A stretch of 51,989 bases of DNA, taken from positions 1 to 51,989 of the IMG/VR virus record IMGVR_UViG_3300031965_000042. One strand, given 5' to 3'. Made by a program: the position numbers and the translations under genes. Source of the stretch: a virus. Lineage: Duplodnaviria > Caudoviricetes. Positions 1 to 51,989 of this stretch are shown piece after piece. Position 1 is the first letter of the stretch; each line of letters begins with the position of its first letter. The notes under the pieces are model-generated. The model did not search any database. It was not told where the DNA came from and saw only the letters and a program-made list of their open reading frames with translations.

Positions 1-262
1 GGTCCGCGCCCGCATGTCGGCGGCCAGCAAGAAGGCCTTGGCCGATCCCGAGGTCCGCGCCCGCATGTCGGCGGCCAGCAAGAAGGCCTTGGCCGATCCC
101 GAGGTCCGCGCCCGCATGTCGGCGGCCCGCAAGAAGGCCTGGGCCGATCCCGAGGTCCGCGCCCGCATGTCGGCGGCCAGCAAGAAGGCCTGGGCCGATC
201 CCGAGGTCCGCGCCCGCATGTCGGCGGCCAGCAAGAAGGCCTTGGCCGACCCCGAGGTCCGC
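1..262 (+). repeat. 51-bp coding tandem repeat, about 5 copies, continuing from the window end
   Basis: Unit ggtccgcgcccgcatgtcggcggccagcaagaaggccttggccgatcccga starts at 1, 52, 103, 154 and 205. Variants are agc/cgc and ttg/tgg. It encodes VRARMSAASKKALADPE. Confidence 0.97.
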
Positions 263-427
263 CGCCGCCTGAAGGCTTCGCGCGCCGGCATCAAGGACGT
301 CGCCATACCGGCCTGGGTGCCGGACGATCTCCTTGAGGATTATCTCGACGTGGCGGCGGCCGCGGACGAGTTCGCCGCCGCCGCGCATGTGCGCCGTCTC
401 AAGCGCGCGATGCAGGAGGCGGCATGA
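14..427 (+). CDS. C-terminal part of a 17-aa-repeat protein whose N-terminus starts at 51678 (ORF spans the circular junction)
   Basis: Same repeat and reading as the ORF at the window end. It has a unique C-terminal tail AIPAWVPDDLLEDYLD...EAA. Confidence 0.85.
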   Translation: MSAASKKALADPEVRARMSAASKKALADPEVRARMSAARKKAWADPEVRARMSAASKKAWADPEVRARMSAASKKALADPEVRRRLKASRAGIKDVAIPAWVPDDLLEDYLDVAAAADEFAAAAHVRRLKRAMQEAA

Positions 428-1053
428 GCTCCCGCGCCTACGCGAAGATCGTGCTGCCGTCGCCGGAGCGATTTGGGTGGCTGGTGCTGCAGCTCGGTCT
501 CCTTGAGTCCGAGATTTTCCTCGCCGTGGGCGTGTGGGCCATCCGCCGGCATCGCGACATGCGCGAGCGGGGATGTGCGCATGACGATGCTGGGTGGAGC
601 AGGAGCAAGGAGACGAAGCATGGGAAAAATCCAGCCGATCGCGGGAAGCATCCGGGCGCCGGGGCTGCCGGCGATCATCGACAACACCAGAATCACCATC
701 GGGCCGCGGGAGGCCGCCGCCATCCTCGCCGCCTACGGCTACGAGAAACAGCGCGCGCTGCGGGTGCCTCCGGAGCGGGACGGCCACATCCTCACCCTGG
801 CGATGTCGATGGAGCAGGGAACGTTTCGGTCGAAGACGTCGCTCGCGTTCGGGCGCGTGAACGGCGCCCTGCATCTCGTCGACGGCCAGCACCGGCTGCG
901 CGCGGTCGAGCTCTCCTACGTGCCGATCGAGTTCTCCATCGTCGTCCACGATGTGACGAGCACGGCGGAGCTACAACAACTCTACACCACGTTCGACACG
1001 GTGATCAAAAAGCGGACGACGCCGCAGATCATCCGCTCGACCAGCCTGTTTGA
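424..1053 (+). CDS. possible small hypothetical protein; only the first ~65 codons do not overlap the next gene
   Basis: ATGA-coupled start with GGAGG upstream. The remainder is a shadow frame of the DGQHR gene. Confidence 0.3.
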   Translation: MSSRAYAKIVLPSPERFGWLVLQLGLLESEIFLAVGVWAIRRHRDMRERGCAHDDAGWSRSKETKHGKNPADRGKHPGAGAAGDHRQHQNHHRAAGGRRHPRRLRLRETARAAGASGAGRPHPHPGDVDGAGNVSVEDVARVRARERRPASRRRPAPAARGRALLRADRVLHRRPRCDEHGGATTTLHHVRHGDQKADDAADHPLDQPV

Positions 1054-1570
1054 CGACGACGTTGAGGGCATCTCGCCGGCGATGGCGAGGCTGCTCTACG
1101 ACGCGATGCCGCTGATTCTGCTCGGGTTCCGGCCGACGGCGCAGTCGATGTGGCCGGCAGCCATCCGCAACATCGATTCCAGGGTGCAGTTCGCGGTGCC
1201 GTTCAAGCCGGCGGCGCGGCTCTATCAGGATTGCCTGGAGGCGGCGCAGCGGACGGCGCCGCGGCGCTTCCGCTCGGCCGGCGCTGCGTCGGTGGCGCTG
1301 GCCGTTCTCTCCCATCAGCCGCGACAAGGCGAGGCGTTCTGGCGCTATTGCATCGCCAATGACGGGCTCAAGGTCGGCGACCCGCGGCAGACGCTGCATC
1401 TGGAGTTTCTGGCGCAGAGCGAGCGCCGGCGCGGCGGTGCTTTCGAGATCGCCTCGATCGCAGCGGCGGCGTGGAACGCTTGCTACGAGAAGCGCCCGCT
1501 CAAGATTGTGCGGGCGCAGCCGGGCCAGATTCGCATCTGCGGCACGCCCTACGGGCAGAGGCAGCGCTGA
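620..1570 (+). CDS. DGQHR-motif (ParB/Srx-like fold) protein
   Basis: Motif GALHLVDGQHRLRAV. Start chosen at ATG 620 after AAGGAG. Confidence 0.7.
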   Translation: MGKIQPIAGSIRAPGLPAIIDNTRITIGPREAAAILAAYGYEKQRALRVPPERDGHILTLAMSMEQGTFRSKTSLAFGRVNGALHLVDGQHRLRAVELSYVPIEFSIVVHDVTSTAELQQLYTTFDTVIKKRTTPQIIRSTSLFDDDVEGISPAMARLLYDAMPLILLGFRPTAQSMWPAAIRNIDSRVQFAVPFKPAARLYQDCLEAAQRTAPRRFRSAGAASVALAVLSHQPRQGEAFWRYCIANDGLKVGDPRQTLHLEFLAQSERRRGGAFEIASIAAAAWNACYEKRPLKIVRAQPGQIRICGTPYGQRQR

Positions 1571-3213
1571 TGGCCGAAGCGATCGAGATTGCGCTGCCGC
1601 TCTGCTATCCGGCGGCGGACGCGCGGGCGGTCGACGCGGCGGCGGTGGCCGCGCTCGCCGCCTCCATCGGAACGCTGGGGCTGCTGCAGCCGGTGAGCGT
1701 GCGCCGCTGCCGGAGGGAGCGTAACGGGCAGGAGGCCGACGCCTACGAGGTGCTTGCCGGCCTGCACCGGGTGAAGGCGTTCCGCCGGCTCGGGCGCGAG
1801 ACCATCCCGGCCTTCGTGATCGAGGCCGACGATCTCATCGCGGCGCTGATCCTGATCGACGAGAATCTCTGCCGCAATGACCTCTCGCCGGCGGAGCGCG
1901 CGGCGGCCACGGCGCGGCGCAAGTGCATCTACGAGCAGCTGCACCCGGAGACAAAACACGGAGAAGTCGGCCGTGGGCGGGCCAAGGATAGAGTCGCCAA
2001 CTTGGCGACTCTATCTGACGACGAGCCCGCCGAGCGCTTCACCGAGGCGACGTCGAAGGCCACCGGCCATTCGGAGCGCGCGGTGCAGCGCGATGCCAGG
2101 CGCGGCGCGGCGATCGGCGCCGAGGGGCTGAAGCGCCTCAAGGGCACGTCGCTGGACAAGGGCGAGGAGCTTGATGCCCTCGCCAAGCTGCCGGCGAAGC
2201 AGCGGGAGGCGCTGATCGACCAGGCGGCGGCCGGCAAGAAGGTCTCGGCCAAGGCGGAGGAGAAAAGGGGGCGACGCGATGCCCGCGAGGTCTCGCTCGC
2301 GGGCAGGATCATGGCGCTGCCGGAGCAGAAATTCGGCGTGATCCTCGCCGATCCGGAATGGCGCTACAAACCCTATAGCCGCGAGACCGGTCTCGACCGC
2401 GGCGCGGACAATCATTATCCGACGTCGCCCCTGGTCGAGATCATGCGCCGGCCCGTCGCCAAGATCGCCGCGGCGGACTGCATTCTGTTTTTGTGGGCGA
2501 CGGTCCCCATGCTGGCCGAAGCGTTCTGCGTGCTGGACGCCTGGGGCTTTGCCTCGTTCGTGCGCGACCCGGCGACCGGCTTTCTGGAGCCCGACAAGAG
2601 TCAGGCGCGCTACGTCTCCTCGGCGGTGTGGACCAAATACCGGCCGGGGCAAGGCATCGGCATGGGGCACTGGTTCCGCGTCGATCACGAGATCTTGCTC
2701 GTCGCCACGCGCGGCCGTGTCGTGGCGCCGGCGGAAGGGGATCAATGGCGCTCGATTTTCAATCAGCCGGCCAGTCGCGTGCATTCGGAAAAGCCCGAAC
2801 TGCCGGCGGAAATGATCGAAGCGTTGTGGCCGCACACGCCCAAGATCGAGATGAACCGCCGCGGCCCGGCGCGGCCGGGCTGGAAGGCATGGGGAAACGA
2901 GGCCACGCCCGAGCAGCCGCGAAGCGGCGTTGCGAATGGCGCAGAGATGGAATCCCAAGCGAAAGCGGAGGAGGCGGTAAGGCCCGATAAGGCGCAAGCC
3001 GAAGGGGTGATGCCGCGAGGCGAGCAAGGCGCGGACGCCGATCTCGCCGATGACGCCGCGAGTAGGCTCCCCGACGGGCGGACGCCGGGCGCAACGGAGG
3101 TCGCAGGCCGTGACAGCCGGGAGAGACCGGCACCAGATCTCAATCCGCACACCGGGCTCGAGCGCATGCCCGATCTGCCGGCGTGCCTGAAACGCGAAGG
3201 CGAGGCGGCATGA
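1570..3213 (+). CDS. ParB N-terminal domain fused to an MT-A70 family adenine methyltransferase
   Basis: ParB-like GLLQPVSV, VLAGLHRVKA and IDENLCRNDLSPAE. MT-A70-like VILADPEW, HYPTS, LFLWATVP and HSEKPE. Confidence 0.85.
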   Translation: MAEAIEIALPLCYPAADARAVDAAAVAALAASIGTLGLLQPVSVRRCRRERNGQEADAYEVLAGLHRVKAFRRLGRETIPAFVIEADDLIAALILIDENLCRNDLSPAERAAATARRKCIYEQLHPETKHGEVGRGRAKDRVANLATLSDDEPAERFTEATSKATGHSERAVQRDARRGAAIGAEGLKRLKGTSLDKGEELDALAKLPAKQREALIDQAAAGKKVSAKAEEKRGRRDAREVSLAGRIMALPEQKFGVILADPEWRYKPYSRETGLDRGADNHYPTSPLVEIMRRPVAKIAAADCILFLWATVPMLAEAFCVLDAWGFASFVRDPATGFLEPDKSQARYVSSAVWTKYRPGQGIGMGHWFRVDHEILLVATRGRVVAPAEGDQWRSIFNQPASRVHSEKPELPAEMIEALWPHTPKIEMNRRGPARPGWKAWGNEATPEQPRSGVANGAEMESQAKAEEAVRPDKAQAEGVMPRGEQGADADLADDAASRLPDGRTPGATEVAGRDSRERPAPDLNPHTGLERMPDLPACLKREGEAA

Positions 3214-4079
3214 ACGCGCCCTGGGAACCCGACGTGTGCATCTACCATTTTCCCTGCGACGATGGTTTTGCCGCCGCCTGGATCGCGCGCAAGCGCTGGC
3301 CCGACGTCGTGCTCGCGCCGACGAATTACGGCCAGCCTTTTCCAGACGTCGACATCGCCGGCAAGAACGTCCTCATCGCGGATTTTTCCTACAAGCCGGA
3401 CATACTCGCCGAGATCGCCGGCCAGGCGACCTCGATCGTTATTCTCGACCATCACAAGAGCGCCGAGGAAGACCTGGCGGGCATCGACAGCTTCAGCGGC
3501 GACTATGTGCACGTCGCGGGCGTGCTGGCGCAATGCATCGCGAACGCCGGCCGCAACGTGGTTGCCTGGTTCGACCAGGAGCGGTCCGGCGCGACGCTCA
3601 CCTGGGATTTCTGCTTCCCCACCGACCGCGACCTTTGGCATAACGAGAACCCTCATACGTGCCCGATCTGGCTCTACCTGCGCTCCTATCCGCATGACTT
3701 CGCTGTGTGGGACGAGATCGCGGCGCGGCTCGACCGGGGCGGCGCGCAGCGCGCGGCGCTGCTGCAGGAGGCGGCGGCGATCGAGCGCTTCTACGATCGC
3801 AAGCTCTCTGAAATGGCGCCCACGGCGACGCTCAAGAGCATCGGCAAATGGAAGGGCGTGCCGGTGGCGCATGCGCCATACGCCTTCGCCAGCGATCTCG
3901 CTCACGACTTGCTGCAGGTGCATCGGGATGCGCCGTTCGCCGCGGTCGTGGTCGATGCCTACGGCGCGCGCACCTATTCGCTGCGCTCGGAGGACAGCCG
4001 CCAGGACGTGAGCGAAGTCGCGCGGATATTCGGCGGAGGCGGGCACCGCAACGCCGCCGGGTTCGGGGTTCCTGCATGA
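3210..4079 (+). CDS. DHH/DHHA1 family phosphoesterase
   Basis: Motifs IYHFPCDDG, IADFSY, ILDHHKS, YSLRS and GGGGHRNAAGF. Confidence 0.88.
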   Translation: MNAPWEPDVCIYHFPCDDGFAAAWIARKRWPDVVLAPTNYGQPFPDVDIAGKNVLIADFSYKPDILAEIAGQATSIVILDHHKSAEEDLAGIDSFSGDYVHVAGVLAQCIANAGRNVVAWFDQERSGATLTWDFCFPTDRDLWHNENPHTCPIWLYLRSYPHDFAVWDEIAARLDRGGAQRAALLQEAAAIERFYDRKLSEMAPTATLKSIGKWKGVPVAHAPYAFASDLAHDLLQVHRDAPFAAVVVDAYGARTYSLRSEDSRQDVSEVARIFGGGGHRNAAGFGVPA

Positions 4080-4282
4080 GCAAGGTCCGGCTCGTCGATC
4101 TCGAAGTGTTCGTGCATCACGACCGTCCGAAGGCGGTGCTGGTCTCGCTCGACGGCGACCGCGCCAAGGCCGCCGTGTGGCTGCCGAAGGAACCAGTCGA
4201 ATTCAACGGCGACGTTCAGGTTTTCAAGACCAACGAGATCACGCTGCCGGAGGACCTGGCGCTGGAGAAAGGGTTGATCTGA
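4076..4282 (+). CDS. small conserved phage protein
   Basis: ATGA-coupled. KAVLVSLDG..AVWLPK..LPEDLALEKGLI is a pattern typical of alphaproteobacterial phage proteins. Confidence 0.7.
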   Translation: MSKVRLVDLEVFVHHDRPKAVLVSLDGDRAKAAVWLPKEPVEFNGDVQVFKTNEITLPEDLALEKGLI

Positions 4283-4764
4283 TGGCGAAGGAAACGAGCG
4301 CGGAAGTCGCGCGCAGCGCTAGCGGTTTGCTCGGCATCGAGGTCGAGGGATTGATCGCGTGGCTGGCGGCCGACGAAAAGGGATGCCTCGCGGCTATTCA
4401 TTCCGTGTCGGGATCAGCGCTGGCGCAGCACGAGCAAGAGACGGCCGCCGCGCGCGACGTGCTGGCGGAACGCAAGCGGCAGATCGAAGTCGAGGGTTTC
4501 GATGCCGCGCACGACGATGAGCACGATGCCGGTGAATTGGTAACCGCCGGCGCCTGCTATGCGCTCAACGCTGCGTGCCTGCTCAATCCCTACAACGGAG
4601 TGGCACTGGACGATCCGCCTTATGAATGGCCGGAGGAATGGGACCGTAGTTGGTGGAAGCCGCAAACCGACCCCGATTACGCTCGCCGCGATCTGGTTAA
4701 AGCCGGCGCACTAATCCTCGCCGAGATCGAGCGCTTCGATCGCGACATGGCGCGAATGCTATGA
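4282..4764 (+). CDS. conserved phage protein, possibly all-alpha NTP-pyrophosphatase (MazG-like) fold
   Basis: DVLAERKRQIEVEGFDAAHDDEH and RRDLVKAGALILAEIERFDR belong to a widespread phage domain. The fold assignment is inference. Confidence 0.6.
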   Translation: MAKETSAEVARSASGLLGIEVEGLIAWLAADEKGCLAAIHSVSGSALAQHEQETAAARDVLAERKRQIEVEGFDAAHDDEHDAGELVTAGACYALNAACLLNPYNGVALDDPPYEWPEEWDRSWWKPQTDPDYARRDLVKAGALILAEIERFDRDMARML

Positions 4765-5504
4765 GCGCGATCCTGTTCACGCCGCTGTCGGGGCGCGCGC
4801 TCGACATGCTCAATCCGCACGCGGACGACGTCGATTTCCTCGACGACATGGCCGAGATGCTGGCCAAGGAGGCGAGGTTCAACGGCGCGACGCGCGACGT
4901 CGTCTATTCCGTCGCCGAGCATTCTGTGCGGGGCGCGGAGGCGATCCTGCAGTTCACCGAGAAGGGCCTGAAATATCCTGTGCGCTTCTTCGACGACATG
5001 CACGTGCTCAACGAAGAGATCGCCTCTTACTTCCTCGTCCATGATGGGCACGAATACGTGCTCAAGGACGAGGTGACGCCGAAGAAGCGTGCGCTCGATG
5101 CCATCGCTTCGGAGTTCGGCGCGGCGTCGGGCGTGGTGCGCGAGAGTTTTGCGCGTCTGACCGAGCGCTGGGATTCCGCCATCCACGCAGCGGCGGGTCT
5201 GGCCTGGCCGGTGCCGCCCGAAATCAAGGCCGTGGTCGATCATGTCGACCGCGTGATGCTGGTCACCGAATGGCGCGACCTGCGCTCGGGCGTCGACCTG
5301 CCGGAGGGCTACCAGGACCTCGCGCCGCTCACGGAGACGATCGAGCCGTGGGGCTGGAAGGTGGCGCGCGCGCGCTTCGCCGTCCTGTGCCAGCGGCTGT
5401 TGCCGGCGCTGAAGGAGTGGGTGAGCGAGCCCCCGCCCCATCGCCGGGACAAGGTGATCGAGCTGCGGGGCGACAAAATCCAAACAGAGGAGACGGGTCC
5501 ATGA
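4761..5504 (+). CDS. HD-domain phosphohydrolase (YfbR/5'-deoxynucleotidase-like)
   Basis: Motifs RFNG, YSVAEHSV, LVHDGHEY and VDRVMLVTEWRDL. Confidence 0.82.
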   Translation: MSAILFTPLSGRALDMLNPHADDVDFLDDMAEMLAKEARFNGATRDVVYSVAEHSVRGAEAILQFTEKGLKYPVRFFDDMHVLNEEIASYFLVHDGHEYVLKDEVTPKKRALDAIASEFGAASGVVRESFARLTERWDSAIHAAAGLAWPVPPEIKAVVDHVDRVMLVTEWRDLRSGVDLPEGYQDLAPLTETIEPWGWKVARARFAVLCQRLLPALKEWVSEPPPHRRDKVIELRGDKIQTEETGP

Positions 5505-5776
5505 CGACGAAGCGAACCGAGGGCATGCCGGAGGATGTGGGGGGTGCCGGTGAGGTTGAAATCCTCATCATCCCGCGCGGCGAGTTGAGCGTGCGCGACT
5601 GTGATCTGATCGGCGAGCTGGAGGGCCAGGCCGCTGAATTGATGGCGACGATCCGGCGTTTCGGGCGTCCGGGCCGGGAGACGTCGCTCGCCATCACCAA
5701 GTTGCAGGAGGCGATCCTGTGGGCCGGTCAGGCGATCGAGTCCCGCAACACGGGCGGTCCGTTCAGCGGCGTCTGA
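5501..5776 (+). CDS. Acb2/Tad1-like helical-hairpin protein (candidate immune-signal sponge)
   Basis: The C-terminal GRETSLAITKLQEAILWAGQAI matches the RExSLAxTKLxEAxxW signature. 91 aa, ATGA-coupled. Confidence 0.65.
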   Translation: MTTKRTEGMPEDVGGAGEVEILIIPRGELSVRDCDLIGELEGQAAELMATIRRFGRPGRETSLAITKLQEAILWAGQAIESRNTGGPFSGV

Positions 5777-5810
5777 GGGACTGGCGCTGAAGGAAGGGAA
5801 GATCATCCGA

Positions 5811-6068
5811 ATGACACGACAGATCAGAGGTCTCGGCCAGGTGCTCGCACTCCTGAACCGGGGACGGTTCCGCGAGGCCGCCTTCGTCGACGGCGATCCT
5901 GTGCGCATTCCGGCGCGTCTTCGCTACCGCATCGCCGGCGGCGGGATCATGTGGTTCTACCAGCTTTATCGCTGGGAGTTCTTTCTGCGCGAGCGCGTGC
6001 GCGCCGATCTGATGAAGGCCAGTGCGGAAACGACGCTGCCGATGTTCGAGGGCTCGCCGGAGAGCTGA
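5811..6068 (+). pseudogene. truncated or chimeric DUF2303 (YfdQ-like) C-terminal remnant
   Basis: FVDGDPVRIPARLRYRI..WFYQL..TLPMFEGSP resembles the DUF2303 C-terminus. Only 85 aa. Confidence 0.55.
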
Positions 6069-6280
6069 CGGATCCTCCCGGCGGAGGCGGCTCAACACAA
6101 GAGGGATCGACGGACCTTTTCGTTGGCGCCGGCCGAAACCTCCGCCGGGGGGAGCCAAAGACAAAAAAAGAAGCCTTGGAGAAAGCGGCGGGCGATGAGC
6201 GACAAGGAGTGGGTTTTTCGGCTCGGCAAGAAGCGCGCCGGCCGCCTTCTCGACGGCGTGACGCACGACGGGCTCCCGGC

Positions 6281-6715
6281 ATGAAAGCGCTGTCGATCCG
6301 CCAACCGTGGGCCTGGGCGATCCTCTATGCCGGCAAGGACATAGAGAACCGGAGCTGGGGTCCGTCCAATCCGGGCCGCCTGCGCTTCCGCGGGCCGTTT
6401 CTCATCCACGCATCTTCGGGCATGACGCGGAGAGAATACAACGATTTCGTCGACTTCTATGTCGAACCCTACATGGAAGCGCGGGCGGCCGTCACACTGC
6501 CTCCGTTCGAGGACATTCCCTCCTTCGACGCGCTGCCGCGCGGCGGGATTGTCGGCCGCGCCGAGCTGGTCGACGTCGTGTCGTGGCACGTTTCGCCATG
6601 GTTCTTCGGTCCGGTCGGCCTGGTGATCGCCAATGCGACTCCGCTGCCGTTCCGCCCGCTGAAGGGTCGGCTCGGTTTCTTCGAGGTCGATGATGCATTG
6701 GCGGAGGCGGCATGA
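6281..6715 (+). CDS. ASCH domain protein
   Basis: Motifs MKALSIRQPWAWAI..GKDIENRSW, RGGIVG and KGRLGFF. Confidence 0.9.
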   Translation: MKALSIRQPWAWAILYAGKDIENRSWGPSNPGRLRFRGPFLIHASSGMTRREYNDFVDFYVEPYMEARAAVTLPPFEDIPSFDALPRGGIVGRAELVDVVSWHVSPWFFGPVGLVIANATPLPFRPLKGRLGFFEVDDALAEAA

Positions 6716-6981
6716 GCCGCACGGCTGAGCTTCGCACCTTTCAGGTTTTCCTGATGATGCGCGGCCGCGGCGTTCTCGTTGGCGGCGTGTCGGGTCCGTT
6801 CACTGAGCAAACAGCGCTCACGGTCGCCAGCATCGTCTATCCGTCGCTGCGGCAGACGAGCGAAGAGGGGCGCGTCTATGTCCGCTTGTGGTTCGGCGCC
6901 AGGTCGCCGGCGGCGGCGCAGGGCTATGCGTCGTTTGTGGGCGAGGACGACCGCGCGGCGCGGCGGCAGTTGGCGGCATGA
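6712..6981 (+). CDS. hypothetical protein
   Basis: ATGA-coupled on both sides. Confidence 0.55.
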   Translation: MSRTAELRTFQVFLMMRGRGVLVGGVSGPFTEQTALTVASIVYPSLRQTSEEGRVYVRLWFGARSPAAAQGYASFVGEDDRAARRQLAA

Positions 6982-7307
6982 GGCTGTCCCGCTCACGCTG
7001 GCCGGTGATGGTGGCGCTCTACGTGCACCAGGCGTTTCCGACCTCGCTGCTCGTGTCCCGGCACGGGCGCAGCCATCCCGACGGTTCGGCCGAGGGCGGG
7101 ATCTTCATCCCGGTCTCGCAGGTGTCCTGGCCGGACCGCTGGCAGAAGCAGGATTTCGAATCGTGGAAGGTGCGTGAGCGCGGTTTTCGCGGGCCCGGAA
7201 AGTTCTTGTTCGCGCTGCCGGACTGGCTGGTCAAGCGCGAGGGGCTTTCCGACTGCGCGGTGCGTTCGGCGGCGCAGCGCGACGAAGCGGAGGCGCGGCT
7301 GCTGTGA
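6978..7307 (+). CDS. hypothetical protein, possibly a distant relative of 4076-4282
   Basis: Coupled start. SLLVS..IFIPVSQV..LPDWLVKREGL resembles the 4076 protein pattern. Confidence 0.55.
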   Translation: MRLSRSRWPVMVALYVHQAFPTSLLVSRHGRSHPDGSAEGGIFIPVSQVSWPDRWQKQDFESWKVRERGFRGPGKFLFALPDWLVKREGLSDCAVRSAAQRDEAEARLL

Positions 7308-7609
7308 GCACGTATCGTCTGCGCGGATGGCAGCGGCGTCTGCGGACGGCGTTCGTGAACGTCAACCAGATCGCCGGCGAGATGATGGGCGATGGCTATT
7401 CCATCGCGCCCGACGCGCTGGCGCAGGCCGCCAGGTCGCTGCGCATCGCCGCCGACACGATGGAGGCGGCGATCGCGGTCAATCGCTCGCCGCGGGGACG
7501 TAAGGCGCACGCCTCCACGCCTGATATGATTCGCGACGCGTCCAGCCCCGGCAACGAGAAAGACGTTTCTGCGCCCGCTATCCCCGCAACTCACAGGGGG
7601 GATGCGTGA
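7304..7609 (+). CDS. hypothetical protein
   Basis: GTGA-coupled ORF tiling the operon. Confidence 0.5.
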   Translation: MSTYRLRGWQRRLRTAFVNVNQIAGEMMGDGYSIAPDALAQAARSLRIAADTMEAAIAVNRSPRGRKAHASTPDMIRDASSPGNEKDVSAPAIPATHRGDA

Positions 7610-8805
7610 GCTCCCGGCTGACCGGTCTGGCAATCGACGCCGACATGGGCACGCGGGCGCGCAAGCTCGTGCTGATCGCGCTCGCCGATGCGGCGGAGCC
7701 GGACGGCACCCGCATCTTTCCCTCCAAGGCTCGAATGGCGCGGGCGGCGCTGTGCTCGACGAAGACGGTGCAGCGCGAAATCCGCGTCATGGAGGCGGCG
7801 GGGCTGCTGCGGCTCGTCGCCGAGGCCGAGCGCTACCGCCCGCGTGAATATGCGATCGATCTCGACGTGCTGGCGGAGGTCGCTGCGGGGGGCTTCAAAG
7901 AGGTATGCGGGCGACCTCGAAATGCCGATGTCAGGGTGGACAGTGTGTCCCCCCTGCCGGAGACCAGGGTGGACATTTCGGACCCTCAGGGTGGACATCC
8001 AGATGTCCACCAGGGGGGACATCCAGATGTCCCCCAGACCCTCCCTGACCCCCCCATTGGACCCGTTGAGAGAGAGGCGCGCGCGCGCGACCCTGATTTT
8101 GGGAAGGGGAGCGAACAACCGAAAGCCGACGAGCATCCCCATGCCGATCATCCCCGTCCCTGGGAACGCGACCAGGCGTTCCTGGACGGGGCCAAGTCCT
8201 GGGGCACGATCGATTCGCTCGCCTCGTCCTGGCGGCAATGGCAAAAACTTTCGGCCGAGGACCGCGCGGCGGCGCTGCGGCGCATCCCCGGCTACCTGGC
8301 CAAACACCGGACGCGCAATGTGCGCTGCGCGTTCTCGACGTATCTGGGCGAGCGGCAGTTTGCGCTGATCGACGACCCGGAGGCGGAGGGAAAGCCGGCG
8401 CAATTCGCCGAGCTGCCGCTGCGCTCGGCGCATTGGTGGACGGTGCTGTTCGCCCGCGCTGTGCGCGGCGAGAAGATCACCAGCATGGCGCGGTTCGGCA
8501 AGTCGGGGAAGGGGATCACCGTTCCGCTGGAGGAATTTCCGTCCGATGCCGACGTGGCGGCGATGGTCAAGATCCCGGTCTGGGCCGAACGCGACCGCTG
8601 CCCTTCGCCGGAATTTTCCGCCTGGGCGCACTGGCTGCAGGAACGCTGCCGCGTCTTCGTCTCGGCCTTCGATGTGCTCTCCGGGCAATGGATCTGGGTG
8701 CCGAGCGAGTATCCCCAGCCCGAGCAGGCCGAGGGTAGCGAGGCCGTCGCGAACGGCGGAAAGGACACCGGAAACACAATCCCGCCCGACGAGGTGGGCT
8801 TGTGA
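7606..8805 (+). CDS. phage replication initiator (N-terminal winged HTH)
   Basis: KLVLIALADAA..IFPSKARMAR..STKTVQREIRVMEAAGLL, internal iterons, and position at the end of the early operon. Confidence 0.78.
   Translation: MSSRLTGLAIDADMGTRARKLVLIALADAAEPDGTRIFPSKARMARAALCSTKTVQREIRVMEAAGLLRLVAEAERYRPREYAIDLDVLAEVAAGGFKEVCGRPRNADVRVDSVSPLPETRVDISDPQGGHPDVHQGGHPDVPQTLPDPPIGPVEREARARDPDFGKGSEQPKADEHPHADHPRPWERDQAFLDGAKSWGTIDSLASSWRQWQKLSAEDRAAALRRIPGYLAKHRTRNVRCAFSTYLGERQFALIDDPEAEGKPAQFAELPLRSAHWWTVLFARAVRGEKITSMARFGKSGKGITVPLEEFPSDADVAAMVKIPVWAERDRCPSPEFSAWAHWLQERCRVFVSAFDVLSGQWIWVPSEYPQPEQAEGSEAVANGGKDTGNTIPPDEVGL
7932..8036. repeat. iterons, probable replication origin
   Basis: CAGGG(T/G)GGACA occurs four times (7932, 7965, 7987, 8011). 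Two copies form perfect dyads: GGTGGACAT-ccag-ATGTCCACC and GGGGGACAT-ccag-ATGTCCCCC. Confidence 0.75.
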
Positions 8806-9605
8806 AGGCACTCGACATCGAGCGGCTGCTGATCTGGGCCTATTGCGAGGAGCTGCCCAAGCGCGAGTTCTTGGGTCTCGGGCTTTCCAATTTCTCCATT
8901 GCCTCGGACCTGGCGCGTCTGGCCATGGAGACCATCGACGATGGGCGGCCGATCACCAATCGCTATGCCGAGCTTTATCGCGGCGGCCCGCATGCGGATG
9001 CGGTGTTGGTCGAGCAGCATGTGCTGGCGCTCAACGATCATGTCCTGCGATTGCACGATGAGCCGGCCGTGTTGGTGGCGGATATGCCGTCAGAAGTTCA
9101 GGCCGGGGCGGCGGAGGCGCTGGACAAATACCGTGTCGAGATCGTGGCGTTGGTCATTCGCTGTGCGCGTCTGCGATCGCGCCCGCCGTGGCGATGTGAG
9201 ATCCCGCAGCGCAAGCCGTGGTCGCCGGAAGGTCGGCCGGGGCGTGCGCCCTGGTTCATCAAGGTCAAGGTGCGCGGAGCGTTCGGCAAGATGGGCGAGG
9301 TCGAGCGCCTGGCGAAACTCAATCCCAGGTCACGACGCTATCCGCCCACGGCCTATCAGAAGTTTGTATGGGTGCCCGACATCGCATCGGTCGTGGAGGC
9401 GCGTGCCGACTGGCTGGTCTGGCGTGGTGCGCTGGAGCATTTGGCCGAATCACTTGCCGGTCATTTGCACGAGCGCACGCTGTCTTCGTTGCGCTTGCCG
9501 TGGATGCCATGGCTGGCTGGTGCAGAGCACGAAGGTGTTGACAAGCCGCGCATCCTCCCCGCGCTTGCCGTCGACGGTGCCGGGGATCTGCGGATGTTTA
9601 GCTGA
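8802..9605 (+). CDS. conserved phage protein, possible late-transcription regulator (Q position)
   Basis: N-terminus LDIERLLIWAYCEELPK and PHADA. It is the last gene of the early operon; the function is inferred from position only. Confidence 0.55.
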   Translation: MKALDIERLLIWAYCEELPKREFLGLGLSNFSIASDLARLAMETIDDGRPITNRYAELYRGGPHADAVLVEQHVLALNDHVLRLHDEPAVLVADMPSEVQAGAAEALDKYRVEIVALVIRCARLRSRPPWRCEIPQRKPWSPEGRPGRAPWFIKVKVRGAFGKMGEVERLAKLNPRSRRYPPTAYQKFVWVPDIASVVEARADWLVWRGALEHLAESLAGHLHERTLSSLRLPWMPWLAGAEHEGVDKPRILPALAVDGAGDLRMFS

Positions 9606-9716
9606 TTGCTCGTAGCCGACGAGGTGCCCGCCGCGTTCGACGGTAGTGGGCCAGTTTGCCCCGCCTTAATTCATCTGAGGCTGGAAACGGAACGCGCCTG
9701 GCCGCATATTGCGAGC

Positions 9717-10010
9717 ATGGCAGAGAAACGCCCACCGCGCCCGTCTGACGAGCAGGCGAAGGCGAAAGCCCTAGACGACTGGACCGACGAAGGCGGCGCC
9801 ATCGCGCCTGCGAAGCCGCCCAAGCGGCCGCGCGATCTATTCCAGTGGGCGAAGCGCATGGTCGATATCGCCACTGGCGAGGTTGAGGACAAGCCTCCGG
9901 TCAAGAGCGCAGCCCGGGGCGGTGTTGCACGAGCCGAAGCGCTTTCGCCAAAGCGGCGCGCAGAGATCGCCCGAGTTGCAGCCGAAGCGCGGTGGAAAAA
10001 GCGAGACTAG
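9717..10010 (+). CDS. small basic protein (PKRPRD...IATGE...GGxARAxxL...ARW family)
   Basis: KRPRDLFQWAKRMVDIATGE and ARGGVARAEALSPKRRAEIARVAAEARW. Confidence 0.75.
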   Translation: MAEKRPPRPSDEQAKAKALDDWTDEGGAIAPAKPPKRPRDLFQWAKRMVDIATGEVEDKPPVKSAARGGVARAEALSPKRRAEIARVAAEARWKKRD

Positions 10011-10159
10011 GCTGCTTCTTCTTCCTCACCGGGCGCATTCTTTCGCAACTCAATATCGAAGGTCAGATCCATCGGGAGATCGATTGGTTCTTCGCCCTCG
10101 TGAATGCGATTCCAATGCTCCTGGTCAAAGGTGAGCTGCAAGCCGTCGCCGACCATCTG
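10007..10159 (-). pseudogene. orphan C-terminal gene fragment
   Basis: The minus strand reads QMVGDGLQLTFDQEHWNRIHEGEEPIDLPMDLTFDIELRKNAPGEEEEAA*. It is joined out of frame to the HigA-like fragment. Confidence 0.5.
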
Positions 10160-10314
10160 GCAAGCGCCAGCGTCGCATCAACGGACCGTTTATCGGACAC
10201 AAGCTTGTTGATGCCGGTCTCGTCCATCGCCAGAACGATAGAGAGAACGCGTTGCGTCCACCCTCTTTCGCTAAGGAGAGCCGCGATCAGTTGGCCCGGT
10301 GTCTTATGTTCCAT
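10160..10314 (-). pseudogene. N-terminal fragment of a HigA-like XRE HTH protein
   Basis: MEHKTPGQLIAALLSERGWTQRVLSIVLAMDETGINKLVSDKRSVDATLALA, then similarity ends abruptly. Confidence 0.65.
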
Positions 10315-10420
10315 TCGGATACCCCACCCCCACGAATCAGCAGAATATGCCAACCTGCGCAAAATCGCAAACTGTCTTATAATGCTTGCATATGCCCCGT
10401 TGATGTGGGAAGGTCACGTG

Positions 10421-10543
10421 CGGATCACTATCAACGATCAGAATTCTCTTGCCCATCTCGGCAAGTGCCCAACCTAAATTGAAGGCTGTTGTAGTCTTGC
10501 TGACACCACCCTTGTGATTGAACAATGAAACTACCGCTGGCAT
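10421..10543 (-). pseudogene. N-terminal fragment of a ParA/Soj ATPase
   Basis: MPAVVSLFNHKGGVSKTTTAFNLGWALAEMGKRILIVDSDP contains the deviant Walker A and breaks right after DSDP. Confidence 0.8.
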
Positions 10544-10940
10544 TTTCGCCCCCTGACCTGTGGCAATGGCGGGTTTCGCCACAAGCTTCTTCCCAGGCCA
10601 CGGTAGCACAGCCGGGGGGCGAGGCGAAGCCGGTGGCACACCTAACAATTGCCGGCGGCTCATCTAGTGAACCCGCCACAATCAAACTGGCCCACTACCC
10701 GTTCGACAGCAGCCTTGACTTTTGCGACTATCGTTGACAACGATCACAACCGTAGAAATCTAGGTTCTCCCGAACAAGAAAACGGAATGTGGGGGAACTT
10801 GGCCCCCCACTTTCGCAGACACTCAGCAAAAAATTAAGGTTGACGGGGTTGCCTCGGGTTGACGCCTGAGCGTGGGGCCCGGAGGAGCGGCCTTTGGCGT
10901 CACGGGTTTCGCGTCAGCGTCATAACTGCTTCGGTTGTAC

Positions 10941-11453
10941 ATGGATGGACTGGTAACGCAGGCTCAATATGCGCGCCATCGCGGCGTTACGCGTCAGGCC
11001 GTTTCCAAGATGGTGCAGGCGGGCAGGATTCCGACTCACGGCCGACAGAGGCTGATCGACCCGGCCGAGGCCGATGTCGCCTTGGAGGATACCAATGCGC
11101 GTCTGCGGCCGGCGGACAATCTTCGCCTGCTGGAGATGCCGAGCGTGGGCGTCGGCTCGCTCACCAAGATGCGCACCGCGCTCACCGGCTTCGAAGCGCG
11201 CCGCGCCGAACTGCGCCTGCGCAAGGAGATGGGGCAGCTCCTCGAGGTCGAGGACGTGACGCGCTCGATGCAGGCCTGCGGTGCGGTGATCGTGCGTGCC
11301 ATCGACGATCTGCCCAATCATGCCGACCGCCTGGCGACTGCCTTCACCCGCGCCGGCGTTGACGCGGTGCGGCGTGAGCTCAAGGACATTGCCCGCAGTG
11401 TGCGTGAAACGCTCGCGGAGAATATGCGTGTGGTCAAGCAGGACGAGAAATGA
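10941..11453 (+). CDS. terminase small subunit
   Basis: N-terminal HTH TQAQYARHRGVTRQAVSK plus a coiled coil, directly upstream of GpA. Confidence 0.8.
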   Translation: MDGLVTQAQYARHRGVTRQAVSKMVQAGRIPTHGRQRLIDPAEADVALEDTNARLRPADNLRLLEMPSVGVGSLTKMRTALTGFEARRAELRLRKEMGQLLEVEDVTRSMQACGAVIVRAIDDLPNHADRLATAFTRAGVDAVRRELKDIARSVRETLAENMRVVKQDEK

Positions 11454-13426
11454 GCGCCTTCGCGCCGTCGCTGCCGCTCGTTGCCGACACACTGCATTTC
11501 ATGTTCAAGCCGCCGGAGCAGGTTGCGGTCCACGCTTGGGCGTCGCACACGATCGTCGCTCCGGACGGGCCGCGCGCCGGACACTTCTGGGATCCTGGTC
11601 TCACGCCCTACGTGCCGGAGATCCTCGACGTGCTCGCGGCGGATTCCGACGCGGAACTGTGGAACCACATCGTCGTGCGCAAGTCGGTCCAGGTCGGTCT
11701 CTCGGTGATGGGGATCATCTGGGTGGCGTTCCTGGCGTCGCAGGAGGCCAATGTGCATATCGGCTATGCGCTGCCGACCCTCGATGTGCTGCGCAATTTC
11801 AATCGCGACAAGATGCAGCCGGTGCTGGAGCAGTCGCCGGTCCTGGCGCGGCTCCTGAAGCCGATCATTGCCCGCTCGTCGCAAGGGTCGACGCAATCGA
11901 CCAAGGATTTTGCCAACCGTTCCAAGATTCATCTGATCAACGCCAATTCAGCCGTGCAGCTGCGGGTGCGCACGTTCAAATATGGCGTGGCCGATGAGGT
12001 CGACGGATGGGACGAGGACCTGGCGGACGAGGGCTCGGCGTTCCGCTTGTTCGAGGGTCGGTTCACGTCATTCCATGCGACGCGCGATTGGCGCATTCTG
12101 GAAATCTCGACGCCGACCATCGCCGGCGCCTCGCGCATCACCGCGTCATTCGAGGCCGGGGATCAACGCTTCTGGCATGTGAGATGTCCGCATTGCGACA
12201 GCGAGTTCGTTTTCGAGTTCAAGCATCTCAAGTTCAACCGCCGTCCGCCCTATGAGGCGCATTATGTGGCGCAATGCTGCGGCTCGATCATCCAGCACCA
12301 CGAGAAGGGCGATCTCGTCCGCAATGGTCGTTTCATCGCGCTCAACCCCGAAGGGGTGTGGCCGTCGTTTCATATCGACGCGTTGAGTTCGCTGATCACC
12401 ACCTGGGACGACGTTGCGCGGCAATGGTGGCAGGACTATCAGACCGACGCCGGCCGCAAGACGTTCTGGAACAACGTGCTCGGTCTCGCCTACGAAGTGC
12501 GCGGCGATGCACCGGATCATCAACGCCTGATGGAGCGGCGCGAGGATTATCGCGAGAATCACATTCCGCCGAAGGGCCTGCTTCTGGTCGCCGGCGCCGA
12601 CATTCAGCACCGGGGAATCTGGGTGGAGATCGTCGCCTATGGCGCCGACCGTCAGAGCTGGACAGTCTCGGCGCGCTATCTCGAAGGCGAGACCACAGAC
12701 CACGAGCGCGGCGCCTTTGCCTTGCTCGATGGAGTCTACACGGAAAAATTCGCCGACGCCTTTGGCGGTGTGCGTGAAATCGACGCCATGGCGATCGACG
12801 CCGGCGACGCCACCGGCGGCCGCGCCAACCAGGTCTATTCGTTCGCGCGCTCCCGCTCCCGCGCCTTCGCCGTCAAGGGCATGCCGGGCTGGACGACGCC
12901 GGCGATCGGCACGCCGACGCCGGTTGACATCAGTCTGCGCGGCAAGAAGCTCAAGCGCGGCGCCATGTTGTGGCCGGTTGGCACCTGGGGACTCAAGGGC
13001 GAGTTCTACGCCGATCTACGCAAGTCGGGACGTGCGGCTGGACTCGAGGCCGACCCGGCCGGCTATTGTCATTTCGGGGCGTTCCTCGATGAGAATTACT
13101 TCAAGCAGCTCACCGACGAATATCTCGCCGATGAAATGATCCGCGGCCGCAGCCGGCGCGTGTGGAAAGAAATCAGCGGCCAGAACCATCTGCTTGATTG
13201 CCGCGTCTATGCGTTGGCTGTGGCCGACTATCTGGGGCTGACGCGGATGACGCCGGACGGATGGCGGCGCCTGGCGCAGCGGCGATCGGTGCCGTTGGAC
13301 GCGATCGAAGGCGACCTGTTCGCGCCGGAGCCGATCGCGGCCGAGCGCGCGGCTGAGCGGGCGGCGAAAAACACGAAACCGAAGCGCTCCTTCGAGGAGC
13401 TGGCGGCAGAGATGCAGGGCGGGTGA
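11450..13426 (+). CDS. terminase large subunit, lambda GpA family
   Basis: Motifs RKSVQVGLS, ADEVDGW, ISTPT, GDQRFWHVRCPHC, GADIQ and NHLLDCRVYALA. Confidence 0.95.
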   Translation: MSAFAPSLPLVADTLHFMFKPPEQVAVHAWASHTIVAPDGPRAGHFWDPGLTPYVPEILDVLAADSDAELWNHIVVRKSVQVGLSVMGIIWVAFLASQEANVHIGYALPTLDVLRNFNRDKMQPVLEQSPVLARLLKPIIARSSQGSTQSTKDFANRSKIHLINANSAVQLRVRTFKYGVADEVDGWDEDLADEGSAFRLFEGRFTSFHATRDWRILEISTPTIAGASRITASFEAGDQRFWHVRCPHCDSEFVFEFKHLKFNRRPPYEAHYVAQCCGSIIQHHEKGDLVRNGRFIALNPEGVWPSFHIDALSSLITTWDDVARQWWQDYQTDAGRKTFWNNVLGLAYEVRGDAPDHQRLMERREDYRENHIPPKGLLLVAGADIQHRGIWVEIVAYGADRQSWTVSARYLEGETTDHERGAFALLDGVYTEKFADAFGGVREIDAMAIDAGDATGGRANQVYSFARSRSRAFAVKGMPGWTTPAIGTPTPVDISLRGKKLKRGAMLWPVGTWGLKGEFYADLRKSGRAAGLEADPAGYCHFGAFLDENYFKQLTDEYLADEMIRGRSRRVWKEISGQNHLLDCRVYALAVADYLGLTRMTPDGWRRLAQRRSVPLDAIEGDLFAPEPIAAERAAERAAKNTKPKRSFEELAAEMQGG

Positions 13427-13428
13427 AC

Positions 13429-13599
13429 ATGGATATGCAAGCCGATGCGCGTGTCGCAGCGGTCATCGCCTTCAGTTCCCTCTTTTGGGACACGCTGCTC
13501 ACAATTGCGGAGGTCCGCGCGTCATACGCGCGTCTTTTCCGTCAGCGGCGGCCGGAGAGATTTCAGTTCGGTGGTATCTGGTGGGAGGTTCAAAAGTGA
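13429..13599 (+). CDS. hypothetical 56-aa protein
   Basis: MDMQADARVAAVIAFSSLFW... fills the gap after the terminase; its stop overlaps the next GTG. Confidence 0.4.
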   Translation: MDMQADARVAAVIAFSSLFWDTLLTIAEVRASYARLFRQRRPERFQFGGIWWEVQK

Positions 13600-13745
13600 G
13601 TCACACCCGTGGCGTGAGGCTCCATGATGTTGTCGGGCATTGGCGAGAAATCACCGATCACGGCGAGCGCATCCTCAAATGGATTGAGGCCTATTGGCGC
13701 GGGGATGCGCGCTTGGGCGTCATCATGAAGAGACGTGTTGTATGA
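13596..13745 (+). CDS. small phage protein with an H-x-V-x-GHWR...WRGD motif
   Basis: RLHDVVGHWR..KWIEAYWRGDARLG, coupled to the portal start. Confidence 0.55.
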   Translation: MSHTRGVRLHDVVGHWREITDHGERILKWIEAYWRGDARLGVIMKRRVV

Positions 13746-15295
13746 AGCTTCCGCAGGTCCTACGGCGCCTTCTTCCCTCGCACGCCCCGGCGGTGCGGCC
13801 GACGCCGTCGGCGGCCTATATGCGCGGCGAGCAATTGCCGCTGTTCTTTCGCTGGTCGCCGGCGCTGCGCGACGCGTCGGAAGATGTGAAGGTTGCCTGG
13901 CGTCTGGCCACGGCACGCTCGATTGATGCCATTCAAAATTCAGGATGGCTGTCGGGTTGCGTCGAACAGTCGGCGGCTTCCGTCGTCGGCCCCGGCCTGC
14001 GTCTGAACGCCAAGCCCAATGCCGAGGCGCTGGGCTGGACGCAGGCGGATGCCAACCAGTGGGCGCGTCGGGTCGAGGCAAGGTTCCAGTTGTGGGCCAG
14101 CAACAGGCGGAGCTGCGACGCCGGCGCGCGTTTCACCTTCGGGCAATTGCAGGTGCAGGCGTATCGGCACTGGATGGCCACCGGCGAGATCCTCGCCAGC
14201 CTGCCGATGATTGATCGCCCCGGGTCCTCGTTCGGCACCAAGCTGCGATTGTTCCCGGCCTGGCGCATGTCCGATCGGTCGCTGGCGCCGGACCTGGTGC
14301 AAGGCGTGCGTGTCGATCCCGCTTCCGGCGAGCCGCGCGCCTATGTCATCAAGCGCAAGACCGACGGCTGGGACAATGAGACCGAGCTCGCGGCCGTCGA
14401 TGGGGAAGGGCGCCCGCGCATCGTGCACATCTTCGATGGCGAGCCTGATCAGGTGCGCGGCATCAGTCCGTTCGTTGCGGTGCTGAAGACGGCCAAGCAG
14501 TTCGACCAGCTCGCCGACGCGACGCTGACGGCGGCGCTCATTCAGGCGATCTTTGCCGCGGTCTTCAAAACACAGGCGGTGCCGGAGGAAGCCAGGGCGG
14601 CGATGATCAGTCACGCCGAGGCCGATGAAGAAGCGCTGCGGGCCGACCTGACGACGCGGACGAAATGGTATCAGAACGCTGATTTCAGTCTCGGTGTCCC
14701 CGGCAAGATCATTCATGGGTATCCCGGCGACGAGCTGCAATTCCTGCGCTCCGAAACCCCGAACGCGACCTATGAATCCTTCGCCAAGTTTCTGCTGCGC
14801 GAGTGCTCGCGCGCCGGCGCCATGACGTATGAGGAGTTCACCGGCGACTATCAGGGGGCGACCTTCTCCAGCGTCAAGATGGGGACCGCCGTTGTGTGGC
14901 CGCGTGTCGTCTACCGACGCCGCCACATCGTGGCGCCGTTGTGCACCGCCGTCTATGCCGCCTTCCTGGAGGAGGACATAGAATCCGGCATGACGCCGTT
15001 TCCCGGCGGCGTTGATGGGTTTCGTGCCAACCGCGAAGCGGTGACGCAGGCGAGCTGGCGGGGCCCGACCAAGCCGCAGGCCGATGATCTGAAGGCGGCC
15101 AAGGCGGCGCAGACCTGGCAGGAAATCGGCGTCCCCGATGCGGTGATCTTCGATGAGCTCGGCGGCGACGTCGACGAATGGTATGAGCAGCGCAAGCGCG
15201 AACAGGATCGCCGCGACGAACTGGAATTGAGAGATCCCGCGCGCGCGCCGCAGGCCGGCACGCCGATCGAAGACAGGCAGGACCAAAGTGGCTGA
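13742..15295 (+). CDS. portal protein, lambda family
   Basis: Motifs QVRGISPF, TYEEFTGDYQGATFSS and WRGP..DDLKAAKA, plus position. Confidence 0.93.
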   Translation: MKLPQVLRRLLPSHAPAVRPTPSAAYMRGEQLPLFFRWSPALRDASEDVKVAWRLATARSIDAIQNSGWLSGCVEQSAASVVGPGLRLNAKPNAEALGWTQADANQWARRVEARFQLWASNRRSCDAGARFTFGQLQVQAYRHWMATGEILASLPMIDRPGSSFGTKLRLFPAWRMSDRSLAPDLVQGVRVDPASGEPRAYVIKRKTDGWDNETELAAVDGEGRPRIVHIFDGEPDQVRGISPFVAVLKTAKQFDQLADATLTAALIQAIFAAVFKTQAVPEEARAAMISHAEADEEALRADLTTRTKWYQNADFSLGVPGKIIHGYPGDELQFLRSETPNATYESFAKFLLRECSRAGAMTYEEFTGDYQGATFSSVKMGTAVVWPRVVYRRRHIVAPLCTAVYAAFLEEDIESGMTPFPGGVDGFRANREAVTQASWRGPTKPQADDLKAAKAAQTWQEIGVPDAVIFDELGGDVDEWYEQRKREQDRRDELELRDPARAPQAGTPIEDRQDQSG

Positions 15296-15521
15296 TCCCG
15301 ACTGGACCGACCCGTGTGCGGTTCTCGCCTGGCTGCGTCCGCAATATTTCAAGGCGATGGCGGGCCTGGCCACGGTGACGCTGACGCATGGCGACACCAC
15401 GGTCACCTACGGTCAGGCCAACAAGCGCGAACTGCAGGCGTTCTTTCGTGAGCTGCAATCGCAATGTGACGCGGCGCAAGGTGTGAAGACGCACCGCCGC
15501 CGCGCCATTCTCGGAGGCTGA
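15288..15521 (+). CDS. gpW-like head completion protein
   Basis: 77 aa. TTVTYGQANKRELQAFFRELQSQC..RRRAI is a gpW-like pattern. Confidence 0.7.
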   Translation: MADPDWTDPCAVLAWLRPQYFKAMAGLATVTLTHGDTTVTYGQANKRELQAFFRELQSQCDAAQGVKTHRRRAILGG

Positions 15522-15603
15522 GGGTGATTCCCGGCAATCGCTGCCGGCGAAAGCTGACCGCCTAGAACCTTCGAAAAAATCACAAACAAAAAGGCTGGTT
15601 ACC

Positions 15604-16998
15604 ATGACCGTGCTGCTGCGCATTGCGGAGCGGGTGATCAACCGTCCGTTGCTCATCCATCCTGACAAGCTGCCGCTTATTGTCGGCGTGCTCGAGGGGC
15701 GCATTCCCGTCGCCGGCGGACTTGTCCAGTGGCAGGACGAGGCCGAGAGCCGCATTGATCGTATGCCGGCAGACGCGCAGCGCGCCATGCGTGGGCCGGA
15801 GGCATCGCGCTTTGTCGGTTCGGCGATCGACGAAGATCCGGCAACCGGGCGCAAGTCCATGCTGCCCTATCGCCGCACGCGCGAGGGCGTGGCCATCATC
15901 ACCGTCACCGGCTCGCTCGTGAACCGCGGCGCCTGGCTTGGCTCTTATTCCGGCACCACGTCCTATGAGGGCATCAAATATCAGATCGGATCGGCTGCGG
16001 CCGATCCGCGCTCCCGCTCGATTCTGCTCGATATTGAAAGCCCAGGCGGCGAAGCCGTTGGCGCCTTCGAGGTTGCCGCAGCAGTGCGGGCGGCCAACAA
16101 GATCAAGCCGGTGGTTGCGGTCGTCAACGGCATGGCGGCCTCAGCCGCTTATGCGCTTGCCTCCGGTGCCGAGCAGATCGTGGTGACGCCGACCGGCTTG
16201 GCTGGTTCGATCGGCGTTGTCCTCATGCATGCCGATTGGTCTGCCTTCCTGGAAAAGAAAGGCGTCAAGCCGACCTTGATCTTCGCCGGCGCGCACAAGG
16301 TCGACGGTAATCCGTTCGGGCCGTTGCCGGAGGAGGTGCGCGACGATCTGCAGCGCGAGGTCGATGGCTATTACCAGCAATTCGTCAAGACGGTTGCCGC
16401 TGGACGTGCCGGCATGAATCCGGCGGCCATCCGCAACACTGAGGCGCGTACCTTTGTCGGTGACGAGGCTGTGAGCGTTGGTCTCGCCGATGTCGTGGGC
16501 ACATTCGAAGAAACGCTCGTCAATCTTTCACGCGGCACGGGCCGCTCAACAGGGAGTTCCAGGATGGAACGCAGCGAAAGCGTGGCCGGGGCTTTGTCCG
16601 GCCAGGAACAGCACGAGCAGCCGCAGCACTCGATCAGGATCGGCATCTCGCGCGAGGAGCTTGAGATGGCGGTTTCGGACGCCAAGAAAGAGGCCAGGGC
16701 GGAAGGCGTAGCCGCAGGCGCCAAGAGCGAACGCGAGCGCCTGGCGGCGATCCTCGCCAGTGACAAGGTCATCGGTCGCGAGGCCACGGCGCTGCGCCTG
16801 GCGGTGGAAGCGCCGGATATGAGCGCGGAGAAGATCCTCGCCTTTGTCGAGACGCTGCCGGCGGCGCAGGCGCCGGCGAGCATTCGCGACCGCAACGCCG
16901 ATCTTGCCTCCATCGGTAATGGTCCCGTGCAGCAGGGCGGCGACGATCTGTGGTCGGGTGAGATCGCCAAGGTCAACAAGGAGTTCGGCGTTCAGTAG
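15604..16998 (+). CDS. S49 family head maturation protease (gpC-like), probably with a nested scaffold starting at ATG 16564
   Basis: Motifs LDIESPGGE, MAASAAYALAS and GSIGVV. There is an in-frame internal ATG at 16564 after GGGAG. Confidence 0.92.
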   Translation: MTVLLRIAERVINRPLLIHPDKLPLIVGVLEGRIPVAGGLVQWQDEAESRIDRMPADAQRAMRGPEASRFVGSAIDEDPATGRKSMLPYRRTREGVAIITVTGSLVNRGAWLGSYSGTTSYEGIKYQIGSAAADPRSRSILLDIESPGGEAVGAFEVAAAVRAANKIKPVVAVVNGMAASAAYALASGAEQIVVTPTGLAGSIGVVLMHADWSAFLEKKGVKPTLIFAGAHKVDGNPFGPLPEEVRDDLQREVDGYYQQFVKTVAAGRAGMNPAAIRNTEARTFVGDEAVSVGLADVVGTFEETLVNLSRGTGRSTGSSRMERSESVAGALSGQEQHEQPQHSIRIGISREELEMAVSDAKKEARAEGVAAGAKSERERLAAILASDKVIGREATALRLAVEAPDMSAEKILAFVETLPAAQAPASIRDRNADLASIGNGPVQQGGDDLWSGEIAKVNKEFGVQ

Positions 16999-17066
16999 AG
17001 AGGCCGCTAGTCGGATGAGTTGGCGCCGGCCGTAGAGCGTCGGCAAAAGGAACTAGGAGACAAGAA

Positions 17067-17441
17067 ATGACTCTAACGGAAAGTGTGCATGCCGGCGCCT
17101 TCATGGGTGCGTGGCACGCGGGCACGCTGTCGATCGAAAAGGCCACGGTGCTGTCGGGGGAGAACCTGGTCGCCGGCCAGGTGATCAGCCTGAACAACGA
17201 CGGTAAGATCATCGCCCAGGACGGTGAGCTGGCCACCGACGGCTCGTTGGTGACGGCCGCTGCCGGCATTCTGTGGGACAATGTCGATGCCACCGACGGC
17301 GACGTTGCCGATTGCGTTTACGTCGCCCGCTTGGCCGAGGTCAAAGACGACAAACTGACCTATCCCACCGAGAGCACGGCCGGCGGCGAAAAGTCCGCCT
17401 GCCAGGACAGCCTCGCGCTGCTTCATATCCGTCCGCGCTAA
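17067..17441 (+). CDS. head decoration protein (gpD-like)
   Basis: SGENLVAGQVI and AAGILWDNVDATDGD; lies between the protease and the capsid gene. Confidence 0.85.
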   Translation: MTLTESVHAGAFMGAWHAGTLSIEKATVLSGENLVAGQVISLNNDGKIIAQDGELATDGSLVTAAAGILWDNVDATDGDVADCVYVARLAEVKDDKLTYPTESTAGGEKSACQDSLALLHIRPR

Positions 17442-17511
17442 AGGCGCGGCGCTTCCCCCTTCGCTTCTTTCTTGGACGTGCGCTGAACGGCGCAAAAAGG
17501 AGATTTGACCC

Positions 17512-18534
17512 ATGTTGACAATGGACGTCTTCCGCCAGGATGCGTTCAGCGCCACCACGATGCTGACGGCCGTCGATAAAGTCGGCTACGTTCCTGGCTT
17601 CCTCGGTTCCATCCCGGGCTTGTTCGAACCGGTGCCGGTGCGCACCAAGGAAATCTACATCGAGAGCCGCGGCACCGAGGCGGCCTTGATCCAGACCACG
17701 CCGCGTGCGTCGGCGATTCCGCAGAAGGCGGACAGCGAACGCGAGGCGCGGCCGTTCTCGACCCGGCGCATCGCGCAGGGCAGCCGCATCATGGCGAACG
17801 AGCTGTTCTCCATTCGCGAGTTCGGATCGGAGACGGAGCTCAAGCAGCTCGTCAGGGAGGTGTCGCGCCGGCAGTTCCTGATCAAGCGTGACTTTGATCT
17901 GACCTTCGAGAATCTGCGTCTCGGATGCGTGCAGGGTCTCGTCGCCGACGCCGACGGCACCACCATCTATGACTGGGAATCGGAGTTCAGCCAGACCATC
18001 CCGGCCGAGGTCGATTTCGATCTCGACAATGCCAACCCGGCATCGGGCGTGTTGCGCAAGGCCTGCACGGCGGCCATGCGTTCCATTACGCGTGGGCTCA
18101 AGGGGATGGGCGGCAACGCAGTGCGCATCATGGCCATCTGCGGCGACAACTTCTGGGACGATCTGACTGCGCATACCGAAGTGCGTACCACCTATCTCAA
18201 CTATGCGGGCGCGGCCGCGTTGCGTGATCCGGTTGCATGGGAGAGCTTCAATTTCGGTGGCATCACCTGGACCAATTATCGGGGAACCGATGACGGGTCG
18301 ACCGTGGCCGTCGGCACCGACAAGGCAAAATTCTTCCCCGTCGGCGCCGGCGTTTTCAAATGGGCGATGTCTCCGGGCGAGGCGTTCGAGCATCTGGGAC
18401 GGCCGGGGCAGATGTTCTATTCGCTGATCGTGCCGGACGAGAAGCGCAACCAATATGCGGATGTCGAAATGTATTCGTATCCGCTGCCCGTCTGCACCAT
18501 GCCGCAGGCGCTCTATCGGGCGCGTCGCACCTAA
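17512..18534 (+). CDS. major capsid protein, gpE family
   Basis: MDVFRQDAFS..., CGDNFWDDL and YSYPLPVCTMPQAL. Strong SD AAGGAG. Confidence 0.93.
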   Translation: MLTMDVFRQDAFSATTMLTAVDKVGYVPGFLGSIPGLFEPVPVRTKEIYIESRGTEAALIQTTPRASAIPQKADSEREARPFSTRRIAQGSRIMANELFSIREFGSETELKQLVREVSRRQFLIKRDFDLTFENLRLGCVQGLVADADGTTIYDWESEFSQTIPAEVDFDLDNANPASGVLRKACTAAMRSITRGLKGMGGNAVRIMAICGDNFWDDLTAHTEVRTTYLNYAGAAALRDPVAWESFNFGGITWTNYRGTDDGSTVAVGTDKAKFFPVGAGVFKWAMSPGEAFEHLGRPGQMFYSLIVPDEKRNQYADVEMYSYPLPVCTMPQALYRARRT

Positions 18535-18563
18535 TCACGCGCGCAAATGCATGCACAAAGATG

Positions 18564-18595
18564 GACCGGGGCGTAAATGCCCGCCCCGGTCTTTT
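18564..18595 (+). terminator. intrinsic terminator or attenuator after the capsid gene
   Basis: GACCGGGGCG-taaatgcc-CGCCCCGGTC-TTTT. The ATG at 18577 sits in the loop. Confidence 0.6.
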
Positions 18596-19284
18596 GGACC
18601 GCCACGCCGGAATGGCAGGGCGAGACCGTCTTTCTTGTGGCCGGCGGTCCCTCGGTGACACAGGCCCATGTCGACAGGCTCAAGGGCTACCGCGTCGTCG
18701 TCGTCAATTCGTCGTTTGAAAAAGCGCCCTGGGCCGACCTGCTGTTCTATGCCGACAAGAGGTGGTGGCACCCGAACGCGGCCAAGGTGCGCAGAATGTT
18801 CAAGGGCAGGGTCATCACCTGCCGGCGTTTCAAGGACAAAGAGGTGGTGCCACCGGGCGTGCTCGCCATCGGCAAGAGCCGTGACAGGTTCTGCGAACGG
18901 CCGAACGAGGTCTACCTGGACAAGACCGTGGTCACCGGCGCGCTTAATCTGATGATGCATTTGGGCGTCGCCTGCGTCGGCATGCTTGGCGTCGACCAGC
19001 AGCGAGACCCGCGCACCAAGCGCATGCACCACCATGAGGAATACACCTTCGCGCTCGGCGCCAAGGTGTTCGAGTTCCAGTCGAAGCAGTTGCGCGCTGT
19101 GGCCGAGCCGTTGGCGCGCGCCGGCATGAAGGTGATCAATCTCAGCCCGGACAGCAAAGTCGATTGGTGGCCGAGAATGACATTGGAGGATTTGCTTGCG
19201 CGAACATCCAAGGTTCACCCCGCGACGTCTGCCGTCGCCGCAAGCGCAATCGTGGCCGAGCAACAGGTGGCAGGGACCGGTTGA
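18577..19284 (+). CDS. Maf/DUF115 (MptE-like, sialyltransferase-like fold) putative glycosyltransferase
   Basis: Motifs TVFLVAGGPSV, VVVNSS..ADLLFYADKRWW, MLGVD and VINLSPDS. Confidence 0.65.
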   Translation: MPAPVFWTATPEWQGETVFLVAGGPSVTQAHVDRLKGYRVVVVNSSFEKAPWADLLFYADKRWWHPNAAKVRRMFKGRVITCRRFKDKEVVPPGVLAIGKSRDRFCERPNEVYLDKTVVTGALNLMMHLGVACVGMLGVDQQRDPRTKRMHHHEEYTFALGAKVFEFQSKQLRAVAEPLARAGMKVINLSPDSKVDWWPRMTLEDLLARTSKVHPATSAVAASAIVAEQQVAGTG

Positions 19285-19936
19285 TGTCTTGTGTCTATTG
19301 CGTGAAAGCAATGAGTTCAGCTCCCGCGATGTCGACCGTCTTTACCGCTCCATTGTCGCAGCGACCGATCGGCGTGTGCGCTTTCATTGCCTGACCGATG
19401 CGAACGGCTTCGGTCCCGGCATTCATGTTATCGCCATCAGGCATCCCGAATGGGAGGCCAAATACAACAAGCTGGAGTTGTTCAGGGCGGACGTGCAGGC
19501 TCTGGGGTCGCGCTTTTTCTATCTCGATCTCGACACGATGATCCTTGGCGGCGTCGACAATCTTTTCAGTTACGACGGCGCGCTGGCGATGCTCGATGAC
19601 TTTTACCTCACACCGAATTTCGGGTCGGGCGTGATGGCGTGGGACTCAAAGATCGGGTCGGGTCTTTACGAAGCCTTCTGCCGCATGCCGGCCGAGCAAC
19701 GTGCGCGCCTCTACCCGCTCGGACGCGGCGGTGGCGACCAGCTCTTTATCCAGCATCATTGCCAGGTCGAGCCGCATCGCTGGCAGACCATGTTTCCGGG
19801 GCGGGTCGTCAGCTACAAGATTCACGTTCGCAGTCACGGTAACCGCATACCCGACGCCGCTTCGGTGCTATGCTTCCATGGACGGCCGAGGATGCGGGAA
19901 GTTGGGCACCTCCTACGCAATGCGGCCGTGGCTTGA
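19196..19936 (+). CDS. GT-A fold glycosyltransferase (GT8-like), paralog 1
   Basis: Motifs FHCLTD, KLELF, FYLDLDT (DxD), GSGVMAW, GDQLFI and CFHGRPR. TTG start after GGAGGA. Confidence 0.8.
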   Translation: MREHPRFTPRRLPSPQAQSWPSNRWQGPVDVLCLLRESNEFSSRDVDRLYRSIVAATDRRVRFHCLTDANGFGPGIHVIAIRHPEWEAKYNKLELFRADVQALGSRFFYLDLDTMILGGVDNLFSYDGALAMLDDFYLTPNFGSGVMAWDSKIGSGLYEAFCRMPAEQRARLYPLGRGGGDQLFIQHHCQVEPHRWQTMFPGRVVSYKIHVRSHGNRIPDAASVLCFHGRPRMREVGHLLRNAAVA

Positions 19937-20660
19937 TCTGCCGCCGGCGCCGAAACAGGCGCCGGCGAAAGACGGGCAGCCGCGACCGACCAATCAGCAT
20001 GCCGGGCCGATCACCATCGCCTGCGTGCTGCGGCGCTCGCCCGAATATGACGCCGAGTGCGTGCGCCGCCTGCAGCGGGCGGTGTCGCGGAATGTGACGA
20101 GACCGTTTCGGTTTGTCTGTCTGACCGACGAGCTCGCTGTCGCCGGCGTGGAGACGATCGCGCTGCGTCATCCCGAATGGGTGACCAAGCAGAGCAAAAT
20201 GGAGTTGTTCAGGCCGGAGCTGGAGCTCGGGCGGGTGTTCTATCTTGATCTCGACACCGTCGTGTGCGGATCGTTGGAGGACATGCTGTCCTACGACGGC
20301 ACGTTCTGCATGCTCGGTGATCTCGGCGGAAAGCCGCAGCAATGTCGCGGCTCCGGTGTGATGGCGTGGGCGCCCGGCTTTGGCGCGGGCATGTATGAGG
20401 CCTTTTGCAAGCTGCCGCCTCATGTGCGCGACACCACCTATCGTGTCGGTGGCGGCCGCTCCGACCAGTTGTTCATCAACCATTTCATGCCGGTGCGGCC
20501 GCACGTCTTCCAGCAATTCTGGCCGGACCAGCTCGCCAGCTACAAATTGCACTGCCGCAGGCGCGGCAGGCCTCCGCACAATGCGAGGATCGTATGCTTC
20601 CACGGCCGGATCAAAATGAGGGAGACGACAGAGAAATGGATATCCGAAACTTGGGCATAA
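19920..20660 (+). CDS. GT-A fold glycosyltransferase (GT8-like), paralog 2
   Basis: Motifs FVCLTD, KMELF, FYLDLDT, GSGVMAW, SDQLFI and CFHGRIK. Confidence 0.8.
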   Translation: MRPWLDLPPAPKQAPAKDGQPRPTNQHAGPITIACVLRRSPEYDAECVRRLQRAVSRNVTRPFRFVCLTDELAVAGVETIALRHPEWVTKQSKMELFRPELELGRVFYLDLDTVVCGSLEDMLSYDGTFCMLGDLGGKPQQCRGSGVMAWAPGFGAGMYEAFCKLPPHVRDTTYRVGGGRSDQLFINHFMPVRPHVFQQFWPDQLASYKLHCRRRGRPPHNARIVCFHGRIKMRETTEKWISETWA

Positions 20661-20676
20661 CGAGAGGTGATACTCC

Positions 20677-21222
20677 TTGAGCAATGCGGATCTGCTCAAG
20701 ACGCTGACACCTCGCCGGCATGCTGTTCCGCTGGTCTCTATCATCAAGAGCCATCCGACCTGGAAAAAAGGGGCTGAGGTGGGGGTAGCGCAGGGGCGGA
20801 CGTCGCGCGTGATTTTGAAGGAGTGCCCTCAGCTTACGCTCATTGCGGTCGACCCTTTCCGCTACGTGATCGACGCGGAGTCATCCGGGCTCTACCGGGA
20901 TTTCGATTTCGCGCACTGCGAGCGGTGTGTGCGAGCGGTGGCGGCCGAGTTCGCACCCAGGATGATCATAAAGAAAATGACGTCCGAGCAGGCGGCGAGT
21001 TCGATCCCCAAAGGCTCACTGGATTTCGTGTTTATCGACGCCAACCACACATACGCCGAAGTGAAGCGTGACATAGTGGCATGGCGGCCGAAGGTCAGGC
21101 GATGGGGAATGGTGCTCGGGCACGATTATTCGGACCGCTGGCCGGGGGTGAAGCGGGCAGTTAACGAGGTGTTCGGTAAGCCCATTCTATTTGACAGTTC
21201 CATCTGGGGCGTCGTCGTTTGA
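20677..21222 (+). CDS. class I SAM-dependent methyltransferase (Methyltransf_24-like)
   Basis: Motifs GAEVGVAQGRTS, AVDPF, LDFVFIDANHTY, GHDY and WPGVKRAV. Confidence 0.85.
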   Translation: MSNADLLKTLTPRRHAVPLVSIIKSHPTWKKGAEVGVAQGRTSRVILKECPQLTLIAVDPFRYVIDAESSGLYRDFDFAHCERCVRAVAAEFAPRMIIKKMTSEQAASSIPKGSLDFVFIDANHTYAEVKRDIVAWRPKVRRWGMVLGHDYSDRWPGVKRAVNEVFGKPILFDSSIWGVVV

Positions 21223-21827
21223 CTCTGAAAATTCTTGGCATTGGCTTGCCGAAGACGGGCACATCAAGCCTCAACGAGGCGCTGCGGATTCTTCGTTTCA
21301 AGACGTTCCACGCGCCGCGGCATTTCCGCGCGAAGTATTTTAGCTCGCGGTTCGATTTCGGTGAGTGGGATGCGATCTGCAACATGTTCGAGCATGCGTT
21401 TCCGGCCATCGATGCTCTCTATCCGGGCACCCGCTTCATCTACACACGACGCGACGCAGAGAGCTGGCTGCCGTCGGTGCAGCGCGCGTTCCGGCACCTG
21501 GACCGCGTGCAGCAATCGGCCGGCAAGATCATGATCGACCGCCTGCTGGCGCTGCAATGCTCGACCTATAATGAGCCGATCCTGCGCCACGTGCATCGCT
21601 ATCATGCGCAGGCGGTTCGATCCTATTTCGAAGCCCGCAGCCAGGACGTGCTGCATCTCGACATTTGCGCCGGCGAGGGGTGGGAGAAGCTGTGCGCCTT
21701 TCTCGGCGTTGACGTTCCCGATCGGCCCTTCCCGCATCTGAACACCCAAGAGCGCTATTCGTGCGGCGAGCCGGGACATTCATGCTGCATCTGTCATCAC
21801 GGCATTACAGAGGAGGCCGCGGCCTGA
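21219..21827 (+). CDS. PAPS-dependent sulfotransferase
   Basis: GIGLPKTGTSSL is the 5'-phosphosulfate-binding loop. Also FIYTRRDAESWLPS and GWEKLCAFLG..PFPHLN. Confidence 0.88.
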   Translation: MTLKILGIGLPKTGTSSLNEALRILRFKTFHAPRHFRAKYFSSRFDFGEWDAICNMFEHAFPAIDALYPGTRFIYTRRDAESWLPSVQRAFRHLDRVQQSAGKIMIDRLLALQCSTYNEPILRHVHRYHAQAVRSYFEARSQDVLHLDICAGEGWEKLCAFLGVDVPDRPFPHLNTQERYSCGEPGHSCCICHHGITEEAAA

Positions 21828-22495
21828 TGTGGTTTGTGCCAACACGCGGGCGGCCGCATCGCCTGCAGAAATTTCTCGACGGTTGTGTAGACACCGGCAT
21901 GCGCATGCCCGGCCTGGTCGTCGTCGACGGTGAAGATGGCGGCAACTATTCCGAGGTGCGGGTGCCGGGGAATTGGGGACTGATGATCGCCAGGAAACGC
22001 GCCGAGACCTGCGGCCGCATGGAGGAATATTTCAAAGCTTATCCAGATGCGGCGTTCTACGCGATCGTCAATGACGACGTGGTGCCGGAGACATCGGGTT
22101 GGGACGTGACCCTGGCAAAGGCCGCCGGCGACTGGAACGTCGCCTATCCTGATGACACCTTGAATGGCGAGCGCATGGCGACACAGTTTCTTGTCGGCGG
22201 TAAGCTGGCGCGCGCGGTCGGTTCCTTCGGCCTCGGATTCCTGCACACCATGGTCGACCGCGCCTGGATGGACATTGGACGCGGTCTCGATGCCCTGGTC
22301 TATCGCACCGACATCAAGATGCGTCACGATCATTGGAGCGTCGGCCGCGCCGAGAAAGACAAGACCTACCAGCGCACCTTCAACGGTCGCTCGACCATCG
22401 TGCATGACCGTGCGCGCTATCGGGATTTCTGCCGCGAACTGCCGGGTATCCTGGCCAGGGTCAAGGCAATCCGCGACGACCAGGCGGCCGCCTGA
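21827..22495 (+). CDS. GT-A fold glycosyltransferase (GT2-like)
   Basis: Motifs VPTRGRP, VVVDGED, IVNDDVVP and HDHW. Confidence 0.7.
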   Translation: MWFVPTRGRPHRLQKFLDGCVDTGMRMPGLVVVDGEDGGNYSEVRVPGNWGLMIARKRAETCGRMEEYFKAYPDAAFYAIVNDDVVPETSGWDVTLAKAAGDWNVAYPDDTLNGERMATQFLVGGKLARAVGSFGLGFLHTMVDRAWMDIGRGLDALVYRTDIKMRHDHWSVGRAEKDKTYQRTFNGRSTIVHDRARYRDFCRELPGILARVKAIRDDQAAA

Positions 22496-22565
22496 ACCTT
22501 TTTTTTAAGAACTTCCGGGGGGTGAAAGAGGAGCACCCGCCCGCCTCTAACGAGCGGGTGCTCCT

Positions 22566-23996
22566 TTGCTGCTCATCAATCCTCCGTCCAGCTTCCTGCT
22601 GGACGAACGGGTGTTCCCGTCGCTCGGCATTCTCAAAGTGGCGGCCGTGCTCGAACGCGCCGGCCACGCGGTCGAGCTCATCGACCTGGCTGGCGACGAT
22701 GTGCTTGCCGCGCTCAAGGCGCGGCTTGCGCATCCGGCCCCTGCATGCGTGGGCCTGTCGGCGACAACGGCGCAGATGCCTGCGGTGAAGGAGATCGTCG
22801 GCCTGCTGCGCCGCGCCTGGCCGAAAACACGCATCGTGCTTGGCGGTCCGCATGGCACGTTGGCGCTGGCGGCGCGGCGCAAGGAAGCCAAGCGCAATGT
22901 CGTCGGCCGTGGCCACCGGGCGATCGAGCGCCTGGTCCGCATGGTCGATTGCCTGGTCGCCGGCGACGGCGAGCATGCGGTGTTCGCCGCCATGCAGCCG
23001 GACGCGCCGGAGATCGTCGACGCCGATGATCGCAAGAGCGCGCTGTGGATGAAGAACGATCATTATGAGGCAAGCCCGTGGCCGGCACGGCACCTCATCG
23101 ATATTGCGTCCTATCGCTACCAGATCGACGGCCATCGGGCGACCAGCATCATCGGCCAGCTCGGTTGTCCATTCGCCTGTGCGTTCTGCGGTGGCCGCCA
23201 TGCGCATTCCCTGCGGGTGATACGCACGCGATCAACCGGCAACATCGTCGGCGAAGTGCGGCACCTTTATGAGGAGCACGGATTCACCGGCTTCATGTTC
23301 TACGACGATGAGCTCAACGTCTCGCCGGCGCTGGTGGAAATGTGTGAGGCGTTGACGGACCTGCAGGAGGAGCTGGGCGTTTCTTTCGGCCTGCGCGGAT
23401 TCATCAAGGCGGAGCTGTTCAACGAGGACCAGGCCAGGGCGATGCGACGCGCCGGCTTCCGCTGGCTTCTGTGCGGCTTTGAGGCCGCCGACGATCGCAT
23501 TCTGATCAATATCGCCAAGCGTGCGACCAGGGCCGACAACGATCGCGTCCTCGAGCTCGCCGGCAGGCACGATCTCAAGATCAAGGCGCTGATGTCGGTC
23601 GGCCATGCCGGCGAGAGCGAGGCGAGCGTGCGCGCGGTGCGTAACTGGCTGCTCGATGTGGCGCCGGCGGATTTCGATTGCACCATCATCACACCCTATC
23701 CCGGCACGCCCTATCACGACGACGCCGAGCCTGCCGGTAACGATGTGTGGACATACACGCAGCCGGTGACGGGTGATCGCTTGCATGCGCGGGAAATCGC
23801 CTACGAGGAAAACGCCGACTATTACAAGGGAATCCCCGGCGAATATGTCAGCCATGTCTTCACCGACCATCTGTCGGCCGAGGATCTGGTGCGCTTGCGC
23901 GACGAGCTGGAGCGCGAGGTGCGCGGCCGCCTGAACATTCCCTATCCGAGCGCCGCGCCGGCGCAGCAATTCGAGCACTCGATGGGTCAAACATGA
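22566..23996 (+). CDS. B12-binding radical SAM enzyme (class B methyltransferase-like)
   Basis: Motifs LLINPP, PSLGILKVAA, VLGGPHGT, GDGE, GCPFACAFC (CxxxCxxC), FYDDE and TPYPGTP. Confidence 0.92.
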   Translation: MLLINPPSSFLLDERVFPSLGILKVAAVLERAGHAVELIDLAGDDVLAALKARLAHPAPACVGLSATTAQMPAVKEIVGLLRRAWPKTRIVLGGPHGTLALAARRKEAKRNVVGRGHRAIERLVRMVDCLVAGDGEHAVFAAMQPDAPEIVDADDRKSALWMKNDHYEASPWPARHLIDIASYRYQIDGHRATSIIGQLGCPFACAFCGGRHAHSLRVIRTRSTGNIVGEVRHLYEEHGFTGFMFYDDELNVSPALVEMCEALTDLQEELGVSFGLRGFIKAELFNEDQARAMRRAGFRWLLCGFEAADDRILINIAKRATRADNDRVLELAGRHDLKIKALMSVGHAGESEASVRAVRNWLLDVAPADFDCTIITPYPGTPYHDDAEPAGNDVWTYTQPVTGDRLHAREIAYEENADYYKGIPGEYVSHVFTDHLSAEDLVRLRDELEREVRGRLNIPYPSAAPAQQFEHSMGQT

Positions 23997-25180
23997 GAGT
24001 CATGATTCTGGGCGGGCAGGGTTACCTCGGCTGGCCGTCGGCGATGCATCTGGCTTCGATCGGGCATGAGGTCACGATCGTCGACAACGGTCTTAAATCG
24101 CGCCTGACGCAGGAGACCGGTGACTTCTCGCTCACCCTCGTGCAGCCGGCGAAGGTGCGCGCGGCCATCTTCCATGAATGCACCGGCGTCTGGATCGAGA
24201 GCGTAGGCGGAGACGTCACCGACTACGGGCAGATGTGTGTGCTGCTCAAGCGCTTCGCGCCGGATGCGATCGTGCACTATGCCGAGATCCCGTCGGCGCC
24301 GTTCTCGATGCGTGACTATGAGGCTGCGCGGCTCACCGTCATCAACAATGTCGGCGCCACGCTCGCGCTGGCGCATGCCGTCAAGGAGTGCTGCCCCGGC
24401 GCGCATATCATCAAGCTGGGAACGATGGGCGAGTACGGAACGCCGAATGTGCCCATCAGCGAAGGCTGGCTCGAGCACCAGCACAACGGATACGCGCAAA
24501 AATTCCTTTATCCGGCGACACCGGGCTCGCTCTACCATGTAAGCAAGGTGCAGGACACGCACGTGCTCTGGCTTTACAGCCGCATGTATGGCTTGCGCGT
24601 CACCGATGTCATGCAGGGTCCGGTCTACGGGCTGACAACGCCGCAGATCGAGCTACACGAGGATTTGGCCACCAGCTTCTATTACGACGATCTGTGGGGC
24701 ACCGTGATCAACCGCTTCGTGGTGCAGGCGCTCATCGGCGAGCCGCTGACCGTCTACGGGTCCGGCGGACAAAAGCGCGGCTTCATCAATCTGCGTGATG
24801 TGGTCAAGTGCATCGAGTTGATGCTGGCCAACCCGCCGGCCGGTGAAGATTATCGCATCTTCAACCAGATCACCTCGGTGCACTCCGTGAAGGGCCTCGC
24901 CGATCTCGTTGTGCGCGCATGCTCCTCTGTGGGCGTCAACGCTCAGGTCGGCGAGGTCCGAAACCCGCGACAGGAGGCGGAAGATCATTTCTATTCGGTC
25001 GAGGCGACCGGCTTGCGCGATCTCGGGCTCGAGCCGACCCAGCTCAACGAGGAGACACTGGCCGAGTTCATCGAGGCTGTGCGGGTCCATATCGGGCGTG
25101 TGAACCGTCAGCGCATTCTGCCGCGCAACGGCTGGACGGCATTCTACACGGACGCCGTTGACGACGCCGCGGCCGCCTGA
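23993..25180 (+). CDS. sqdB: UDP-sulfoquinovose synthase-like extended SDR (SqdB/SQD1/Agl3 family)
   Basis: Motifs GGQGYLGWP, SAPFSM, KLGTMGEYGTPN, YHVSK, GTVINRF..PLTVYGSGGQKRG and NPRQEAEDHFY. Confidence 0.88.
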   Translation: MRVMILGGQGYLGWPSAMHLASIGHEVTIVDNGLKSRLTQETGDFSLTLVQPAKVRAAIFHECTGVWIESVGGDVTDYGQMCVLLKRFAPDAIVHYAEIPSAPFSMRDYEAARLTVINNVGATLALAHAVKECCPGAHIIKLGTMGEYGTPNVPISEGWLEHQHNGYAQKFLYPATPGSLYHVSKVQDTHVLWLYSRMYGLRVTDVMQGPVYGLTTPQIELHEDLATSFYYDDLWGTVINRFVVQALIGEPLTVYGSGGQKRGFINLRDVVKCIELMLANPPAGEDYRIFNQITSVHSVKGLADLVVRACSSVGVNAQVGEVRNPRQEAEDHFYSVEATGLRDLGLEPTQLNEETLAEFIEAVRVHIGRVNRQRILPRNGWTAFYTDAVDDAAAA

Positions 25181-25524
25181 TGGGATGGCAGACGGCGCTC
25201 GACGCCCTCTATGCGAATGCGAGCCTCGGTGTGGCGGCCACGCTCGACATTGGTGATACCGCCTCGCCCTACGACCTGACCGTTATCGACAAGACCGAGG
25301 GCGTATCCATCGACCAGGGCGGCGTCGATCTGCAGTCGGTGACGCCGGCGGCAACGTTGCGCGTCAGCGAACTCAGCGATCTCGGTCTGGAGCGCGGCGA
25401 CCTCGTCGACGGCACGATGGTGTTCAACGGCGGGTCTTGGGTCGTCACCGCGACCAGACCGCGGCCGATGCCCGACAATGATGGTGAGCTGCTGCTCCTG
25501 CTGCGGCAATCGGAGGCGACATGA
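25180..25524 (+). CDS. head-tail joining protein (gpFII-like)
   Basis: Size, position and ALDALY..LGVAATL...LERGDL pattern. Confidence 0.65.
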   Translation: MGWQTALDALYANASLGVAATLDIGDTASPYDLTVIDKTEGVSIDQGGVDLQSVTPAATLRVSELSDLGLERGDLVDGTMVFNGGSWVVTATRPRPMPDNDGELLLLLRQSEAT

Positions 25525-25964
25525 TCGACCGCCGCGAGCAATTGCTGGCGCGTATGGTCGCCATCTGCGCCTCGCTCAATCCGACCACGAGCGGTCGCAA
25601 CATTCTGGCCGTCGACGACATCAAAAGGCCGGCTCTGATTGTTCTGGACGGCGATGAGCAGGCGAGCGGCAGCGATCCGATCACGCGGCCGAACAATGCG
25701 CCGCGGCGGCTGATGCTGGAATCCATCGTGCATGTGCTGGTCGACGATGTGCCGGGAGAAGTGGGCACGACGCTGAACATCTGGCGGCGCCAATTGATCA
25801 GCGCCATCGAAAGCGACGCGACGCTGCGCTCTCTCACCCAGGCCGATGGTACCGTGCGCTACGTCGGCCTCGACGTCGGCATGATGCCGGCGCGCAACGC
25901 CGCCGGAGCCATGTATCTTAAATTTCAACTGACCTACTGGCTGCGGATCAACGAACTGACCTGA
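25521..25964 (+). CDS. tail terminator or completion protein
   Basis: MIDRREQLLARM..RPALIVLDGDE; lies just before the tail tube gene. Confidence 0.65.
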   Translation: MIDRREQLLARMVAICASLNPTTSGRNILAVDDIKRPALIVLDGDEQASGSDPITRPNNAPRRLMLESIVHVLVDDVPGEVGTTLNIWRRQLISAIESDATLRSLTQADGTVRYVGLDVGMMPARNAAGAMYLKFQLTYWLRINELT

Positions 25965-26010
25965 ATCCGCGTCCTTCGGCTCCCCCTGTAAAACATGGAG
26001 ACTTTGCAAG

Positions 26011-26538
26011 ATGCCGCACCCATCGCCGAACACCCTCAACTATTTTTCCGGCACGGGTAATCTGTATTGGACCAAATCCGGTGACGCGCAGCGTCATCTG
26101 GGAAATTGTCCAAGTTTCGAGACCGAGCCGGTCTTCCAGACCAAGACGCACAAGACGGCCATGGACCCAGGCCGCTCCGAGGACCGCGAGGATCTGGTGC
26201 AGACGGGTCTCACGATTCGCATCAGCCTCGATGAAATCACGCCGGAAAATCTCGGCCTGTTCTTCTTCGGCGACCCGTCGCTCAATACGGCCGGCAAATG
26301 GGAGTTCAATATCCTCGGCCTCAAGAAGATCACCGGCGCTCTTCTCTTCACCGGCAACAATGCCATCGGCAATCAGTTCGAGGTGACGATCCTCTCGGTC
26401 AGTCTGGTGCCGCAGGGATCGTTCAACTGGGTCGACGACGGGACCGGATATGCGCAGGTGGTGCTCACCGGCAAGGCCCTGGTGCAGCCCGACGGCACGT
26501 TCGGCACGGTCGAGGAGATAGGGTCCGAATCGACCTAA
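26011..26538 (+). CDS. major tail tube protein
   Basis: GTGNLYW..RHLGNCPSFE..SLDEITPENL; strong SD GGAG and expected position. Confidence 0.75.
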   Translation: MPHPSPNTLNYFSGTGNLYWTKSGDAQRHLGNCPSFETEPVFQTKTHKTAMDPGRSEDREDLVQTGLTIRISLDEITPENLGLFFFGDPSLNTAGKWEFNILGLKKITGALLFTGNNAIGNQFEVTILSVSLVPQGSFNWVDDGTGYAQVVLTGKALVQPDGTFGTVEEIGSEST

Positions 26539-26596
26539 GCTTTGTGAAAACGGCGGGCCCGCCCTCTCTGGGGCGGGCTGCAGAGGAGGCCAATCA

Positions 26597-27073
26597 GTGA
26601 CTCTACCGGGTTTTGAACATCTGGAGCCGCGCAGGGGGTCGGTGACGCTGCGCGGCAAGAAAATGGAAATCGTGCCAGCGACGATGCGGCAATGTCTGGT
26701 CATCGCCAACCGTTTCCCCGAGGTGCAGCGCTTGGTGTTGGCTGCGCAGGGCACGGCACCGGGTATCATGGCCATCTTTCTCTCGGTGCCGGACGAGGCC
26801 GTGCATGCCTTCATCGCCACGGTGTGGGGAAAACACGGTGACGAGGACGCGGAGAAGGCCGCCAGCTATCTCGACTTCAACGAAGTGCTGAACGTGTTGA
26901 AGGAGGCGGGCCGGGCGATGTTCGGGGAGACGGGATTCCTCCCTTTCGTGGACACGCTGGCGGCCATGCTCGGAGACGGAGACCCGCAGCCGCAGCCCAG
27001 ATCGAGGCTGTCGGCGTCGCCATCGCCGAAGCCGCGCAGCTCCTCCACCAGGAAGGCCACCCGGACCCGCTGA
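26597..27073 (+). CDS. tail assembly chaperone (gpG-like)
   Basis: Follows the tail tube gene and contains a slippery heptamer. Confidence 0.75.
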   Translation: MTLPGFEHLEPRRGSVTLRGKKMEIVPATMRQCLVIANRFPEVQRLVLAAQGTAPGIMAIFLSVPDEAVHAFIATVWGKHGDEDAEKAASYLDFNEVLNVLKEAGRAMFGETGFLPFVDTLAAMLGDGDPQPQPRSRLSASPSPKPRSSSTRKATRTR

Positions 27074-27234
27074 GTTATACGCCGCTGCAGTTTCAGGCCT
27101 ATCTGCGCCTGGCCGAGCGCGCGCGCGACCAGCGCATGCTGGAATGGTTCGTGTTGCACACGATCGCTGCGCAGGGCGACGAGAAGACGATCAGGCAAAA
27201 GATCAAAGAGTTGCAGGATGCCCTTTCGCATTAG
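26941..27234 (+). CDS. -1 frameshift extension (gpGT-like) from slippery site C CCT TTC at 26941-26947
   Basis: X XXY YYZ heptamer in the correct phase. The -1 frame is open to TAG 27232-27234 (..DPLSYTPLQFQAYLRLAERARD..). Confidence 0.75.
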   Translation, partial: PFRGHAGGHARRRRPAAAAQIEAVGVAIAEAAQLLHQEGHPDPLSYTPLQFQAYLRLAERARDQRMLEWFVLHTIAAQGDEKTIRQKIKELQDALSH

Positions 27235-27871
27235 GATCAAGGGCCCGCCGGCGGGGACGTTCCAACGGGCCATGATAAGGAAATACGATCCGATCGCCGA
27301 AGCGGCGACGCATGCCATGCGTGATCTGGGCAACGAGCTCAAGCTGACCTTGCGCGCCGATATTGCCGCCGCCGGCTTCTCCACCAAATGGCAGAACGCG
27401 CTGCGCGTCGATCTCTATCCGCGCCGCGGCGTGTCGGCAAGCCCGGCTCTGTTTGTGCATCACCGCATTCGCTACGCCGGCGTGTTCGAGCAAGGCACCA
27501 TCATTCGCGGCAAGCCCTATCTATGGATTCCGTTTTCCAACATGCCGAAAAAGATCAGCGGCAAGCGCATGTCGCCGCAGAACTTCAATCTCCTGGTCAA
27601 TGATCTGTTTCCGATCAAGGGCGCGCGCATCCCGCTGCTCGGTGCCAGGGTGCGCGTGTCGCGCCGGCAATCCTTGTCGGCGCGGCCGAAGGTATCACTT
27701 GCCGCGTTGCGCCGTGGGCCTGTCGGCGACAAGGGCGTGAGCCGCACCGTGCCCATCTTTTTCGGCGTGCCGATGGTGACCATCGCCAAGAAATTCCACG
27801 TCGCGTCGCTGTCGCGCGCGGCGGCTTCGCGTTTGCCTGCCCATTATGCCCGCTATCTGAGAGACCGCTGA
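27218..27871 (+). CDS. DUF6441-like neck or tail completion protein
   Basis: Basic protein with LRADIAAAGF..YP..SASPA..VFEQGTIIRGKPYLWIP. Confidence 0.65.
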   Translation: MPFRIRIKGPPAGTFQRAMIRKYDPIAEAATHAMRDLGNELKLTLRADIAAAGFSTKWQNALRVDLYPRRGVSASPALFVHHRIRYAGVFEQGTIIRGKPYLWIPFSNMPKKISGKRMSPQNFNLLVNDLFPIKGARIPLLGARVRVSRRQSLSARPKVSLAALRRGPVGDKGVSRTVPIFFGVPMVTIAKKFHVASLSRAAASRLPAHYARYLRDR

Positions 27872-27873
27872 CT

Positions 27874-30800
27874 ATGGCGCTGACGATTGCGCAACGCATC
27901 GCGCTGGAGGGCAGCACCGAGATCAAGCGCGAGCTGGAAGCGCTTGGCGTCGCCGGCGAGCTTGCCTTCAAGAAATTGCAGCAGGCGGCGGACAAGGTGA
28001 AGGGTCCGCCCGATGCGTTTTCGCGCGCGCTGCAGAATGCCGAACGGCAATTGCGCAATCTCAGCACGAATTTCGATCGCATCGGGCGCAACCTGCAGCA
28101 AGTCGGGCGCCGATTCACGACCTTTCTGACGGCGCCGATCGTCGCCGGCTTTGGCCTGGCCGTTCGCGCCGCGGCCAATTTTGAATCGGCCATGGCCGAT
28201 GTGCGCAAGGTCGTCGACTTCCCGACGCCGCAGGCCTTCGCGCGGTTGGAGGACGATCTCCGGCGTCTGTCGGAAACCATACCGTTGACGGCGACCGAAT
28301 TGGCGACCATCGCTGCGGCCGCCGGCCAGGCCGGCGTCGCCGCCGAGGACCTGGCCGAGTTCACGGAACTGGTGGCGCAATCGGCTATAGCCTTTGGTCT
28401 GAGCGCCGAGGAGGCCGGCAGGCAATTGGCGGTGATCAAGACGGCGCTCGGTCTGAGCACGCCGCAGGTGCGCCTGTTGTCGGACGCGATGAACCAGCTC
28501 GCCAACAATATGGCGGCCTCCGAAGACCAGATCCTGCATGTCGTTACCATCGTCGGCGCGCTCGGCGAGACCGTCGGCGTGTCGGCCACCGACATTGCCG
28601 CGCTTGGTGCGGCGATGACCGCCACCAGCGGCGATGCCGACCGCTCGGCCACGGCGCTGCGCAACGTCATCCAGGCTCTGACCGCCGGCGAGAATGCCAC
28701 GGCGGGGGCCAAGGAAGGCCTGCGCGCGCTCGGTTTGGAGGCGGTCGACGTGGCGCGGCGGCTGCAGGAGGAGGGGGTGGCCGTTCTCGTCGACGTGTTC
28801 GAACGCATCCGCCGCCTGCCGGGGGAATTGCAGGCCTCGACCATCCAGCAGATTTTCGGTCTGCGCGCGGTGTCGTCGGTGGCGCCTCTGGTCAAGCAGA
28901 TCGACGTTCTCGCCGATGCGCTCGGCCTGGTCGCCGAGGAGGCCGACTTCGCCGGATCGACCTTGCGCGAGTTCAACATCAGAAGCGAAACCGCGCTGAC
29001 CACGTTTCAGCTCTTTGGCAATGCGGTCGACAATCTGGCCTCTGCCATCGGCGAGCAGCTCTTGCCGCCGGTCACGCGCGTCACCGAGGCGTTGACCAAT
29101 CTGATCAACAACCTTTCGCGCGCCGACGGAGAGACGCTGGGAGTGGGCGTGCGCATTGCCGGCCTGGCGGCCGCCATCGGCCCGGCGCTGATTGCGCTTG
29201 GTCTTTTGGCGCGCGGCATCGCATTCGTTGCCGGCGGCCTGGCGCTTTTGTTCACCAGCCCGGGGATCGCCGTCTTCGTCGCCGCGCTTGCCGTCGCCGG
29301 TGTGGCTCTGGGCAAGATCATCGAGAGACAGGTGACCGCGGCCGCCGTCGCCGCCGACCATCGTGAATCGATCAACAATCTCGAACAGGCCTTCCGCGAT
29401 GTCGTGGAGGGCGTCGAGGGCGCCGAAGCGGCTTTTGACAGTCTGGCCAAGCGCGAGTTGGCGGAAGCGCAGGCGGCGGTGATCGCCGCGCGTGCTGCGG
29501 TGGAGGCGGCGCGCATTCGTGCCGGGGCGCTCGTCGACAATGCCGGGCCGGCCGGTGCGATCGCGCGTCTGCGCGCCGGCTTCGGCGGCGCCAACGAGGA
29601 GCTCGAGCAGGCACAGCAGAATCTGCGCGAGATCGAAAACAGATTGCTCGCGATTGCCGCCGTGCGTGGCGATCCGGAGGCTCTTTCCACCTTGCGCGAG
29701 CGCATGGCCGCCAACAGCGAATTGGCCGAGCGTCTTTCTTTCGCTTTGGGCGAGGTCGGCGCCAGCGGCGAACGCGCCGGGCAACAAGTGGCCGAGGGCA
29801 TGGGCGAAGCCGGCGAGGCGATCGGTGACGCCGCCGATCGTGCCGACCGCATCATCACCGTGTTCCGTGACGGCGTGCCGGTGCGCTTCGGCGTGTTCGA
29901 CGGCATCGTGCGCGCGCTGGATGACGTCTCGGACGGGGCTGAGGATGCCGGCGCGGCCGTCGGTCACGCCTCCGGCGAACTGATCGACTTTCAGGCCGAG
30001 CTGCAAAGGCTTGGACGCGTGCAGGCCGACGATCCGACCGAGCCCATGCGCGAAGGCGTGCGCGAGACGGAGCGCGCCGCCGGTGAAGCCTTCGCCGAAA
30101 TCGAGCGGCGGGGCGAGCAGGCCGGTGTCGCCATCGGCGGCGCGCTCGGACGTGTCGCCGACGGCGCGGAAGCCGATTTTGAGCGTGTAGCGGCGTCGGT
30201 CGAGCGTCTGGCCGACACCTTGCAACAGGCGACCACACTGACCGCCCCGCAAGAATCCGAGGGCCCGGCGATCAGCGGCAGCGGACAATTCCGCTTCATC
30301 GTGGAATCCGCCGAACAGGCGCGTGACCAGGTGGCCGAGCTGTTCAACCAGCTCTCCGATGTGATCGTGTCGGCCTTGTTCGATTCGGTGGCAGCGTGGG
30401 ATCAACTGCCGCTGGCAGCCGTCAATGCCTCCAACAATATCGTGGCCGCCTTCGAGGGGCTGGGTGAGCGTCTGGGCACCGCCTTCCGCGCCATTGTCGG
30501 CGCGGTGCGTGCGCAATTTCTTGCCTTGGAGCGATCGATCGCTTCGGTGATCGCACGGCTGGTGCGCGAACTGAGCCGGCTGCAGGCGGCGATCGCCGGA
30601 GCGCGCGCGGAAGCGGCGGCGGCCGGCTCGGAGGGGGGCGGTGGTGGTTTTGCCGCCGGCGGTGGGGTGTTCGGGCCGGCCGGCACCGATGTCATACCGG
30701 CCTGGCTCACGTCGGGCGAATGGGTGCAGCCGGTGCCGGCGGTGCGTTATTACGGCGCCCCCTTCATGCAGGCGATCCGCTCGCTGCGCTTCCCGCGCGC

Positions 30801-31080
30801 TTTGGCGCAGGCCTTTTCCGTCGGCGATGTCACGGCGCGGCTGCAACATAGCTTCGCGCCGGCGTCGCGGTTCGCCTTCCAGGCCGGCGGCGCCGTTCCC
30901 GCCGTATCGCCGGTCGACGGCGTCGCTCCGCGCACGGTGCGGCTGGAGTTCCGGATAGGCGACATTGCCTTTCCGCCGATCGTCACCGACGAGTCGATCG
31001 CCGCCGGCTGGGCGCGGGCGGCCAATCGCGCCGCCGATTTGAGCGCCGGGCGCGGGCAGGATTTCTTTGGGCGGAAATGA
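27874..31080 (+). CDS. tail tape measure protein
   Basis: 1068 aa, Ala-rich and helical. FESAMADVRKVVDF core and C-terminal FAAGG..GTDVIPAWLTSGEWV. Confidence 0.93.
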   Translation: MALTIAQRIALEGSTEIKRELEALGVAGELAFKKLQQAADKVKGPPDAFSRALQNAERQLRNLSTNFDRIGRNLQQVGRRFTTFLTAPIVAGFGLAVRAAANFESAMADVRKVVDFPTPQAFARLEDDLRRLSETIPLTATELATIAAAAGQAGVAAEDLAEFTELVAQSAIAFGLSAEEAGRQLAVIKTALGLSTPQVRLLSDAMNQLANNMAASEDQILHVVTIVGALGETVGVSATDIAALGAAMTATSGDADRSATALRNVIQALTAGENATAGAKEGLRALGLEAVDVARRLQEEGVAVLVDVFERIRRLPGELQASTIQQIFGLRAVSSVAPLVKQIDVLADALGLVAEEADFAGSTLREFNIRSETALTTFQLFGNAVDNLASAIGEQLLPPVTRVTEALTNLINNLSRADGETLGVGVRIAGLAAAIGPALIALGLLARGIAFVAGGLALLFTSPGIAVFVAALAVAGVALGKIIERQVTAAAVAADHRESINNLEQAFRDVVEGVEGAEAAFDSLAKRELAEAQAAVIAARAAVEAARIRAGALVDNAGPAGAIARLRAGFGGANEELEQAQQNLREIENRLLAIAAVRGDPEALSTLRERMAANSELAERLSFALGEVGASGERAGQQVAEGMGEAGEAIGDAADRADRIITVFRDGVPVRFGVFDGIVRALDDVSDGAEDAGAAVGHASGELIDFQAELQRLGRVQADDPTEPMREGVRETERAAGEAFAEIERRGEQAGVAIGGALGRVADGAEADFERVAASVERLADTLQQATTLTAPQESEGPAISGSGQFRFIVESAEQARDQVAELFNQLSDVIVSALFDSVAAWDQLPLAAVNASNNIVAAFEGLGERLGTAFRAIVGAVRAQFLALERSIASVIARLVRELSRLQAAIAGARAEAAAAGSEGGGGGFAAGGGVFGPAGTDVIPAWLTSGEWVQPVPAVRYYGAPFMQAIRSLRFPRALAQAFSVGDVTARLQHSFAPASRFAFQAGGAVPAVSPVDGVAPRTVRLEFRIGDIAFPPIVTDESIAAGWARAANRAADLSAGRGQDFFGRK

Positions 31081-31512
31081 ATGAGCGATGACACGCTGCT
31101 GCGCCTCACCGGCCTCGGTATCCCGCCCTATTCGGCGCGCGGCATCGTCGAGACCCTGACGCCGATCGACCAGCAGGGATTCTTCGCCCGCTCCATCACC
31201 AGCGGCACCTTGCTCAATCTCGGTCTGAGCGACCTGCAGAAATACCGCATTCGCCTGGAGGCCGAAGACATTCGGCCGCCGGCCTTCGAGGCGATGTGGC
31301 GTGGCACCGAGCTGGAGGTGGAGCTGACCACGGTGCTGGCCGTGGAAGGGTCGGCGGCGCCGTCAAAGCCCTATGTCGAGGGCAGCGTCGAGGAGGCCGA
31401 CGGCTTCACCCGCTACCGGCCGAAGCTCGACGTCATGGTGGTCGATTTCTCCTTGCAGAACGACGAATGGGAGGCCTTGCGCCGATGGTCGCTCACGCTT
31501 GAGGAGATCTGA
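31081..31512 (+). CDS. distal tail protein-like
   Basis: Directly after the tape measure. GIPPYSARGI..TL and WSLTLEEI. Confidence 0.6.
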   Translation: MSDDTLLRLTGLGIPPYSARGIVETLTPIDQQGFFARSITSGTLLNLGLSDLQKYRIRLEAEDIRPPAFEAMWRGTELEVELTTVLAVEGSAAPSKPYVEGSVEEADGFTRYRPKLDVMVVDFSLQNDEWEALRRWSLTLEEI

Positions 31513-33332
31513 TGCTGACCTTCGCCTGGGTCGATGCGGATGAGGCCGACTTTCTGCCCGAACATGCGCGCGCTGATCTGGAGATCGTCAGCGTCGTCAT
31601 CGCGCAGGAGGAGGGCCAGTTCGCGGAGGCTATTCTGACCGTCAAGAATCCGCGCGTGGGTCTGCTGTCGCCGGGGCGAAAAGTGTGGGCGTGGATCGGC
31701 TGGGACGATGACGACACCGCGGCGGTGCCGTTGTTCTTCGGTCACTTGCGCGCCTGGCCGACGGATTTTCTGGCCGATGCCGTCGACCTGCAATTCCTCG
31801 CCGAGCCGGATGATTTCCTGGAGCAGAAGCAGGCCGTCGCCGCTGCGCTCAAGGAGTTCCCCTTCTACGATCCGATCTGGTTCGGCGAGGAGGACCGCGA
31901 CGATGCCGACGCCATCATTCAGGCGCGCACCGTCGCCTGGCATATCGACCGCACGTCGCTCACCGTCTCGGTCTCCGATCTCGTCGCCGGCGAGGACGGC
32001 ACACTCATCATTCCGACCGAGCACGAAGGCTTCGACCAATCTCTCAACGGCCAGTTCGTGGCGCTGCCCAAAAGCAGCATCAGGGTCACCGCCGATGTCT
32101 ATTGGCGGCAGCACGCGGCGGGCTCCGTCGACGTGTCGCCGCGCTTCGTGCAGGCGGCCGCCGCCGCCGGGTCTCAATATGGTTTGATCCAGACCTATAC
32201 CGGCGAAGGCCTGTTGCGGGACATACCGAAAAAGAGCCAGGCCATCGGCAGCGGCTGGCGATGGGGCGACATGTTCGTGGTGCGCGGTGAAAAGAAATTC
32301 CTGCCGGAGGAGTTTGAGCAGGTCGAGATCACCGGAAAATATTCGTGGTATATCAATTTTCCGCTGTGGAGCTTCAAGCCTGACTTCAATGTCGAGTATG
32401 AGGTCGATCGTTCCTTCCAGGAGCGCGTGACCTTCACGCTGACGGCGGACATTCAGGCTTTGCCCGGACGCCCCGACGAACCGATCGAGCTCGATTTGTC
32501 GTCGCGCTATGTCGGCGAGCCGGTCGACGATCCCGACACGACCAGCACCGCCGGAGACAAGGATGTGCCGATCGGCGATCTGCGCAGGCGCAGCTATTTC
32601 CAGACGGCGCGCGGGCAGCAGTCGATCGACTACCTGATGATGCTGGCGGCGGCCGATCTGATCAGCCGCGCGCGCGCGGTCCTGGTGCAATGCGACATTA
32701 CGCTGCGCGACGGGTTCGGGCTTTCCTTGCGCAAATCGGCGACGATCACCACGCCGCGCCTTCCGGGCGGCACTGCTACCGGCAAGATCGTGGCTTACCA
32801 GATCATCGCCGACGGCGTCACCGGCACCAATCTGGCCAGGCTCACCATCGCCTGCACGATCGGCCATGATGGCAGCGTGGCGCCGAGCGCCGGCACGCCG
32901 GTCTGGGTGTCGGCCGATTGGGTCGAGCCTGGCTGGCAGGTCTATCAGGGGCAGCAGATGCAGCCGTCGGATGACGTCGAGGTCTATTGGGAGATCGACG
33001 ATCTGATCAAGGAGCCGGACGACGACGGTGTGGATTTTTACAATCTCTCCTACGCCAACGTGTTCGATGAGGACACGACGTTCGGCGGTCTGCAAATGGT
33101 CAACGGGCGCACGGCGCAGGAGGAGCTCATTCAGGCTTTGCGCGGCGGCACGCCGCTTGTCTATTCGCCGGCGCCGACCGATCCGATGCAGGCGCTCAAC
33201 GCGCTCAACGAAGTCTACAGCCAGTTCCATGGACAACTGATCAAGCTCCGAAAGGATCCGTTTCTGACCGAATACGAGCTGACCGTTTCCGAACTGGACG
33301 TGCCCAAGACCATCGATCTTGAGGCGGCATGA
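31512..33332 (+). CDS. tail tip or hub protein
   Basis: 606-aa acidic ORF in the tail tip position, coupled on both sides. Confidence 0.6.
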   Translation: MLTFAWVDADEADFLPEHARADLEIVSVVIAQEEGQFAEAILTVKNPRVGLLSPGRKVWAWIGWDDDDTAAVPLFFGHLRAWPTDFLADAVDLQFLAEPDDFLEQKQAVAAALKEFPFYDPIWFGEEDRDDADAIIQARTVAWHIDRTSLTVSVSDLVAGEDGTLIIPTEHEGFDQSLNGQFVALPKSSIRVTADVYWRQHAAGSVDVSPRFVQAAAAAGSQYGLIQTYTGEGLLRDIPKKSQAIGSGWRWGDMFVVRGEKKFLPEEFEQVEITGKYSWYINFPLWSFKPDFNVEYEVDRSFQERVTFTLTADIQALPGRPDEPIELDLSSRYVGEPVDDPDTTSTAGDKDVPIGDLRRRSYFQTARGQQSIDYLMMLAAADLISRARAVLVQCDITLRDGFGLSLRKSATITTPRLPGGTATGKIVAYQIIADGVTGTNLARLTIACTIGHDGSVAPSAGTPVWVSADWVEPGWQVYQGQQMQPSDDVEVYWEIDDLIKEPDDDGVDFYNLSYANVFDEDTTFGGLQMVNGRTAQEELIQALRGGTPLVYSPAPTDPMQALNALNEVYSQFHGQLIKLRKDPFLTEYELTVSELDVPKTIDLEAA

Positions 33333-33781
33333 ACTTTTTTCCAAAATATGGTGTGCCCGGTCGAGGTGCCGCCATCCTACAGCGACAGCAGCCGCTTTTC
33401 GTCAAGCATGTGGCGCGTGCTCTGGTCACGCGATCGCAGCTTGTGCTCGAGCGCCTGATCTCCAACCGCATCGGCGAAAGCGATCTGGAGGAGACCGAGT
33501 TCGTGTTCGGTCAGCCCTCGAATTTTTCTCTGATCGCGGCGGCCGAGGAGCCGCAGGTCACCGTCAATTTTCCCGATGAAACACCGCCTCCGGATGAGGT
33601 CGAGGTGATCGAATACGATGAGGTGTGGCGCCAATACGAGACGGTGCGCGTGGAGAACCCTGACGACGAGGATCAATACATCGAGGAGGAGCGCAGTCTT
33701 AAGGTGCGCTTCGTGCGTCAATCGGATGGCAAGTTCATCCAGCTCAATCTGAGATACGACGGACCGGCGACGGAAGTCTGA
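33329..33781 (+). CDS. putative virion protein
   Basis: Coupled ORF with TVRVENPDDEDQYI motif. Confidence 0.55.
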   Translation: MNFFPKYGVPGRGAAILQRQQPLFVKHVARALVTRSQLVLERLISNRIGESDLEETEFVFGQPSNFSLIAAAEEPQVTVNFPDETPPPDEVEVIEYDEVWRQYETVRVENPDDEDQYIEEERSLKVRFVRQSDGKFIQLNLRYDGPATEV

Positions 33782-34530
33782 TGCCGTTCGGTGGTGGGAA
33801 CAATCCCCCGGTCCGCATCGATCCGTTCAAGGACATCGTGAATGTCCATTGGGGCATCCCCTTTGTGTATGTCGCGCTGCAGCGGTCGCTTGCCTCCACG
33901 GAAGCCTTTTCCAGCGGCACATTTCCTTTCGGCGAGCCGATCTCCGGAAGTTTTTCGAATGCATATTTGGATACGACCACCATCGTATCCGATTCCAGGC
34001 CGCCGAGCGGCGCGGAGTTTCCCTTCATCGCCTCCGCCTTTGTGTGGAAAGGCGAGGAGACCGGATGGGTGCAGATACCGGCCGCCGATAGCACCGGCTC
34101 CGAGCTCGATTTCGCCGGCATACCCGAGTTCAGCCACGCCGACACGTATGGGGCATGGGATTTCGTCAGTACTGGGAATCCGGATGTGCCAAGCTCCACC
34201 TCGCCGCGGCTTGGTACTGAGCAGCTCGGCGGGGAGGCTCTCCCCGAGAATTTTCCCAAACTTGGTGGCAGTCCCTTCGTTGATTCCCTGCAGATACGCC
34301 TCTTCGTGGAGGCCATCGTGCCGGAAGAGTTGTTGCAGGAAGACCCGGTGCCGCCGGAGCCTGACGGCCCCGACTTCGCCAACTTTCCGTCGGCGACACA
34401 CGAGGAGACGGGTGTCTCCTATGTCATCGACTATTCCGGGGCGAGCCTGACCTACAAGGGCCACGCCTATGACGCTGTCGGCATGCAGGCGGGCTTCTTT
34501 CTTCTTTTTGCCAGATCGGAGGCGACCTGA
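33781..34530 (+). CDS. putative virion protein
   Basis: Coupled ORF with VRIDPFKDIVNVHW N-terminus. Confidence 0.55.
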   Translation: MPFGGGNNPPVRIDPFKDIVNVHWGIPFVYVALQRSLASTEAFSSGTFPFGEPISGSFSNAYLDTTTIVSDSRPPSGAEFPFIASAFVWKGEETGWVQIPAADSTGSELDFAGIPEFSHADTYGAWDFVSTGNPDVPSSTSPRLGTEQLGGEALPENFPKLGGSPFVDSLQIRLFVEAIVPEELLQEDPVPPEPDGPDFANFPSATHEETGVSYVIDYSGASLTYKGHAYDAVGMQAGFFLLFARSEAT

Positions 34531-35102
34531 TGGTCGACATTCGCTTTGTCGATCCTGACTTCGGCGGCGATACAGTCCCGCACACGCGCAAGCAGGCCGA
34601 CCAAAACAATTTTAATCTCAAGGAGGCGATTGAGACTATTGAGGCAGCCCTGCCGGGACAGCCCTATCAGATCACGCTCGTCACCCAGGTCGACGATCTC
34701 TTTTATCTGCACCTGTCGGATGGCGAGACCGTGCTCGGTCCCATCACCATCCCGCGTTCGATCCCGGCCACCGTGGTTACCGTCAGCGCCGCGGCCTATA
34801 CGCCAGCACTGGGCGAGGCCAATTCCTATTTCCGCGGCGCCAATGCCGGAGGGCTCGCCTTCACCATCCCGGATGAATCGACGGTCAACTATCCCGTCGG
34901 CACCTGGTTCGGTTTCTATCAGGCGGCGCCGTTGCCGGTGACGCTGATCGAAGGGGCGACGGCGGTGGTGTTCAACCTGCCGACCGGCAAGGCGGCGGAG
35001 ACGGCGGAACAGGGCGCCTTCATTCTGGCCAAGAAGGTCGCCACCGATGAATGGGACGTGATCGGCTGGCTGGCTGATGCGAGCACGGGCACCGCGACCT
35101 GA
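34530..35102 (+). CDS. putative tail fibre or adaptor protein
   Basis: QADQNNFNL N-terminus and C-terminal VNYPVGT...KKVATDEWDVIG. Confidence 0.6.
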   Translation: MVDIRFVDPDFGGDTVPHTRKQADQNNFNLKEAIETIEAALPGQPYQITLVTQVDDLFYLHLSDGETVLGPITIPRSIPATVVTVSAAAYTPALGEANSYFRGANAGGLAFTIPDESTVNYPVGTWFGFYQAAPLPVTLIEGATAVVFNLPTGKAAETAEQGAFILAKKVATDEWDVIGWLADASTGTAT

Positions 35103-35776
35103 TGGCGGAGGAAATGATCTTCGCCGCCGGCGCCATGCAGATGTTGATGGAGGAGGCGGCCGCCTATCCCGGCGCGCTTGCCTATATGGATTTCATCGCC
35201 GGCATCTATGCCGTCGGCGATACCGAATTGACGGCGAGCGATGTGGTCGATTCGCCAGGCCTGATCGGAGCGGCTGGCTTGGCCGTGCCGGCGGCCGACA
35301 CGCCGCCGGAGATCATCGGCGCCATGCTGGCGGCGCTCGGCGACGCCATCGAGGACATGACGCTGCTCGTGGAGTGGACGGACTTCGACGGCAACGATCA
35401 TTATCCTTTCTACCTGACCAGCGACCCGCCGTCCTGGTCCTATACGTGCTCGCTGTTCCTGGACAAATCGGCACCGCTGCTCATCCCGTTCTTCAACGAC
35501 AACTCGACGTCGGCGCGCAGCATCTTCTCGTTCTCCGCGATCGCGGTGGGGACGCATCGCGCAGCCCTGACCAGAAAGACGGAGCGGCTCGCCGGCTCGA
35601 TCGACGGTGCGACGGTGGAGACGAAGGAGCAGGCGGCCGCCGGTCCGTTCACGCTGACGCGCGGTGCCTTCGGCGGCTTGCCGGGGGACACCACGGCGGC
35701 CGCGCTCTATGTGCGCAAGTTCATCCTCTATTCTTCAATGGCCGACGCGCAGCTCCCCGCGCTGTCGGTGATTTAG
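35102..35776 (+). CDS. putative virion protein, beta-sandwich (LamG-like)
   Basis: HRAALT..GSIDG..RKFILYSSMADAQL pattern. Confidence 0.5.
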   Translation: MAEEMIFAAGAMQMLMEEAAAYPGALAYMDFIAGIYAVGDTELTASDVVDSPGLIGAAGLAVPAADTPPEIIGAMLAALGDAIEDMTLLVEWTDFDGNDHYPFYLTSDPPSWSYTCSLFLDKSAPLLIPFFNDNSTSARSIFSFSAIAVGTHRAALTRKTERLAGSIDGATVETKEQAAAGPFTLTRGAFGGLPGDTTAAALYVRKFILYSSMADAQLPALSVI

Positions 35777-35787
35777 GAGCTGCCCAG

Positions 35788-36102
35788 ATGGCAAACGTCA
35801 AGATTGCGTTCACCAAGGCCGTCCTGAAGACGCATATGGTTCCGGTGGTGCAGGGCGACAGCGTGCGCAGTGAAATCCTGGCCACGGCCACCGACAGCGT
35901 GCAGAGCACGTTGCAGGCGGCCGACGGCGAAAACATCATGACCGTCATCGCCGACGATGACGTGTGGGTGGCGATCGGCACCAACCCCACAGCCGCCAAC
36001 GATCTGGCCACCGGCGACGAGCATATCGCCTCGCATTTCTGCAAGGCGAACATCCAGCGCGAGTTCTGGGTTGAGACCGGCTACAAGATCGCGGTGATCT
36101 GA
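35788..36102 (+). CDS. small virion protein
   Basis: SD AGGAG and DVWVAIGTNPTA motif. Confidence 0.65.
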   Translation: MANVKIAFTKAVLKTHMVPVVQGDSVRSEILATATDSVQSTLQAADGENIMTVIADDDVWVAIGTNPTAANDLATGDEHIASHFCKANIQREFWVETGYKIAVI

Positions 36103-37172
36103 TGCGCTTGGGTCTCGGGTTTGGATTCCAGGCCGGCGCTGGTCAGGGTATCGACGAAACCGCGATCGCGATCGCCTGGGCGGCAGGACATGAAAATGGT
36201 GTCTTTGCCGAGGACGACGCGCCCGGCACGGTAATCGGCACGCTGTCTGGCGGTGACGGATCGAACTACTCATTGTCGGACGACGCTGACGGCAAGGTCG
36301 CGCTGAGCGGCGCTAACGTGATTGTCGGCGTTGGTAGTCTCTTGGCCGGAAGCTATGAGTTCGTCGTGACGAGCGGGGAGCAGAGCAACGCCGTTGGATT
36401 CGAGATACTGATCTACGAGGCGAACTCGGTCAGCTTTGATGGCGTGAACGACTATCTGACGCGCGACGGTGGTCTTACGGGAGCGGTGGACAGCAAGAAG
36501 TTGACGCTGGTCTTCTTCATCCGGAAGCAGGGATCGGATGACAGTTCCGAGCGTTTGTTCGTTGGAGCGACTACGCTGGGCGGAACGACTGAGAGATTCA
36601 GGTGCGTCAAAGCTAGCGGAAATACTATAGCGTTGGTGGGGTTCAACGCAGCAGATTCTCAGATACTCAGCATTCAGGCAAGTGGTGGTGCAGTGGAGGT
36701 GGCGGACGGATGGGTGCCGGTCTTGATCGCCGTTGATATGTCGGACGTGAACAAGCGTCACCTCTATATCGGTGATACACTCGATCTGAGCGTGAGTGTT
36801 TATAACGATGACACGTTCGACTTTACTCTCGCAGACTGGTGTATTGGCGCGCGATCTGATGGTCTCAACAAGATTGAGGCCGATTTCACGCATTTCTGGT
36901 TCATGCCTGGTTTGTACATAGATTTCAGTTTGGAGAGCAACCGAAGGAAGTTTCTTACGCCCGACGGGCGACCAGCCTTCTTGGGCGCGAGTGGGGAGTA
37001 TCCGACCGGCACGCCCCCATTGGTCTACATGAGTGGTGCTACGGATACGTGGCACGTCAACGATGGTTCCGGCGGCGGATTTACAGAGAATGGTGCGCTA
37101 ACTGACGGCGGTGACGCCGGGACTGCCGGTCAACCAATCGGTCTTCTTTTGACACTTACAAAGGCATCTTGA
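36102..37172 (+). CDS. virion protein with cadherin-like and LamG/concanavalin-like domains
   Basis: EDDAPGTVIGTLS..YSLSDDADG, then SVSFDGVNDYL and NRRKF..GRP. Confidence 0.6.
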   Translation: MRLGLGFGFQAGAGQGIDETAIAIAWAAGHENGVFAEDDAPGTVIGTLSGGDGSNYSLSDDADGKVALSGANVIVGVGSLLAGSYEFVVTSGEQSNAVGFEILIYEANSVSFDGVNDYLTRDGGLTGAVDSKKLTLVFFIRKQGSDDSSERLFVGATTLGGTTERFRCVKASGNTIALVGFNAADSQILSIQASGGAVEVADGWVPVLIAVDMSDVNKRHLYIGDTLDLSVSVYNDDTFDFTLADWCIGARSDGLNKIEADFTHFWFMPGLYIDFSLESNRRKFLTPDGRPAFLGASGEYPTGTPPLVYMSGATDTWHVNDGSGGGFTENGALTDGGDAGTAGQPIGLLLTLTKAS

Positions 37173-37173
37173 G

Positions 37174-38028
37174 ATGGCGGATAATGTAGCAATCACGGCG
37201 GGTTCGGGCACCACAATTGCTGCTGACGACATCGGCGGCGTTCTCTACCAGCGCGTAAAGCCCGTGCATGGTGCTGACGGCACGGCCACAGACACAAGTG
37301 CTGCGGCCCCGCTCCCAGTCTCTGATGCTACTGCGATCACGGAGCTTCAGAGCCTCGTCACGGCGTTGGAGACGGCGCGACTGGCGGTAAACCTCGTTGT
37401 TGGTGAAGCTGGAGCCGCTGGCGGTGCTGGCGCGACCGGCACAGACACACTTCGCATTGTCACCGCCGAAGACGATGCACTTGTCGATGCTATCAAAACC
37501 GCCGTTGAAGCTATTCAGGCAGTAGCGGAATCCACCACGCCGACGTCCATCGCCACGCGCAGCGAGGGCGCCGTGGTATCCCTGACCACTCCGACCGGTG
37601 CACTTGCCGATGGCGATGTGATGGCGGCCACGCAGGAGATTGCAAGCTTCTTCACCGAAAATGGCGGCCGGGGCGTCCTCCAGTCCGTCGTAGCCATCGA
37701 TACGGATGACCAGGGCGTTGCTTTCGATCTGGTCTTCTTCAACGCCAACACGTCGCTCGGCGCCGAAGACAGCGCACCGGACATTGACGATACCGAAGTT
37801 CTCACTGTGCTTGGCGTTGTCAGCATTGGCGTGACCGATGAGGCCTCTCCGAACCACTCGCCGTGGGTTGATCTCGGGGCGAACCGCGTTGCGACGCGCA
37901 CGGGCGTTGCCCTGCACATGGAGGCTGGCGCGGCAACAACCTCCGTGTGGGTTGCTGCGATCACGCGGGGGACGCCAACCTACGCAAGCGGCGTGGTGAC
38001 GGTGAAGCTCGGCTTCTTGCAGGACTAA
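37174..38028 (+). CDS. putative virion structural protein
   Basis: MADNVAITAGSGTTIAADDIGGVLYQRVK N-terminus; Ala/Thr/Val-rich. Confidence 0.6.
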   Translation: MADNVAITAGSGTTIAADDIGGVLYQRVKPVHGADGTATDTSAAAPLPVSDATAITELQSLVTALETARLAVNLVVGEAGAAGGAGATGTDTLRIVTAEDDALVDAIKTAVEAIQAVAESTTPTSIATRSEGAVVSLTTPTGALADGDVMAATQEIASFFTENGGRGVLQSVVAIDTDDQGVAFDLVFFNANTSLGAEDSAPDIDDTEVLTVLGVVSIGVTDEASPNHSPWVDLGANRVATRTGVALHMEAGAATTSVWVAAITRGTPTYASGVVTVKLGFLQD

Positions 38029-38033
38029 AGCAC

Positions 38034-38738
38034 TTGCTGATCCGCGGCCCGCGTTATTCGTTGCTGACCCGTCGCAGAGTGGCGGTCGCTGGCGCGCCGG
38101 CTGCCGGCACATTCATCGACGGCTTCGAGGACGAAACCGACAGCAACACCTACGTCTTCTCTATGACCGCCGCGCCAACGATGGTGCTCGGGATCGCGGG
38201 CAGGCGTGGTGCAGCCGCCATCGGAGCGCAGCCAACAGTTACGGTCCATCAGCCTGACATCGCGACAGACCCTACGGGAGTCGCGGCGATCGTTGCCGGA
38301 AGCGCCAACATTCAATACGGCACAGGCGACAACCGCAACCGCGCCACGATCTACACGGTAACGGGCCTGAGCGCCGCAGCCTGTGAAGTTCAAGCGGTCT
38401 GGTCCACGACCCTCGACCGCTGCTTCGGCTACTTCCTAAGCGCGACAGGATTGCAGTCGCTGACGCCCACTGCCGTGGCCTCAGACGTAACGTTCTCATC
38501 CGGCGTGCTCAGCACCACCATCGACTGCGAGGCGGGCGGCTTCGTTGTCGCGGTGATGTATGCGCCGAGCGCGTCTACTTTGACGTGGGCCGGCATTGAC
38601 GAGGCCGACGAACTTGGAACGGTCTCAGGATTTGCGTTCAAGGAGTTTGCGAGCGCACAGACCGGCCTCACGGTGTCCTGCACGTCCTCCGACACTGCCG
38701 CCACGCAGGGAGGTCTTCTAGTGGCGGCCTTCCGATGA
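38034..38738 (+). CDS. putative virion protein
   Basis: Thr/Ala/Ser-rich ORF with a probable TTG start; its stop overlaps the next ATG. Confidence 0.55.
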   Translation: MLIRGPRYSLLTRRRVAVAGAPAAGTFIDGFEDETDSNTYVFSMTAAPTMVLGIAGRRGAAAIGAQPTVTVHQPDIATDPTGVAAIVAGSANIQYGTGDNRNRATIYTVTGLSAAACEVQAVWSTTLDRCFGYFLSATGLQSLTPTAVASDVTFSSGVLSTTIDCEAGGFVVAVMYAPSASTLTWAGIDEADELGTVSGFAFKEFASAQTGLTVSCTSSDTAATQGGLLVAAFR

Positions 38739-40393
38739 GCAGTTTCCGTCTCAAGATGCGCTTCGGGCGGCGTGAGACGATCCCGCCGCTCAATATCGTA
38801 CCTCCTGGGATCAGCGGCGAGGTGCAGGTTGGGCAGACGCTCACCTATATTCCCGGTCAGTGGGTTGGCTACCCGCCGTTCCCCCTCACTTGGGTTTGGC
38901 TCGCTGACGGCTTCGACATTAGCGGCACCACCGACGCCGCCACTTTTGTCCTGCCTACCGACTTGGCGGGTGCGGTTCTCAACGTTCTGGAGCTTCCGGT
39001 TGGTGTTGAGGCCGAGGCGGCAATCTCTGACACGACTATCCCCGTCGCTGTCGCAGGTGGCGTCATTGCCGAAGAGACAACACTGTGGGTGGGGAAGACG
39101 GCGGTGGGGTCTGGTGACGGTTCCGATCTTGCCAATCGCGCTAGTCTCTCGGCGCTGCCCACCATCATGGAATTCTTGTCGGAAGTCGCTATCGGTGGCG
39201 AGGACGGCATAGTCAACATCTACAGTGAGGGCGCGGACAACAACCCGGCATCGGCCCCAACATACGGCGCGACGGACTACACCGGCTTTTCAGCCGTCAG
39301 CATCCAGCACGGCGGCACTGCTGCGCGGCCTATTCTCTGGCGCGGTGTTGACGCGAGCGGCGTTGAGTTGACTAATCGAGCGAACTATTCACGTATGGTT
39401 GGGACACGACCATATTGGGCTCTGCCGGAGGACCCGGAGGAGACCACCAACACCAACAATACAAATTGGCTTAACGCGCCAGGATTGTTCAAGTTTGCTG
39501 GCCTAGGGGGCACCTGGACTGCTGTTCGGAGGATTTCGGTTCATCGCACCGGATCGGGTAGCGATGCGTTGGGCGCATTCCAAATCTCCGGCCCCACAGC
39601 CGTCGTCAACGACCTGGAGACGTGGCAAGGGCTGACGCTTGACCACGTTGATTTCTACAATAATCGCCGCAACTTTATACAGCGTGGAGCGAATGGAGAT
39701 GCGTCTCCTCCCCAGGCATCATCGTCTTGGTGTCTGAAGGATTTCCTCTTCCGTAATATCAATTCAGTCGGCATCAGCGACAAGGGCATCCAGCTTCGTG
39801 CGCTCTCCAGGGATGGCGTAATCGACTCCATCAACTTCAATGGCGGCCGACAGCATCAAGGAACTAACGGTTTTCCGATAGGAGTTCACTTCGAGACCTT
39901 CTGTCAGGACATCAACATCCTCGACAGTGTCGGCAGGAATTTTCATCAAATCAACGGCACCGGCTATTGGAACGGGGACGCTTGGTGCACCGAGAAGACC
40001 TACCGCATCAACCTTTACCGTGTCGAGGCTTACGGATGCACAGACGCCGGCATCGATATGAAGACCGAGGACGGCTACATGGGGGACTGCCACGGTGAGG
40101 ACAATAAATGGAACTGTAAGCAGTGGCAGACGATCGAGATCGTCAGGTTCACGTCTATCGACCCGTTCAAGCGCGGCGGAAATTCCAATGCTCGACACTT
40201 CTACGCCGGATCGTCCTCCGATGTTCAGCTCTACGACGTGTTCGCGTCCGGGCCGGGCACGGCGCTTACCGCCGAAGGAAGTAACGGCAAGCTCAATGTG
40301 AACAGCGGCGACCTTTCGGGCTGCACGGGGACACTCATCACCGAGATTTCCGGCGGCGACGTGACCATCGACCCGTCTGTGGCTCTGCCGTGA
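38735..40393 (+). CDS. receptor-binding protein or tailspike with a probable right-handed beta-helix
   Basis: N-terminal Ig-like PGISGEVQVGQTLT, then GSGDGS, GGTAARPI, YWNGDAW and GCTDAGIDMK. Confidence 0.7.
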   Translation: MSSFRLKMRFGRRETIPPLNIVPPGISGEVQVGQTLTYIPGQWVGYPPFPLTWVWLADGFDISGTTDAATFVLPTDLAGAVLNVLELPVGVEAEAAISDTTIPVAVAGGVIAEETTLWVGKTAVGSGDGSDLANRASLSALPTIMEFLSEVAIGGEDGIVNIYSEGADNNPASAPTYGATDYTGFSAVSIQHGGTAARPILWRGVDASGVELTNRANYSRMVGTRPYWALPEDPEETTNTNNTNWLNAPGLFKFAGLGGTWTAVRRISVHRTGSGSDALGAFQISGPTAVVNDLETWQGLTLDHVDFYNNRRNFIQRGANGDASPPQASSSWCLKDFLFRNINSVGISDKGIQLRALSRDGVIDSINFNGGRQHQGTNGFPIGVHFETFCQDINILDSVGRNFHQINGTGYWNGDAWCTEKTYRINLYRVEAYGCTDAGIDMKTEDGYMGDCHGEDNKWNCKQWQTIEIVRFTSIDPFKRGGNSNARHFYAGSSSDVQLYDVFASGPGTALTAEGSNGKLNVNSGDLSGCTGTLITEISGGDVTIDPSVALP

Positions 40394-40406
40394 ACGAGGA
40401 TATGAA

Positions 40407-40631
40407 ATGACGACACCGGATATGATTCAGCGTCATCGTCTGCTCGCCGGTCAGACAGCGGAGGAATGGTTCGAGGATGCCGAGCTAGAAGCGGCTGAGG
40501 ACAGATATACACACTTCCGTCGATCGCAGCGCGAGAAGGACGGACGCACCGAATTGATGCTGGAGGCATGGCGAGGTGACCCTGGCGACATGGGCGCGCC
40601 GCGCTTCAAGGATATTCAGACTCCGACGTAG
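40407..40631 (+). CDS. hypothetical protein
   Basis: SD GAGG; follows the receptor-binding protein. Confidence 0.5.
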   Translation: MTTPDMIQRHRLLAGQTAEEWFEDAELEAAEDRYTHFRRSQREKDGRTELMLEAWRGDPGDMGAPRFKDIQTPT

Positions 40632-40665
40632 CGACGCTCGAATGGTGGCCGTCGCTGTTTATCGG

Positions 40666-40770
40666 TTAATGTAGCACCAATGCGCTGATCCAAGCCCACA
40701 GAACCCAGACCCACAGCGTTGCCGCGGTGAGACCGAGGGCTTTGAAAAGCACGGTGCGCAGCGCAACCAT
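40666..40770 (-). CDS. possible 34-aa single-TM peptide
   Basis: MVALRTVLFKALGLTAATLWVWVLWAWISALVLH*, read by hand; too short for the ORF track. Confidence 0.35.
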   Translation of the reverse strand: MVALRTVLFKALGLTAATLWVWVLWAWISALVLH

Positions 40771-40899
40771 GACGATAATGTAGTGGGAAAAACGCTCCGA
40801 TAAAAGAGAATCAAAACGGGAACATGCCCGCGGGACCGCTCGCGCCGTCCGCGCTTCCGATCGTCGAGGTTTTTGAGCCGCTGCGCGAAGGCGAGGAGC

Positions 40900-40963
40900 A
40901 TCCCGCCGGAGCCTGTTGATGAGATCGCGCTGCTCAAGGATCGCGGCCTCGGTCGAGGCGGAG
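40900..40963 (+). repeat. direct repeat copy 1 (partner at 41595-41660)
   Basis: atcccgccggagcctgttgatgagatcgcg(c/t)tgctcaaggatcgc(at)ggcctcggtcgaggcggag, with one mismatch and a 2-bp indel. Confidence 0.92.
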
Positions 40964-41047
40964 AACGCGGACCTGAAACGTAGGCTCGACGAGGCTGAGC
41001 TCGCGGAGCCAAAGCCCTAGAGAAAGCGCTCCCCCACGAACGCCTTG

Positions 41048-41071
41048 AGGCCCGCCGCGTGCGGGCCTTTT
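41048..41071 (+). terminator. intrinsic terminator
   Basis: AGGCCCGC-cgcgt-GCGGGCCT followed by a T run. Confidence 0.6.
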
Positions 41072-41118
41072 GCTGGCCGCCTCTCACGAAAAAGACCTCT
41101 TTGCTGGAGCTGTCCGAA

Positions 41119-41529
41119 ATGGTCATGCGCCTCGTCGTCGCGCAGCTGATCGCCGTCGCCCTCATGGCGGGGCTGTTGTGGCTCGCCCTCCCCGGCATCC
41201 TGGCGCACTCGGCCGCGTGCAAGCCGATGCGCGCTAGCTGGTATGGCGAGCGCTTCCACGGGCGGCCGACGGCGAGCGGCGAAATTTTTGACATGCGCGC
41301 GCTGACGGCCGCGACGCCGCCGCAGAGCGCCCTCCCGCCGGGCGAGCGCGAGGTCCCGCTCGGAGCGGTGCTGCGCGTGCGTCTGGGCGACCGCAGCGTG
41401 GTGGTGGTTGTGAACGACCGCGGGCCCTTCGTGCCCGGCCGCCTTCTCGACCTTTCGCGCGGCGCCGCCGCCAGGCTCGGCATGATCGAGGCGGGCGTGG
41501 CGAACGTCTGCGTGGCGCGCCTGCAATGA
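41119..41529 (+). CDS. rlpA: RlpA-like double-psi beta-barrel lytic transglycosylase with an N-terminal hydrophobic segment
   Basis: [21 protein letters not shown] and [22 protein letters not shown]. Confidence 0.88.
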
Positions 41530-41594
41530 GCACGGGCGACCGGTGCTGACGCTGAACGAGGACGGACGTGACCGTCACCCACCCGGCCGTGCCG

Positions 41595-41660
41595 ATCCCG
41601 CCGGAGCCTGTTGATGAGATCGCGTTGCTCAAGGATCGCATGGCCTCGGTCGAGGCGGAG
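41595..41660 (+). repeat. direct repeat copy 2
   Basis: Matches 40900-40963 and reads IPPEPVDEIALLKDRMASVEAE. Confidence 0.92.
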
Positions 41661-41731
41661 CTTTGAGGTCCGCCGCCCAAAGAGGGCTGCACAGCAGCCG
41701 ACTGAACCTTCCAACACCAGGAGAGACGAAC

Positions 41732-41899
41732 ATGAGAACGCGCATCGCCACGGTGCTTCTGGCATCGCTGTTTCTGGCCGCCTGTTTCGGGAAGGACGAC
41801 CCGCCCGCACCACCACCACCACCGCCGCCGGACTGTGCCGTCGGCATGGACTGCAACGGGACTGACGGCGCCGAGAACGGAAGTGGTGCTGCGCAGTGA
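41732..41899 (+). CDS. small Pro-rich lipoprotein (o-spanin-like)
   Basis: Signal peptide with lipobox LAAC and poly-Pro. SD AGGAG; coupled to the endolysin. Confidence 0.65.
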   Translation: MRTRIATVLLASLFLAACFGKDDPPAPPPPPPPDCAVGMDCNGTDGAENGSGAAQ

Positions 41900-42663
41900 A
41901 CCGTACGACTTTCTACGACAAAATCCGTGACGATGATCTGGTATTCGTCACGGATGACGGCCGCGGGCTGATCACTCAGCAGCAGGTCGATGGCATGGAG
42001 AATCTGCTGAACGTCTGGGAGGGGCACTACTCCGACGATCCGCTTGACCTCCTAGCCTACGATCTGGCCACTGCCTACCACGAGACGGCGCACACCATGC
42101 AGCCGATCGAGGAATACGGCGCGCGTTCCTATTTCGACAAGTATGAGCCGGGGACGCGGATTGGCAAGGTTCTCGGCAACACACAGCCAGGAGACGGCTA
42201 CCGTTTCCGTGGACAGGGCCACGTCCAGAACACCGGCCGCGCCAACGCACGCAAAGCTACGAAGCGCCTCAATGAGGTGTTCGGGTTTGGCGTGGACCTT
42301 GAAAAGAACCCGGAGAAGCGCGGCGATCCTATCATCTCAGCGCACAGCCTGTTTCTAGGAAATAAAGAGGGCTGGTGGACCGGCAAGGATTTGCTCGACT
42401 ACCTCGATGGCGTTGACGAACCTGACGCCGACGATCTCAAGGAGTTCATTGCTGCGCGGCGCGTAGTGAACGGCACCGACAAAGCCGAGAAGATCGGGGG
42501 CTATGCCTTAGCCTTTGAAAAGGCGCTGTGGGCGGCTGGATACGGTGTGGACGCCCCGGTGGGGCCGACACCGAGCGGGCCTGCGGAGGGCTTCTGGGCC
42601 TTCCTGTGGCGCATTCTCAAGACGATCGGGCTCAAGACGATCGGGAAAGGACGACGGAAATGA
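41896..42663 (+). CDS. endolysin, GH19 family
   Basis: Motifs LATAYHETAHTMQPIEEYG, GDGYRFRGQGHVQNTGRAN and ARRVVNGTD, with a C-terminal amphipathic basic tail. Confidence 0.88.
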   Translation: MNRTTFYDKIRDDDLVFVTDDGRGLITQQQVDGMENLLNVWEGHYSDDPLDLLAYDLATAYHETAHTMQPIEEYGARSYFDKYEPGTRIGKVLGNTQPGDGYRFRGQGHVQNTGRANARKATKRLNEVFGFGVDLEKNPEKRGDPIISAHSLFLGNKEGWWTGKDLLDYLDGVDEPDADDLKEFIAARRVVNGTDKAEKIGGYALAFEKALWAAGYGVDAPVGPTPSGPAEGFWAFLWRILKTIGLKTIGKGRRK

Positions 42664-42842
42664 CGGTTCTCATCATCGTGCTTGTGCTCGGCGCAGCGGG
42701 CATTTCGTTCGCAGCCTACAAGTTCCCGAAGTTCCGGGCATGGCTCCTGCTTGTCCTTGGCGGCTGGATCATGGCCGCTGCTGCGGCTCTGATGTGGCTC
42801 GGTGAATGGCTGGCCGCAGTCGGAGGGACACCGCCGGCATGA
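42660..42842 (+). CDS. small 2-TM membrane protein (holin candidate)
   Basis: Two hydrophobic stretches; coupled to the endolysin. Confidence 0.6.
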   Translation: MTVLIIVLVLGAAGISFAAYKFPKFRAWLLLVLGGWIMAAAAALMWLGEWLAAVGGTPPA

Positions 42843-43234
42843 GCGAGACCAACAAGCCCAAGAGCGCTCTAGGTAAGGCTGTCAGCAGAGCGGCGCTCGC
42901 TGGTGACATCAAAGGCGTCGGCCAAGTCGGCTCCGACAAGCTCGGGGTGGACACCGAGGACGAAGTTGCAACTGATCCCGTCCTCGCGAATGCGCTGAAC
43001 CAGGAGACGCCTGTTCAGTCGCGGCTCACATGGATCGGCGGCGGCGGCATCCTCGTGGCGGCGCTCTACATGGGCCAGGAAATCTTGACCCACGGCCTCG
43101 ACCTGTCGGCGTACGAGTGGGGCGACATGGAGGAGTCTGTTCTCGTCCTGGTGCCGGCCATGCTCACGCTCTACGCGCGCTGGTACCCGAAGCTCAAGCC
43201 GCTGTTCTGGCAAAGATGGTGGTGGCCGTGGTGA
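42839..43234 (+). CDS. membrane protein
   Basis: ETPVQSRLTW followed by two hydrophobic segments. Confidence 0.6.
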   Translation: MSETNKPKSALGKAVSRAALAGDIKGVGQVGSDKLGVDTEDEVATDPVLANALNQETPVQSRLTWIGGGGILVAALYMGQEILTHGLDLSAYEWGDMEESVLVLVPAMLTLYARWYPKLKPLFWQRWWWPW

Positions 43235-43253
43235 TGAATAAAGGAGAAACGTA

Positions 43254-43379
43254 ATGGCCTACCTTCCAGCAATTCTGTTGATCGTCGCGGGCATTCTCGG
43301 CGCCGCGTCGGTCGACGGTCGCATAGCGTGGGTGCTGGTGGCTCTAGCCGGCCTGTTCATGGTGCTGCCGCTGCGATGA
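43254..43379 (+). CDS. 41-aa 2-TM membrane protein
   Basis: SD AAGGAG; MAYLPAILLIVAGILGAASVDGRIAWVLVALAGLFMVLPLR. Confidence 0.6.
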   Translation: MAYLPAILLIVAGILGAASVDGRIAWVLVALAGLFMVLPLR

Positions 43380-43690
43380 CGAGCGCATGGGCACTGATGT
43401 GTGCAGCATTGCTAATGGGCGCTGCGACTCCGTCCTCACCGAGGATAGAGCACGTCGAGCGCTCACCCACGATGGGTGAGTGCGTCCAAGCAGGGCGTGC
43501 GCATTGCGGGGCTGTCACGGCCACCGTCGCCGGCCTCTGGATCATCATCGGACGGGATATGTCGAGATCGTTGTGGGTGCATGAGGCATGCCACCACGTT
43601 CAAGCGCGGATCCGACGGCTGGCGCACGGCCCGGCCGCGGAGCGCGAGTGCGAGGCGGTGCAGCAACGCACGCAGGAGTGCCAGCGGTGA
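43376..43690 (+). CDS. exported protein with an HExxH motif
   Basis: Signal-like N-terminus, LWVHEACHHVQ and several Cys. Confidence 0.55.
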   Translation: MTSAWALMCAALLMGAATPSSPRIEHVERSPTMGECVQAGRAHCGAVTATVAGLWIIIGRDMSRSLWVHEACHHVQARIRRLAHGPAAERECEAVQQRTQECQR

Positions 43691-43881
43691 TCGCGCTCGC
43701 CATCGGCTACATCATCGGCGCGATAATCCTCTGCATCGGGCTCGCCGTGTTCGTCGTGTTCGCCAGAGTAGCATGGCAGGCGTGGCAAGAGGACGCCGGC
43801 GACTCCGTGCTTCAGTCGGTGGCCTTCCTCACGCTTGCGCTGCTGCTGATTGCGATCGGCGTGGCAATATTGGTGGTGTGA
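43687..43881 (+). CDS. 2-TM membrane protein
   Basis: Highly hydrophobic; GTGA-coupled. Confidence 0.55.
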   Translation: MIALAIGYIIGAIILCIGLAVFVVFARVAWQAWQEDAGDSVLQSVAFLTLALLLIAIGVAILVV

Positions 43882-43968
43882 TTATCTCCGCCGGGCCGGC
43901 GTGCTCGCCGCCATCGTGGCGGTGATCCTCGTCGCCTTCGGCGCGGCGCTCTTTTGGCTGTTTGGAGG

Positions 43969-44286
43969 ATGACGATGCTCGAAGGCCTTCTCCGCTCTCA
44001 GGCGCTTATTTGTGAAGCTCTGGCGATGCAGCTCGGCGACCGTGGACGTGAGGCAGCGGCGCGGGAACTGTTGGCGGAGGCGAAGAGACTGCGTGGAGCA
44101 GAGCCTAAGGCTGTTATGGACCCTGAGTTATTTACGATGCTGCGGGAGGTGGATGCGTTTCTCGACGTTGCCTACCACCTGATTGCCAATGAGTCTGGGG
44201 CAGAGGAAGCAGAAGAGGCGCTTATGATCATCGAGCGGCTGTCCAAGTCTCTCCGCGCTGCTATCGCTAAATTGGAGGACGACTGA
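43969..44286 (+). CDS. hypothetical protein
   Basis: SD GGAGG; helical composition. Confidence 0.55.
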   Translation: MTMLEGLLRSQALICEALAMQLGDRGREAAARELLAEAKRLRGAEPKAVMDPELFTMLREVDAFLDVAYHLIANESGAEEAEEALMIIERLSKSLRAAIAKLEDD

Positions 44287-44753
44287 TGCTCTCCCTACTC
44301 ACCGGCCCCATCCTCCAAGCCATCACCGGCAACCTGTTCGACAAGGTCGCCGACACCTTCCAGGCTTACTTCAATAAGCAGATCAGTCGCGAGGAAGCGC
44401 AGGCGAAGGTGAGCCTCGCACTGGCATCGGCCTTCGCAGAGGTGGAGAAGTCGCACGCGGACTCAATTGCGCGCACCTTTGCGTCATTCATGGACGCGGC
44501 GAAGACGAGCCTGCTTCTACGGATAGGCTGGTTCCTCGTGGTCACGACACAGCTTTCAGTCCTGATCTGGCACCAGGTCGGCATCCCGGCCTACGTCCAC
44601 ATCGTAGGCGGGAGCTATCCGTCGAGCGGCACCACGGTTGAGTGGGCCTACCTGCTGCTCGCGGCGTGCCTTGGTATGGGAGCAGTGCTGTTGCGATCGG
44701 GGCCGGGCGTGGGCAACTTGGCTGACAGGCTCAAGAGCCTGGTGGTGAGATAA
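44286..44753 (+). CDS. holin-like multi-TM protein
   Basis: Amphipathic N-terminus and two C-terminal TM segments. Confidence 0.55.
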   Translation: MLSLLTGPILQAITGNLFDKVADTFQAYFNKQISREEAQAKVSLALASAFAEVEKSHADSIARTFASFMDAAKTSLLLRIGWFLVVTTQLSVLIWHQVGIPAYVHIVGGSYPSSGTTVEWAYLLLAACLGMGAVLLRSGPGVGNLADRLKSLVVR

Positions 44754-44759
44754 TTCGGC

Positions 44760-45134
44760 ATGAGCGAAATCGCACTTCGGGATTGGGTCGACAAGCAGAT
44801 CGACCACGTGAATGCGCTTCGCTGTGCCGACAGCCGACGAACGAATGACAGGCTCGATGCAACAGCGAAGGCGCTGGAACTTCAGGCGAAAGAATACGAC
44901 CGCCGGCTTGACGACCTGAACCATCATCGCCACCAGAAGACCGAGTTGGAGCTGTCCAAGATCATTGAGCTGCAGAAGCGACTCGACAATGAGATTTCAG
45001 TGATGGTCACAAGAGTTGCGGCAAATAGCGATCTGGTGAAGACGCTCCAGGCTCGAGCGATAGCGCTGGCGGGTATAGCGGCACTGTTCGGGGGGAGTGT
45101 CGCGACAGTACTGATAAACTGGGTGATTTCATAA
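44760..45134 (+). CDS. coiled-coil protein with a C-terminal TM segment
   Basis: ALELQAKEYDRRLDDLNH and a hydrophobic C-terminus. Confidence 0.6.
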   Translation: MSEIALRDWVDKQIDHVNALRCADSRRTNDRLDATAKALELQAKEYDRRLDDLNHHRHQKTELELSKIIELQKRLDNEISVMVTRVAANSDLVKTLQARAIALAGIAALFGGSVATVLINWVIS

Positions 45135-45433
45135 TGAAGATAGTTGCTGCCTTACTCGCGCTCCTGCCGGCGACCGCCGCCGCGCAGGGGTTCGCGCCGG
45201 AGAGCCAAGGCTGCGCTATGCACCACGAGATGACAGCACAGTTGGAACAGATCTACGGAGAGTACGCCATGCTGACCGCCGTAACAGCAGATGACTACCT
45301 CATGCAGATCTTCGGCAACCCTGAGACCGGCACATGGAGCCAGATTTTCACGGAGCGCACGACGACGTTGTCCTGTCTCGCGGCTGAGGGCAGCGGCGGC
45401 TGGAGCATAGACGAAGCGGCGGGTATGTTCTGA
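45134..45433 (+). CDS. exported conserved phage protein
   Basis: Signal peptide and C..YGE..NPETGTWS..SCLAAEG. Confidence 0.65.
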   Translation: MKIVAALLALLPATAAAQGFAPESQGCAMHHEMTAQLEQIYGEYAMLTAVTADDYLMQIFGNPETGTWSQIFTERTTTLSCLAAEGSGGWSIDEAAGMF

Positions 45434-45437
45434 CACC

Positions 45438-45626
45438 ATGGCCGATGATTTCGCGGGCGTCGCGCGGGAGGTCGTGGGGCTTCACCATCACCGGTTTCAA
45501 GCACCGCGCCTGCCGTCTCGACCTCATGACCTTCGCCTGGGTGTTCGACACCACCGTGACGACGGCGGAAATGGAAGCGCGCGAAGGCGAAGGCCAAGTC
45601 GATCCGTGAGGACACGACAGGCGTGA
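45438..45626 (+). CDS. hypothetical protein
   Basis: Tiles the gap; its stop overlaps the next GTG. Confidence 0.35.
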   Translation: MADDFAGVAREVVGLHHHRFQAPRLPSRPHDLRLGVRHHRDDGGNGSARRRRPSRSVRTRQA

Positions 45627-46051
45627 AACTTGCCGCCCTCAATCGTCTGTTCGATGCCTGCTTCCGCATCCAGCGCGAAGCATGCGAGGCGGCCGGCCGG
45701 CATATCCCGATGGTCGTTGAGAACGTCCGCGGCGCTCAACCTTGGGTCGGCCGGGCACGGTGGGCATTCGGTAGCTACTACCTGTGGGGCGACGTGCCGG
45801 CGCTGATGCCGGCGACGCTGAAGGCGCAGAAGGATCCAGGCTTCCGGTTCGATGGCAGCGGCAGGAGCTTCCAAACAGCGAGCACCAAGCGCGTCGGCTT
45901 CAAGGGCGTGGGCGCGGGCGCGGAGTGGTTCGACCTGTCAAGCACATCGCCATCCCGCAAAGCTGCCTCCGCCATGATCGCCAAGATACCGCTGCCGCTC
46001 AGTCTCCATATCGGGACAACCTTCGCCCCACGCAAAGATGAGGCGGCATAG
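45623..46051 (+). pseudogene. C-terminal remnant of a phage DNA-cytosine methyltransferase-like gene
   Basis: PMVVENVRGAQ (ENV motif) and RKAASAMIAKIP. No FxGxG or PC motif is found upstream. Confidence 0.55.
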
Positions 46052-46276
46052 ATGACACCGCTTGAGATACTGCGCGAGGCGCGGCCACTCGTTGCTGACG
46101 GCGCTCTGCCAATTCAGGCGATCCAACGCGTTGTGAAGGGACGCCGCGCGGGCCAGTCCATACTGAACGCTGTGGACGCGCTGATAGATGCCTTCGGGCG
46201 CACGCCTTGGCGCGGCGGGAGCCGCGATGAATTTCTCGCTGCCATTGACCGCGCCATCAAGGCGCAGGGAGGGTGA
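46052..46276 (+). CDS. hypothetical protein
   Basis: MTPLEILREAR...LAAIDRAI pattern; SD GAGG. Confidence 0.6.
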   Translation: MTPLEILREARPLVADGALPIQAIQRVVKGRRAGQSILNAVDALIDAFGRTPWRGGSRDEFLAAIDRAIKAQGG

Positions 46277-46444
46277 CGATGATGGATCACTACGGCACAT
46301 TCGCCGTCATGCGCCTCCCAGACGCCGGGACGCATGGTCAGGTCGATGGTGACCGGCACGCGGATCACCGTGGGGCCCTCCTCTTCGTCACCGCCTGGTC
46401 ACCACGCTAGCTGGCTCCTGGCGGGATGGCGCGGACTTGCACGA

Positions 46445-46483
<39 letters not shown>

Positions 46484-46492
46484 CTTTGCGCG

Positions 46493-46521
46493 GGAATGGC
46501 CGAGTTTCGGGCGTTGGTCAA
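46493..46521 (-). promoter_or_regulatory. putative promoter for the reconstituted tRNA
   Basis: TTGACC-17 bp-CATTCC, 9 nt before the tRNA 5' end. The -10 is weak. Confidence 0.45.
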
Positions 46522-46608
46522 CCATGGATGCCTGCAGGCTCTTGCAGGTTTGGGGTGAACGGCGCAGGAACATGCACGGTCCGGCGCACCACATCGTCAC
46601 CACTTTGT

Positions 46609-47568
46609 TCATTCGCCGTTCCGCTTCAACAATCTCTCGGTGAGGGTGCGATCCTCGCTGGCGTGGCCGTAGGTGTCGAAGACGTGCCTGGGGCTTTTCC
46701 AGTGGCCGAGGCGAGCGACGGTGACCGGATCCACATTGGCCCTCAGGAGCCCGGTAGCGAAGCCGTGGCGGCCGGCCTGGTGCGGCGGGAGATAGACGAG
46801 GCCCGCCTTGGCGCATACCGCCTTCCACGGTCCATAGACCGACCAGCGGGCACTCCAGCCGAACACACGGCGCCAGGGCTCGCGCCCGCCCTCGAGGCCG
46901 GCGATCTCGCTCACCAGGAAAGGCGGCAGGTGCACGCGCGTGTCGTCCTGGCCCTTGGGCCGGCGCAGTATGGCGGAGGCGTTGCCGAAATCGACGTCGC
47001 CCCATCTCAGATCGACGGCGCTGCCGATCCTGGCCCCGGTGAGGAACAGGAACCAGGCGAGCGCCGCCAGCCGCGGAGGAGCATTGGCGGCGAAGACCTC
47101 GATCCATTCCACGGTGCCTGCGCCGCGGATCGCTTTTTGCACGCGAAAGCGCTTGACGCGCAGGACCTGGCACAGCTCCAGCCCGGCGGCATGGTTGATG
47201 ATGGCCTGGGCCGGGGCGATGCCCTGGCGGTTGCGGGTGGCGGGACCGGCCTTGGGATAGAGCGCGATCGCGGCGGCGCGCACCGCGCCGGCGTTGACGT
47301 CGCGCACCGGGTTTTCGCCGAAATGCTTGACCAGGGGGGCGAGGAAACGGGGAGACTTGCCGGCGTCGAGATAGAGGCTGGCGGCCTGGGCGAAGGTCAG
47401 GACCGATTCCGGCCCATAGAGATCACGACGCCATTCTCGCTTTTCGACGGCCGCGCGGATCTCGTCGGCGAGCGGCCGGTCAGCCGTGCCAGCACTTTTG
47501 TGGAATCGACGTCCGGCAACCTGGCCGCGGATCCACCAGATTCTGCCGCGCTTGTAGAGGGTGAGCAT
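46609..47568 (-). CDS. int: tyrosine integrase
   Basis: Motifs TGARIGSA (R), PHQAGRH (H..R), LGHWKS and DTYGH (Y), with an N-terminal arm-binding-like KRGRIWWIRG. Confidence 0.92.
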   Translation of the reverse strand: MLTLYKRGRIWWIRGQVAGRRFHKSAGTADRPLADEIRAAVEKREWRRDLYGPESVLTFAQAASLYLDAGKSPRFLAPLVKHFGENPVRDVNAGAVRAAAIALYPKAGPATRNRQGIAPAQAIINHAAGLELCQVLRVKRFRVQKAIRGAGTVEWIEVFAANAPPRLAALAWFLFLTGARIGSAVDLRWGDVDFGNASAILRRPKGQDDTRVHLPPFLVSEIAGLEGGREPWRRVFGWSARWSVYGPWKAVCAKAGLVYLPPHQAGRHGFATGLLRANVDPVTVARLGHWKSPRHVFDTYGHASEDRTLTERLLKRNGE

Positions 47569-47723
47569 CTGAATTCCGCCTCCAGCCGGGCCACGTCGTC
47601 ATCGGTCAAAAGCATAGTGTTGCCGATAATGAGACACGCGCCAAGTTTTCGCGCGGTCGCGCGCAGGCGGCGCTCGGAGCAGGACCAGGCGCGGGCGAGA
47701 TCGGCGGGGCGTATGTGGTTCAC
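47397..47723 (-). CDS. probable excisionase-like HTH protein overlapping int
   Basis: RPADLARAWSCSERRLRATARKLG; GTG coupled to the upstream stop. Confidence 0.55.
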   Translation of the reverse strand: MNHIRPADLARAWSCSERRLRATARKLGACLIIGNTMLLTDDDVARLEAEFRCSPSTSAAESGGSAARLPDVDSTKVLARLTGRSPTRSARPSKSENGVVISMGRNRS

Positions 47724-48202
47724 CGGTGCCTCTGGCGCACCGCACGGCACCATCCCCCGCAGAGTCGTTCCTTGTTCGGGTCCTCGTGGCAGCCGAACGG
47801 CGCGCTCTCCTGCACCGCCTTCTGATATTCCCGACGCGTGTGCAGAGAGACAGACGCTTCGCTGCCGCGGCGCGCCGCGCACCCGGCGCACACAGGGGGC
47901 AGGTCGCGGACGTGCTGGCGCAATAGCTGCCGGATCTGCTGGCGCGGCATCTTTCGACGCGCGCGCGGGATGAAGGACAGGCAGGTGACGTCGGCGCCGG
48001 GGTCGGTGACCCAGCCGCCCTCCGGCCAGGGCCCGCGGTCGCTCTTCAGCTCGATCATCCCGTCGACGATTGCGCAGTCTGTCTGCCGTTCGCAGTAGCC
48101 GCATAGCATCTGATAGAGATCGCCCCATTCGGCATCGGAGGGAACATAGGGCTCGCGCGCGAGCGCGCCTTTGGCGATCGGTTGCCCACTGGCTGATGTC
48201 AT
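47720..48202 (-). CDS. Cys-rich hypothetical protein
   Basis: Motifs CGYCER, CAGCAAR, FGCHE and LCGGWC. Confidence 0.55.
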   Translation of the reverse strand: MTSASGQPIAKGALAREPYVPSDAEWGDLYQMLCGYCERQTDCAIVDGMIELKSDRGPWPEGGWVTDPGADVTCLSFIPRARRKMPRQQIRQLLRQHVRDLPPVCAGCAARRGSEASVSLHTRREYQKAVQESAPFGCHEDPNKERLCGGWCRAVRQRHR

Positions 48203-48224
48203 TTGCAGCAACGTCGTGGGCGCG

Positions 48225-48470
48225 TCAGTGACAGCGGGCACGGCGCAGTTCCTCGGGTTCATCCTCGACGCGGCCGGCGAACATGCAGCGCTTCATGCGC
48301 GTGGCCAGCGCGTCGATGGCGGTGCAACCTTCTGCGTCCGTCGCCGTGTGCTCGCAGACAAAGACGGCGGTCAGCATGGTCATCGCCTCGACCAGCCTGG
48401 TGACCGAACAATCGGTGCAGGTGTCGAGGATGGTCTCGGCGATCTCGGCGGCGCTGCGGCTTTTCTTCAT
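48225..48470 (-). CDS. hypothetical protein
   Basis: MKKSRSAAEIAETILDTC... Confidence 0.45.
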   Translation of the reverse strand: MKKSRSAAEIAETILDTCTDCSVTRLVEAMTMLTAVFVCEHTATDAEGCTAIDALATRMKRCMFAGRVEDEPEELRRARCH

Positions 48471-48712
48471 GTCACCAGGGTGAGTTTCACAGGAGATTTC
48501 CTTCGGTTTTGCCGATGGCTCTGCGCTTGGGCACGTGAGCCGGCGTCTGCGACGCACGCGCATGGTGGGCGCGGTCGTGGTCGAGGCAGCGCCACGTCCC
48601 CAGCTCCGGCGGGTCGCGCAGAAGGAAGACCCCGGTCCCGAAGGAGGCCGGTCTGTCACAGGGCTGGTCGTGACAGCGGCGCAGGGGGAAATCTTCGGGC
48701 CCGGGCAGCATG

Positions 48713-49036
48713 TCAGGAGGCGATACGCAGGTGCGAACGATTGAGCCGTTCCTTGACGCGCAGTTCCGTCGCGAAACGTCGGCCGGCCTCGGTGAGGGTG
48801 ACGGCAACCTGGTCCTCCTGCTCAAGCGCGGCCAGGCGCATGCCGATGAGGCGGGCGAGGACGCGGTCGTTGAGGTTCTCGCGGTCGCCGCGGCGGCGGA
48901 AGCCTGTGGCGCATCCTTCGAGGCGCAGCGGGTAGGCGGGGCCGGCGCGCAGCTTGAGCAGCATGTCGGCCTCGACCCGCGAAAGGTCGAAGGAACGAAG
49001 GCGGGGGAAGGGGAAGGATCGGGGGAGATTCACCAC
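48713..49036 (-). CDS. hypothetical protein (winged-helix-like)
   Basis: ARLIGMRLA..VTLTEAGRRFA; SD GGGAG. Confidence 0.5.
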   Translation of the reverse strand: MVNLPRSFPFPRLRSFDLSRVEADMLLKLRAGPAYPLRLEGCATGFRRRGDRENLNDRVLARLIGMRLAALEQEDQVAVTLTEAGRRFATELRVKERLNRSHLRIAS

Positions 49037-49245
49037 AGACGCTCCCTGAGATAGTGACCAAGCGACGGGAGCATGCGTCGCCCCCGAGCGCGCTGCCAGG
49101 CGACGAAGGCGGGGATGCTGTCGATGGCGGCCCGCACCTCCTCCGGCGAGAGCGCTTCAAAAAGCGCGTCGTCGGCGAGCGTTACCTTGAGCGGGCGCAG
49201 GGCATCGTCCCAGGCGCGTCGGACCGTATCGAAATCTGCCATCAT
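49030..49245 (-). CDS. hypothetical protein, first gene after PL
   Basis: SD GGAGG; LPSLGHYLRERLW. Confidence 0.55.
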   Translation of the reverse strand: MMADFDTVRRAWDDALRPLKVTLADDALFEALSPEEVRAAIDSIPAFVAWQRARGRRMLPSLGHYLRERLW

Positions 49246-49351
49246 GCCGCCTCCGGAAGATCGAAGGATCGAAGGCGGGGGAAGGAAAACGGCTGCGCGG
49301 TCTCGGTGGTGCTCATGGCATCCGCTCCGTCTGGTATGGACGACGGCCCGG

Positions 49352-49414
49352 ATAATACGCAGCGTATTAAGGAATGGTCAATACGGAACGGAGTTACAGA
49401 ATCCGAAGCGGATT
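49352..49414 (-). promoter_or_regulatory. PL promoter with three operator-like sites
   Basis: TTGACC-18-TATTAT on the minus strand. Palindromes AATACG-cag-CGTATT (49354-68) and AATCCG-aag-CGGATT (49400-14), with a partial site at 49380-94. Confidence 0.7.
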
Positions 49415-49494
49415 TTGTTGGGGACCGCGCAACGGCAAATTCCGATGATGCCTGGTCGCCGAGTGCGGCGGCGGGGGTTCCTCGCGCCGTTTTT

Positions 49495-50223
49495 TCAGAG
49501 GCCGATCAGTTCGCGCAAGGTTAACACCTTGTGCACGCCGGTGATAGTCGGCCGGAGGAAGGTGGTGGTTGCCGCCGGCGGGTTGTGCTTACGCACGGTC
49601 ACCTGGTCCGCCCCCTCGGCGACGAGCACGCCGAGGAAGCCCAATTCCTCCTCGGCCTCGCTGTTTCTGGTGCGCACAACTACGGTGTCGCCCGCCTTCA
49701 CCGGGCGGTGTGGTGACACGTAGATGAGGTCGCCAGGCCCGTAGGCCGGCTGCATGGAGGTGCCGACTACATATAGCGCATAGACGTCGCTGGCACCGGC
49801 GATGCCGGGCAGGCGCGGTACGCGGTCAGCCATGCCGGTGAACCGGATGCGGTCGGCATAGGCGCTTTGCGCGGCGCCGTAGACCGGCACGTCGCGTGGC
49901 ATCTGATCGAGCCTCAGCGGCGGCAATTTCGGGCCGCGACGGAGATCGGGACGCCGCGCCTCTCCGGCGGCCTGGGCCATGTCCTGCGGCGGTTCGTAGC
50001 TCGGCAGCGCCGTGCCCGGCCCGTTGAGGAGCCACCAGGGATCGACCCTGAAACGCCGCGCATAGCGTTTGGCCACGTCCGGGCGCAGGCCGCGGGTGCC
50101 GTTTTCGTGGTGGGCGTAGGTCTGTGGCTTTACCCCCAGAAAATCGGCGGCGGCCTTGCCGGTCGCAAAGCCCGCGCGTTCGCGCAGGAATCTCAGACGT
50201 GCGGACTGCTCGGCATCGGACAT
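49495..50223 (-). CDS. cI: CI-like repressor (XRE HTH plus S24 peptidase)
   Basis: RLRFLRERAG..TYAHHENGTRG, PWWLLNG and ALYVVGTSMQPAYGPGDLIYV. Confidence 0.9.
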   Translation of the reverse strand: MSDAEQSARLRFLRERAGFATGKAAADFLGVKPQTYAHHENGTRGLRPDVAKRYARRFRVDPWWLLNGPGTALPSYEPPQDMAQAAGEARRPDLRRGPKLPPLRLDQMPRDVPVYGAAQSAYADRIRFTGMADRVPRLPGIAGASDVYALYVVGTSMQPAYGPGDLIYVSPHRPVKAGDTVVVRTRNSEAEEELGFLGVLVAEGADQVTVRKHNPPAATTTFLRPTITGVHKVLTLRELIGL

Positions 50224-50248
50224 GATCGCGAGCATTGGCACGCTCTGC

Positions 50249-50309
50249 AATACTCTTGGGATTGACGTTTCTAGAATGCATGGCGCAGCGTCGCAATACG
50301 CAACGTATT
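50249..50309. promoter_or_regulatory. OR operator region
   Basis: Perfect AATACG-caa-CGTATT at 50295-50309 and a degenerate site at 50249-63, between divergent cI and cro. Confidence 0.65.
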
Positions 50310-50319
50310 CCGATTCGCC

Positions 50320-50538
50320 ATGGACGCTGAAGCCATCAAAGCCCTCCGCAGCGAAATGCGCCTCCCGCAGCACGCCTTTGCCGAGCAGATCGGGGTGGAG
50401 CAGGCGACCGTTTCGCGCTGGGAGACCGGCCGGACTCAGCCCTCGCGGGCGGCGGCGCGGCTCCTGCAGCGCTTGGCGCGCCAGGTGGGGAGGAAGGCCC
50501 GCAACGGCGCTGCGCGGGCCAACGGGTCGGCCGAATGA
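50320..50538 (+). CDS. cro: Cro-like HTH repressor
   Basis: IKALRSEMRLPQHAFAEQIGVEQATVSRWETG; divergent from cI. Confidence 0.85.
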   Translation: MDAEAIKALRSEMRLPQHAFAEQIGVEQATVSRWETGRTQPSRAAARLLQRLARQVGRKARNGAARANGSAE

Positions 50539-50930
50539 GCAGGCATGGTGGTCCCTCCCGTGACGTTTTGTTGGACACAATCACGGTTGCGCCGACGCGT
50601 CGATTCAACTCAGTTGCAATCCACGGAAAATCGCATGTTCGGTTAAATTTTCGCGGATTTTTCCTGTCGGTTTTGAACGGCCTTTCGCCGGCGATGCCTC
50701 TTCGTCGGCGGAGCGGTGCGGCCGGGACCAGGTTGGAGCCCCCAATCCGCCCGGCCGTTCTTTTCCTTCTCGTCGGCCTGGCGCTGCTCGCGCTCGGCCT
50801 TGTCGTCACCTTCGTCTTTCTGGCGGCTGCGGCCGTCATCGAGCTTGCCCGGGGCTTATCCTCCCTGGTTTCCCGGGCCGGGCGTCGTTCCAAGGCCCTC
50901 ACTTGGCGGCGCAGTCCCCCAACTACTCAG

Positions 50931-50972
50931 GCCCGATGGCCGGGATCGGCAATCCCGCCGTCGGGCTTTTTT
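50931..50972 (+). terminator. intrinsic terminator (tR1-like)
   Basis: GCCCGATGG..CGGGAT-loop-ATCCCG..CCGTCGGGC-TTTTTT. Confidence 0.6.
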
Positions 50973-50986
50973 CTGGGGGACGGGCG

Positions 50987-51370
50987 ATGACGCGGACGCG
51001 GGCCTTGAGCGAGGGTGAGATCGCGGAGGCGGAGGTCCTGCGCGCAAGAAACCGCAGATTGTGGACCGTCAACAAGCTGGCGAAGCGCTACGGCGTCGCC
51101 TGGACGACGATGTGGGCGGCGCTCGACCCCGGTTATTTGGAGCGCCTGCGCGAACAGCGTCGCCAGTCCATGCACAAGCTGCGCCGCGCCAAGCGGGCAG
51201 AGGGCACGCCGCGGCAGCGGGAGCATTTTGAATATTCCGTCGACCGCGACGCCAGAAACTGCGCGCGCGTCAGCGGCGAGCCGCTGACGCTGACGGGCCG
51301 GATTCTCGGCGACCCGCCGCCTGGGCGCTCGGCGCTCGACAAGAGGCGCATGCAGCAGGCGAACCTATGA
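50987..51370 (+). CDS. HTH-containing hypothetical protein
   Basis: WTVNKLAKRYGVAWTTM and C-terminal LTGRILGDPPPGRSALD. Confidence 0.65.
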   Translation: MTRTRALSEGEIAEAEVLRARNRRLWTVNKLAKRYGVAWTTMWAALDPGYLERLREQRRQSMHKLRRAKRAEGTPRQREHFEYSVDRDARNCARVSGEPLTLTGRILGDPPPGRSALDKRRMQQANL

Positions 51371-51681
51371 CTAATCGGGAACTGGCGCTGATGCTGCTGG
51401 AGGTTCCGGAGCCGGTCCTGGGCGACCCGGCCGACGCGGTGACGCTCGACCTCGCCTTCGCCTGCGCCATCGCCGGCTACGAGCCGGGAAATCTCTTTCT
51501 GCAGGTGTGCCGCATGCGCGGCGCGGCCGCGCGCGCCAACGCCATGTCGCGGCTGTTCTGCCTCACCGAGCTCGTCAACGAGATCCGCGATCGGTTTTTG
51601 GTCAGAGACGCGGAGACCAGCCCGAGCAGCTGGAGCGAAGCGACGGCGTTGCGAACGGCGGAAAAGTCAGGCACGGCATGA
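51367..51681 (+). CDS. hypothetical protein
   Basis: ATGA-coupled on both sides. Confidence 0.55.
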   Translation: MTNRELALMLLEVPEPVLGDPADAVTLDLAFACAIAGYEPGNLFLQVCRMRGAAARANAMSRLFCLTELVNEIRDRFLVRDAETSPSSWSEATALRTAEKSGTA

Positions 51682-51989
51682 GGATCAACCTCGCTCATGG
51701 CTGCGCCCAGCCCGCCGATTGCCAGGCGAAGGGCGACGGTCTGTGCCGCTCCTGCAGCATGCGGATGGTGCAGGGAGGCGCGGCCCGCAAGAAGGCCTTG
51801 GCCGATCCCGAGGTCCGCGCCCGCATGTCGGCGGCCAGCAAGAAGGCCTTGGCCGATCCCGAGGTCCGCGCCCGCATGTCGGCGGCCAGCAAGAAGGCCT
51901 TGGCCGATCCCGAGGTCCGCGCCCGCATGTCGGCGGCCAGCAAGAAGGCCTTGGCCGATCCCGAGGTCCGCGCCCGCATGTCGGCGGCC
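51678..51989 (+). CDS. N-terminal part of the Cys4 plus 17-aa-repeat protein (continues at the window start)
   Basis: MRINLAHGCAQPADCQAKGDGLCRSCSMRMVQGGAARKKALADPEVRARMS...; open to the window end. Confidence 0.85.
   Translation, partial: MRINLAHGCAQPADCQAKGDGLCRSCSMRMVQGGAARKKALADPEVRARMSAASKKALADPEVRARMSAASKKALADPEVRARMSAASKKALADPEVRARMSAA
51780..51989 (+). repeat. 51-bp tandem repeat, about 4 copies
   Basis: Same unit as 1-262. Confidence 0.97.

Follow-up and report, generated by a model that had tools for sequence, protein, structure and literature searches.

The window (the whole stretch of DNA that was analysed, 51,989 nucleotides) corresponds to an entire 52-kb IMG/VR virus record and, with direct terminal repeats and a CheckV value of 100%, represents a complete genome in which terminase, portal, protease, decoration, capsid, tape measure and endolysin genes are recognised, so that a preliminary description, made from the sequence alone, was right in calling the UDP-sulfoquinovose synthase homologue found there phage-encoded. 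The host can be guessed to be alphaproteobacterial from the similarity of the terminase to those of an Aurantimonas phage (50%) and a Rhizobium phage (40%). Megablast with 25 kb of the window found nothing similar among 50,697 phage records, and tblastn with the SQD1-like ORF retrieved just 13 of these records, all of them containing generic SDRs (23-27% identity); no isolated phage of this collection has an SQD1-like gene.

The SQD1-like gene is the last of an eight-gene cassette lying between the genes for the major capsid protein and the head-tail attachment protein (Table 1), a composition and position that are directly observed. The cassette begins 43 nt after the capsid stop, and a terminator-like hairpin, probably a leaky one, overlaps the first ATG of the Maf/CstII-like ORF, the true start of which may be situated downstream of 18577; a scan for promoters and terminators gave counts not above those of shuffled sequences (terminator-like sites: 5 vs. 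a mean of 5.7). All the junctions within the cassette are tight or overlapping, the SQD1-like ATG sharing an ATGA with the radical-SAM stop, and, as the start of the head-tail attachment gene overlaps the SQD1-like stop, the cassette lies within the late structural operon.

Table 1. Features of the window from the capsid gene to the head-tail attachment gene.
Feature	Position	Strand	Basis or remark
Major capsid protein (lambda gpE type)	17512..18534	+	Pfam Phage_cap_E 7e-65; phrog_29 major head protein
G+C-rich hairpin followed by TTTT, terminator-like, directly after the capsid gene	18564..18595	+	Scan put the stem on the - strand
Maf/CstII-like glycosyltransferase (MptE-like superfamily)	18577..19284	+	phrog_4603 1.7e-25
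GT8-like (glycogenin/LgtC fold) glycosyltransferase, paralogue a	19286..19936	+	phrog_1962 5e-33
GT8-like glycosyltransferase, paralogue b	19920..20660	+	phrog_1962 1.5e-34; start inferred from homology range
Class I SAM methyltransferase	20677..21222	+	Pfam Methyltransf_24 2.6e-17
Sulfotransferase (PAPS-dependent type)	21219..21827	+	Pfam Sulfotransfer_4 3e-32
GT-A glycosyltransferase, virus-dominated family	21827..22495	+	phrog_14945 1.4e-23
Short hairpin + T8	22481..22507	+	Located in the 70-nt gap preceding the radical-SAM gene
B12-binding radical SAM enzyme (sugar C-methylase or dehydratase-like)	22566..23996	+	Pfam B12-binding 1.4e-15, Radical_SAM 1.1e-16
SQD1/SqdB/Agl3-family sugar-nucleotide enzyme, Pro-type branch	23993..25180	+	ATG start, 395 aa, full-length
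Head-tail attachment protein	25180..25524	+	Pfam Phage_attach 2.7e-8

For the first glycosyltransferase, viral contigs contained no close relatives and a search of 5.8 billion proteins gave just three distant homologues; PF01973 is matched by three of five aligned homologues, the window protein itself being without a match; its model (pLDDT 78) has CstII (1.2e-4) and Maf 5mu5 (2e-4, TMq 0.63) as best Foldseek hits. The two GT8-like paralogues are 46% identical to each other, and the model of paralogue a (pLDDT 87) is placed by Foldseek closest to LARGE1, Skp1 alpha-GalT, glycogenin, LgtC and GlyE (E 7e-8 to 2e-6), its sequence matching Marinovum SqdD at 31% over 86 aa (E 1e-5), with paralogue b being 31-32% identical to PmgQ of phage P1. 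The methyltransferase is probably a sugar O-methyltransferase. The GT-A glycosyltransferase starts at residue 23 in the Atlas, where its clusters are 92-96% viral (12% GT2 in one of them); in the other cassettes described below it stands immediately before the SQD1-like gene, and it is 56-67% identical in L005-L009. The radical-SAM gene, whose NCBIfam matches all stay far below their cut-offs (BchE, 109 of 481; AprD4, 72 of 500), is an add-on present in the window cassette only; of 77 viral loci with genes 37-59% identical to it, none has the gene next to an SQD1-family member, the neighbour being a generic SDR (25-31% identity) in nine cases and a methyltransferase-like stretch in eight, so the two do not form a conserved pair.

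That the SQD1-like ORF is a real, full-length member of the SQD1/SqdB/Agl3 family is established directly. All four of the signature motifs mentioned in the preliminary description are present in its translation, which contains KLGTMGEYGTPN, YHVSK, PLTVYGSGGQKRG and NPRQEAEDH, as well as EIPSAPFSM. Arabidopsis SQD1 (1qrr_A) aligns with it from end to end (E 7.7e-101, query 2-382 to chain 3-383), compared to an E of just 1.2e-11, over a fragment, for the best non-SQD1 PDB chain, and Pfam Epimerase is matched at 6e-25 (extended-SDR fold, GxxGxxG NAD site). The roles of the catalytic Thr145/Tyr182/Lys186 and of His183 in this family, as well as those of H95, M145, E147 and Y148, which were tested in Agl3, have been described, with mutational evidence of their importance (PMC4388408). 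The catalytic residues are intact in the phage protein, which keeps the equivalents of SQD1/Agl3 H95, T145, M145, E147, Y148, S180, Y182, H183 and K186; across 18 aligned sequences its NAD-site G7, G10 and G13, as well as T144, Y181, H182, K185, H95, E147 and Y148, are invariant, and M145 is nearly so. The phage protein scores 400 bits against NCBIfam NF041015, below the cut-off of 575 bits, which was dropped as an argument against family membership, since the model is tuned to Agl3-type proteins (641 bits in a Sulfolobales genome; 1 of 14 control genomes passing).

As to its origin, the phage gene does not belong with the SqdB proteins encoded in the sqdB-sqdD-sqdC operon of S. meliloti and the Rhodobacterales. 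Identity to the latter is 40-42%, and in the tree, the deep nodes of which are weak (support 0.12-0.6), these alphaproteobacterial proteins form a clade of their own (support 1.0), the phage gene being found within an 11-leaf clade (support 0.98) made up solely of viral loci and metagenome proteins. The difference in the glycine loop given in the preliminary description was likewise borne out in the sequences compared, with LGTMGVYGYSG in S. meliloti and Marinovum SqdB vs. GTMGEYGTPN/S in the cyanobacterial, Sulfolobales and plant forms. Of the preliminary proposal that the gene was acquired from outside the host lineage, what stands is that it is not of the alphaproteobacterial SqdB type; the host lineage itself is the guess from terminase similarity given above.

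The segment "eqrsapysm" of SQD1 faces "eipsapfsm" of the phage protein in the 1qrr_A alignment, so the arginine noted as lost has indeed been replaced (Pro100). The accompanying suggestion of a chemistry altered specifically in the phage did not hold, as proline is the commonest state of this column, seen in 236 of the 265 sampled relatives (proportions that are biased by the sample having been chosen by likeness to the phage protein), and the column has changed state at least six times on a 288-leaf tree; among Chloroflexota sequences 44-55% identical to one query, R, P and H alternate at it. Arginine is nevertheless kept in all the sampled cyanobacterial (13/13), sqdBDC alphaproteobacterial (2/2) and crenarchaeal (7/7) forms and in plant SQD1, which is why the phage protein is filed as a homologue in an uncharacterised Pro-type branch rather than as a proven synthase. 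No experiment on any Pro-type enzyme was found in the literature searched. In Agl3, the R101A mutant is inactive (PMC4388408), so a proline at this place might go along with another reaction or another substrate. When deprived of sulfite, Agl3 releases UDP-glucose-5,6-ene (PMC4388408).

The neighbourhoods of cellular Pro-type genes point the other way. When ORFs within 5 kb of 75 such genes (called by a longest-ORF script, as in all the compared loci) were clustered and one representative per cluster was annotated, a thioredoxin cluster was found at 51 loci, PAPS reductase at 7, a CysN/EF-Tu-like GTPase at 6 and ATP sulfurylase at 4. With thioredoxin often close by, and PAPS reductase or ATP sulfurylase at some of the loci, sulfite chemistry has probably been kept in the Pro-type branch. 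A modest chance is given to the alternative that the Pro-type enzyme makes no UDP-sulfoquinovose and instead takes another substrate (e.g., UDP-GlcNAc), stops at a 5,6-ene/4-keto stage or uses another nucleophile, with the coupled B12-radical-SAM enzyme remodelling the product further. Such a reading could draw on the arginine being kept in every sampled member of the lineages with validated activity, on the inactivity of R101A and the release of the 5,6-ene, on columns 96 (F/Y) and 100 (R/P) being the only ones that separate the two types, and on the overlap of the radical-SAM stop with the SQD1-like start; yet all the other Agl3-tested residues are kept, the alternation in Chloroflexota and the repeated changes of the column look like a tolerated substitution rather than a new enzyme, and the radical-SAM gene is absent from the five other cassette lineages.

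These five lineages (L004/L005, L006, L007/L008, L009 and L285-L289) repeat the order GT8-like, Methyltransf_24, (sulfotransferase), GT-A and SQD1-like, with L285-L289 also carrying a Maf-like glycosyltransferase, and the SQD1-like genes of all the recurring cassettes are of the Pro-type. The cassette lies between head and neck/tail genes in five of the six lineages when the window is included (four of the five others): after the major head protein phrog_3437 in L005 and L006, before the head closure gene Hc1 in L007/L008, and between the portal/protease/decoration genes and Hc1 in L287. The one in L009 is found among replication genes (Dda-like helicase, Sak4, ParB-methyltransferase and DNA polymerase). 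This conservation is, again, an observation.

The explanation tentatively favoured here is that of a mobile virion-glycosylation cassette, transcribed with the head genes, which would make its own sulfo-sugar donor and provide the particle with an anionic coat. Because the SQD1 relative closes a sugar-chain cassette directly after the capsid gene, it is probably its own particle that the phage coats with a negatively charged glycan. For the product, the order of the steps and the acceptor, we infer the following: the ORF would encode an active NAD-dependent sugar-nucleotide enzyme of the Pro-type branch, most likely making UDP-sulfoquinovose from UDP-glucose and host-supplied sulfite (the window cassette has no sulfite-supply gene), and would thereby be the donor-making gene of the cassette; the four glycosyltransferases, the O-methyltransferase, the sulfotransferase and, in this phage only, the B12-radical-SAM enzyme would assemble and tailor a short glycan bearing sulfonate, sulfate and methyl groups; and a virion protein would most likely be the acceptor, the first candidates being the capsid protein and the decoration protein encoded at 17067-17441, so that the particle would gain its anionic sugar coat. 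Structural neighbours of the glycosyltransferase models include protein-glycan enzymes (glycogenin, Skp1 GalT, GlyE and Maf); a search of 20 structural ORFs for Ser/Thr-rich acceptor tags gave nothing convincing. A bolder version, to which a small chance is given, would have the Pro-type branch, its virus-only clade included, make a nucleotide sugar other than plain UDP-sulfoquinovose (e.g., an N-acetylated or C6-modified sulfo-sugar), altered further by the coupled B12-radical-SAM enzyme, the cassette then being an "anionic glycan shield" kit, horizontally mobile and inserted next to the capsid gene by podoviruses and siphoviruses alike, which would put an undescribed sugar chain with sulfonate, sulfate and methyl groups on the virion.

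The same enzyme and cassette might also serve an envelope glycan of the host (LPS, capsule, EPS or a lipid carrier), either masking receptors late and saving progeny from debris or altering the surface of the infected or lysogenic cell. What gives this a modest chance is that cellular Pro-type genes are found within polysaccharide clusters (in Chloroflexota, the immediate neighbours at four of five loci are polysaccharide genes, of the types Bac_transf, Wzz, DegT, UDP-Glc dehydrogenase and UDP-GlcNAc 2-epimerase), that LgtC, one of the GT8 relatives, is a lipo-oligosaccharide enzyme and that CstII is a lipo-oligosaccharide sialyltransferase. However, neither a flippase, a polymerase, Wzz, an initiating phosphoglycosyl transferase nor a membrane protein is found in the window cassette, lysogenic conversion is without a basis since no integrase or repressor was recognised among the 57 ORFs of the window, and the repeated head-to-neck placement is left unexplained.

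Decoration of the phage DNA (glycosylated, hypermodified bases) against restriction is a quite improbable role for the window cassette. It would suit the cassette of L009 with its replication-gene neighbours, as well as some 30 other viral loci where a lone Pro-type gene is accompanied by genes for dCMP deaminase, DNA ligase, polymerase and primase (the dCMP deaminase cluster being within 7 kb in 22 of them) and where a DNA-linked or general metabolic role fits better; an Arg-type gene of yet another locus (L002) has as neighbours genes for a 5-hmdU DNA kinase and for a thymidylate-synthase homologue, and a dNMP phosphatase-like protein and a ParB-methyltransferase are among the products of the window itself. 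However, the cassette is part of the late structural operon rather than kept with replication genes both in the window and in four other lineages, no base-hydroxymethylase or kinase was found in the window, and the structural neighbours of the glycosyltransferases are protein, glycan and lipid enzymes, with no known DNA glycosyltransferases among them.

Regarding sulfolipid synthesis, no sqdX or SqdC was found in the window by tblastn with two SqdD, two SqdC and two sqdX-like GT4 proteins (E<=1), the only matches being two weak ones, of SqdD at 19460-19753 (E 0.002) and of the Rossmann N-terminus of the SQD1-like ORF. The absence of recognisable sqdX and sqdC reported earlier is thus upheld, and the wider statement that sulfolipid partner genes are lacking needs correcting in that two of the cassette glycosyltransferases share the GT8 fold, to which SqdD also belongs. 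Within a distance of 1.5 kb, an sqdX-like GT4 accompanies 0/75 cellular and 0/69 viral Pro-type genes vs. 18/43 cellular Arg-type ones (some GT4-family gene being within 5 kb at 10 of the 75 cellular Pro-type loci), which, along with the polysaccharide neighbours in Chloroflexota and the block of four glycosyltransferases, methyltransferase and sulfotransferase, supports the earlier proposal that the gene feeds a glycan and not a lipid. An auxiliary metabolic gene raising host SQDG by passing UDP-sulfoquinovose to the SqdD/SqdX of the host is very improbable, even with the family being that of the sulfolipid head-group synthase and sqdBDC perhaps being present in the probable alphaproteobacterial host, given that the phage gene falls outside the alphaproteobacterial SqdB group, that no Pro-type locus adjoins an sqdX-like GT4 and that the gene lies among, and is inherited together with, glycosyltransferases and tailoring enzymes of its own.

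Sulfoquinovose has been described in the lipids of photosynthetic membranes and in a few archaeal N-glycans, and the N-glycan of Thermoplasma acidophilum is reported to contain 6-C-sulfofucose; a limited literature search returned nothing relevant on its presence in bacterial polysaccharides. If the virion-glycosylation reading is true, glycosylation of virions would reach proteobacterial phages beyond the actinobacteriophages and would gain carbon-bonded sulfonate sugars, and the sulfo-sugars produced by viruses would be a small contribution to the organosulfur cycle that has gone unnoticed. A large Pro-type branch of the SQD1 family is, moreover, brought out, which, judging by gene neighbourhoods, seems tied to glycan rather than lipid clusters.

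Among known systems, the phage protein is closest to the UDP-sulfoquinovose synthases (EC 3.13.1.1) SQD1 of Arabidopsis (PDB 1qrr/1i24), cyanobacterial SqdB and Sulfolobus Agl3, to which it is homologous over its full length and with which it shares the NAD motif, the catalytic Thr/Tyr/Lys, the His after the Tyr and the GTMGEYGTPN loop, differing in the proline that replaces an arginine invariant in them and needed in Agl3 (PMC4388408). It is 42-44% identical to the cyanobacterial and 40-45% to the Sulfolobales forms, has no sqdX partner and, like Agl3, would serve a glycan rather than a lipid. With the alphaproteobacterial sqdB-sqdD-sqdC operon it has in common the company of a GT8-type glycosyltransferase, the likeness of the phage GT8-like proteins to SqdD being weak (hhalign probability 61%, E 8e-5 over 94 columns); SqdB of that operon, however, has the GTMGVYGYSG loop, is of the Arg-type and forms the separate clade noted above, and the phage has no SqdC but four glycosyltransferases and tailoring enzymes.

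Mara et al. 2020 (PMC7785012) have already discussed a virus-borne gene of this family in connection with glycosylation: in a Mu-like virus of the Cariaco Basin, a putative AMG for UDP-sulfoquinovose synthase is a single gene read as boosting host N-glycosylation, the text on it describing no cassette, capsid adjacency or Arg/Pro distinction. A parallel for the arrangement as a whole is provided by mycobacteriophages, as cluster O phages have an O-methyltransferase and three glycosyltransferases inside the structural operon, for which a modification of the capsid is proposed (Corndog gp35-38; PMC4351075), and Che8-type (cluster F1) capsids are reported to be glycosylated (PMC11256854, citing Freeman 2023); in the window, too, several glycosyltransferases and a probable O-methyltransferase lie inside the virion structural operon. 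The host phylum (probably Alphaproteobacteria) and the glycosyltransferase families are different, and the phage set further differs from the mycobacteriophage ones in including a sulfotransferase and a radical-SAM enzyme and in that it would produce the activated sugar itself.

The SQD1-like ORF carries in its translation all four SQD1 signatures and the EIPSAPFSM segment that the preliminary description had listed, and it matches the Pfam family Epimerase (6e-25; GDP_Man_Dehyd is matched as well), while the NCBIfam model NF041015 "UDP-sulfoquinovose synthase" is covered over its entire profile (E 1e-119, 400 bits, the cut-off being 575). Three SQD1 sequences rank top among all PDB chains (E about 1e-100, ORF residues 2-382 corresponding to chain residues 3-383), with the next family, UDP-glucuronate decarboxylase, reaching just 1e-11 over 76 residues, so that the SQD1 match is, by sequence comparison, far above chance. 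The same alignment places SQD1 Arg101 opposite Pro100 of the phage protein, in agreement with the Arg loss described previously, and every other residue shown to be important in Agl3 is kept.

The gene is indeed phage-encoded, because the window is a complete IMG/VR virus record (direct terminal repeats, CheckV completeness 100%) in which PHROGs identify small and large terminases, portal, protease, decoration protein, gpE-type capsid, tail tube, tape measure and endolysin. The large terminase shares 50% identity with its counterpart in Aurantimonas phage AmM-1 and 40% with the one in a Rhizobium phage, which, together with a G+C content of 60-69%, suggests an alphaproteobacterial host. No integrase or repressor was recognised among the ORFs of the window by the PHROG and Pfam scans, and six of the PHROG-less ORFs in the table were also scanned against Pfam with no match. 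The early region hints at a nucleotide-pool or DNA-modification activity apart from the cassette.

Features of the phage genome and composition of its glycan cassette
Feature	Positions	Strand	Remarks
Early region: ParB-like/DNA-methyltransferase fusion, DHH phosphoesterase, dNMP-phosphatase-like protein	1471-3213, 3183-4079, 4761-5504		
Capsid gene stop	18534		
Maf/CstII-like glycosyltransferase			Cassette gene; phrog_4603 match
GT8-like transferases, two paralogues	19286-19936, 19920-20660		Cassette genes; mutual identity 46%
Methyltransferase			Cassette gene; Methyltransf_24
Sulfotransferase			Cassette gene; Sulfotransfer_4
GT-A transferase			Cassette gene; family 92-96% viral in Atlas
B12-binding radical-SAM enzyme	22566-23996		Cassette gene before the SQD1-like gene
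SQD1-like ORF	23993-25180	+	ATG start, 395 aa
Head-tail attachment gene start	25180		
Ten large ORFs past the tape measure	31512-40393		No PHROG match
Sole long minus-strand ORF	40659-41822	-	387 aa; no PHROG match

The eight-gene cassette fills the interval between the capsid and head-tail attachment genes with tight or overlapping junctions (e.g., an ATGA in which the radical-SAM stop overlaps the SQD1-like start), its only gap being the 70 nt ahead of the radical-SAM gene, where a weaker hairpin is followed by T8; a strong hairpin with TTTT lies immediately 3' of the capsid stop. PF01973 is matched by three of the five aligned homologues of the Maf/CstII-like glycosyltransferase and not by the protein of the window itself, the model of which (pLDDT 78) has CstII and the Maf glycosyltransferase 5mu5 as its best PDB neighbours, and the GT8-like model (pLDDT 87) is structurally closest to LARGE1, Skp1 alpha-GalT, glycogenin, LgtC and GlyE (E 7e-8 to 2e-6). 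The GT8-like genes are also 31-32% identical to P1 PmgQ and P7 HdmD (window 20001-20660 in this comparison), annotated as "putative morphogenetic function", and a related transferase may serve particle morphogenesis in P1-type phages.

The order GT8-like (one or two), Methyltransf_24, (sulfotransferase), GT-A, SQD1-like is found again, at 34-67% protein identity, in five further viral lineages (L004/L005; L006; L007/L008; L009; and L285-L289, which carry a Maf-like gene in first place, like the window), and the SQD1-like genes of all five are Pro-type, i.e., have proline facing SQD1 Arg101. In L005 and L006, the major head protein (phrog_3437) and one unknown gene precede the cassette, and tail tubular proteins A and B come after it in L005, giving a T7-like layout; head closure Hc1, neck, tail terminator, major tail and tape measure follow it in L007/L008, and in L287 it is preceded by portal, protease, decoration protein and two uncalled ORFs and followed by Hc1, tail terminator, major tail and chaperones. 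Counting the window, the cassette lies between head and neck/tail genes in five of the six lineages, cassette-bearing lineages have at least three distinct virion gene sets, and the cassette is, as judged from gene order, mobile with its position retained. The radical-SAM gene is found within the cassette of the window only (six lineages compared); none of its relatives at 77 viral IMG/VR loci (L180-L256; 37-59% identity, contigs up to 393 kb) lies beside an SQD1-family gene, some adjoin generic sugar SDRs or methyltransferase-like stretches, and the family appears to be a widely distributed viral enzyme for sugar tailoring, as yet uncharacterised.

The nearest relative among 5.8 billion proteins is merely 56% identical to the phage protein, and no SQD1-like gene was found in 50,697 isolated-phage records (the best match, a generic SDR, being at 27%); SQD1 relatives are encoded at 72 IMG/VR loci, with two further loci coming from a single-sequence scan. 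The references comprised SqdB of S. meliloti, Marinovum and Loktanella (from sqdB-GT8-SDR operons), 13 cyanobacterial genes, Sulfolobales genes and one Pseudonocardia plasmid gene. In the tree of 265 distinct sequences (FastTree, LG+gamma, midpoint root; seven rows with internal stops removed before alignment), whose deep nodes are weakly supported (0.12-0.6), the phage protein belongs to an 11-leaf clade (support 0.98) of seven metagenome proteins, its own included, and four viral loci. A separate clade of 20 leaves (support 0.9) unites the Arg-type enzymes of cyanobacteria, alphaproteobacteria and actinobacteria; its alphaproteobacterial part (support 1.0) includes the viral locus L002 without the window phage. 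Identity to the phage protein is 40-42% for alphaproteobacterial SqdB, 42-44% for cyanobacterial, 40-45% for Sulfolobales and 47% for a Melainabacteria MAG gene, and nothing above 47% emerged from a motif-guided scan of 185,579 species genomes, in which only sequences with two clade motifs are detectable; the proposed origin outside host-type SqdB agrees with this separation. L002 itself (1994-12441 of a viral contig) has an alphaproteobacterial-style, Arg-type homologue with a GTMGVYGYGG loop, adjoining a 5-hmdU DNA kinase domain protein, a thymidylate-synthase homologue and a weak GT4-like gene, and suggests a thymidine-hypermodification cluster or else a sulfolipid auxiliary gene.

Querying the window with two SqdD, two SqdC and two sqdX-like GT4 proteins (tblastn, E≤1) gave no GT4 or SqdC match, the only matches being 103 residues of SqdD within the first GT8-like gene (E 0.002) and the Rossmann N-terminus of the SQD1-like ORF. 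The GT8-like genes are also weakly similar to SqdD by BLASTP (86 residues at 31%, E 1e-5) and by hhalign (probability 61%, E 8e-5, 94 columns around the DxD and DQxF motifs). The earlier statement that sqdX and sqdC are missing holds, but the cassette does include a transferase of the SqdD-fold family. When five Chloroflexota sqdX-like GT4 proteins were used as probes (E≤1e-15, ≥200 residues aligned, within 1.5 kb of an SQD1-family gene), a GT4 was found at 18 of 43 cellular Arg-type loci (12 of 13 cyanobacterial ones) and three of four His-type loci, and at 0/75 cellular Pro-type, 0/69 viral Pro-type and 0/4 viral Arg-type loci; some GT4-family gene within 5 kb of 10 of the 75 cellular Pro-type loci counts against a clean split. 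Four Chloroflexota Pro-type genes (L259, L260, L263, L280) are directly flanked by polysaccharide genes (UDP-GlcNAc 2-epimerase, UDP-glucose dehydrogenase, Bac_transf, Wzz, DegT), a fifth (L278) has housekeeping neighbours, and the Chloroflexota Arg-type sample has a GT4 neighbour in 6/12 cases and an MGDG-synthase-like gene beside one. These counts and neighbours make the Pro-type branch, by genomic context, a glycan-cluster branch, and the zero counts favour the non-lipid destination claimed earlier.

That the Arg loss signals an altered chemistry of the Pro-type enzyme is rather unlikely. The change is not trivially neutral, because the Agl3 R101A enzyme is inactive (PMC4388408). All sampled members of lineages with genetically or biochemically established activity have Arg. 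Position 100 is P in 236, R in 28 and T in one of the 265 sequences (picked by likeness to the phage protein, which makes the proportions uninformative for the family at large), proline being seen in the phage, its clade, the 113-leaf metagenome bulk and a clade of 68 MAG genes from archaea and bacteria. At a threshold of 80%, the only columns that distinguish the types are 96, where Phe accompanies Arg and Tyr accompanies Pro, and 100. R, P and H alternate among 22 Chloroflexota genes retrieved with one Pro-type query (44-55% identity to it), and Fitch parsimony on a 288-leaf tree gives at least six state changes. Across Chloroflexota L259-L280, R and H forms tend to adjoin GT4, and P forms polysaccharide genes.

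Among ORFs within 5 kb of the 75 cellular Pro-type genes (clustered, one representative annotated per cluster), the commonest were PF01663 phosphodiesterase (58 loci), thioredoxin (51), GT2 (36) and NAD epimerase (28), with PAPS reductase at seven loci, a CysN/EF-Tu-like GTPase at six and ATP sulfurylase at four; thioredoxin and the latter three constitute the classical sulfate-to-sulfite route. The residue alternation, these neighbours and the conservation of the other Agl3 residues argue that Pro-type enzymes retain sulfite chemistry, and the preliminary interpretation, sound as to a non-host SqdB and a non-lipid glycan, over-read the Arg loss. At these loci (L085-L156, archaeal and bacterial MAGs), the PF01663 protein is phosphodiesterase/pyrophosphatase-like and the GT2 is small; paired next to a sulfo-sugar enzyme, the phosphodiesterase and the thioredoxin may serve to deliver sulfite.

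On the simplest account, the cassette would be expressed alongside the head genes and would add a glycan to a virion protein. An anionic donor sugar would come from the SQD1-like enzyme, with host UDP-glucose and sulfite as its substrates; host PAPS would serve the sulfotransferase, and the chain would be tailored or capped by the methyltransferase. What is observed is membership of the family, the residues, the make-up of the cassette, its conservation and its position; the SQD1-like product, donor use by particular glycosyltransferases and the acceptor are steps that we infer. No acceptor signature was found in the virion proteins. An acceptor in the host envelope instead of the virion seems rather unlikely. 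DNA modification by the cassette, which in the sixth lineage (L009) sits among a Dda-like helicase, Sak4, ParB-methyltransferase and DNA polymerase and in the others beside virion genes, is very unlikely. Separately, about 30 related IMG/VR loci among L025-L072 have a lone Pro-type SQD1-like gene in a replication module (e.g., L046:3580-12732 and L043:8106-16155, no glycosyltransferases called close by) with the conserved order DNA ligase, exonuclease, Sak4-like, (dCMP deaminase), SQD1-like, ParB-methyltransferase, DNA polymerase, primase, where it may have a DNA-linked or plain metabolic role.

A literature search returned no description of the cassette, its site beside capsid genes or the Arg/Pro split. 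The finding amounts to a putative phage glycosylation cassette that has its own putative sulfo-sugar synthase, taken from a branch, as yet uncharacterised, of a known enzyme family. A putative UDP-sulfoquinovose synthase has been reported from a Mu-like virus, the gene being read as an auxiliary gene for host N-glycosylation (PMC7785012). Actinobacteriophages offer a precedent for glycosylated virions, and Che8-type capsids are reported to be glycan-bearing (PMC11256854, citing Freeman 2023).
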